Part shown: piece by piece, positions 1 to 40,835 of the stretch
How the letters are laid out: each line of letters begins with the position of its first letter
How positions within the stretch are numbered: position 1 is the stretch's first letter
Assembly: GCA_045863235.1 (NCBI GenBank)
Contig: BTUM01000072.1
Span: 1 to 40,835 of the forward strand
Direction: 5' to 3'
DNA length: 40,835 nt
Source: Candidatus Xenobia bacterium
GTDB lineage: Bacteria; Vulcanimicrobiota; Xenobia; Xenobiales; QWHO01
Made by a program: the position numbers and the translations under genes
Notes under the pieces: generated by a model
The model's database searches: none
What the model was told of the DNA's origin: nothing
The model's input: only the letters and a program-made list of their open reading frames with translations

Positions 1-176
1 CCTGGGAGCCGAGTTGGCCGGCGGCTGGTTGGGCCTGGGGGCCGAGTTGGCCGGCGGCTGGTTGGGCCTGGGGGCCGAGTTGGCCGGCGGCTGGTTGGGC
101 CTGGGAGCCGAGTTGGCCGGCGGCTGGTTGGGCCGGGGAGCGGAGTTGGCCGGCGGCTGGTTGGGCCTGGGGGCCC
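1..176. repeat. 33-bp coding tandem repeat, at least 5 copies
   Basis: Unit cctgggagccgagttggccggcggctggttggg at 1, 34, 67, 100, 133 (few substitutions), partial at 166. Confidence 0.95.
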
Positions 177-603
177 AATTGGCCAGAGCCGCGGTTTCCC
201 GGGGCATCTCGTGGGTGTGCGGGCAGGAATGCCCGGTGTTCTGGGTCCCGCTGAAGGCAAAGGCGAAGGAGAAGGCGGCAGCCGTTGGGTTGCCGTTCGC
301 GCCTCCCCCGGCGGAGGGCGGGCCGCCAGCCGAGGGAGAGTCCTGACCCTGGTTCAGAGACTGCAACAGTGAGGAGAAGGGATGACCGCCGGCGCACTCG
401 CCTCCTCCGGCGTGCTGGCCGCCCTGAACTGCCTGCAGAAGCCGGGCGATCAGCTCCAAAGCTGCCAGCATCTTGAGAATCTGGGCCGCCGGGGGAGCCC
501 CGTGAGCGGGCCCGGCCTGGCACTGGTGAGCAGGGGTTGGCGAACCGCTGGTGGCGGCCACGGCCAGAAAGATGGGCTGATGATTGTGCGCGATCTGGTT
601 CAT
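1..603 (-). CDS. Low-complexity hypothetical protein with 11-aa tandem repeats (PRPNQPPANSA); 3' end lies outside the window
   Basis: ATG at 603 preceded by GGAGGA; I translated the frame (MNQIAHNHQPIFLAVAATSG...ILKMLAALELIARLLQAVQ...) with no stop to the window edge. Absent from the ORF track because it has no stop codon in the window. Confidence 0.75.
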   Translation of the reverse strand, partial: MNQIAHNHQPIFLAVAATSGSPTPAHQCQAGPAHGAPPAAQILKMLAALELIARLLQAVQGGQHAGGGECAGGHPFSSLLQSLNQGQDSPSAGGPPSAGGGANGNPTAAAFSFAFAFSGTQNTGHSCPHTHEMPRETAALANWAPRPNQPPANSAPRPNQPPANSAPRPNQPPANSAPRPNQPPANSAPRPNQPPANSAPR

Positions 604-717
604 CGGATTCCTCCAGGAAGCGTTTTTTCTACTCTAGCCAGCTGGCGCTGTCGGGCTGCTGTCTTGACCCACCATGTTGTTTCCAGAGAATGAACAATGC
701 GTGAACAGCCTGTTTAC

Positions 718-757
718 AAAAAGGGGCCGGACCCGGCCAGACGCCGGACCCGGCCCT
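718..757 (-). terminator. Intrinsic terminator of the 774-1568 gene
   Basis: Minus-strand GGGCCGGGUCCGGC-GUCUG-GCCGGGUCCGGCCC-C-UUUUU: 14-bp stem with tandem G-U pairs, then a U run. Confidence 0.8.
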
Positions 758-773
758 GAACGGCCCGCTCTGA

Positions 774-1568
774 TCAGGAGGCGATGGCCAGGGCTATCGG
801 ATTCACCCCCGCGCCCAGCCCGGGGACCTTCTGGGCTGGCCCTGCCTGGAAGGGATTGGCTCCCTGCGGACCGCCGGCCGGCTGACCGCCCCCGATGCCC
901 AGGGCGGCCTGCACCAGCATGTGGGTCTCGGGCTTGATCTGCTGCCCGGTCTGCGGATTGGCCACGGCCTGGAGGTACTTACGGGCCAGGTTGGCGCGCG
1001 CGTCCCCTCCTTCCGTCTTGCCGGCCTTCTTGGGGCAGCCCGCCGCCTGAGGAGCGCCCGGCTGGCCCTGCTGCCCCTGCATCAACACCTGGGCCGCCTC
1101 GCTCAAGAGCTGGGCGTTGATATCCTGAGGCTGGCCCTGTCCCTGACCCGGCTCCTGACTGGCTCCGGCCTGAGGCGCCGGGGTTGCGCCCTTCTGACAG
1201 CCCCCGCCGGACTCGCCTGCGCCCTTCTCAGCCCCGCCACCGCTCTTCTCGCCGGGCTTGTCCATCTCGGAGAGCTGCTTCTTCAGCTCCTCCACCTCCT
1301 TGCGAATCCCCTTGAGACCCTTGTCCTTTCCCTCGCCGGGCTTCTCGCCCTTACGGCCGGCGCCCGGCTTGTCGCCCTCGCGGGCCTCCTCGCTCAGGTT
1401 GGCACGGTCTTTCGGAGAGGCCCCTTTACCCTCGCCGGGCTTGCCTGCCTGCTCGGACTTGCCATTGGCTGTTGGGGCTGCGCCGGCGCCGGGTTTGGCG
1501 TTCTGCTCGGGCTTACTGGTCCGAGAGGTTGCCGGGGCTGCATTTGCACCAATCTTGCCTGCTGCCAT
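774..1568 (-). CDS. Low-complexity G/K/Q/A-rich hypothetical protein
   Basis: ORF track 774..1598; AAGGAG RBS favours ATG 1568 (MAAGKIG...); short coiled coil; terminator downstream. Confidence 0.75.
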   Translation of the reverse strand: MAAGKIGANAAPATSRTSKPEQNAKPGAGAAPTANGKSEQAGKPGEGKGASPKDRANLSEEAREGDKPGAGRKGEKPGEGKDKGLKGIRKEVEELKKQLSEMDKPGEKSGGGAEKGAGESGGGCQKGATPAPQAGASQEPGQGQGQPQDINAQLLSEAAQVLMQGQQGQPGAPQAAGCPKKAGKTEGGDARANLARKYLQAVANPQTGQQIKPETHMLVQAALGIGGGQPAGGPQGANPFQAGPAQKVPGLGAGVNPIALAIAS

Positions 1569-1949
1569 GGGAAAGGCTCCTTTCGTTTCGGCCATCATGG
1601 CCGCTCTTGACGTCAGGGTATCCCGGGGCAGTTGTCGGCTTGTTGTGCCAGGTTACCGGTTTGTGAACGAATTGGTCTTGTGGCGGTAACAAATCAAGCT
1701 GTGACGACCTGCTTGAGGGGTACGGCGTGGTTCGGCTGACCGCCTGCCGACCATCACACGCGCTTCGCTGTTGTCGTGAATCATGGTCCTTCGTCCCTCC
1801 CGAACTCTAGTCGTTTTTTCACGCATGCTGTTTTTTTTTCGCGGAGGGACTCAAACCCCTTTCGAATCAGCATTCGTCAGGTTTAGCCTGACAGAATTTT
1901 GTTCAAGTTGGAACACTTCTTGGGCAGGTGCTCCTCGAAAGGGCCTCTG

Positions 1950-2813
1950 TTATGCGAGTTCTTTCTGAGCTTCTACCTTTGGTCGGACGGCTTCGACCTG
2001 CTTCCGATCTTCAGGGGAAACGTTTCGAAGCCTTACCACGACACGCACCTTCCGCGAACCGTCTGAGATTACTCCTACTTTCTTTATGGTTGCATCCGTC
2101 TCTTTACTTAGATACTCATGAAGGACGCCAGCGTACAGGGCTGGGAGATAACCGATAACCTCGTCCGAAGCTACAACCTGAACGGCGTTAGGGTCATACT
2201 TGCACGTAGGTTCAGGAATGAGTTTGACCTTCGCCCCTATACCAACAGTGCCGACCTTAAGAGCTTTCTCTCCCTGGTGGTACTTCCAACCTGCGATTTT
2301 GAAGTCTAGTTGGAACAGCTTCTTCTCCTCAGCAGGGGCCTGTTTTGTGACGAGCGCAGCAAAGGGCATGTCCAACCCCTTCGCGAGCTTCTGGATCGTC
2401 TCATAGTTCGGTGATTGGCTTCCCTTCTCGATTCGATGGATCGTAACGCGGCCAACCCCGCTCTTCTTCTCCAGGCTGACCTGTGAAAGACCCTTACATT
2501 CCCTGAGCGCCTTCAGTCTCTCCCCGAAGATGCGCTGGCTTTCCTGGAGAACGGCTTCCTCTTCCTCTTTGAACTTCTTGTCTTCAGCGAAGTGTCGAGC
2601 GAAGTCCCATGGGATCCCAGCTTCTCCTTCGTCTGTGTCCAGAATGATGGAGTGCTGGTCCTCGTGTAAGATCTTGAAGACTTTCTTGATTGGCTTTCCC
2701 GAGTCAGCTCTTAGCTTGGAGTAAGGGATCTTAGCCTCTGCTCCATCCTGGAAGAGGACGATCAGGGTGGATCCGTTCGGGGTAGCCTTCTGAATTTGTC
2801 GATTCTTAGCCAT
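1950..2813 (-). CDS. Three-domain protein: DUF2442-like N-terminus, XRE/Cro-C1 HTH, C-terminal HIRAN domain; putative antitoxin/regulator
   Basis: HTH: FGERLKALRECKGLSQVSLEKKSGVGRVTIHRIEKGSQSPNYETIQKLAKGL. HIRAN: FKIAGWKYH...VKLIPEPTCKYDPNAVQV...IGYLP. N-terminal TLIVLFQDG...IP resembles DUF2442. ATG 2813 overlaps the upstream stop (ATGGCTAA). Confidence 0.8.
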   Translation of the reverse strand: MAKNRQIQKATPNGSTLIVLFQDGAEAKIPYSKLRADSGKPIKKVFKILHEDQHSIILDTDEGEAGIPWDFARHFAEDKKFKEEEEAVLQESQRIFGERLKALRECKGLSQVSLEKKSGVGRVTIHRIEKGSQSPNYETIQKLAKGLDMPFAALVTKQAPAEEKKLFQLDFKIAGWKYHQGEKALKVGTVGIGAKVKLIPEPTCKYDPNAVQVVASDEVIGYLPALYAGVLHEYLSKETDATIKKVGVISDGSRKVRVVVRLRNVSPEDRKQVEAVRPKVEAQKELA

Positions 2814-3037
2814 GAAACTCATTCCACTTCTGCCAACAGGCTTCCGCATTTGGTGCGTAGGCCTCCAGCATCTTCCCCGCCTTCTTCTTGGGGGTATCCT
2901 CTTCCGAGAGGAAGTCACCCGTCTCCAGGTCGATCCTGTAGTCTCCCCCGTCATACAGACAGTGAACATGGGGAGGAGGGTGATCATTCGGCCAATACGT
3001 GAAACACGTATGGGCCCTCTTCGCACACCTTCGCCAT
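2806..3037 (-). pseudogene. DUF4160-like small protein (putative toxin), one extra base near 3001-3004
   Basis: ATG 3037 behind a G-rich RBS gives MAKVCEEGPYVF; the motif TYWPNDHPPPHVHC...IDL...CWQKWNEFHG* continues in the next frame. Span is 232 nt (3n+1); no in-frame start for the downstream frame. Confidence 0.75.
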
Positions 3038-3052
3038 ATTTGCCCCCCCTGT

Positions 3053-3082
3053 ATCGTAGGCGATACTTGCCCGTTTCGTCAA
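3053..3082 (-). promoter_or_regulatory. Sigma70-type promoter of the DUF4160-like/HIRAN operon
   Basis: TTGACG-18 nt-TACGAT, ending 15 nt upstream of ATG 3037. Confidence 0.6.
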
Positions 3083-3477
3083 ATGCACTGATGCCCTGTC
3101 TCCTCAGGAGTCAGGAACGATTCTAGGGCATCCTGGAGGGCAAGCAGAGGGCAATTTCATATCTTCGCCTCGTCTATGAGGTTGCCGTGCCACGGAACCA
3201 AGCTCTCGTTGCAGACTGCCCGAACCGAACGCTACGCGTGCCTGTGGCGCCCTTATGGCAAAGGACGCAGGGTTGTGCCTACTTGCCGCCCCTGAACCAG
3301 ATGGAGATCATGTAGTCCCTTGTCCCCCAGCACCGAAACCCTCCGATCTTCGGAAACCCTGACAGGGTAACGCTTCTGTGCATTCTGGTCTGTGATAGTT
3401 TTGTGATAGTAGCTTTACGCCCCGATCGGCGGTTTTTCGCGATTTTTGGGGGACTAAGTGTAGATCTCTACGCAAAT

Positions 3478-3502
3478 AAAAACCCCGCCGAAGCGAGGTT
3501 TT
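3478..3502 (-). terminator. Terminator hairpin after the displaced tRNA-Ala 3' fragment
   Basis: AAAACCUCGC-UUCG-GCGGGGUUUUU. Confidence 0.75.
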
Positions 3503-3503
3503 C

Positions 3504-3550
3504 TTGGTGGAGCCGCACGGATTCGAACCGAGGACCTCCTCCGTGCAAGG
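3504..3550. repeat. att core, left copy: 3' half of tRNA-Ala from the anticodon loop to CCA
   Basis: 47 bp identical to 18331-18377 (ttggtggagccgcacggattcgaaccgaggacctcctccgtgcaagg). Confidence 0.95.
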
Positions 3551-3943
3551 AAGATTCTTGGAGTGGCTTGAGGACTAGAAAATTGGCTGTTTTTGGCGTA
3601 ACAGCGCGCCCGATTGCAAACTGAAACGAGGACCGCGTTAGGCCAAGAACGGCCAGCTTTCCCCATCGACATCGGGCGAAAATCGGGCGGTTTCTGTAGA
3701 GGAAATTCCATCGCGAGATGCCGCCCATGGCTTGACAAATTCTCAAACTATGCCCCATGATAGAGGGTAGCATGGAAGCGGGAAACGAAGGGATGACCGA
3801 GGCTCAACGAGCCTGGCCATCCGCACAAGACCGAACTTGTTTTCGTGGTAGAGATGCTTCGGCGGGCACGCACGGGGATCCTCTCAAGAATTTCAAGTCC
3901 GGGGGTGGAACGCGGCCATGACTCCCAATTTGGTGAGGTAAAG

Positions 3944-4192
3944 ATGCCCCAAAAAAAAGGACCAAACCATATCCACGTCGTTCCAGACCCGGATGGCGGC
4001 TGGAACGCCGTTCGTGCCCACGCCGAGCGGGCGAGCCGGCACTTCGAGACGCAGGCCGAGACTGCCGAATGGGCGCGGGGCGCTCTAGGGCGCTCGGGCG
4101 GCGGTGAACTGCTGATCCACGGCGAGAACGGCCAGATCCGTCAGCGCGATACCGTTCCACCCGGGCACGACCCGCGCAGCATCCCCGGGTAA
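3944..4192 (+). CDS. DUF2188-family small protein
   Basis: HVVPDPDGGW...RAS.HFETQAE..E.AR...GELLIHGENGQIR.RDT..GHDPR..PG pattern; GAGGT RBS before ATG 3944. Confidence 0.85.
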   Translation: MPQKKGPNHIHVVPDPDGGWNAVRAHAERASRHFETQAETAEWARGALGRSGGGELLIHGENGQIRQRDTVPPGHDPRSIPG

Positions 4193-4261
4193 CCACCAGA
4201 CCACGGCCGAAGCCGGGAGCGTGCCCTCGGCGTCGGCCGTCACCACGAAAGGAGCAAAACT

Positions 4262-4552
4262 TTGACAACAAATGATACCTTCGACGAGCTGGCCGGGCGC
4301 ATAAAAGAGCTCATCGACGATTGCGACTTGGCGGTTACCAACAGGACCGGCGGCGCGCTTCCTGAGCTTGCTGGCTTCTACAACGATTTCTTGAGCCGGG
4401 CGCAAAGCATCTGCTCGGCGGTCGCTCGGGACTCACTTTTGAAGGAGTTTGCCGCAGAGGCTCTTACCGGCGATCTGGCCGATCACGTCCAGGCGCTAAG
4501 GGCCCGAGCGAATCAGTTGCTGACGGTCCTGTACCGCCACACTCCCTATTGA
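4262..4552 (+). CDS. Hypothetical helical protein, 96 aa
   Basis: AAAGGAG RBS before a TTG start; strong terminator follows. Confidence 0.7.
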   Translation: MTTNDTFDELAGRIKELIDDCDLAVTNRTGGALPELAGFYNDFLSRAQSICSAVARDSLLKEFAAEALTGDLADHVQALRARANQLLTVLYRHTPY

Positions 4553-4570
4553 GTGAGGGAAGCCCCTCGG

Positions 4571-4599
4571 GCCCCCCGGCCTTACCGGGGGGCTTTTTT
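4571..4599 (+). terminator. Intrinsic terminator
   Basis: GCCCCCCGG-CCTTA-CCGGGGGGC-TTTTTT. Confidence 0.85.
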
Positions 4600-4710
4600 G
4601 TTGACCATGTATGTTGAACCCGCGCAAACCATACCCAGCGCCTTCTGGCGACTCACGCAAGACCGGGCTAGAATCCGAGGGGTAACACCCCACGAAACGG
4701 AGGACCCCAA

Positions 4711-5292
4711 ATGGACGACCTGCGCGAAGAACTGGTCCAAGCTCTGGCAGGCATTGCCGCCGACAAGAAGCACCTGATCCGGCCAGGCTACTGTAAAGGC
4801 ATGAACCGCAGGACTGGAGAGCCATGCAAAAACCCCGCCAAAAAAGGCCTCGACTGTTGCGGCTTGCACAAAAAACAGGATCGGAAGTATCAGGCAAAAT
4901 ACCGCCAGGCCGAGCCCCGGAAGGCGCCTGCGCCTGCCCCAGTAGGCCCAGACGGGTTCACCCCGGCCGAGCGGAGGCGCTGGCTCACGATCCGGGCCCA
5001 GCTTTCCCCCATCGAACGCGCCCTGCTGGACGTGGCATGGGCTGCGGTCAGCCACTTCGACCCCCTGGGCCCCGTAACGGAGGCCTGGCTTGACGATGGC
5101 GAGGCCGGCCTTTCCCTCGCCGAGGGCTTTTGGGAGCAGCCCGAACCCGCCCGTCGCTGGAACCTCGCGGTGCTGGTGGGGCTGTGCTTTATCCCGGGCC
5201 CGGCAACCCAGGAGCGGCACCAGGAGCGGCACCAGCTGGCCCGCCAGTGGGCTGCGGCGGCGCTTGCCAGCCTCGCGGTGACCCGGCTATAG
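4711..5292 (+). CDS. Hypothetical protein with a C-x10-C-x10-C-x2-H putative zinc-binding motif (HGGxSTG/DUF5763-like)
   Basis: CKGMNRRTGEPCKNPAKKGLDCCGLH; GGAGG RBS. Confidence 0.7.
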   Translation: MDDLREELVQALAGIAADKKHLIRPGYCKGMNRRTGEPCKNPAKKGLDCCGLHKKQDRKYQAKYRQAEPRKAPAPAPVGPDGFTPAERRRWLTIRAQLSPIERALLDVAWAAVSHFDPLGPVTEAWLDDGEAGLSLAEGFWEQPEPARRWNLAVLVGLCFIPGPATQERHQERHQLARQWAAAALASLAVTRL

Positions 5293-5310
5293 CCCGACCA
5301 GAGGCGCCAA

Positions 5311-5335
5311 GACGGCCGGGAACTCCCCGGCCGTC
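5311..5335. terminator. Perfect hairpin between convergent genes
   Basis: GACGGCCGGG-AACTC-CCCGGCCGTC; no long U tract. Confidence 0.45.
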
Positions 5336-5336
5336 C

Positions 5337-5729
5337 TCATTTCCCGGCGTAAGCCTCCTGAAGTCCACGGGCCACGGCAGGCGCTACCATGCCCGGCACC
5401 TCGAGGCAGATGATGCTTTGCCCTCGCCCGAGGGCCGGCAGCTTGTAGGCGTCGAGAAAGGCCTGGATGCGGTCGCGTTGGGCATCATCGAGGGGGCCCC
5501 CGGGCTCGAAGTAGACCTGCACTTGGCGGCGGGGGAGCCTCGTAAGCCGGCAATAGCGCGGCCGAGCCGGGTCCTGGGCGCACCATGCCCAGAAACGGCG
5601 CAGAATCTCCTCTCGGCAGCCCGCAGAGAACCGCCACATTAGGAGGTAGCCGTCCCGCTTCGCGCTTTCGAGCAGGGCGATGTCCCCGGGGCCCGGCACG
5701 CCCCAGCCCGTGCGCAGCGAGGCGCTCAC
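5337..5729 (-). CDS. Hypothetical protein, 130 aa
   Basis: GTG 5729 overlaps the upstream TGA (GTGA coupling); in frame with ORF 5337..5825. Confidence 0.6.
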   Translation of the reverse strand: MSASLRTGWGVPGPGDIALLESAKRDGYLLMWRFSAGCREEILRRFWAWCAQDPARPRYCRLTRLPRRQVQVYFEPGGPLDDAQRDRIQAFLDAYKLPALGRGQSIICLEVPGMVAPAVARGLQEAYAGK

Positions 5730-6316
5730 GAGAGCACCGGCTCGGCGGCCTCGTCCAGGCCCAGGTCGGGAAGACCGGGCCCCGCGTTCAGCGCCGCGCT
5801 CAGCCCCGCCCGAAGCTCCCCACAAGCGATGTCACCCTCCGCCTCGGCTGTGAGACTGCTGACCCGCTTGTGGGCCGCGTCGACCAGCCCGGGAAAGGCA
5901 TCATACTGCCTGGCCCACAGGGCCTCTCGAGCCTCCTCTAGTAAAAGCCTCAGGTCACATTCCGCCCTGATAATGCGCTTCAGGAGCGCCCTCTGCCGCC
6001 ACCCGCTGGCCCCGGCCGTCAGCCGCGCACGGGTGTTGCCGAGCCCGTCCACATGGGCCTCAAGCTTTTCGACCAGGGCGGAATAAGGCTTTGCGGGGTC
6101 GGGCTCCATGAGCAGTTCGGGCAAAAACTCGTGGAAATCGGCCAGGAGGTGGGGGGCGTGGCGGGCCAGGAAGGCCTCGCCCCGGCGCTGGACCTCGCCC
6201 CGGAGCGCTTCGGGTTCAACGAACATGGCGAAGTCAACAGCTGTCTGGAGCGGGTCGAAACCAAGCTCGCGCAGGCGTTTGCCCAGTGCTATGGCCTCGT
6301 CAAGTCGATCAGTCAT
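5726..6316 (-). CDS. Hypothetical helical protein, 196 aa
   Basis: GAGGAGG RBS; protein-like composition. Confidence 0.75.
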   Translation of the reverse strand: MTDRLDEAIALGKRLRELGFDPLQTAVDFAMFVEPEALRGEVQRRGEAFLARHAPHLLADFHEFLPELLMEPDPAKPYSALVEKLEAHVDGLGNTRARLTAGASGWRQRALLKRIIRAECDLRLLLEEAREALWARQYDAFPGLVDAAHKRVSSLTAEAEGDIACGELRAGLSAALNAGPGLPDLGLDEAAEPVLS

Positions 6317-6463
6317 GTAGGGGTTCCTCCTCAGTTAGTCAGGGAAAAACGATAGCCACGCTGGCCGGGGCCCGGCTGGTGGCGGTTCTGTGGCGGGCTG
6401 AAAGGCGTGAAGGCGGCGGGCCAGGCCTGGACGTAGAGGCAGGGCTCGGGGTGGACGCGCAAG

Positions 6464-9400
6464 CTAGATGCTCCCTAGATTCCCACGCGGGCTCATGTTC
6501 GCGGCCGCGTCCTCAAACGAGGAGCCCCGGCCGTTGGCGGTGACCTCCCGTTTTTCCTCGCGGGCCATCAGCTTGCCGGTTTTCGGATCCACGCTTACCT
6601 GCACGCTCACGTCAACCTTGCTCTGAACCTGCACGGGAACCCGGGCGGCCCGGCTGGCAGCGGCAGCCAGGTCGGCTCCGCCCCCGAGGGCCGCGCCCTT
6701 CGAGGCCTTCGCCACCTCGCCCAGCCGCGAAGCCGATTCAAGCTGCGTCAGGCTTGTGTCGATACCAAAACTGCCCTGCCCGGCGCCGCGGTTGGCTTTC
6801 TTCTGTTGCTCGATGCGGGCCCGGGTGGCGCCGATGCCGAACTGCGCTGACTGGCCCTCGAGGAACTGCTCGAAGGTTTGGATCTCGCCCACGCCAGAAA
6901 GGCTTTCCTGTGCCTTCTGCTGGGCCTCAATCGCCTTCGTGGTTTCCTCGATGGTTTTGGTAGTCTCCTGGCGGGCGGCCTGAATTTCGGCCTGCACACG
7001 CTGCTCGATAAGCGCCTGCTGCTCGGCGCTCGAGGTAGCTGCCTTCTCGGCCTCGCCCCGGAGGCGGATTTCTTGCTCGGTCAGGGCCAGGCGCTCGAGC
7101 AGTTCCTGCTTGATCTGGCTGGCCACGTTCTTCCCCGCTTCAGCCTGCTCTTTCAGGGCCCGCAGATGCAAGTCCCGGATCTGCTTCGTCACGGCCAGTT
7201 CATCCTGGGCAACTTCTCGCTTTTGATCGGCTGTGGCCTGGATGAGGTCCTGCACTTCCTGCTCGCCCTGCTGCTCTAGACCCTGGACCTGCAGGCGGCC
7301 ATTCTCCACGGCCGCTGCCTTCGTGGCCGGATCCTGCGCCTCTTGAGCCGCGGCGTCGGCCTCCTTCTTGGCGGCTTGCACGGCCAGGGCGGTGCGTTCC
7401 TGAATGAGCTTCTTCTGCTGCTCAAACACGTCACGGCCCCGGGCGGCCTCTTTGTCCAGGCCCTCCAGGGCAACCCCGATCTGCTCCTGGCGCAGCTGGA
7501 GCTTTTCCTGCTCCATCTCGTTTTGCTCTTTGGCCCGGCGCAGGGTAGCGTCGTCAGCGGCCTTCCTGACCTCGGCCAGGCTATTCTCGCCCTTCTGCAG
7601 GATGGTCTGCACTTCGAGTTCGGCCTTCTCGCGAATCTGCGCCTGCAGGGCGGGATCAGCCTCGCCTTCGAGCTCTGCGTTTGCCCGGGCCCGCACCGCA
7701 TTCACCTCGAGCTGGGTGCGTCGCTGGATGGCGGCCTCCAACTGCTTCGCCACGTTCTTCCCTGCGGAAAGCTCTTTCTCTAGCGCTGTGATCTTTGCGT
7801 CCGCGAGCTTCTGGTTCGCGTCGAAAACCTGCTGCGTCCCGGCCAGCTCCTGCTTGCGCAGCTGCTCTTCCAGGCGCGCTATCTGGCTCTCGACCCGGCG
7901 GCGCTCGTCACCCTCCAGCCTATACTGTGCGGCCAGGGCCCCCAGCAGCTTGATTTTGTCCCGGATCGAGCGGTTGCTCAGCTCGATTTCGTGCAGTTCC
8001 TGGGACAGCGCTTCCTTGCGCTCTTTATCCGCGTCCAGGGCCTGTTGCGAGCCCGCCACGGCCGCGGAAGATGCGCTCTTCTGCGCGCCCTCCAGGCCGG
8101 CCAACTCCTTTTTCAGGCCCTGCGCATCCCGGATCTGAGCTTCGAGCTTACCCACCAGTGGCTCGTTCCCGGCCCGGCGAGCGGCCTCAAGCTGATCCTG
8201 CAGGCCCCCAATGACGTACACCAGGTCCTTTGAGGACTTGCCAGAGCGCTGCAGTTCGGCGGCGCTCTCCCGCAAGAGGTCGCCGTTTTCCCGGAGGGCC
8301 TTCGCCCGGCGCTCCTCAATCTCCAACAGGGCGCGGTCCGCGGCTTCCACGTCCTGCAGGATCTTCGTATACACCGCAAATGCCACGCCAGCGGCGATGG
8401 CGGCCGCGGCGATGGCAGCAAACCCTACCGTCAGCAAAGCTACCCCGGCCGACAGATCCACCGTGGCGACCGCCATGGCCACCTCAGCGGCCGCGAAGGC
8501 ATTCCCAGCCACCGCAGCCACGCCGGCCGCGCCACCCAACGCAGCGATACTGCTGGCCACGCTGGCCACGGCCGTAACCATACCGAGGGCGGCCGCCCCG
8601 AGCGCGAGCGTGCCCGCCGTCAATGTGGCTACCACAATCGTACCCGTTTTCACGGGCCCCGGCAGCGCATCAAACGCATCCACCATGCGCGTAGCAACCT
8701 GCACCAAGCCGGAGGCGGCCGGCAGGAACACGTTTCCGATGGTTACCCCGGCGCGCTCGAGCGCGGCGTTGAACTTGTCCAGGTTCGCCTGGAACGACTT
8801 CTGCTGCTGCGCCAGGGCCTTATCGGTGGCCCCGGCCGCGCTCTCCATGTTGCCCAGGATCCCGGCGAACCTTAGGCCGCCGTCCCCGGCCAGCCCGAGA
8901 GCCGCGTTCAGCCCGTTCACGTCGCCAAGAATCTGGCGCAGGGCAGTACTGTTCCCGCCAGTGGCCTTGATGACTTGATTCAGCGAGGCCACCAGACCCT
9001 GGTTCTTCAGGCTGGCCTGATTGATCTGCAGGCCGAACTTTTGCTGCATCTTGATCGCCTCGTTGGTGGGCGATCCCAGGGCTACGATGGCGGCTCGGAT
9101 GGAGGTAATCGCCTCGGGCGTCTTCACGCCCTTCTGGGTCAGAAGGGCAATGCTGGCGCCCAACTCCTCGAGCGACACCCCGTTCTGGGCAGCTATGGTA
9201 GCCACCGAACCGAAGCTCTGGGCCAGTTCCTCATAGGTGGTTTTGCCCTGGTCCACCGTGCGAAACAGGATGTCATTGACCCTCGCGGCGTCCGTAGCGC
9301 GCAGGCCATAGGCGGCCAGGCTGGACGTAAGCACATCGGCGGCCACCTTCGCGTCGGTCAGGCCGGCTTTCGCGCCCTTGATCGACTGGGCCAGGATCTC

Positions 9401-9847
9401 CTGGCTGTCGGCCGCGTCCGTGAACCCGGCAGACACGATGTCATAGGCGGCTGCGGCCGATTCCGCGGGCCCGACGCCCAAATTCAGCTCCTGGCCGAGC
9501 GTTCGTATGCGGTCCGAAAAAGCCGCGAAGTCAGACTCGGACAGCTTCGCCACCGCGTTGACGTTCCGCATCTCGGCCTCGAAGGCCACCGCAGCGGTCC
9601 CGGCGGCCGCGAAGGGGGCTACGATGCCCTCAGCCAGCCCGGCCAGTTGGCCGGACAGGCGGTCCAGGTTCATCCCCTGGAGGCCGTCTGCAATGCCCCC
9701 GAAGGCGCTTTTCCCAGACTTCTCCACCTTGGCAAAGTCCAGGTCCACGTCCCCGGCGAAGCGGGCCAGGGTCTGGCGCGCTCGGGTGAGCGTTGCTTCC
9801 CAGCCGCTGGCGTCGAGCGCCAGAATCGCTTCAAGTTTCTCGGCCAC
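6464..9847 (-). CDS. Phage tail tape measure protein, TP901 family (PhageMin_Tail core), 1127 aa
   Basis: AFEAEMRNVNAVA...GKTTYEELAQSFGSVATIAAQNGVSLEELGASIALLTQKG...EAITSIRAAI core, Ala-rich hydrophobic middle, long coiled-coil C-half; AGGAGG RBS before GTG 9847. Confidence 0.93.
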   Translation of the reverse strand: MAEKLEAILALDASGWEATLTRARQTLARFAGDVDLDFAKVEKSGKSAFGGIADGLQGMNLDRLSGQLAGLAEGIVAPFAAAGTAAVAFEAEMRNVNAVAKLSESDFAAFSDRIRTLGQELNLGVGPAESAAAAYDIVSAGFTDAADSQEILAQSIKGAKAGLTDAKVAADVLTSSLAAYGLRATDAARVNDILFRTVDQGKTTYEELAQSFGSVATIAAQNGVSLEELGASIALLTQKGVKTPEAITSIRAAIVALGSPTNEAIKMQQKFGLQINQASLKNQGLVASLNQVIKATGGNSTALRQILGDVNGLNAALGLAGDGGLRFAGILGNMESAAGATDKALAQQQKSFQANLDKFNAALERAGVTIGNVFLPAASGLVQVATRMVDAFDALPGPVKTGTIVVATLTAGTLALGAAALGMVTAVASVASSIAALGGAAGVAAVAGNAFAAAEVAMAVATVDLSAGVALLTVGFAAIAAAAIAAGVAFAVYTKILQDVEAADRALLEIEERRAKALRENGDLLRESAAELQRSGKSSKDLVYVIGGLQDQLEAARRAGNEPLVGKLEAQIRDAQGLKKELAGLEGAQKSASSAAVAGSQQALDADKERKEALSQELHEIELSNRSIRDKIKLLGALAAQYRLEGDERRRVESQIARLEEQLRKQELAGTQQVFDANQKLADAKITALEKELSAGKNVAKQLEAAIQRRTQLEVNAVRARANAELEGEADPALQAQIREKAELEVQTILQKGENSLAEVRKAADDATLRRAKEQNEMEQEKLQLRQEQIGVALEGLDKEAARGRDVFEQQKKLIQERTALAVQAAKKEADAAAQEAQDPATKAAAVENGRLQVQGLEQQGEQEVQDLIQATADQKREVAQDELAVTKQIRDLHLRALKEQAEAGKNVASQIKQELLERLALTEQEIRLRGEAEKAATSSAEQQALIEQRVQAEIQAARQETTKTIEETTKAIEAQQKAQESLSGVGEIQTFEQFLEGQSAQFGIGATRARIEQQKKANRGAGQGSFGIDTSLTQLESASRLGEVAKASKGAALGGGADLAAAASRAARVPVQVQSKVDVSVQVSVDPKTGKLMAREEKREVTANGRGSSFEDAAANMSPRGNLGSI

Positions 9848-10094
9848 GGCGCCCCTCCTGGTCACTGGCCTCGCGGGCCTGGTTCAGGCTGTGCTGTAGC
9901 TCGCGGGCTTGCTGGCGGGAAAGCCCGTCAACCACCACGCCCCGGCCGTCCCACATGACGCACCCGGCGCCAAAAGCACGGAGCGCCTCCATGACGCACT
10001 GGCGTGCCCGCCAGCAGGTATCCCAGTAAATCCCCGGCTCAAGCCGGCAAGCAACGGCCCAACCTCGGCCCTGTTGGCGCGACAAAACGATCAT
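9831..10094 (-). CDS. Hypothetical protein, 87 aa
   Basis: ATGA coupling at 10094; its 3' end contains the tape measure RBS and start. Confidence 0.6.
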   Translation of the reverse strand: MIVLSRQQGRGWAVACRLEPGIYWDTCWRARQCVMEALRAFGAGCVMWDGRGVVVDGLSRQQARELQHSLNQAREASDQEGRRGRET

Positions 10095-10198
10095 CGGGGG
10101 CCTGCTGCCCGCGCGTAGCGAACCGGCCGCGGTCTGGTGGGCCACGGCAAGACGATGAGGTGGAAACCCAAGAAACGAAAGCTCAGGCTGAGGCTCAT
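10091..10198 (-). CDS. Small hydrophobic/basic peptide, 35 aa (MSLSLSFRFLGFHLIVLPWPTRPRPVRYARAAGPR)
   Basis: ATGA overlaps at both ends fill the operon gap exactly; below the ORF-track size cut-off. Confidence 0.55.
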   Translation of the reverse strand: MSLSLSFRFLGFHLIVLPWPTRPRPVRYARAAGPR

Positions 10199-10677
10199 GC
10201 GAGGCACCGCCCCCGCTTTACCCACTCGACCAGGGCGCCAGCCTCAAGCATCGCCTCCACGGCGGCCTGGACCTTCTCCGCGAAATCGGCCCGCCCGCAG
10301 AAGGGCTCGAAGTTGCCCCAGCACGGCTGGCCCGAAACGTCGCGAATTCGGCCCATACGCTCCCACCGGTCAGCCTCGGCGCAGTAGGCAAAGAGCGCTC
10401 GGTCATCCCCCAGCCAAGCCTCGATTCGCGGCCCATAGCCGGCGCCGCTGTGGTCGAGCATGGCCACCTGCACACCGAGGTTCAGGGGCCGCAATTCGGC
10501 CCGAAGCTGGGCTAGAACCCCGCGGTTGATGGCGTCCACTACCTGCCCGGCTTGGGAAAAGGCCTCGGCCGAGCGGCGCTCCCTTTCATCGAGCTGCGCC
10601 TGCCTGTCCGTGTTCTCCGCGCTGCGCTTGTGCATGGCCGCCACCAGGCGGTCCAAAAGGGTCAGTTTTTCACTCAT
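10195..10677 (-). CDS. Hypothetical protein, 160 aa, N-terminal coiled coil
   Basis: GGAGGA RBS and ATGA overlap at 10677. Confidence 0.75.
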   Translation of the reverse strand: MSEKLTLLDRLVAAMHKRSAENTDRQAQLDERERRSAEAFSQAGQVVDAINRGVLAQLRAELRPLNLGVQVAMLDHSGAGYGPRIEAWLGDDRALFAYCAEADRWERMGRIRDVSGQPCWGNFEPFCGRADFAEKVQAAVEAMLEAGALVEWVKRGRCLA

Positions 10678-11243
10678 ACGTCCTCCGAAAACTTGGCGGC
10701 CAGGTCCTGGCCGAACTTCAGCCACTGCATCCGCTCCGAAATCGCGCCCAGGAGCCCACCACAGAAGATAACCGGGCCATCTTGGTGCTGGCTCAGGGGT
10801 TGGAACCCATAGGGTGCCTCGGCGCGGAGAGGCTCAAGACGGCGCCCCCCGGCCTCGATCGGCCTGGTAGGATCAACGCCATACTGGCGGGCCAGAGAGC
10901 CATAAGCGGCCCGGGCGTTAAGCAATCGCCCTTCCAGCGCCTGGAGGCGCTTGAAAAGGGGCTCGATGGCCAGCAGGTGCGCGTCGAGCTGGCGCAGCGC
11001 CACGTCCCTGTCAGCCCGGGCAGCGTCATGCTCTGCCCTGCGCTCGTCCATCATCTCCAGGATCGCTGCGTTTCGCGCTTCCTCCAGCTCTCGCTGGAGT
11101 TCTGCCTCTTTCAGGGCGGCGGCCTCGAACTGCTCCTCGGCCTGGCTGCCCTGGGCACGGGCGGCCTCTATCTCGGCCAGCACCTCGTTGACCCGGGCCA
11201 CCACCGCGGAAACGTCGGTTTTCTTGCTACGCTTGCCGAACAT
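10674..11243 (-). CDS. Coiled-coil protein, 189 aa
   Basis: TGATG overlap with the protease gene; ~110 aa of E/A/R/L heptad-like sequence. Confidence 0.8.
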   Translation of the reverse strand: MFGKRSKKTDVSAVVARVNEVLAEIEAARAQGSQAEEQFEAAALKEAELQRELEEARNAAILEMMDERRAEHDAARADRDVALRQLDAHLLAIEPLFKRLQALEGRLLNARAAYGSLARQYGVDPTRPIEAGGRRLEPLRAEAPYGFQPLSQHQDGPVIFCGGLLGAISERMQWLKFGQDLAAKFSEDV

Positions 11244-12379
11244 CAGGCGGCCTGCCGCAGAACCGTGGCGTCAGCCTGCCGCAGAATCGTGGCGTCAGGG
11301 TTGCTGGGCACGGTCACGATGCTTATTTCGCGGAGCCGAACCTCGGTGAAGACGACCCAGGCCTCATCGTTCCTGAGCGCCGCCTGCGCGAAGGCCGGGA
11401 GCGTATCGAAGGCTGGATCGCCCAACTGGACCGCGGCTCGAACCTCGAACCCGTGGCTTACTGCTTGTAGGAAGCCACCCTTGACCAGCTCCCAAACCTG
11501 CTTGGCCAGGGGGTTTTCCTCGCAGGCGAACCGCACGCGCGCCATCAGTCCGGCATAGGGGTCCACCCAGACCTGCTCGGCCCGGCCGATCACGACGGCG
11601 GGGCTTTCAGAGCGCCGCGCGTGTTGGTAGAGTACGACTGGGTTCTTGCGGTACTGTTCGAGCCCGTTAGTCCAAGCCCCGGGTAGGAACAGGGTGCCAT
11701 GCCGGTCTACGCTGGGTGGCGAGACGAGCAGTTCGGCCTCGAACTTCGCCTCGTCCAGGCCCCGCACCCCGCCCGAAAGGCTGCGCTCATCGCTGCTGGG
11801 AACGTCCCGGCGGCGGGAAGTGGCGCATACAGGGCGGCCACAGAGGACTGCCTCAGCGGCCCGCTCGAGGTCGGCCGGCCCCATGCGCAAGAACTCGTCC
11901 AGGCTGACCTGGCGCAGAACTTCCCCTGCTACAAAGGCATTCACAGCAGCCTGGAGGTGGCCAGGCACGGCGTCCAGCTCCTCGCGCATGGCTGCCACCC
12001 CTTCTCGCAGGTCAGCCCGGCGCTGGGCAGTACTGCGCAGGTGCAGGCCAAACCCGGCCCCGAAGGCCCGAACGATCTCCCGCCAGGTTGCGTCATCGCC
12101 CCGGCCGGCCCAGCGAGCTTTTGGCCCGGCGTGGCGTGAATAGACGGCGTCCAGATAGAGAGCACCTTCCTGGCGAAAGGCCTCGCTGAAACCCACCCCG
12201 GCCGAGGCCAAAACGGAGGTTACCGCCTCGAGCGCATCGCTGGAGGGGGCCAGGCTGAAAGGCTCCAGCTTCCCTCGCTCCTGGCGAATGCGGGCCTCGA
12301 CAATGCCGATCCTGTCGCGAGTCTCCACCACGTTGGGCTCGGGCTTCAGCCCCTCGAAGAGGCGGGCAATTTCTCTCAA
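11243..12379 (-). CDS. HK97-family phage prohead protease (C-terminal half) fused to an unknown ~190-aa N-terminal domain
   Basis: VDRHGTLFLPGAW...YRKNPVVLYQH...IGRA...GLMARVRF...AKQVWELVKGGFLQAVSHGF...LREISIVTVPSNPDA; AGGAG RBS before TTG. Confidence 0.88.
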   Translation of the reverse strand: MREIARLFEGLKPEPNVVETRDRIGIVEARIRQERGKLEPFSLAPSSDALEAVTSVLASAGVGFSEAFRQEGALYLDAVYSRHAGPKARWAGRGDDATWREIVRAFGAGFGLHLRSTAQRRADLREGVAAMREELDAVPGHLQAAVNAFVAGEVLRQVSLDEFLRMGPADLERAAEAVLCGRPVCATSRRRDVPSSDERSLSGGVRGLDEAKFEAELLVSPPSVDRHGTLFLPGAWTNGLEQYRKNPVVLYQHARRSESPAVVIGRAEQVWVDPYAGLMARVRFACEENPLAKQVWELVKGGFLQAVSHGFEVRAAVQLGDPAFDTLPAFAQAALRNDEAWVVFTEVRLREISIVTVPSNPDATILRQADATVLRQAA

Positions 12380-12396
12380 GTTTTCAGGCTCCTAGT

Positions 12397-12447
12397 AAAA
12401 GTGGCGGGGGAGGCCGGCCCGGCCGAAGTGGGGCCGGCATCCCCGCC
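12397..12447 (-). terminator. Long GC hairpin plus short U run between the sigma-like gene and the structural operon
   Basis: GGCGGGGAUGCCGGCCC...GGGCCGGCCUCCCCCCGCC-ACUUUU, ending just upstream of the protease RBS. Confidence 0.55.
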
Positions 12448-12487
12448 GAGAAGTAAGGAGGTAACCTCTCTACCCCTACACGTCAGA

Positions 12488-13396
12488 TCAGGCGTTTCGG
12501 GACACCCACGAGTCATAATCTGGAAACTTTTTCCGAAACGCCACCAGGACACGGTTCCAGGCCCGTTTTGCTCGCTCTGTAGCAAGCTCGTCAACGCCCG
12601 CCTCCTTGCCCGCCTCGGCCCAGGGAAAGCCCTGGATGTGCAGGGCTACAACCTGGCGGGCTTCAGGCTTGAGGCGAGCGAAAAGGCCCTGCAGAAGCTC
12701 GAGATGCAGCGGCGCTTCTTCTACCCCCGGGAGGGCGGAGTAAAGCGAGGACGGAACCTGAAGCGGCGGGATACTGTCGCCGTCGTCGCCGTCGTCGAGT
12801 GGGGCGTCGAGCGCCCAAACATGGCCCCGCCCACCAAGCCGCGTTGCCTCGGCTGGCCTCCACCGCCGGCCCCGGTTATCCAGGGCCCGCTGAAGCCACC
12901 TCGCGGCCGCGTCGACTGTCGCCGCCCGATCCCACCAGGCGCCGCCTTCGAGCAATTCTTGGGCCACCTCCAGCCGCGCGGCAGGCCCCTCCGAGAGGGA
13001 GCGAAGGGCCACCGAGCCTCCCGCACGCAGGGTTTCCCGGCGTTGTTGCTCCCAGTCGTCGCTAAACAGTTCGCGGGGCTCCACCGCAACACCGGCAAGG
13101 TAGCCAGGGCCTCGGGCCAGCCGTTGCCTGCAAAAGTCGGCGGTCAGGTCCAGGTTCCACCCCGCCCGAATGCAGCTCTGCACCTCGGCGAGGAAAACCG
13201 AAACTTCCCGGGCCCCGGCCAGGACTTCGGGCGCGCTGAGCCTGGCGGCGGCGAACTGCTGGCCCTGTTCCCACCTGGAGGCGAGGCCAGCAAGCTGGGC
13301 GGCGGCGGCCACGAGTTCCTCGTCGGCCCCTGCCTCGGTGGCGGCGGGTTCGGGCGCTGGGCTGGCCGGCGTGAGCGAGGGAATGAGAGTGGGCAT
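12488..13396 (-). CDS. Sigma70 region 3.2/4-like transcription regulator
   Basis: ALDAPLDDGDDGDS, then LFARLKPEARQVVALHIQGFPWAEAGKEAGV (region-4-like HTH); AAGGAGG RBS. Confidence 0.65.
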   Translation of the reverse strand: MPTLIPSLTPASPAPEPAATEAGADEELVAAAAQLAGLASRWEQGQQFAAARLSAPEVLAGAREVSVFLAEVQSCIRAGWNLDLTADFCRQRLARGPGYLAGVAVEPRELFSDDWEQQRRETLRAGGSVALRSLSEGPAARLEVAQELLEGGAWWDRAATVDAAARWLQRALDNRGRRWRPAEATRLGGRGHVWALDAPLDDGDDGDSIPPLQVPSSLYSALPGVEEAPLHLELLQGLFARLKPEARQVVALHIQGFPWAEAGKEAGVDELATERAKRAWNRVLVAFRKKFPDYDSWVSRNA

Positions 13397-13581
13397 GGAA
13401 GAGCCTCCTTTTTTTTAACGTGAGTTTTTACCCAAAAAATCGGGGCCGGAGTGGGGGCCGAGGACGCCCCGCGCCCCAGGGCTACCTTTTTTTTAGATGT
13501 GCCCCTCTGGGCCCATCCGCGAAGGGAGCCTTCGCGGCCCCCAGGGCTGCGCTGCCCTATAGGAGCCCCCCCCTGGGGTCC

Positions 13582-14015
13582 CCGGCCCCTGTCACGCCGG
13601 CCCCTGTCACGCAGATCGGGAGGGGTCCACTACCCCTGCACCGCCACGGGTGCCACGGGTGACCAGGCCGACCACCGTGCCACGGGTGACCAGGCCGACC
13701 ACCTGGAAGCCTCCTTGCGACCACCTGGAAGCCTCCTTGCGGGGGTTGAGGGGTCCACGCGGGGGTTACCCGCATAACCCCCCGCATCAAAAAACGGCGT
13801 GGTAACAGGGCCTGCGGGGGTTGCGGGGGTTTGCGGGGGTTTTTTGCTGCCCTGGCTCTTCATGTGCGCGTGGCACCCATGGTGTTCTCGTGTATGCGCG
13901 TAGGGTAAAAATAATACCCGCAAATACCCGCAACCCCCGCAGAGCTAGTATTCACGCCGTTTTTCGCTGCGGGGGTTCTGCGGGGGTTTCAGGTTTTTGA
14001 GGGGCAACCCCCCGC
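13582..14015. repeat. Putative replication origin: GCGGGGGTT iterons plus 15-, 27- and 22-bp tandem duplications
   Basis: Iterons at 13739, 13759, 13814, 13823, 13833, 13969, 13980; inverted at 13932 with degenerate inverted copies near 13776, 13913, 13923, 14006; directly downstream of the primase gene. Confidence 0.75.
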
Positions 14016-16483
14016 ACCTCTTCCAGTCGAAAGAGGTTTAGCTTGAGGTGGTTGTCCTTTCCGGCTGCGACTATTCGGAGGCCGTCAAGGACGCGCCCGG
14101 CCTGTTTGCCCAGCAATCGCCCCAGGCTGGCCGTCGGGTTCTTTTCGCTGAGGCTCGACAGGGTAACACGCTTTCCGTCCACCAGGCCGAAGAGTGCATT
14201 GGCCGTGACGGGGTCGGAGTCAAACCGCTCCTTCCAGGCGTGCAAGAAAGCGATCAGTTCGTCTGTCGAGGGGTCTTGCGAGCCCAGCCGGAAACGGGTG
14301 GCCAGAAAGTCGTTTCTCTCGATTAGCTCGAGCAGCCCGCCCACTACCTGGCTCCACTCCTCGAAGCCTCCCAGGGGGGCGAGGCGTGAGCCCGGCCTGC
14401 CTCTACTGAGCCAGGCCGCAATCCAGGTCAGCACGGCATGGACAATCTGGCCCCGGGTGGACTTGACGTGTAGCTTTAGCTGTGGGTGGCGAAACCCGGT
14501 CCGCTCCTCCGGGTGCTCCATCTCGGGGTCTATGCAGATCGGCACCGTGCGGCGCCGTATGTCTGGCGCTATAGCCACGTTGTTCCCGGTGAAAAGCCAG
14601 AGCCCGAGGTTGGGCACCGTCAGGTTCTCGCTGACGCCCAACTTCCGGTCGGTGTAGGTGGGCCAAGAGGTCAGCATAGCGGCAAGAACCGGGTGGTCGA
14701 TTGGGTGCTCCTGGTTGTCGCAGAGGTTCACGGCGTGGCACTCCGCCAGGGTCCCCAGCAGTTGCTTCGTCATCTCTTCTGAATTTGGCTTGAAGGCGGT
14801 GAGGTTGCCGGCCCGCTCATACCCTGTCGGGACGATGATGAGAATCTCGGCCAGCAGGGTCTTCCCGGCGCCTGGCCCCGGGGCGTTGATGTAGTGGAGA
14901 GGTAACGGGCCCTTGATCATTGGGCGCACGAAGGGCACGGCAATGGCGCCCAGTGCAGCCGTTCGAGACCCCGGCGTCCAGGGAAAATCCTCGAAAATGT
15001 CCTCAATCACGGCGATGGCTGCGGCAAGCTCTTCGTCGGTTGGGTTGGCCGGTATCGGAGCCAGGTTAAGGCCAGGATCGGGATGGTAGTAGATTCCCGT
15101 GCCGTCGTCATAGCCTGGCCGGTCCAAAATTCGCCCCGGGGGAACCGCAACCGGGACGCCACTCACCTGCACCAGGCGCGGCAGCCCCCACTCGCTTGAA
15201 GGCCGGGCGAGAATATGCTCGGTCAGCCACCTCGGCGGCGGCACTATTTCGATTCCCTTCTTCCCCTTGGTTAGGGGGACCATGGCAGTAGCGATTTCGC
15301 TACTGAGGCCCGCGGCGTCAAGATGCCGCACGAAGCAGTACCCGGGGCGGCCGTCATCTTCTTCAACGCGCACGATGCGGCGATTCGAGCAGAACAACCG
15401 CCCGGCCGAGGGCCCGCGCCGCAGAGCATCGAGCGCGTCCCGCGCTACATCCTGCACCGGGCGGTTGTTTACCAGAACCCTGGGGAGGTTTGCGGGCGCC
15501 CGAAGCATGCCCTCGAAGTCGGCCACGCTGACGGTTTCGGGGCGCCCCTCGGCGTGGAGCAGCTCGTCGATCCCCTTCTGGCCCTCCCAGGTTTCGATCA
15601 TCACTTGGCAGTGCTCCCCGTAGGCGTTCGCGGCGTCCAAGAGGTTGCGCAGCACCTTCGGGTTCGAGCGGAAGTCGGCGTCAAACGCCAGAAGCACGCG
15701 CGTGCACCCCAACTCGGTCAGAAGCGGCAGGGCCTGCTGCCAGGCGTCCACCCCGGGAACCGAGATGGTCAGGGTACCGCTCAGTTCGGTAGCCAGGTCA
15801 GCCTTCAGTTCGCCCTCGGTGACCCGGAGTGCACGGTCCGGCCCCAGCTGGGTGCCGAGAGGGACATGGGCCTGACGGCCAGGACTTGCCCCCTCATACT
15901 TCTTGCTGGATACGTAGGTGTACCGGTTTGGCCCGGCCTGGTTGGACCGGACCTTCAGGGCAACGATGCGGCCCGCGGCGTCCCGGCAGGGAATCAGGAT
16001 CCCCTGCGCCCCGGCAAGCGACCAGAACTTGCTGTCCTTGCCGGTGGCCAGGTAGAGGCCGGGCACCTGGGCGCAGACATGCTCGCCGAAGGCCTCGATA
16101 AGCTTCCGCGCGGCCTGCGCGCGCTCACGGGGCATGGTGCGGTATTCGCGGCGCTCGATCCCCTCAGGAGAATGGCCCCGGGCCAGGAGCCAATCGCGGT
16201 GCTCCTGGGCCAGGCCCAACTCCTCGAGGAGCCGGCGGTATACCCGGTCCAGGACCTGCGGGGGTGCGGTTTCCTTGCGCGGTTTCTCGGCCGGCTCGGG
16301 GCGTTCGCGCGGGCGCTCGTTCGCGAACGTGATCCAGTATGTAGCCCCGTCCTTGTCGGTGCGCTCCTTGCCCTCCGGCCAGGGCGCCTTCATGCAGATA
16401 GCTGCGTCCTCGCTGCGGCTGCACCACTTGGTGGATCCGCAGTTGACGCAGGGGGCGGCGGGGGTGACGTCGGTCCAGCTCAT
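13952..16483 (-). CDS. Primase-helicase-like replication protein: N-terminal Zn finger, DUF3854/TOPRIM-like domain, C-terminal P-loop ATPase
   Basis: PCVNCGSTKWC; VTEGELKAD...VPGV..W...LAFDAD...KGIDELL; Walker A GPGAGKT and downstream LCDN; ATGA coupling with xis. Confidence 0.85.
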   Translation of the reverse strand: MSWTDVTPAAPCVNCGSTKWCSRSEDAAICMKAPWPEGKERTDKDGATYWITFANERPRERPEPAEKPRKETAPPQVLDRVYRRLLEELGLAQEHRDWLLARGHSPEGIERREYRTMPRERAQAARKLIEAFGEHVCAQVPGLYLATGKDSKFWSLAGAQGILIPCRDAAGRIVALKVRSNQAGPNRYTYVSSKKYEGASPGRQAHVPLGTQLGPDRALRVTEGELKADLATELSGTLTISVPGVDAWQQALPLLTELGCTRVLLAFDADFRSNPKVLRNLLDAANAYGEHCQVMIETWEGQKGIDELLHAEGRPETVSVADFEGMLRAPANLPRVLVNNRPVQDVARDALDALRRGPSAGRLFCSNRRIVRVEEDDGRPGYCFVRHLDAAGLSSEIATAMVPLTKGKKGIEIVPPPRWLTEHILARPSSEWGLPRLVQVSGVPVAVPPGRILDRPGYDDGTGIYYHPDPGLNLAPIPANPTDEELAAAIAVIEDIFEDFPWTPGSRTAALGAIAVPFVRPMIKGPLPLHYINAPGPGAGKTLLAEILIIVPTGYERAGNLTAFKPNSEEMTKQLLGTLAECHAVNLCDNQEHPIDHPVLAAMLTSWPTYTDRKLGVSENLTVPNLGLWLFTGNNVAIAPDIRRRTVPICIDPEMEHPEERTGFRHPQLKLHVKSTRGQIVHAVLTWIAAWLSRGRPGSRLAPLGGFEEWSQVVGGLLELIERNDFLATRFRLGSQDPSTDELIAFLHAWKERFDSDPVTANALFGLVDGKRVTLSSLSEKNPTASLGRLLGKQAGRVLDGLRIVAAGKDNHLKLNLFRLEEVRGVAPQKPETPAEPPQRKTA

Positions 16484-16734
16484 GCGGCCCGCCCGGCTCG
16501 CTTACGCGCGCCTGCCACTCTGGCGCCAGCATCCTCCAGGACCTTGAGCCAGGCCTCGATTGCCGACCGCCTGACCCGGATGTGGGCGCGCGGGCACCTC
16601 TCCTTGTCCGCGAGGCACCGCAGTTCGCCCTGAGCGATAGCGCGCCGTACGTGACGCGTGCTGCGCTTGACCAGCTGAGCCACCTCCTCCAGGGTATAGA
16701 CCGGATCATTGAGCATTGGGATAGCTCCATCCAT
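16480..16734 (-). CDS. Excisionase-family (HTH_17) DNA-binding protein
   Basis: YTLEEVAQLVKRSTRHVRRAIAQGEL...IRVRRSAIEAWL; GGAGGT RBS; divergent from the integrase. Confidence 0.85.
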   Translation of the reverse strand: MDGAIPMLNDPVYTLEEVAQLVKRSTRHVRRAIAQGELRCLADKERCPRAHIRVRRSAIEAWLKVLEDAGARVAGARKRAGRAA

Positions 16735-16780
16735 GAAAAATTGACCTCCGTTCTTATTTGTCCAGGTAACGGGCAATGTT

Positions 16781-16883
16781 GGCCACTCGTGGCCCCCGAT
16801 TGCTAAATATCTTCAATTTTGGCCGTGGCCAAAACTACCGAAACAGTACCGAAACAACTTTGGCCAGAAAAAAACTTTCGGTA
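16781..16883. promoter_or_regulatory. Operator-like repeats in the xis/int divergent region
   Basis: GGCCAC-TC-GTGGCC (16781), TTTTGGCC-GT-GGCCAAAA (16817), TACCGAAACA x2 at 11-bp spacing (16836, 16847), inverted TTTCGGTA (16876). Confidence 0.55.
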
Positions 16884-18239
16884 GGATGGCCATGGCCGTC
16901 GCCGAACTCGTAAGGGCGCCATTTGCGCAATCCCAAAACTGCCAGGAGGTCGGAATCATGGCGACGAGCAGCCGACAAGGCCCGAGAACCCTTAAGTCGG
17001 GCGAGAACCGGGGGATTTTCTGCAAAACCCTGAAGGACGGCCGTAAGGTTTGGTGGATTCGCTACGTCGGTGGGGACGGGAAGGAACGCCAGGAGAAGGC
17101 CGGCTTCAGCAAGGAGGCAGCGAGGGATCTTCGCAATATGCGCAAGACGGAGGTTCTGGAGGGCCGCTGGCGGCCCCCGGGGCTTCCCGAGGCGCCAACC
17201 ATCACGCAGGTAGTGGAGCGCTACGCGGAAAGCCGGAAGGCGCACGTATCAGAGAAGTCACGGGGAGAGGAGCAGCGATACCAGGAATACCGGGCTTTAC
17301 CCCGTCCTCGTAGCGACGTTTCGTTACCCACTCCCCGACAACGGCCGGGGTCAGTTCGTCGGCCCTGACGGGGCCGAAGGTAGCCTTCCAGTATTTAAAG
17401 CCCGGCACCATCATGCGCGCCCTAAACCACCTGCGGGCCCTGCTCAACTCCGCTCTCGAGGATGAATTCTTCGTGCCGACGCGCTCGGGCGAACCTAACC
17501 CCGTCACGGCTTACCTGACCAAGCAGCGCCGCCAGCGCGGCAAGGAGTCGGTCTTGAAGGTGAATGACCAGCGCAAGCGCTACCTGACGGAAGCAGAGTT
17601 TAGGCGCCTCCGGGACTACATGGCGCCAGGGGACTTCGCGGTAGTGGAGTTGGCGATCCTGACCGGCCTGCGCTCGAGCGAAATTTTCGAGTTACGGCGC
17701 CAAGATGTTGACTTACCCGCTTCCGTTCTCACCATTCCGAAGGGGAAGAGCGGGCGCGTCCACCACGTTCGGCTGGCGGGCCGGGCCGTAGAGATACTGC
17801 GCGATGCCATGGCCCAGCACGGGGGGGAGCTGATCTTTACCTGCGAGTTGGAGGCTACCGGCTTCGGGCCGCGTGGCTCCCACTCCCCAGGGGAGTTTCG
17901 CAAGGCTTCGAGCCTCTCCGTAAAGCACGCGTTCAAGAACCGCACGCCGCGGATGACCGCCAACTGGTTCAAGCGGCATCGTTTTCGGGCGGCGCTGAAG
18001 GCGCTTGGCATCGAGAACCTGCGCTTCCATGACCTTCGCCATACTTGCGCCAGCTGGTTGGTCCAGCAAGGCGAGACGATCCAGGAGGTCAGCCGTATCC
18101 TGGGGCACTCTACGACCCGGATGTCCGAGCGCTACGCCCACCTGAACGACCACAGCCAGCAGCGCGCGGTATCCCGGCTTGAGGCCAAGATGGCCAGCAT
18201 CCCCGGTGCGTCCCACGCCGGCCCGGAAGTAGTCCTGGA

Positions 18240-18275
18240 ATCGGGCGAAAATCGGGCGAATGGCGAAATCGGGCG
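18240..18275. repeat. Putative integrase arm-type sites (ATCGGGCG)
   Basis: Copies at 18240, 18251, 18268; same motif at the other end (3671, 3682; inverted 3607). Confidence 0.7.
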
Positions 18276-18301
18276 CCCGAAAGCGAGCCCGACCAGGAAG
18301 C

Positions 18302-18328
18302 AAAAAACCCCGCCGAAGCAGGGTTTTT
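18302..18328 (-). terminator. Terminator of the tRNA operon, carried by the element
   Basis: AAAAACCCUGC-UUCG-GCGGGGUUUUUU. Confidence 0.8.
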
Positions 18329-18331
18329 CTT

Positions 18332-18407
18332 TGGTGGAGCCGCACGGATTCGAACCGAGGACCTCCTCCGTGCAAGGGAGGCGCTCTCCCAGCTGAGCTA
18401 CGGCCCC
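18332..18407 (-). tRNA. tRNA-Ala(UGC)
   Basis: GGGGCCGTAGCTCAGCTGGGAGAGCG...CT-TGC-AC...TTCGAAT...CGGCTCCACCA; G3-U70 pair; encoded CCA. Confidence 0.97.
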
Positions 18408-18415
18408 ACGAGGTT

Positions 18416-18492
18416 TGGTGGGCTTATGTGGACTCGAACCACAGACCTCATCCTTATCAGGGATGCGCTCTAACCACCTGAGCTACAAGCCC
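18416..18492 (-). tRNA. tRNA-Ile(GAU)
   Basis: GGGCTTGTAGCTCAGGTGGTTAGAGCG...CT-GAT-AA...TTCGAGT...TAAGCCCACCA. Confidence 0.97.
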
Positions 18493-18505
18493 GCGAGCGA
18501 CGATT

Positions 18506-18535
18506 AGAGTAGCACACGCCGGCCCGGGTCGTCAA
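18506..18535 (-). promoter_or_regulatory. Sigma70-type promoter of the tRNA-Ile/Ala operon
   Basis: TTGACG-18 nt-TACTCT with TG extension, 13 nt upstream of tRNA-Ile. Confidence 0.65.
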
Positions 18536-18607
18536 TATTTTGGTACCGGGCGCAGGGATCCAGCGTCCGGTTACCAAATCCGCCCGCCCAGAAAGAGGTG
18601 ATGGCGG

Positions 18608-20110
18608 ATGGATACGATGGTTGAGCCGACAGTGGAGAAGTTTACCCGGGAGTTGTCCACCACCTTTCGGGATTTCGTCCTGATTCCGCGCTGCACGAGG
18701 CGCGAGACCGATATCCGCTCGGTGGAGCTGAGCGCCCGGCTGACCCACGATCTCACCCTGAATATCCCCTTCATGAGTGCGGCCATGGAGGCCGTGTCGG
18801 GCGACCGGCTGGCTATCGCGCTGGCTCAGTTGGGGGGCATCGCGGTGCTGCCGGCCGGCAACGTGGACCTGGAGACCCAGCTCGATTACCTGCGCAAGGT
18901 CAAGCGCTTCAAATCAGGGTTCGTCGACTCGGTGCATACCGTGGCCCCCTCCACCCTCATCAGGGAGCTGATCACGCTCGAGCAGCGTCTGGGCTTCTCC
19001 ACCTTCCCGGTGGTGGACCACACCCGCAAGCTGGTGGGACTGATCACCGAGAAGAAGTACCACCCCTCGCGCGATTCCGAGGTCACCGTGGGTGAGCGCA
19101 TGATCCCCCGCGACAAGCTGGTGGTGGGGCGCCACGGCATCAGTTTGAGCGAGGCCAACGACCTCATCTTCCAGTCCGGCATCGGGGTTCTGCCCATCGT
19201 GGATGACCAGGACCGCCTGGCCAGCGTGGTCTTCTTCCGCGACCTCAAGCACCACGTGATGTATCCCCACTCCTCACTGGACAAGAACAAGCGCCTGCGG
19301 GTGGCGGCGGCCATCTCTACCCATCCCGAGGACCGCGAGCGGGCCCGCCTGCTGGTGGACGAAGGGGCGGACGTGCTGGTGGTGGACGCTTCCGATGGAT
19401 TCTCCGACTTCATGCGCGAGACGCTGAAGGCGCTCAAGCCGCTGGGAGTTCCGGTGGTGGCCGGCAACGTGGTGGATGCCGATGGCTTCACCTTCCTGGC
19501 CGAGAGCGGGGCAGACGCGGTCAAGGTGGGCATCGGCTCGGGCTCGATCTGCACCACCCGGCGCGTCAAGGCCATCGGGCGCGGGCAGGCCACCGCAGTG
19601 CACCACTGCGCGATGGCCCGGGACGCCTTCGAGAAGCGCACCGGGCGCTACGTTCCGGTGATCACCGACGGCGGCATCGAGTCCACCGGCGATATGGCGA
19701 TCGCCCTGGCACTGGGAGCCGACCTTTTCATGATGGGCAAGTACTTCGCAGGCTTCGAGGAGAGCCCCACCCAGGCTTACTCCAAGCGCCTGCCGGTGCT
19801 CTTCTCGGGCCAGGCTGCCGAGGTCGACGTGACGGTCAAGCCTTACTGGGGCGAGGCCTCCCCCCGGGCCAAGAACGTCAAGCGATATCAACAGGACGAT
19901 CCCCGCACCTTCGTGGTGGAGGGCGAGGAAGGCTACGTGCTCTACAAGGGCAGCCTGAGCAAGCTCTTGCCTCGCGACCTGATGGCCCTCAAAGGCACCC
20001 TCTCCAGCTGCGGCTGCCAGAACCTGCGTGAGTTCTACCGCGACACCCGGGTCGAGCGCCAGTCGCTCGAGTCGCTGCGCGAGGGTAGCACCAACGTGTT
20101 CCGGACCTAG
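18608..20110 (+). CDS. guaB: IMP dehydrogenase with CBS pair
   Basis: [33 protein letters not shown] (catalytic Cys), DGGI, MMGKYFA. Confidence 0.92.
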
Positions 20111-20114
20111 CCCT

Positions 20115-20810
20115 ATGAAGTCCAGCGACATCCAGGAGATCATCGGGCTCTATTTCAAGCCCCACCCCTGGCACGGCATCACGCCGGGCCCCGAGGCGCC
20201 CCAGAAGGTGCAGGCTTACATCGAGATCGTGCCCACCGACGCGGTGAAGTTCGAGATCGACAAGCCCAGCGGCATCCTGCGCCTGGATCGCCCCCAGCGC
20301 TTCTCCAGCTTCAGTCCCTCGCTCTACGGCTTCGTGCCGCGCACTTACTGTGGTCCCAAGGTCGCCGCCTACTCGGGTGATCGCACCGCTCGCGACGGCA
20401 TCGTGGGGGACGGCGACCCGCTCGACATCTGCGTGCTGACCGAAAAGACCATCATGCGGGGCGACTTCCTGGTCAACGCGCTGCCCATCGGGGGGCTACG
20501 CTTGCTCGATCAAGACCAGGCCGACGACAAGATCATCGCCGTGCTCGAGGGCGATGTCATTTTTGGCGGCATCACCGACATCAGCGGACTGCAGGAGCAG
20601 TGGGTGGAGCGGTTGGTGCACTATTTCCTCAGCTACAAGGACCTCCCAGGCGAGGCGGCCCGCACCCGCCCGCGCAAAGTGGAGTGCGAGGCCGTCTTTG
20701 GCCGCCGCGAGGCGCTCAAGGTGATCGAGCTTTCCATGGAGGATTATCGCGACCGATTCGGCGACCCCGACCGCCGACTCGAGAATCTGTTCAAGGAGCT
20801 TTCTCGATGA
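20115..20810 (+). CDS. ppa: Family I inorganic pyrophosphatase
   Basis: HPWHG, KFEIDK, YGFVPRT, GDGDPLDI, DDKIIAV, YFLSYK. Confidence 0.93.
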   Translation: MKSSDIQEIIGLYFKPHPWHGITPGPEAPQKVQAYIEIVPTDAVKFEIDKPSGILRLDRPQRFSSFSPSLYGFVPRTYCGPKVAAYSGDRTARDGIVGDGDPLDICVLTEKTIMRGDFLVNALPIGGLRLLDQDQADDKIIAVLEGDVIFGGITDISGLQEQWVERLVHYFLSYKDLPGEAARTRPRKVECEAVFGRREALKVIELSMEDYRDRFGDPDRRLENLFKELSR

Positions 20811-22216
20811 TACGCGCGGCAAGTTATCTGGTGGTGGGCGGTCAATTCGGCGACGAGGGCAAGGGCAAGATCGTCGACCTGGTGGTGCAAGAGGGCGGCG
20901 TGGACGTGGTGGTGCGCTACAACGGCGGCGCCAACGCGGGCCATACCATCGTGCTCGACCAGGGTAAGTATCCCCTGCACCTATTGCCCTCAGGCATCTT
21001 GCACCCCGAAGTGATGAACCTGATCACCGCCGGCGTGGTGGTGGATCCGCTGCACCTGGTCAAGGAGATCCAGAACCTCCAGGGGCGCGGCTTTTCGTGC
21101 GAGAACCTGCGCATCTCCGACCGGGCCCACCTGGTGATGCCCTGGCACAAGAGCATCGACGCTCACCTGGGCGGGCGCATCGGCACCACCGCGCGGGGCA
21201 TCGGGCCCTGCTACGAAGACCGGGCCAGCCGGCGGGGCCTGCGCATGGGTGACCTGGTGGACGAGGCCGGCCAGATCGACAAGGACCATTTCGCCCGCCG
21301 CGTTCGCGAAACGGTGGAAGACAAGAATGCCATCCTGACCAAAGTGTACGGCCTGGGCCCGCTCGACCCCGACCAGATCCTGCAAGACTACTTCGAGGCC
21401 GCCGAGCTGTTGAAGGGCCAGGTGACCGATACGGCCGACCTGCTCGAGCAGTACACCCGCGAGGGCAAGTGCGTGCTCTTCGAGGGGGCTCAGGGCGCCT
21501 TGCTGGACGTGGACTGGGGCACCTACCCCTACGTGACCTCCTCCTCGGTCAGCCTGCCCGGCTGCCTTCTGGGCAGCGGCGTGTTCGTGGTGCCCGAGCT
21601 TCGCATGGGCGTGGTGAAGGCCTACGCCACCCGGGTGGGCGAGGGACCCTTTCCCACCGAGCTGGGCGAGTACGGAGCCATCAAGGAGCGGGACACGTTC
21701 AATCCCGAGGTCGGGCCGCCCGAGTTCACCGCCGCCGAGCGCTCGGCCGCGCTGGACGGCGACGACTACTGCATGGGGCGCTGGCTCCGCCTGGTGGGAG
21801 CCGAGTTCGGCACCACCACCGGTCGCCCGCGCCGCTGCGGCTGGCTCGACCTGGTAGCGGTGCGCCAGGCGGTGCGCATGTCGGGGCTGAACGCCCTGGT
21901 GCTGACCAAGCTCGACATCCTGGACGGCATCCCAAAGCTCAAACTGGCCGTGGCCTACGAGCGCGGCGGCAAGCAAACCCGCACCTTCCCGGCTCGCGCC
22001 CATCATCTGGACCAGTACACCCCGGTGTACGAGGAGCTGCCAGGCTGGGAGACGCTGAACGGGGCCGGCTCCTTCGAAGAGCTGCCCACCGAAGCCCAGC
22101 GCTACATCAGGCGCATCGAAGAGTATGTCGGCATACCCGTCAGGGTGCTTTCGGTGGGGAGCCATCGCTCCCAGAGCCTGTTTTTGCCGGACCGGGCGGT
22201 GACGGCGAAGCACTGA
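20807..22216 (+). CDS. purA: Adenylosuccinate synthetase
   Basis: GGQFGDEGKGK, GGANAGHT, EGAQGALLD.DWGTYPYVTSS, GTTTGRPRRCGWLD, TKLD; ATGA coupling to ppa. Confidence 0.97.
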   Translation: MIRAASYLVVGGQFGDEGKGKIVDLVVQEGGVDVVVRYNGGANAGHTIVLDQGKYPLHLLPSGILHPEVMNLITAGVVVDPLHLVKEIQNLQGRGFSCENLRISDRAHLVMPWHKSIDAHLGGRIGTTARGIGPCYEDRASRRGLRMGDLVDEAGQIDKDHFARRVRETVEDKNAILTKVYGLGPLDPDQILQDYFEAAELLKGQVTDTADLLEQYTREGKCVLFEGAQGALLDVDWGTYPYVTSSSVSLPGCLLGSGVFVVPELRMGVVKAYATRVGEGPFPTELGEYGAIKERDTFNPEVGPPEFTAAERSAALDGDDYCMGRWLRLVGAEFGTTTGRPRRCGWLDLVAVRQAVRMSGLNALVLTKLDILDGIPKLKLAVAYERGGKQTRTFPARAHHLDQYTPVYEELPGWETLNGAGSFEELPTEAQRYIRRIEEYVGIPVRVLSVGSHRSQSLFLPDRAVTAKH

Positions 22217-22760
22217 CGTCAGGGGATGGCGAGGGGACGAAGTCGGGCGCGCGCCTCTTCAGGGGGGGCGGCTTCACGTTGATGTGGTTGAGTCGCCAAC
22301 CGCCCGGCTCGAGCTCGAGCTCGGCCTCGTAGCCTCCGGTGGTTCCGTCCTGGTAGCCCAGGCTGCCCTTGAGGATCATCATGCGCACGGGCTGATCCTC
22401 CTCCTGGCGCGTAAAGAGCTCCCAGGAGGTCGAGCGCGAGCTGAAGGGCTGATAGTAGCTGAAGGTGTGAAACCGGTCGGGATCGTCGATCATGGCCTGC
22501 AGGTCCTCGCGGCTCACCTGCTCGCGCGTGCGGGTGGAAAAGAGCCAGAAGGCCTCGTTCACGCGACGAAACGAAAGGCTACGCACCACCCTCTCCACTA
22601 CCGTCTCGGCCTTGCGCTTCTGGTACTCGGCCTCCAGGCGGCGAGCACCGTAAATTCCCAGCCCCAACAGAAAGGCCAGCCCTATCCAGAGGAAAATGGC
22701 TCGCGGAGCCCGGGTCTTTTTTGTCTCCAGGGCCTTGCGGCCCAGGCGCTTGCCGCCCAT
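22140..22760 (-). CDS. Hypothetical single-pass membrane protein with Pro/Ser tail
   Basis: Basic N-terminus, TM segment IFLWIGLAFLLGLGIYG; convergent overlap with the purA 3' end. Confidence 0.7.
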   Translation of the reverse strand: MGGKRLGRKALETKKTRAPRAIFLWIGLAFLLGLGIYGARRLEAEYQKRKAETVVERVVRSLSFRRVNEAFWLFSTRTREQVSREDLQAMIDDPDRFHTFSYYQPFSSRSTSWELFTRQEEDQPVRMMILKGSLGYQDGTTGGYEAELELEPGGWRLNHINVKPPPLKRRAPDFVPSPSPDVSASPSPPGPAKTGSGSDGSPPKAP

Positions 22761-22892
22761 CGTTTCGAACGCTTCGACGGCAGGCGTTTGGTGCCCTGGC
22801 GCGAAGAACCGCCCGCCAATCCTCGGGAGGGCACACATCTTTGACTGGACCGGCCCGCTGTGGCCGCTCCCTCAGAACGCTGGAGAAACCGG

Positions 22893-24170
22893 ATGGATAC
22901 CACCATGACCCGCCTCGACTCCCCCACCGCCATCGAGCTCGATGAGCGCCACAACGCCCACAACTACCACCCCCTGCCGGTGGTGCTGAGCCGGGCCGAG
23001 GGCATCTACATGTGGAGCCCGGAGGGCACGCGCTACATCGACTGTCTCTCGGCTTACTCGGCGGTGAATCAGGGACACTGCCATCCACGTATCGTCAAGG
23101 CCCTCACCGACCAGGCTTCGCGCCTGACGCTGACCTCGCGCGCGTTCTATTCCGACATCCTGGGCGAGTACTGTCGCTACGTCACGGAATACTTCGGCTA
23201 TGACCGGGTGCTGCCCATGAACACCGGCGTGGAGGGGGGCGAGACCGCCTGCAAGTTGGCCCGTCGCTGGGGCTACCTGCACAAGGGCATCGCCGACAAC
23301 CAGGCCCGCATCGTGTTCGTGGAGGGCAACTTCTGGGGCCGCACGCTGGCGGCCATCTCCACCTCCACCGACCCGGTCTGCCACGACGGCTTCGGTCCCT
23401 ATATGCCGGGCTTCGACGTCATCCCTTACGACGATCTCCAGGCCCTGGACAAGGCGCTGTCCAATCCCCAGGTGGCCGGCTTCATGTTCGAGCCCATCCA
23501 GGGAGAGGCCGGCGTGATGGTACCGAAGGACGGCTACCTCAAGGGCGTGCGCGATCTCTGCACCAAGCACAAGGTCTTGATGATCGCCGACGAGATCCAG
23601 ACGGGCCTGTGCCGCACCGGCAAGATGCTCTGCTGCGACCACGAGAACGTTCGGCCCGACATCCTCATCCTGGGCAAGGCACTTTCGGGCGGGGTGCTGC
23701 CGGTTTCGGCCGTGCTCAGCTCAGACGAGGTCATTCTGGGGATCAAGCCGGGCGAGCACGGGTCCACTTACGGCGGCAACCCGCTGGCCTGCGCTGTGGC
23801 CATGGAGGCCCTGCAAGTGCTCAAGGACGAGAACCTGGCCGAGAACGCCGAGAAGATGGGCCAGATCTTCCGCCAGGGCCTGCGCTCGCTGAGCTATCCC
23901 TGGATCACCCAGGTGCGCGGCAAGGGGCTGCTCAACGCGGTGGAGATCGACCACGACGCCGGAGTGCACGCCTGGGACGTCTGCCTGGCCCTCAAGGAAA
24001 ACGGCCTGCTGGCCAAGCCCACCCACGATTGCATCATCCGCCTGGCCCCGCCGCTGGTAGCCAGCGAAGCCCAGATCAACGAGATGATCGCCATCATCCA
24101 CAAGACCTTCGAGGACATCAACGTTCTGGGGGGCCGGCTGGCCACCCAACCGCTGGGGGGAGATGACTGA
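22893..24170 (+). CDS. rocD: Ornithine--oxo-acid aminotransferase
   Basis: [69 protein letters not shown]. Confidence 0.96.
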
Positions 24171-24173
24171 GCC

Positions 24174-25895
24174 ATGCAAGAGCAAGCGTTGACGGTCGAG
24201 CAACGACTCGAGAAAGCCCGCATGCTGGTGGACAAGGGCAAGAACCGTAAAGCCCTGGTCCTCTACGACGAGATCCTGGCCGAGGGACCTCCCCAGGCCG
24301 CCGTGCTCTCCGCCCGGGCCGTGGTGCTGGACCGGCTGCGCCGAAGCCGCGAAGCCCTGGAGCAGGCCCGCCAGGCCGTGGAGATGGCTCCCGATGATAT
24401 CACCGCCCGCCAGCGCCTGGGCTGGCTCTTGCTGGGCCGAAACGAGCACGAGCAGGCCCTGGCCGTCTTCACCGCCCTGCCCGAGTCGCTGGCTTCCCAG
24501 GTGGGCAAGGCGGCCTCCCTGCTGGGCCTGGGCCGCTTCGCCGAGGTCGAGCTGATGAGCCCCGGCATTCTGGCCCACAAGTGCTCGACCGTGGAGGAGT
24601 TTTCCGACCGGGGCATCTTCCTGCAGCTCCTGGGTCGGCTGGGCGAGGCGCTGGACGCTTTCGAGGAAGCCGCCGAGCTGGGCCCCAAGAACGCCATGGT
24701 GCGTCTGCGCCTGGCCGAGATCCACGGCATCCTGGGCAACGTCAAAGCCCTGGGACGGTGCTGCGATGACGCGCTGGCCATCAATCCTCGCTTCGTGGAG
24801 GCCTACACGCTCAAGGCCCGCACCTACTCGGGGCAGGGCGAGGTGCGCCGCTCGGACGAGATGAGCCTCAAGGCCCTCAAAGCCGACCCCGAGTCGGGCG
24901 AGGCGTGGCGCACCCGAGCCGTGGTGCTGTCGGGCTTCGGACGCCTGGAGGAAGCGTTGCAGGCGGTCGACAAGGGTCTCGAGCTCGAGCCCGAGTGGGC
25001 CAGCTTGATCTATGATCGAGCCGTCATCCTGGCGGCTTTGAACCGCCATGCCGAGGCGGCCCCCATCCTGGAGCGCCTGCTCGAGACCGATTCGCGCGAG
25101 GTGGCCATCTACCACAGCCTGGGGGCCACCTACCTGAACCTGGGCCAGGGCGAGAAGGCGCTGGACATCTACCGCCAGGCCGAGAAGCTGTTCCCCCTCG
25201 ATCCCCACGCCGCCCCCAACCAGATGCGCGTGCTGGCCATGATGAACAAGGTCGAGGAGGCCTGCGAGCTGGGCCGGGCCGCCTTCCCCAACCAGACCGA
25301 GAACCCCGGCTTTCTCGAGCTCTACGGCCAGCTCTTGCTCAGGCAGCGCAACTTCGAGGAGGCCCTGCCGGTGTTCGAGCAGCTCACCCGCCTGGTGCCC
25401 CACCACTTCGTGGCCTGGAGCAACCGGGGCAGCGTGTTGTATGAGCTCAAGCGCTTCCAGGAGGGGCTGGGATGCCAGAACAAGTCCATCCAGCTCAACC
25501 CCCACCATCCCATGCCCTGGGCCAACCAGGGCACCGTGCTGCAAGCTCTGGAGCGCTACGAGGAGGCGCTCAACAGCTTCGATCAGGCCTTGCTGCGCGC
25601 TCCTAACGACCCGCGCATCAAGGAGCTGCGGGCTCGCTGCCTGCAGGCTCAGGGCCACCAACCCCCCGAGGAGGAGGGCGAAAGCACCTGGCTGGTGCAC
25701 CTGGTGGACAGGGAAGGCGAGCACATGGTGGACCTGCACCAGGGCAGCTACACCGGTCGCTTGAGCGGCGACGAGGTGCTGCAGCGCTACTTCCAGGAGC
25801 TGCGCGAGAAGGGCCATACGGTGGACATGGAGCGAGGCGTCGTGGACGGCGAGTTCAAGGCCGTGGTGGGCAAGCTCGAGACCAGCCCCACCTGA
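24174..25895 (+). CDS. Tetratricopeptide repeat protein
   Basis: Many 34-aa TPR units, e.g. AWSNRGSVLYELKRFQEGLGCQNKSIQLNPHHPM. Confidence 0.9.
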   Translation: MQEQALTVEQRLEKARMLVDKGKNRKALVLYDEILAEGPPQAAVLSARAVVLDRLRRSREALEQARQAVEMAPDDITARQRLGWLLLGRNEHEQALAVFTALPESLASQVGKAASLLGLGRFAEVELMSPGILAHKCSTVEEFSDRGIFLQLLGRLGEALDAFEEAAELGPKNAMVRLRLAEIHGILGNVKALGRCCDDALAINPRFVEAYTLKARTYSGQGEVRRSDEMSLKALKADPESGEAWRTRAVVLSGFGRLEEALQAVDKGLELEPEWASLIYDRAVILAALNRHAEAAPILERLLETDSREVAIYHSLGATYLNLGQGEKALDIYRQAEKLFPLDPHAAPNQMRVLAMMNKVEEACELGRAAFPNQTENPGFLELYGQLLLRQRNFEEALPVFEQLTRLVPHHFVAWSNRGSVLYELKRFQEGLGCQNKSIQLNPHHPMPWANQGTVLQALERYEEALNSFDQALLRAPNDPRIKELRARCLQAQGHQPPEEEGESTWLVHLVDREGEHMVDLHQGSYTGRLSGDEVLQRYFQELREKGHTVDMERGVVDGEFKAVVGKLETSPT

Positions 25896-25922
25896 GAATC
25901 GGGCTCTGGCGCCGGGGCCTCC

Positions 25923-27077
25923 CTATTCCTCGGCCACAAGCGCCACGCCGTTCTCCACCAGGGCCGCGATCTCTGCGGTGGAGTAGCCGCACTCTTGTAG
26001 CCAGGCCCGGGTGTGAAAGCCCGGAGGCGGAGGCAGAGTGCCTGCCGTGAGCCCGAAGGCCGGAGCCAGGGGCGAGCCGGGCTGCTCGTAGCCCTGCACC
26101 GTCTGCACCAGGCCGCGCTCGCGCAGCCACTCATCCCGGGAGACCTCCGCCGGAGTGAGCACGGGCTCGATGCAAGCGTCCTGCGCGGCCGCCAGCCACT
26201 CGGCCCGGGGCTTGCGGGCGAAGGCTTCCTCAAGCTTTCGATGCAGCGTGGGGTCGGTGGTGGTGAAGACCTCGTCCGGCCATTCGCCCTCCCACACGTC
26301 CGCGACCAGGGCGCCCAGGCGCTTCTGGAACTTGGGCTCCAGCCCGCCCACTCCCAGCCAGGCACCGTCGGCGCAGCGGTAGTAACGATAACCCGGGCTG
26401 GCCCCGGCCAACAGGTCGGGTTCGGGGCCGGCGCCGACCAGCTGGCGAGCCAGGCCCAGCGCGGCCCAGGTGAAGGCCCCATCGGCCAGGGAAACGTCCA
26501 GGTGGCGCCCTGCCCCGGTGCGATGGCGCTCTTGCAGCGCCGCCAGCACGGCCAGAGCGGCCAGCATGCCTCCGGTCAGGTCGGCCATCTGAAAACCCAG
26601 CACCCGCGGTGGCTCGCCGGTCAGGGCGGTGACGCCGAGCAGGGAGAGGAAGTTCAGGTCGTGCCCGGCCATCTGAGCCCGCCCGCCGCTCTGGCCGTAG
26701 CCCGAAAGCGAGCAGTAGATGAGACGGGGGTTCACAGCCTGTAGACGCGGGTAATCGAGCCCGAATCGGGCCAGTACCCCGGGTCGATTGGACTCGAGCA
26801 GCACGTCGCAGCGCCCGGCCATCCGGGTGAGCACCTGGGCCCCGGCCTCGGACTCAAAGTGCAGCGCCACGCTCTCCTTGCCCCGGTTGAGCGTGGCGAA
26901 GCCAGCGTGCATCCCCTCCACGTCGTCGGACAAAAAGCGCAGGTAATCGGGGTTGCCGGGGCTCTCCACCTTGACCACCCGGGCCCCAAGATCCGAGAGC
27001 AGCCAGCTGGCGAAAGGGCCGGGCAACAGTCGGCTCAGGTCGAGCACCGTGAGCCCGGCGAGCGGGCCGGTGCTCAA
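25923..27077 (-). CDS. CaiB/BaiF family III CoA-transferase
   Basis: PLAGLTVLDLSRLLPGP, LGARVVKVE, NRGKES, RPGVLARFG, GHDLN. Confidence 0.93.
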   Translation of the reverse strand: MSTGPLAGLTVLDLSRLLPGPFASWLLSDLGARVVKVESPGNPDYLRFLSDDVEGMHAGFATLNRGKESVALHFESEAGAQVLTRMAGRCDVLLESNRPGVLARFGLDYPRLQAVNPRLIYCSLSGYGQSGGRAQMAGHDLNFLSLLGVTALTGEPPRVLGFQMADLTGGMLAALAVLAALQERHRTGAGRHLDVSLADGAFTWAALGLARQLVGAGPEPDLLAGASPGYRYYRCADGAWLGVGGLEPKFQKRLGALVADVWEGEWPDEVFTTTDPTLHRKLEEAFARKPRAEWLAAAQDACIEPVLTPAEVSRDEWLRERGLVQTVQGYEQPGSPLAPAFGLTAGTLPPPPGFHTRAWLQECGYSTAEIAALVENGVALVAEE

Positions 27078-28774
27078 GAGATCCAGTCGCAGCTCTTGAG
27101 GGCTTTGTCGAGCGTCTCCAGGGTCTGATCATAAAGAGCCTGAGCCTCGTCGGGACTGTCGGCCACGCAGGTCACGCCCAATTTGCCATACTCTGAGAGC
27201 GCTCCGATCATGTGGAACACTGCCCCGGTATTGGTGGACGAGTTGTAGTGCAGCCCGGTATAGGTGGTGATGTCGATCAGGTCCTCGGGCAGCAGGCCTT
27301 TGTAAGCTTGCGATTCGAGGTTGTCGGAGGCCACGTAATACTTGGGCACGCCCGCCGAGCCGGTCTGGAAGAGGCCCGTATCGGCGTTGTAGCGGCCCCC
27401 GGTCAGGAATTGCAGGGTGCGGAAGGGGTGGGTGGTGCCGCCCTTGCGCAGGTTGATCTCGATGGCGAACATGTCCCACTCCCCGGTGCCCCGGGGCACG
27501 GCCAGATAGTCTACCGAGAGTCGCCCGATCACGCCGGCGTCGGCCAGGCGCTGGCCGATGGCCCGGCCAGCCTCGTGCAGCTGGGGGCGATAGCTGGGCT
27601 CGGCCGGGAAACGGCAGCCCAGGAAGACCTGGCCGTCGGGACCGCCGAGGATCTGGTCGTGGGTCGAGATGAGCTGCGACTCGAGCTGAGGCGTGATGCG
27701 GATCTGCACGCTGGGCGAGGTCTTGCCCTCGCCCTCGATGAACTCCTCGACCACCCCGCCCATCTCGCAGAACTTGTGCAGGAACGAAGGCCAGGTCATC
27801 CCGGGGGCCTGGAAGCGGCAAGTGGGCAGAAGCTGCTTGGCCAGCTTGCGCCGCGAAGCCGGCTGGGCTCTCTGCAGCTCTTCGATGTTCAAGATCGCGT
27901 TGCCCTCACCCGAGAAGCCCTCGTTGATCTTGACCACCAGCTTGCGCATGCCGGGCCGACGAGCACACAGCTCGAGCACCGACTCGAGCAGGTGCTCTTC
28001 GGTGTAAATGTCCTCGATGCCATCGGGCAGGTTCACCCCGGCCTCGCGGAACAACTTGCGCGAGCCGCTCTTGGAGCCGTGGTGAAGGTGGCGGGGATCG
28101 GGCCCGAGCAGCGGGCAGTCAAGGGCGACCGACAAACGCTTCTCCAACTCGGTCACGTTGAACACGGTGAGATGACGGTTCTCGGCGTGGCCGATGGCGT
28201 TCTTGATACGCCGCAACAGGGTGGGTCGCTCGAGAATCTTGGCCGTCAGCGGCTTGTGCGAGCTGTCGTAGGTGCTGAACATGTGCAGCCGGCGCCGGGC
28301 GTGCGAGAATGGGATTCCGGGAAGAAGCTGCAAGTAGTAGTCAATGATGACCGGATTGATGGGCTCGGAAGTCACGAACACGACCTGGGTCTTGGGCAGG
28401 CTGAGCAGGATCAGCATGAAGAGCAGGCGCTCCTCATAGTGGGGCAGGCCCTTCAGCTTGAGCAGCTCCTCGGGGTCGAGCGTCATGGAAGGCACCACCA
28501 CGACCGTCTGCTCGACGTGTCCGTCCTGCTGCAGGTTGGCCCACAGCCGGGGCAGGGAGGCATACAGCTCCTGGAAGCGCGCTTCCTCTTCGGGAGAGCC
28601 AGGCGCGGGCAACTCGTCGGTAATGGAGCTCGGGGGAGTGACCACCGGCCAGCTGTAACGCCGGTCGGCCGGCGGTGTGCCCCCGTTCTTGCGAGGAGCC
28701 TCGCCGTCGAGTTGAGTGACCGAGATCGAGTGTCTCTCCACGGCCCGCGCTCCTTTCAGCCTGTCAATGCGCAT
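27074..28774 (-). CDS. Peptide ligase PGM1-related ATP-grasp protein
   Basis: VVVVPSMTLD, HYEERLLFML, GSKSGSRKLF, KINEGFSGEGNA, SPSVQ, THDQILGG, EINLRKGGTTHP; start codon uncertain (28774 or 28819). Confidence 0.8.
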   Translation of the reverse strand: MRIDRLKGARAVERHSISVTQLDGEAPRKNGGTPPADRRYSWPVVTPPSSITDELPAPGSPEEEARFQELYASLPRLWANLQQDGHVEQTVVVVPSMTLDPEELLKLKGLPHYEERLLFMLILLSLPKTQVVFVTSEPINPVIIDYYLQLLPGIPFSHARRRLHMFSTYDSSHKPLTAKILERPTLLRRIKNAIGHAENRHLTVFNVTELEKRLSVALDCPLLGPDPRHLHHGSKSGSRKLFREAGVNLPDGIEDIYTEEHLLESVLELCARRPGMRKLVVKINEGFSGEGNAILNIEELQRAQPASRRKLAKQLLPTCRFQAPGMTWPSFLHKFCEMGGVVEEFIEGEGKTSPSVQIRITPQLESQLISTHDQILGGPDGQVFLGCRFPAEPSYRPQLHEAGRAIGQRLADAGVIGRLSVDYLAVPRGTGEWDMFAIEINLRKGGTTHPFRTLQFLTGGRYNADTGLFQTGSAGVPKYYVASDNLESQAYKGLLPEDLIDITTYTGLHYNSSTNTGAVFHMIGALSEYGKLGVTCVADSPDEAQALYDQTLETLDKALKSCDWIS

Positions 28775-28858
28775 GGCATTCTCGTTTGACGCACGGGGAC
28801 CCTTCAGCCCGAGTGTCAATCCGCAGATGGAAAGAACAAGGACATGGTCCGGGCCTGC

Positions 28859-29953
28859 TCAGGCCTGGGCCGGCTCCTCCAGGATCACTTCGGCCAATCG
28901 GAAGCTCGAGTCGGAGCCCAGAATGCGATCGCTGCCCAGGGTACCCTTCAAAGTGAAGGGGAAGGTCCCGAGGTTGATGCTCAGCCCCAGCAGCGCCAGC
29001 ACGTTGACGGAGATGTTTCCGCCCAGGCTGAAGAGCTTGAGCACGGAGATGGTGGCCCCGAAACCGAGGGTAAAGTCCAGGCCGGGCGTACGCGCCATCC
29101 CGACCTGAATGTCCAGGCCTGCCACGCCCGGGCCGGTGGCTGTGCCGGTAATCTTGGAGCCGTTGACCTTGAGATTGGAGAAGGTCTTGCCGGCCATCTG
29201 AATTTCGGTAAAGTGCACCGTGGCAGGCAGGGCCACGCCTATCGTCGGGCCGACGAAAAACCCGCCCATCATGGCTTCAAGCGACGTGTTGATCTGCGCC
29301 AGTCCGGGGATGTACTGGGCCAGGTTGACCGGCAGACTGAAGCTGGGGCTGACCGAGAGTTTTCCCTCGCCCTGCTCGAATCCCCCGCTGACGCTATCGA
29401 AGAGGCCGTACGAAGCCAGCAACTGGGAATTAAAGTTGTCGACCTTGTGCAGGATCGTATTGGTCTTGCCGTGCTCACCCAGGAGCTTGAGGACCAGGCT
29501 CAGGATGATCTCGATGAGGTCGAACTGGAGATTGAGGCTTAAGTTCAGAGCCGTATTCCAGACCGTTTCCACGTGGCTGTTCCAGCCGTCCGAGACCCAC
29601 TCGAGCTCAGCCTGCTTGATCGACAGGCCTACCGAGATGCCGGCCGTAAAGCCCAGCAGAAAGCCGCCCTCGATCTCATCATCGGAGACTTCCACCTCGA
29701 TGCTGGTGGCGTCGTGGCTCCCCTCGATCTGAAAAGACAGGGCGATGGCGGGGCCCACCATTCCCAGGAAGACGAACCAGTTGACCCCCACGGAGAGGTT
29801 CCAGGCCAGCACGGTCGGGTTGGCCGAGAAGATGGAGCCGTCGGCCTGGACTCCCAGTCGGGCCGCTCCGGCCGGAAAGTAGGGGACGGATCGGGGGTGA
29901 GAGAGGCTGATCGGCTTAGAGGTGCCCAGAAGGGTTTTGGGGACAGATGGCAT
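28859..29953 (-). CDS. Hypothetical beta-rich protein, 364 aa
   Basis: AGGAGG RBS 9 nt after the upstream stop; alternating hydrophobic/polar strands. Confidence 0.8.
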   Translation of the reverse strand: MPSVPKTLLGTSKPISLSHPRSVPYFPAGAARLGVQADGSIFSANPTVLAWNLSVGVNWFVFLGMVGPAIALSFQIEGSHDATSIEVEVSDDEIEGGFLLGFTAGISVGLSIKQAELEWVSDGWNSHVETVWNTALNLSLNLQFDLIEIILSLVLKLLGEHGKTNTILHKVDNFNSQLLASYGLFDSVSGGFEQGEGKLSVSPSFSLPVNLAQYIPGLAQINTSLEAMMGGFFVGPTIGVALPATVHFTEIQMAGKTFSNLKVNGSKITGTATGPGVAGLDIQVGMARTPGLDFTLGFGATISVLKLFSLGGNISVNVLALLGLSINLGTFPFTLKGTLGSDRILGSDSSFRLAEVILEEPAQA

Positions 29954-29962
29954 GCGCTCCTC

Positions 29963-31300
29963 CTAAACCGGCAGACCCAGCACCACGGCGCTGGACCCAT
30001 CGGTGAACTCGGTGACGAAAATCAGGCGACCCAGGCGGTCCACCTGGTCGAGATGGAAGCCGAAGATGATGGCATTGATCAACCGCCCGTCGATGCGATC
30101 GCCACGGTTGAGGAGCAGCAAGGGAGCGCCGGAGGAATATTGCACCAGCTCGTGGCCGATGTCGGTGACAAGAATCAGGTGAAGCTCTCCGTGAGGACTC
30201 AGCACACCTGGCACGAAACCCCGAATGACCCTTCCGCCGGGACTGAGGTCACCCACGCGGATGATCGGTTGATCCTGGAAGTAGAGCACCTGGTGGTTCT
30301 CCGATTCGTGCACGATGAACGTTGAGTGGTCGGTCTCGTCGGCCAACCGGGGGCCGAAGATCATCGAGCCCGTGGCCGTTTCGCCGGCTGCCCGAGGGGC
30401 GACTCGGAAACTCGGTGGAGCCACCAGGAGGCGCCTGGACTGCCGGTCATGGATGTTGCCCCGGAGCAGGCCCTGGGCGGGAAGGGTGCCGCGAGGATCA
30501 GGCGAGGCCTGGCCGTGGCCCTGGCCGCCGACCTGAGCCAGGAAATCACCCGATTCGTTGTGGTCGACCAGGCCGAGGGTTCCAACCGTGCCCTCAGCGT
30601 CAGGGAGGACGGTCCCCGTGGACTGGAGCAACTGGGCTCCCTCCAGGCTCATCCCGGGCAAGACGAAGAGCCCCTGATGGGACTGAACCCGGTCGTGCGA
30701 GCTGTAATGGTCGACGAGCAGCAGATCGTTTCGGTCGGTCAGGTCGACATCGACGAAGTTTCCTCCCAGGTGCACGCCGTCCTCGGAGACATGGGTTCGA
30801 TAGCCAGCCACCACTTCGAGCGAGCCATCCCGGGGCAGGAAGAGAAGGTCGCGACTCTGCCGGTCGGTGCGTGCCACCAGGGCGTAATGGCCCAGGTCGT
30901 TGCCGGCCACGGTGCCGACCCCCAGCGCCACGGCGCCGTTGGGCAGGCTATCTCCGGTGGCCAGGACCTTCCGAGCGGACAAAAGCTGGCTGCGTCCGTT
31001 CCGCGCGATGGCCTCGAAATCGGGCAGCAGCTCATAGAGCCCCATCCCGGCCGTTGTCTGGCCGTAAAAGAGGATATGGCCGACATCGTTGATCAGCGCG
31101 CCGCCAGGCAGCGATTGGAGGATGCGACCGTCGGGCAGCGTCTGGCCGGTAGAAACGAGAGGGATGAATCGAAAGCCGTTGGGACCGCCCGAGAAGCTGC
31201 CCGTTCCGGCGGGGCCGATGGGCCCTCCCGCACATGAGCTCAGAAACAGCCCCCCCATGGAGCCAGCCAGGAGCTTGAGAAAGTCTCTCCTTCGCTGCAT
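29963..31300 (-). CDS. Tat-exported lipoprotein with NxxG-type tandem beta repeats (propeller-like)
   Basis: MQRRRDFLK...GLFLSSC (twin-Arg plus lipobox); repeats INDVGHILF, NDLGHYAL, HNESGDFL each preceded by TGx.LPxG. Confidence 0.75.
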   Translation of the reverse strand: MQRRRDFLKLLAGSMGGLFLSSCAGGPIGPAGTGSFSGGPNGFRFIPLVSTGQTLPDGRILQSLPGGALINDVGHILFYGQTTAGMGLYELLPDFEAIARNGRSQLLSARKVLATGDSLPNGAVALGVGTVAGNDLGHYALVARTDRQSRDLLFLPRDGSLEVVAGYRTHVSEDGVHLGGNFVDVDLTDRNDLLLVDHYSSHDRVQSHQGLFVLPGMSLEGAQLLQSTGTVLPDAEGTVGTLGLVDHNESGDFLAQVGGQGHGQASPDPRGTLPAQGLLRGNIHDRQSRRLLVAPPSFRVAPRAAGETATGSMIFGPRLADETDHSTFIVHESENHQVLYFQDQPIIRVGDLSPGGRVIRGFVPGVLSPHGELHLILVTDIGHELVQYSSGAPLLLLNRGDRIDGRLINAIIFGFHLDQVDRLGRLIFVTEFTDGSSAVVLGLPV

Positions 31301-31546
31301 GCTCGCTGGCCTCCCCGGTTGCCGAATTTGCAGTCGCGGCCCAACTACATTCCCGCGCCTTGACCTGGTCGAAATCAAAACGCGGGAGTGTCGATCATCT
31401 GTTGAACGCCCGTGCCAAGCGTTCGACGCGGCCTTAGCATCCAGGAGACTCCCTCTGCCGCCCGCGGGGTTCCTGGACGGGACTTCCATCGAGTCCGTCG
31501 GCAACCCTCTCGCAGGTTTGGGCAAGGGCGACACGAACCTCGGGCC

Positions 31547-32689
31547 ATGACCGAAGAGCGCCCCGTGGTCCGCATTCGCACCTCAGCCGAGCTGTTTGAA
31601 GGTCTGCGCCACGCCGATCCCTCCGTGAAGCTGGCCGTTCTGGCGGCCGTCGCCAGCCAGCCCGACCGGATTCTGGCCTACGGGCCTCTGGGCGGGGTCG
31701 ATGTAATCGACGAGCTGGTGGCCCAGCTCTCGGATCGACCAGGTCTGTACGCCGGGCCGCTACTGGGAGCCCTGGTACGATTCCGCGACAACCGCGTGGT
31801 GGAGGCCTGCGCAAAGATTGCCCGCCAGCTCGAGGATGCGGAGATGGTCGCCCAGGCTGTGGAACGCCTGGCGGCCGAGGAGGGGCCTGTGTCCCGCGCT
31901 ACCCTATCCGATCTCCTGTTCTCGCTCGAGTCGATCCGGGCGGTCCCGGCCGCCCGGGCCCTTCGCCCCAGACCGGACCTGTCGCCGGGCGAGCACATGC
32001 GTGTCGAGCTGTGGGTGGGCGCGCTGGAACCCGTGGAGGACCAGACCCTGTGGCTGGGTGAGTTGGGCGGACCGCTCCGCTCGCGCGCGCAACGATGTCT
32101 CGAGCAGCAAGGGGATCGAGCGCTGGAGTGGCTGGCCGGCCGCTCTGGCGAGTTGGACCCGGACCTGCGCGCCTGGCTCTTGAAATGGGCCGGTAGAGTC
32201 TCCCACGGGACCACAGCCAGACTGCTGAGGGAGGCCCTGGAGCAGGGCGAGGGTGCGTTGCCGGGCATTGCGCTGGAAGTCCTGGCCCAGGACCCCCGGC
32301 GCTATCAGGAAGTGCGGGCACTGGCGGCCGGACGCACGAGCTCGGACAATCCTCGGGAGCGCGCACTTGCCTGGCGCGTCGCGCCACTCGAGCCGGAGCA
32401 GGACTGGGCCGAGCTGTTTGCTCAGGAGAGAGATCCCGAGGTGCGTTGCAGCCTGGCCCAGAGGCTGGCCGAAGAGCCCAGGCTGGAGCCGCTCCTTGCC
32501 CTGGCCAGCGACTCGGACTGGCGTCTTAGAGCCCTGGCGGCCCAGGGGCTCACGGCCCTGGGACCCTCGGCCCTCGAGCCTGCGCGGAGCCTGGCCCGGT
32601 CGCCGGGCCTGGAGACTCGGGCAGTCGGGGCGCGGGTGCTGGTGAGCCTGGGAGACTACGAATGGATGGAGGAGCACCTCCTCACCTGA
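31547..32689 (+). CDS. HEAT-repeat protein
   Basis: DPSVKLAVL, DPEVRCSLA, DSDWRLRALAAQGL, LETRAVGARVL. Confidence 0.8.
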   Translation: MTEERPVVRIRTSAELFEGLRHADPSVKLAVLAAVASQPDRILAYGPLGGVDVIDELVAQLSDRPGLYAGPLLGALVRFRDNRVVEACAKIARQLEDAEMVAQAVERLAAEEGPVSRATLSDLLFSLESIRAVPAARALRPRPDLSPGEHMRVELWVGALEPVEDQTLWLGELGGPLRSRAQRCLEQQGDRALEWLAGRSGELDPDLRAWLLKWAGRVSHGTTARLLREALEQGEGALPGIALEVLAQDPRRYQEVRALAAGRTSSDNPRERALAWRVAPLEPEQDWAELFAQERDPEVRCSLAQRLAEEPRLEPLLALASDSDWRLRALAAQGLTALGPSALEPARSLARSPGLETRAVGARVLVSLGDYEWMEEHLLT

Positions 32690-32816
32690 GGTCGCGGTCC
32701 GGAGGTGGTCGAGGGACCCGAGGCGTATTATGGCGTCGCGCGTTGCATTTAAGGCGCGAACTGTGGAAGGTGGACACCTTCCTGCTTGCGGACATACTGG
32801 AATGGGGGGGCTGAGG

Positions 32817-34688
32817 ATGAAACGCTGGCTCTTGATCATGATGACCGTTCTTGTCGTAGCCTGCGGTGGCAATGACACGGGAACTGCAGGAGCACCATTG
32901 ACTCCGCTCGCTATGGTCACAGAGCAGCAGAAGCAGACGGTCTTCCAGGCTGTCGAGGACTTCTTCGCCAGCCTGCCCCACGACAGCCAGCAGGCCGAAA
33001 CGGATGCATTGGCAGGTTTCCTGCAGAGCCAGCCCAACGTGATCAACGTCCGCCAGGGCTCCCTGTCGGTATTTGCCGAGTTCCTCGACGGCGAACTCTT
33101 CTTCGTAATGAACAATGACGCCTCGGAGCCTCCCACGCAAGCGCGGGAGCTTCCCCAGAGCCCCGAGGCTGCGAATGCCCAGGCTCGCAGTCTCGCGGGC
33201 AGCAAAGCGGTGGTGTTCAATGCGTTCTCTGGATTTGACGCCTTCAAGGCCGGCGCGGCTCGCGACCAGGTCTCCAACGACCTTCGCAGCCGCGGTTACT
33301 CGGTAGAGACGCCGGGCGGCTCACTGAGCGAGCTCCTGGCCGCGCGCAACAATCTGGGCGTGCTGGTCTTTTTCGGCCACGGGGCGGTCGACCCCAAGAC
33401 CGGAGTCTATCTGCTGGGAAGCTCCACCGAATCGTTCGAGCTGGGCCCGGTCAAGTTGCAGACCGACTCCACCCAGATCGCCGCTTATCGGGGGATGATC
33501 AGAGTCCTTCCTGCCAGAGAGCTCGGACCGATCCTCAAGCGCGGATTTGCCATCACCCCCGCTGCAGTGACCGCCAACTGGCATCTCGCGCCCCACGCCC
33601 TCGCTTACTTCGGGGCCTGCCAGTCGGCCACGCCGCAGGCCATCGCCCAGGTCCACCAGGGTTTGCGGGCGGGCTCTCCCACCTCCAGCGTGCTGGCATG
33701 GGATAAGGACACCAACATCGGCGAGCTCTCCAATACCGCGATTCAGCTGTTCGGCGTGCTACTGGGAACACCCAGCACGCAGGGTGGGGACGATAACCTC
33801 CCACTCGATTACGCTGAGACTTATTCAAGCCTGGGCTCTACCCAGCGCCCGCGCTCGTTCACCGAGGCCCAGAATGCGCTCAATGAGACTTCGCGCCTGA
33901 TCTCCACTCCTACCCAACTGCCCGATGACCTGCTGGTGCCACGCATCCAGTCGGCATCCCTGGTGCCCCCCAGCGCAGTCCGCCTGGACGGCGACTTCCC
34001 GCACGCGGGCTCGTCCGACGCTCCGCGCAAAGTGAGGTTCACACCCGAAGGAGGCGAGGAGGAGGAGTTGACCGTCGAGTCTGAGAGCGACTCCAGCATC
34101 GTCGCGACCCTGCCCGCCGGCGCCACCAAAGGCAAGCTTCGCGTGACCGTGGACGAGCGGCACAGCAATCGATTTCCCCTCCCCAGCGCCAACTTCGCGG
34201 GCCAGATTGCCATCCAGAAGATCTACCATCGCTCTCGTCCGCTCGGAGCGGATACCGAGGTCGTGGATTACACCGCCTATTTCACGGCCAACCTGTCCTT
34301 CACCACGGTCCAGGGGACACTGGTGAGCGACGGGGCGACGCTCACCAATCAGTCGATCAGCGGGACTCGCGGCCTGGTGGGGATCCCGCCCGACGCCCCG
34401 CTGATCCTCCGGCCGGACGGCCCGGCCCCGACGATCAGCGCCAGCCTGGTTTTGAACGGGGCGACCGGAACGCTGGAGCTCCTGTACAGCTTCTCGTGCC
34501 AGATCGACTTTACTTCGGTGGGGCTGCCGCCCAACACCAACTTCTCGGAGGGTGGACGGGTGTCATTCCCCGTAACGCTCTCGGGCAACACGATCACCGT
34601 GGGCCCGGGGGGGACCTCAACGCTGGAGAACCTGCCGGGCGGGATCGGGAACTACATCGTCAAGAGTGGGAACCTGACCCGGAAGTAA
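32817..34688 (+). CDS. Lipoprotein with possible clan CD (caspase/gingipain-like) domain and IPT/Ig-like region
   Basis: MKRWLLIMMTVLVVAC signal/lipobox; VLVFFGHG and YFGACQS; SDSSIVATLP...GKLRVTV...SN. Confidence 0.75.
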   Translation: MKRWLLIMMTVLVVACGGNDTGTAGAPLTPLAMVTEQQKQTVFQAVEDFFASLPHDSQQAETDALAGFLQSQPNVINVRQGSLSVFAEFLDGELFFVMNNDASEPPTQARELPQSPEAANAQARSLAGSKAVVFNAFSGFDAFKAGAARDQVSNDLRSRGYSVETPGGSLSELLAARNNLGVLVFFGHGAVDPKTGVYLLGSSTESFELGPVKLQTDSTQIAAYRGMIRVLPARELGPILKRGFAITPAAVTANWHLAPHALAYFGACQSATPQAIAQVHQGLRAGSPTSSVLAWDKDTNIGELSNTAIQLFGVLLGTPSTQGGDDNLPLDYAETYSSLGSTQRPRSFTEAQNALNETSRLISTPTQLPDDLLVPRIQSASLVPPSAVRLDGDFPHAGSSDAPRKVRFTPEGGEEEELTVESESDSSIVATLPAGATKGKLRVTVDERHSNRFPLPSANFAGQIAIQKIYHRSRPLGADTEVVDYTAYFTANLSFTTVQGTLVSDGATLTNQSISGTRGLVGIPPDAPLILRPDGPAPTISASLVLNGATGTLELLYSFSCQIDFTSVGLPPNTNFSEGGRVSFPVTLSGNTITVGPGGTSTLENLPGGIGNYIVKSGNLTRK

Positions 34689-34774
34689 CCAGATCAGGCT
34701 CTCGTGCGCGACTTACTCCAGCCGCCTTCGCTGCAGTGGTTCTACAGGGCACTTCTCGAAAATGACTACGAATT

Positions 34775-35007
34775 ATGACTCGAGGAGAACAATCCGTCTC
34801 CAAGACCGTGTTCAAGGCCCGCGCGCTCGAGTCTTGCGCCAGGTCGAATCGGGCTGCACCCTGGTGGTGACCGACCGCGGGCGGCCAGTCGTACGATTGA
34901 GCCCAATCCGATCGAGGAGCGACGAGGAGATCCTGGCGGAGCTCCGAGGCTCGGTTCTGCGTTATGACGATCCGACCGAGCCCGTTGGGCTTGAGGACTG
35001 GGAGGCA
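34775..35007 (+). pseudogene. Phd/YefM-family antitoxin, frameshifted
   Basis: MTRGEQSVSKTVFKARALE, then one base missing near 34832, then LRQVESG.TLVVTDRGRPVVRL...LRGSVLRYDDPTEPVG.EDWEA; no stop codon. Confidence 0.75.
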
Positions 35008-35392
35008 ATGGCCGACATCTGGGTTTTCTTTCTGGAGTCTTCGTCCGAGTTGTCCAGACCCGCCAGGCGGGCGCTCGAAAAGGAAAGCCGGCCCCGGTGG
35101 CCAGATCGGCTTGTCCGCCATCACTTTGTGGGAGATAAGCTATCTCAGCCGCCGGAATCGACTCGTTTTGAACAAGCCCCTGGACGAGTGGCTTGACTTG
35201 AGCCTGCAGCTGTCGTTTGCGACCGTACTTCCGGTGGATGGGTCAGTCGCCCGAGAGGCAGCCCGACTCCCCGACATCCATCGCGATCCAGCGGACCGCC
35301 TTATACTGGCCACCGCTCGACTCCATGACCTTGACGTCATCAGCGCAGACCGCCGACTTTCCGATTACCCCGGGGTCAGGGATATCTGGTAG
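35008..35392 (+). pseudogene. vapC: VapC/PIN-domain toxin, N-terminally damaged and frameshifted
   Basis: DIWVFFL...LSRPARRAL, frameshift near 35092, then LSAITLWEI...HRDPADRLILATA...ISADRR; the N-terminal LDTH motif is missing. Confidence 0.75.
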
Positions 35393-35393
35393 C

Positions 35394-37547
35394 TCAGTCG
35401 GTATAGAACTTGCGCTTCTCGGCCTTCATCGTCTTGAGCAATTGAGCCGGCTCAAAGCGCGGCCCGAACCGCTCGGAGAGGATCTCCAGCCGCTCCACCA
35501 CCCGGTCGATGCCCAGCTGATCCATGTAGCGGAACGGCCCGCCCAAGAACGGCGGGAAGCCCAGCCCGAAGATGGCCCCGGCGTCACCGTCGCGGGCGCT
35601 GCGCAGCACGTTCTCCTCCAGGCAGAGCACGGCTTCGTTCAGGAAGGCCATCACGCAACGCTGCTGGATCTCGTCCACGTCCATCCGCTGGCGCTTGCGC
35701 CCGCCAGGCAACAGGTCATAGAAGGTGGGGTCGGGATCCTTGCTCTTGCCCGAGTAGCGATAGAAGCCTTTCTGGCTCTTTTTGCCCAGGCGGCCGTCGT
35801 CGAGCACCTTCTGCCAGCCGTCGGGGGCCGAGAAGCGCCTGGGGAAGGCGTCCATCATGATCTTCATCACCTTGGTGGCCACGTCCAACCCCACCTCGTC
35901 CTGCAGCATCAGCGGACCAACGGGGAAGCCGAAGTCCTTGAGGGCGTTGTCGATCTGGTCGATGGCTGCGCCTTCCCACAAGATGCGGACGGCCTCGTTG
36001 ATGAACGGCGCCAGCACGCGGGAGGTATAAAAGCCCACCCCGTCGTTGACCACGATGACCTGCTTGCCCAGCAGCTTGCCCGCCTCCACCGTGGTGGCGG
36101 TCACCCAGTCGGCCGTGCCGGGATGGACGATCACCTCCACCAGCGGCATCTTCTCGACGGGCGAGAAGAAGTGCATTCCGATCACGTTCTCGGGACGCGA
36201 GGACCCTTTGGCGATCTCGGTGATGGGCAAGGACGAGGTATTGGACGCGAAGATGGTGTCCGGTCCGCACACCGCTTCCACCTCTTTGAGCACGGTGTGC
36301 TTGAGGTTGATGTCCTCGAAGACGGCCTCGATCACCATGTCCACCCGCTTGAAGCCCGAGTAGTCGGTGGTGGGCCGGATGCGCGCCATGCGAAGGTCGC
36401 GCTCGAAAGGTCGCATGCGCCGGCGGGAGACCTTCTTGTCGAACACCTTCCAGGCGTAGTGGAGCGTCTTGCCCAACGCCTCGTCGTTGCGGTCCTTGAC
36501 GTTGACCGGCAGGCCCTTGTCGGCGTAGACGGTGGCGATGCCCGAGCCCATCAACCCGCCGCCCAGCACGGCCAGCTTCTTCAATGCGCGCGCCTTGGCA
36601 TCAGAGCCTTTGGGAAGGCCTGTGTCCGATTTGAGAGCGGTGGTCAGGTTGAAGATGTGGATCAGGTTCTTGGACACCATGCCCGCGGCCAGCTCGCCAA
36701 ACAGGCGGGCCTCCACCTCGAGCCCTTCGGCCAGGCTCTTGCGCGAGGCCATGGCCGAGTCCAGGGCCTTGTAGGGGGCCGGGTAGTGGTCACCGGCCTT
36801 CTTGCGAAGCTCCGCCTTGGCCTGGGTGTAGAGGATGCTGCGGGCTCCGAAGGCCTCCATCAGGCGGCTGGCCAGGGTCTTCTGGCGTCCCTCGCGGTTC
36901 TCGTGGGCCATCCCGTGGCGTCCGGCCAGCTCCAGCGCGGCCGCGCGGGCCCGCTGGGGCAGCACTTCGGCCGGCACCACCTCGTCCACCAGCCCCAATT
37001 TCTTGGCAGCCCGCGGACGGACGCGCTTGGCGGTCAGGATCATGTCCAGGGCTGCCGGCAGGCCGATCAGGCGCGGCAGACGCTGGGTGCCTCCGGCGCC
37101 CGGCAACAAGCCGATCTGCACCTCGGGCAGGCCCAGCTGGCTGCGGTCGTCTTCTGAGACCAGCCGGTAGCCTGTGGCCAGCGCCATCTCCAGGCCGCCG
37201 CCCAGGCAAACGCCGTGGATGGAGGTCACGGTGGGGAACGGGAGCTCTTCCAGGCGGTTGAACACGCCCTGGGCGGCCCGGCTCATGGCCGCGCCCTCCT
37301 CGGGAGTGGTGATGGTGGCCAGGAAGCGCACGTCGGCGCCAGCCACGAAGCTGTCGGCCTTGCCGCTCTCGATCACCAGAGCCCGCACGTCCGAGCGGGT
37401 CTTGAGCTCCTCGAAGGTATCGTTCAGCTCCTGGAAGACTTCCGGGGAAAGAACGTTCATTCGGCCCGGTGTGTCCAGGGTCAGCACGGCCACTCCCTCG
37501 GTGCTGACGGTCAGTTGGATGGCTTTCTTCGTTGCAGTGGTGGTCAT
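35394..37547 (-). CDS. fadJ: Fatty acid oxidation complex alpha subunit (enoyl-CoA hydratase / 3-hydroxyacyl-CoA dehydrogenase)
   Basis: FVAGAD, CLGGGLE, GLPEVQIGLLPGAGGTQRLPRLIG, VLGGGLMGSGIA, FASNTSSLPI, GMHFFSPV, GLGFPPFLGGPF. Confidence 0.92.
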   Translation of the reverse strand: MTTTATKKAIQLTVSTEGVAVLTLDTPGRMNVLSPEVFQELNDTFEELKTRSDVRALVIESGKADSFVAGADVRFLATITTPEEGAAMSRAAQGVFNRLEELPFPTVTSIHGVCLGGGLEMALATGYRLVSEDDRSQLGLPEVQIGLLPGAGGTQRLPRLIGLPAALDMILTAKRVRPRAAKKLGLVDEVVPAEVLPQRARAAALELAGRHGMAHENREGRQKTLASRLMEAFGARSILYTQAKAELRKKAGDHYPAPYKALDSAMASRKSLAEGLEVEARLFGELAAGMVSKNLIHIFNLTTALKSDTGLPKGSDAKARALKKLAVLGGGLMGSGIATVYADKGLPVNVKDRNDEALGKTLHYAWKVFDKKVSRRRMRPFERDLRMARIRPTTDYSGFKRVDMVIEAVFEDINLKHTVLKEVEAVCGPDTIFASNTSSLPITEIAKGSSRPENVIGMHFFSPVEKMPLVEVIVHPGTADWVTATTVEAGKLLGKQVIVVNDGVGFYTSRVLAPFINEAVRILWEGAAIDQIDNALKDFGFPVGPLMLQDEVGLDVATKVMKIMMDAFPRRFSAPDGWQKVLDDGRLGKKSQKGFYRYSGKSKDPDPTFYDLLPGGRKRQRMDVDEIQQRCVMAFLNEAVLCLEENVLRSARDGDAGAIFGLGFPPFLGGPFRYMDQLGIDRVVERLEILSERFGPRFEPAQLLKTMKAEKRKFYTD

Positions 37548-37564
37548 CTTAGCTCGTGCCCCCT

Positions 37565-38869
37565 TCAGCGTTCCAGGATCAGCGCCGTGCCGATGCCTCC
37601 GGCGGCGCACAGAGATAAACAAGCGGTCTTGAGGTTGCGGCGCTTCAACTCGTGAGCCGCTCCCGAAATCATGCGCGCTCCCGTAGCCCCGAACGGATGG
37701 CCCAGCGCGATGGAGCCTCCGTTCACGTTCAGGCGGGCCCGGTCCACCGCTCCCAGGGGCTCGTCGCGGCCCAGCTTCTCTTTACAGAACTCGGGCGACT
37801 CGAGCATCTTGAGCACCGAGAGCACCTGGGCGGCGAAGGCCTCGTGCATTTCCATCAGGTCGATCTCGCCCAGCTTGAGCCCGGCCTTGTCCAGGGCGAG
37901 CGGCACGGCGTAGGCCGGACCGAGCAGCAGCTGGTCGTCGGGGTCGAGCGAAGCCGTGGCCCAGGAACGCACGAAGCAGAGGGGCTCGTAGCCCAGCTCT
38001 TTGGCCTTCTCCTCGCTCATCACCAGCACCGCGGCGGCGCCGTCGGTGAGTCCGCTGGAATTGCCCGCGGACAGGCTACCGTACTTGCGGTCGAATACCG
38101 GGCCCAGCTTGGCCAGCGCCTCCACGGTCGTATCCTTGCGCACGAAGTTGTCATTCTTAACCGGCTCGAAGCGCGGCTGAGGCCAGACCGTGCAGACCTC
38201 CTCGGCCATCTTGCCCGCCTCCCAGGCGGCCGCCGCCCGCTGGTGGCTCTGGTAGGCCAGCTCGTCTTGCTCGGCGCGGGTGATGCCGTTCTTGCGGGCC
38301 ATCATCTCGGCGTGCTGGCCCATGCTCTTGCCGGTGGAGGCCTCGGCGATGGAAGGCGCGCTCGGAATGAGGTCCTTCATGTTGAGCCCGGCCAGCGCCT
38401 TCATGCGGGCGGGAACGCTCTTGGCCTTGCTAAACGACATCAGGCTGTCGATGGCGCCCTTGGCGTAGGGCACGGGCACGTTGGACATCGACTCGGTACC
38501 GCCCACCACCACCACCTGGTACTCACCGGCCAGAATGCCCTCGGTAGCGGTGATCAGGGCCTGAGCGCTGGATGCGCAGGCGCGCTGCAGGGTGAATCCG
38601 GGGATGCGGCGGGGCAGGCCCAGCGCCAGCACCACCTCGCGGGCCACGTTGGGCGCGTTGATGGGCGGCAGCACGCAGCCCATGATGACCTCGTCGATCA
38701 GCTCCGGGTCGAGATCGGTGCGCTCGAGCAGCTCGCGGACGGCGAACTTGGCCAGGTCGACCGCGGTCAGGTCCTTGAACTGGGTGTAGGAACGCAGGAA
38801 CGGGGTGCGCACGCCCTCCACGATGGCCACCCGCCCCCCGGTGGTGTTGCTCTTCTTCTTTACCGCCAT
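37565..38869 (-). CDS. fadI: 3-ketoacyl-CoA thiolase, FadI type
   Basis: GVRTPF, RACASS, NSSGLTDGA, HEAFAAQ, GHPFGATG, CAAGG. Confidence 0.92.
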   Translation of the reverse strand: MAVKKKSNTTGGRVAIVEGVRTPFLRSYTQFKDLTAVDLAKFAVRELLERTDLDPELIDEVIMGCVLPPINAPNVAREVVLALGLPRRIPGFTLQRACASSAQALITATEGILAGEYQVVVVGGTESMSNVPVPYAKGAIDSLMSFSKAKSVPARMKALAGLNMKDLIPSAPSIAEASTGKSMGQHAEMMARKNGITRAEQDELAYQSHQRAAAAWEAGKMAEEVCTVWPQPRFEPVKNDNFVRKDTTVEALAKLGPVFDRKYGSLSAGNSSGLTDGAAAVLVMSEEKAKELGYEPLCFVRSWATASLDPDDQLLLGPAYAVPLALDKAGLKLGEIDLMEMHEAFAAQVLSVLKMLESPEFCKEKLGRDEPLGAVDRARLNVNGGSIALGHPFGATGARMISGAAHELKRRNLKTACLSLCAAGGIGTALILER

Positions 38870-39196
38870 AGTCAGCCCGTCCCCTCGGTTTGGATGTCCG
38901 GGCACAGGCCCGGCTCAGCGCCCGTCGAAGCGCCCGCCATACTTGCGACGCGCATCGCCGCACTCCTTTTGACAGCGATTCGATTCATGGCGCCCGGTGA
39001 GCTCGACTTTCAGCTGATGGACTGGCAGCCCTCCAGCCAGGGATGCCGCCGTCAACGCCCGCATCCCCCATTGCGCTCAGGTGCTGCCATCGTCGCCGCG
39101 CGACCGGGCCCGTCACCCCTATGTTCTGTTTCATTCAAAGTCAGAGCGACCATTCCAAACGAGTCTGTCTGGGCGTCCGGTGGGCGAACGGGATGT

Positions 39197-40315
39197 TCAG
39201 TGGCAGTCTTCGCCTTCATCATCGTCGCGGTCATCGTCACCTGGGATGACTGTCAAGGTCCAGGTCATGGTCGCTATCCCTGGCCCTTCTCCTCGGTATC
39301 CATTCACAGGCGCAACAATTTTGACTTCGTGGATTCCGGGAGGTAGTGGCTGTGATGGTCGCGCGGTAATCCGCAAACGCTCGAATACCTTCCCGGATTG
39401 GAGCGTCAAGTTGAGCTTGCTGTCGATTTTCATCGTGGACGTAAGGTCCTGGCCGCCCACCGTGAACTGCACCTTGGCCAGGTTGACTTGAGGCTGCTCA
39501 TAGTCCCCGTCGGTGATCTCCACCCAGATTTTGGGCCTTCGATTACCGGTTTCTTGCCCAGCCCTGGGCCCGCGCCTCACGATTGTGGGGTTGATCACCG
39601 GCGGAGACTCCCAATTCGCCGAGCGACCCGAGGCACGCGCCCTCTGGACAAGAGCCCACTGAAGAAAGTTCATGCTCTTTGAAGAGTATTCCTCGAAGGC
39701 CTCGCCTGAAAAAGTTTGCCGACAGAAAATTCCTACAGCAATGGCTTCATCGTATCTCGTTGATTCAAAGCCCAAAGCGATTTCGAGCAATGTATAGATT
39801 CTCAGTAGGCCGACTTGGATTTCTATCGGTTGGCCCTGCACTCGAGCGGTCAGACCTCCCATGGACCGCGCTTGAATGAGCTCGCGAACAGTTGGGGCTC
39901 CGTACGAACTGAGGATCTCCTCCTGCTTGTGCAACCAGAGGTCGCGCAGGCGTCTGCGGTCAACTGTGACATCGACCGAGTAACTCCGTGCACGGACCTC
40001 GAACCGAGACCCCGGGAATTTGTCGATCACCTCGCGGTAGGCAGCCAGACATTTCGCCCGGTCCTGGAACAGGCACCGGAGCCTGGCCACCTGAAAGAGA
40101 CTCTCCGCGGCGATGGTCGTGCCCGGATTCACCGCTGCAATTTGGTGGAACTTGTCCACAGCTTGTTGAGGGCGTCCTTCGTTGGCCATCCGCAAAGCGT
40201 CCCGAAACTCCGCAGTCATGACGAACTTCTCGTAGGTCCTGGCAAGTTGGCCGTAGAGTGGACAAACGACGAGAGCTATCAGACACAGATTCACCACCAG
40301 TAGATGTCTCTTCAT
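39197..40315 (-). CDS. Secreted TPR-containing protein with C-terminal Ig-like domain and acidic tail
   Basis: Signal peptide MKRHLLVVNLCLIALVV; TPR-like AYREVIDKFPGSRF; beta-rich C-terminus ending DDDRDDDEGEDCH. Confidence 0.75.
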   Translation of the reverse strand: MKRHLLVVNLCLIALVVCPLYGQLARTYEKFVMTAEFRDALRMANEGRPQQAVDKFHQIAAVNPGTTIAAESLFQVARLRCLFQDRAKCLAAYREVIDKFPGSRFEVRARSYSVDVTVDRRRLRDLWLHKQEEILSSYGAPTVRELIQARSMGGLTARVQGQPIEIQVGLLRIYTLLEIALGFESTRYDEAIAVGIFCRQTFSGEAFEEYSSKSMNFLQWALVQRARASGRSANWESPPVINPTIVRRGPRAGQETGNRRPKIWVEITDGDYEQPQVNLAKVQFTVGGQDLTSTMKIDSKLNLTLQSGKVFERLRITARPSQPLPPGIHEVKIVAPVNGYRGEGPGIATMTWTLTVIPGDDDRDDDEGEDCH

Positions 40316-40648
40316 GTCTTCATCCTACGGCACCTCTGGAATATGGTGGGGTATCTTGTTCCAATTAGGCAGCTCCTCACCAACGAGGACCCGTGGGGTC
40401 CGGCGACTAAAGCGCCGGCCTCCACCGGCGCTTTCATCACGCGTCTTAAAAGAAAACAAGAAAAGTCAGCCAAGCCGCGCTGAGAAAATCCGGTCATTGA
40501 TAAGAAGAGCGACTCACTAGACATTCGTCCGACGGGCCTCTGTCATCGGGCCGGTCATTATCAGCCAGATAGCACGGTCCGACGCCGACCCACACCGGAC
40601 CATCGTTTCCGAGAATCAGTCCCGCCCCCACCGCCCCTCCTCACTCAC

Positions 40649-40834
40649 TCAGCGACAGTCCTCGCCGTCGTCGTCGTGGTGAGGACCACCGTGGGCCACC
40701 GTGAAATGCCACGTCCTCGCCGCGCGACCGGGCCCGTCACCCCGATATCCGTGGACAGGCGCCACGACCCTTACCTCGTAGGTGCTGGTATGATGCCTAC
40801 AGGCAGCCAGCAATGGCGCCCCTGCTAGGGAAAC
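40649..40834 (-). CDS. C-terminal part or remnant of a paralog of 39197-40315; 5' end outside the window
   Basis: TYEVRVVAPVHGYRGDGPGRAARTWHFTV...DDDGEDCR* aligns with IHEVKIVAPVNGYRGEGPGIATMTWTLTV...DDDEGEDCH*. Confidence 0.65.
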   Translation of the reverse strand, partial: VSLAGAPLLAACRHHTSTYEVRVVAPVHGYRGDGPGRAARTWHFTVAHGGPHHDDDGEDCR

Positions 40835-40835
40835 G

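Follow-up and report, generated by a model that had tools for sequence, protein, structure and literature searches.

The PLEs of Vibrio cholerae, whose helper is the lytic myophage ICP1, are integrated and capsid-less satellites that encode their own tmp and tac genes, form chimeric tails and fall into two exchangeable tmp-tac groups; deletion of tmp lowers transduction by 96-99.9%, PLE11 adds a baseplate hub protein and Rta, and the consulted part of the article mentions no prohead protease (PMC12987554). The SUSP1 (F5) satellites of Escherichia coli are att-flanked, depend on an obligately lytic helper and encode a tape measure protein (TMP) and a baseplate protein with no capsid or packaging marker, and the word "protease" is absent from the main text describing them (bioRxiv 10.64898/2026.10.15.759431). 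Regarding the EPIPs of Mycolicibacterium aichiense, these elements of ~11 kb have a temperate helper and alter its tails, and they carry, in addition to a TMP, TerS, head-tail adaptor and stopper, scaffold and capsid-annotated genes and a serine integrase, no protease being listed in the consulted sections (PMC12822802). cf-PICIs and the putative E. coli satellites with both capsid and TMP genes combine an integrase, HTH regulator and primase layout with a major capsid gene, to which cf-PICIs add portal, TerL and head-tail genes (PMC10085698, PMC10448857); cf-PICIs also have a prohead protease and some of them tmp (Extended Data Fig. 10 legend, PMC12987554). Finally, P4-like satellites possess a tRNA-linked integrase and a primase-ATPase with, in the consulted part of the source, neither TMP nor protease, and the SatelliteFinder model of PICIs forbids tail genes (PMC10085698).

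Here we describe C72, a 14.8-kb island lodged in a tRNA gene of an as yet uncultured bacterium from sludge; the window, i.e., the whole stretch of DNA analyzed, is 40,835 nucleotides long. Like PLEs and SUSP1 satellites, C72 is integrated and encodes a TMP and no recognizable capsid, but it also encodes a prohead protease. It is probably the satellite of a siphophage and, in the manner of PLEs, provides the tail core itself. Since PLEs and SUSP1 satellites are published examples of capsid-less satellites with a TMP, only the combination of protease, TMP and siphophage is new, and we found no published description of a capsid-less satellite combining protease and TMP. The distinct satellite type proposed in an earlier note on this DNA hence stands as regards a satellite-like, capsid-less element, and falls as regards capsid-less TMP satellites as such, which had already been described.

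Comparison with known satellites

C72 shares an own tmp with PLEs, but families corresponding to their core genes capR, repA, nixI and lidI are absent from its Pfam, PHROGs and NCBIfam matches (general profiles). PHROGs searches gave no match for a baseplate gene of the SUSP1 type, three small ORFs having no family. Unlike EPIPs, C72 has a tyrosine integrase, and TerS, adaptor, stopper and capsid-annotated genes were undetected. It shares the prohead serine protease of cf-PICIs and the integrase, HTH regulator and primase core of the SatelliteFinder PICI model (with HTH_17 instead of the named AlpA profile), whereas capsid, portal, TerL and head-tail connector genes were not found, no small terminase or capsid-morphogenesis gene was detected (a sister island has TerS), and the TMP breaks the rule excluding tail genes. 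As in P4, the integrase is tRNA-linked and a primase-ATPase is present; delta, epsilon and alpA in P4 order were not found with PHROGs and Pfam. As current satellite finders forbid tail genes, elements of this kind are discarded and probably filed as decayed prophages.

Organization of the island

As the earlier note had claimed, both att repeats are present: the core is an exact 47-bp repeat (spacing, 14,827) corresponding to the 3' end of a tRNA-Ala(TGC) gene at 18332-18407 (Table 1). The arm-like motifs noticed at both ends are likewise confirmed, as a 19-bp word with just two copies in the 8.36-Mb genome, one per element end. In a genome of the same genus, G046, the same tRNA-Ala site is unoccupied. 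The gene order was also found as described, from integrase and excisionase through primase-ATPase, an inverted-repeat region, a sigma-like gene, the protease and small ORFs to the TMP, and the genes from protease to TMP are coupled by TGATG or ATGA overlaps, the last junction being a 17-nt overlap. This inventory has to be amended in places: the label "sigma-like" is weak, its PF08281 match falling below the cut-off, the "ori" is a candidate, the 35-aa ORF is skipped in a related contig, and the integrase is not intact. An internal inversion of ~100 bp places the codons that match residues 99-134 of an uninterrupted related integrase on the opposite strand, with 14 extra bases at the tract ends, while the related copy on another contig has no inversion. 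The C72 copy in the assembly is thus probably immobilized, unless another integrase acts in trans. The contigs of the sequencing runs showed neither an excised circular form nor an attP junction or particle. C72 shares with phage satellites att boundaries, its own (interrupted) integrase, a replication gene and the lack of genes for an autonomous virion; excision and packaging by a helper are presumed.

Table 1. Features of the C72 island (positions in the window)
Feature	Position	Strand	Evidence
att core, distal copy (tRNA-Ala 3' end)	3504..3550	.	47-bp exact repeat
Arm-like motif, distal	3671..3689	+	19-bp word, genome-wide n=2
Cargo: DUF2188 / PADLOC candidate PDC-S16	3944..4192	+	PF09954 E=1.4e-19; PDC-S16 E=7.5e-21
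Cargo ORF, 96 aa	4262..4552	+	weak Ocr match E=0.02, below cut-off
193-aa ORF with Cys-rich motif	4711..5292	+	48% over 42 aa to C67:35389-36009
130-aa ORF	5337..5729	-	no family match
196-aa ORF, downstream of TMP	5726..6316	-	also after TMP in G104:C287
Tape measure protein, 1127 aa, TP901-type N-terminal domain	6464..9847	-	PF10145, TIGR01760
87-aa coupled ORF	9831..10094	-	ORF overlap; no family
35-aa coupled ORF, probably dispensable	10091..10198	-	skipped in one run X1 contig
160-aa coupled ORF	10195..10677	-	Atlas neighbours all hypothetical
189-aa coiled-coil protein, candidate scaffold-like factor	10674..11243	-	directly behind protease; C38 homologue in same position
HK97-type prohead protease	11243..12379	-	Pfam, PHROGs, alignment, structure model
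302-aa ORF, weak sigma region-4 HTH, candidate late activator	12488..13396	-	PF08281 E=0.013, below cut-off
Candidate packaging site: conserved non-coding motif with G8 run	13489..13589	-	89% to G104:C199
Candidate origin: 67-bp inverted repeat pair and short repeats	13779..13975	.	repeat search
Primase-ATPase, 843 aa	13952..16483	-	PF12965, phrog_10537, phrog_19930
Excisionase-like HTH_17	16480..16734	-	PF12728 E=4.5e-10
Tyrosine integrase, interrupted by internal inversion (about 17291-17395)	16886..18396	+	Pfam, PHROGs, comparison with related integrase
Arm-like motif, proximal	18240..18258	+	second copy of 19-bp word
att core within tRNA-Ala	18331..18377	.	47-bp exact repeat

Absence of head and tail-tube genes

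The absence of recognizable capsid, portal, terminase and tail-tube genes, central to the earlier note, was upheld by every search of the element: 15 ORFs against Pfam and PHROGs, three further small ORFs against PHROGs, and 12 ORFs together with four long antisense ORFs against NCBIfam all gave no match. No tail tip gene was detected in C72 either, and when the whole genome was searched, capsid, portal and large terminase gave matches on contig C1 only. The check for a hidden capsid by profile and structure searches, with structure models made for two ORFs, disclosed no detectable capsid among the ORFs lacking an assignment. It is thus very improbable that C72 has its own capsid, encoded by a gene too diverged to be detected, or that it is a chimeric misassembly. 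Indeed, although the models cover two ORFs, the first 200 residues of the protease have low pLDDT and the 302-aa ORF lies outside the models, just four of the plausible genes are longer than 250 aa, of which three are otherwise assigned and the fourth has a C-terminal HTH signal, and the protease extension is predicted to be all-helical. Regarding misassembly, the integrase inversion was seen only in the present assembly, but the junctions of the island are reproduced by independent contigs.

A prohead protease with a helical appendage

The protease matches PF04586 (E=2.2e-10) and phrog_80 (E=1.3e-21) within residues ~207-370 only, its protease domain spanning residues ~205-355, scores just under the TIGR01543 cut-off (56.2 vs 59), and its structure model matches T4 gp21 (E=4e-5). 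H253, S308 and E351 are invariant in 7/7 aligned proteases; their catalytic roles are presumably those of His, Ser and Glu in HK97 gp4. With an assemblin-like fold and this conserved triad, the protein is an HK97-type prohead protease (S78). It is built with a 200-aa N-terminal extension and without the C-terminal tail. This appendage is common to C72 and to a sister island, C38 (the score was reached by 1 of 2000 shuffles), and is missing from the three phage-type proteases tested. Identity to proteases of named phages is 35% or less, and the core is only 56% identical to its relative P0002, which shares a contig size of 44,745 bp with the closest relative of the TMP. In the protease tree C72 groups with P0002, and the placement of C38 is not resolved, so that the tree does not establish a single origin of the C72 and C38 proteases.

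For the coiled-coil protein encoded next to the protease, a language model suggested proximity to P4 Psu (Atlas 0.88, 176/256 features, sub-threshold). An assignment as Psu or Sid is possible but was not confirmed: Pfam, a genome search with PF07455 and three fold searches yielded no specific match, the fold searches returning only generic coiled coils with a model built on two sequences. The family occurs in 1/401 genomes of the phylum sample, its own, and a 50%-cluster search returned the protein itself only. The 160-aa ORF shows no detectable relation to the gene that takes its place in C38. In the run X1 contig devoid of the 35-aa ORF, the joint lies at 10097-10194.

Recurrence of capsid-less TMP islands

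Among 15 TMP loci examined, five are islands of 13.2-18.3 kb with att boundaries and no capsid gene: C72, C38 and C67 in the same genome, and G054:C25 and G074:C69 in the genomes of two relatives. C38 and C67 are, like C72, protease and TMP islands; the C72 and C38 proteases belong to S78 and that of C67 to an unrelated family (phrog_976, E=8.6e-16), while the two others are TMP-only islands with no detected protease, which is hence dispensable for this island type. All five retain a replication gene. Their integrases, replicons and insertion sites differ, the sites lying in at least three tRNA genes; G054:C25 sits in the same tRNA-Ala site as C72. The compact synteny is thus common to independent elements, namely these islands and contigs from four independent studies: in 4/4 sequencing runs, contigs cover 27-30 of 30 bins of the element, and single contigs bridge primase, sigma-like gene and protease, or protease and small genes, with no extra genes between them. 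Some variants swap in a chaperone and TMP cassette in an otherwise conserved backbone, a TAC-like gene being present in G104 and the X10 variant and absent from C72. The element genes are under purifying selection, as 18 of the 24 listed substitutions are synonymous and dN/dS of the C38 and G104 TMPs is 0.25. Nevertheless, the broken C72 integrase and a G074 TMP split in two ORFs indicate that some copies are decaying. A GTDB scan returned G104 as the sole find, and scans of IMG/VR and JGI metagenomes, for which the TMP, a TMP alignment, the protease and the non-coding motif served as queries, yielded nothing closely related and two distant contigs, each of which carries capsid genes.

In this system, natural TMP swaps occur in an otherwise constant backbone, and a prohead protease is retained in the absence of any capsid gene. 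It also represents a second, independent setting for tail manipulation, with a non-contractile helper and three islands in one genome. To our knowledge, PLEs and their myophage are the sole case in which satellites have been demonstrated to manipulate tails, and what they gain by it has yet to be explained.

The tape measure protein and its possible donor

The TMP (PF10145, E=1.5e-30; TIGR01760, E=6.5e-47) contains a hydrophobic stretch at ~400-480. Its closest relative, P0014, is 94.6% identical and encoded on a 44,745-bp contig that is probably, going solely by its size, a phage and the helper; the PLE TMP, in contrast, is ~20% identical to that of its helper (PMC12987554). As P0014 has 1129 aa, just 2 aa more than the C72 protein, the change of tail length envisaged in the earlier note is unlikely for this allele, and the lack of an evident benefit from a second, almost identical TMP copy counts against the satellite reading.

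C72 could also be a decaying prophage, left by a siphophage from which the genes for terminase, portal, capsid, neck, tube and tip disappeared while remnants linger. In keeping with this, the TMP is 94.6% identical to that of a probable phage contig, the integrase is inactivated in the present assembly, the protease precedes the TMP as in a phage late operon, and G046:C192, which retains a TMP fragment together with protease and decoration genes and part of a capsid gene, looks like a real prophage remnant in the genus. Decay is nonetheless an unlikely origin, as at least three clean deletions would have been repeated across five elements with distinct integrases, tRNA sites and replicons, the gaps are filled by unrelated, translationally coupled genes, and the order is kept across four studies under purifying selection. 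Moreover, the protease core diverges from P0002, and all ten other element proteins looked up lack a 90% member on the 44,745-bp contig. Derivation by deletion from full-length prophages, a concern of the earlier note, is therefore less likely: with the TMP alone near-identical to a probable full-phage protein, gene capture fits better.

A co-resident prophage, for which the earlier note had suggested looking, exists on contig C1 but is a poor match. It was rejected as donor or helper, its TMP being 23% identical over about 245 aa, its protease 24%, its TMP tip not above shuffles, and no G run preceding its terminase. The helper is probably a phage resembling that of the 44,745-bp contig. With the G104 tail chaperone as query, no link to this contig was obtained; homologues of this chaperone, of the coiled-coil protein and of the 160-aa ORF have one contig size in common, 5,143 bp.

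Proposed mechanism

As a satellite supplying its own tail core, C72 would be an integrative element exploiting a phage with a long non-contractile tail and an HK97-type head. Helper growth would lead to its excision and replication, and the helper terminase would package its DNA into helper heads, starting at the G-run motif. By analogy with PLEs, in which this has been demonstrated by experiment, the satellite TMP, accompanied in some variants by its own G/GT chaperone, would replace that of the helper to give chimeric tails, the conserved C-terminal tip of the TMP docking on the helper tail tip. In the least certain step, the protease, having lost its usual C-terminal tail and gained the helical appendage common to the sister satellite, may join the coiled-coil protein in seizing or redirecting head maturation, or may cleave an assembly protein of the helper. 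Should the protease act on helper proteins, this would be a new satellite route to take over virion assembly. A more elaborate version, which we regard as speculative and rather doubtful, is that of an undescribed class of siphophage satellites, arisen more than once by combining a captured, appendage-retargeted prohead protease with an exchangeable TMP/chaperone cassette. The protease would cut or hijack a helper assembly protein (a scaffold domain or the helper TMP), with the result that head and tail maturation proceeds around satellite DNA and TMP, and cassette swaps would set which helper can be exploited.

Candidate packaging signals, possible defense and cargo

The candidate packaging motif is also found in G104:C199, where it stands behind a different replication gene, and similar G runs precede the terminase genes of related phages. 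In search windows that we chose, a G7+ run precedes the terminase region in 5/7 full phages and the late module in C72, C38 and G054, with a host background of 12/197 intergenic regions; no G7 run was found in G074. C67 carries TerS (phrog_51, E=2e-12), and no terminase small subunit was found in C72, C38, G054 and G074.

The latter absence, the protease devoid of its C-terminal tail and the PADLOC candidate among the cargo would suit an island devoted first to defense, seldom or never packaged, in which TMP and protease are dominant-negative or superinfection-blocking decoys spoiling phage assembly or injection; interference with tail assembly is a known defense (Rta, PMC12987554). We consider such a function improbable, as a full-length TMP with a conserved tip, the G/GT chaperone of some variants and TerS in C67 point to productive assembly, and every island has kept its replication gene, with at least three different tRNA genes used. 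Regarding the other cargo and flanking ORFs, the homologue of the 193-aa Cys-rich ORF sits at the distal end of C67.

Element Boundaries and Gene Content

The element is real and is most likely a satellite. Exact 47-bp copies of the tRNA-Ala(TGC) 3′ end bound its 14,827 bp, and a 19-bp word having only two copies in the whole genome lies near both ends. The same tRNA-Ala site is empty in G046, a genome of the same genus, and is occupied by another island in G054. Profile searches identified an integrase, an HTH_17 excisionase, an 843-aa primase-ATPase, an S78 prohead protease and a TP901-type tape measure protein (TMP), translational coupling running from the protease through the TMP genes, while none of the scanned ORFs matched capsid, portal, terminase or tail-tube families. 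The earlier note had described correctly the att repeats, arm-like motifs, gene content, coupling and lack of a recognisable capsid; it missed that the integrase is split. With just four plausible genes longer than 250 aa, there would be little room for a hidden capsid gene. In searches of the whole genome (97.6% complete), capsid, portal and large terminase gave one match each, all on contig C1, and phrog_29 gave none.

Regarding the integrase, a related intact protein aligns with it as three pieces, residues 99-134 being on the opposite strand. At this inversion, a 3,250-bp contig from sequencing run X1 has 106 bases, strand unchanged, versus 120 in the window, as expected of an uninverted allele that lacks the 14-base duplication. 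Since the truncated C-terminal integrase product has an NCBI source only, whereas the remaining nine proteins looked up are also in Logan, the inversion may be specific to this assembly. Outside the element, the low-GC stretch adjoining the att site is scarcely covered by contigs of the four sequencing runs compared below and is perhaps the remnant of a different island.

Location and description of the features in the window, in its genome (G000) and in related genomes
Feature	Location	Size	Description
Integrase inversion	window 17286-17405		internal, short duplicated ends, disrupts integrase; absent from related contig
Second inversion	window ~6357-6400	44 bp	hairpin-like region 3′ of TMP; reversed in G104 and run X1
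Tandem repeat	window 1-217	33-bp unit	opens the contig
Low-GC stretch	window 1950-3400		immediately outside att site; HTH-HIRAN gene (PADLOC PDC-M03B-like)
C38 island (L001)	G000:C38 1-14300	14.2 kb	tRNA-Thr, 16-bp core; an integrase gene at either end
C67 island (L002, L003)	G000:C67 18693-37109	18.3 kb	tRNA-Trp
C30 island	G000:C30 2768-14504	11.7 kb	att-bounded, tRNA-Lys; integrase and cargo, TMP match absent
C1 tandem (L004, L011-L013)	G000:C1 153165-215260	54 kb + 8 kb	tRNA-Phe; siphophage-type prophage (54 kb) and int/xis/primase island (8 kb), the latter with replication genes similar to the C38 ones
G054 island	G054:C25	13.2 kb	
G074 island	G074:C69	17.7 kb	
Phage remnant (L061, L062)	G046:C192 ~58000-63500		scrambled; TMP fragment, phrog_976 protease, decoration gene, partial capsid gene

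Recurrence in Related Genomes

A TMP alignment search found matches in 11 of the 40 genomes of the order, its own genome counted, and 15 TMP loci were sorted by gene order, BLAST and inspection. Seven belong to full phage modules (C1, G068, G096, G070, G080 and two in G058) and five to att-bounded islands with no capsid gene detected (C72, the window itself, C38, C67, G054:C25 and G074:C69). Another (G046) is a remnant retaining part of a capsid gene, in which no att was found, and two (G104, G098) lie on contigs too short for classing. No protease was detected in the G054 and G074 islands.

Att-bounded elements of the same synteny, for which the earlier note had proposed a search, do occur: the C38 island keeps the order protease, coiled-coil protein (the 189-aa ORF directly behind the protease), small genes and TMP, with a different replicon. 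Between C38 and C72, the proteases share 37% identity and the TMPs 33% across the C-terminal 660 aa, and the coiled-coil proteins score above 2000 of 2000 shuffles. A Logan contig of 14,251 bp, the C38 att-to-att size, encodes a protein identical to the C38 TMP and may be the excised form or merely a break at the repeats. In C67, TerS and a protease of a different family (phrog_976) accompany a TMP related to those of G070-type phages and flanked on both sides by chaperone-like genes (two), together with a resolvase and a HicB-like gene pair. The capsid-less combination of protease and TMP has thus drawn on two or more phage lineages.

A run of at least seven G precedes the terminase region in five of seven full phages (exceptions, C1 and G070). 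Runs of this kind may mark phage genome ends. Non-coding DNA ahead of the late module holds one in C72, C38 and G054, and another lies at the end of G104:C199; those of C67 are on the opposite strand, and none was found in the G074 island. For comparison, 12 of 197 host intergenic regions contain such a run. Around the C72 run, a 100-bp segment has a counterpart of 89% identity in G104, there behind another replication gene.

Independent Copies and TMP Exchange

Contigs were compared from 4 of 21 listed runs, drawn from four studies. They cover 27-30 of 30 element bins, mostly at 85-99% identity, no single contig among them spanning the element. Single contigs of run X10 bridge 9876-11478, 11483-13251 and 13245-15559 with no gene inserted, and similarity in X10 and X5 breaks at 9876 and 6237, around the TMP. 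For homologues of the coiled-coil protein, of the 160-aa protein (the next coupled ORF) and of the G104 chaperone alike, the longest contig measures 5,143 bp, as does X10 record 8. From this shared length and the breaks, we infer a variant with the same backbone carrying a chaperone and a different TMP. A direct case of such a cassette is G104:C287, G/GT-like chaperone pair included, whose TMP is 72% identical to that of C38 (dN/dS of 0.25, C38 versus G104), its C-terminal tip being near-identical to the window TMP tip and its downstream gene the same. Among the 40 rows listed (1,873 further rows), 18 of 24 element-gene substitutions are synonymous.

Candidate Helpers

C1 holds a co-resident siphoviral prophage of the sort that the earlier note proposed to look for. 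It encodes capsid, portal, terminase, major tail protein and a 1004-aa TMP, but this TMP and the prophage protease reach just 23-24% identity to their counterparts in the element. Far closer is the protein record P0014, at 94.6% identity to the TMP of the window. Its longest contig measures 44,745 bp, as does that of P0002, an ordinary protease with a core 56% identical to the C72 protease; none of the 10 other element proteins searched had a 90% member with this longest contig. The simplest reading of the matching figure is a full phage closely sharing the TMP alone. Querying with the chaperone gave no confirmation of a link to this contig.

Comparison with Known Satellites and Possible Functions

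Capsid-less satellites with a TMP have been published, i.e., PLE (PMC12987554) and SUSP1/F5 (bioRxiv 10.64898/2026.10.15.759431), as have TMP satellites with capsid genes (EPIPs, PMC12822802; PMC10448857). Searches of a paper library brought up no account of integrative satellites combining protease and TMP without a capsid; Extended Data Fig. 10 of PMC12987554 may include some. A distant protease match, L084 (16.7-kb IMG/VR contig), is cf-PICI-like, with int, primase, portal, protease, capsid and terminase, tail genes being absent.

In lambda, tail length is set by the TMP, whose C-terminus occupies the tail tip (PMC10721106); in PLEs, the satellite TMP replaces that of the helper and is required for transfer (PMC12987554). 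A C72-type TMP that replaces the helper TMP would, in the same way, agree with the conserved tip, with the variants that carry a chaperone and with the lack of tube and tip genes.

The coiled-coil protein occupies the position expected for a capsid gene. Its resemblance to Psu is by language-model score alone, below threshold, and fold searches were uninformative. HK97-type proteases usually cleave a scaffold domain within the prohead (PMC12749128). The C72 protease retains His, Ser, Glu and, in its predicted structure, the T4 gp21 fold, without the usual C-terminal tail; at the other end, C72 and C38 proteases have in common a helical motif of ~55 aa, absent from three phage-type proteases. 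We infer that the protease has been retargeted.
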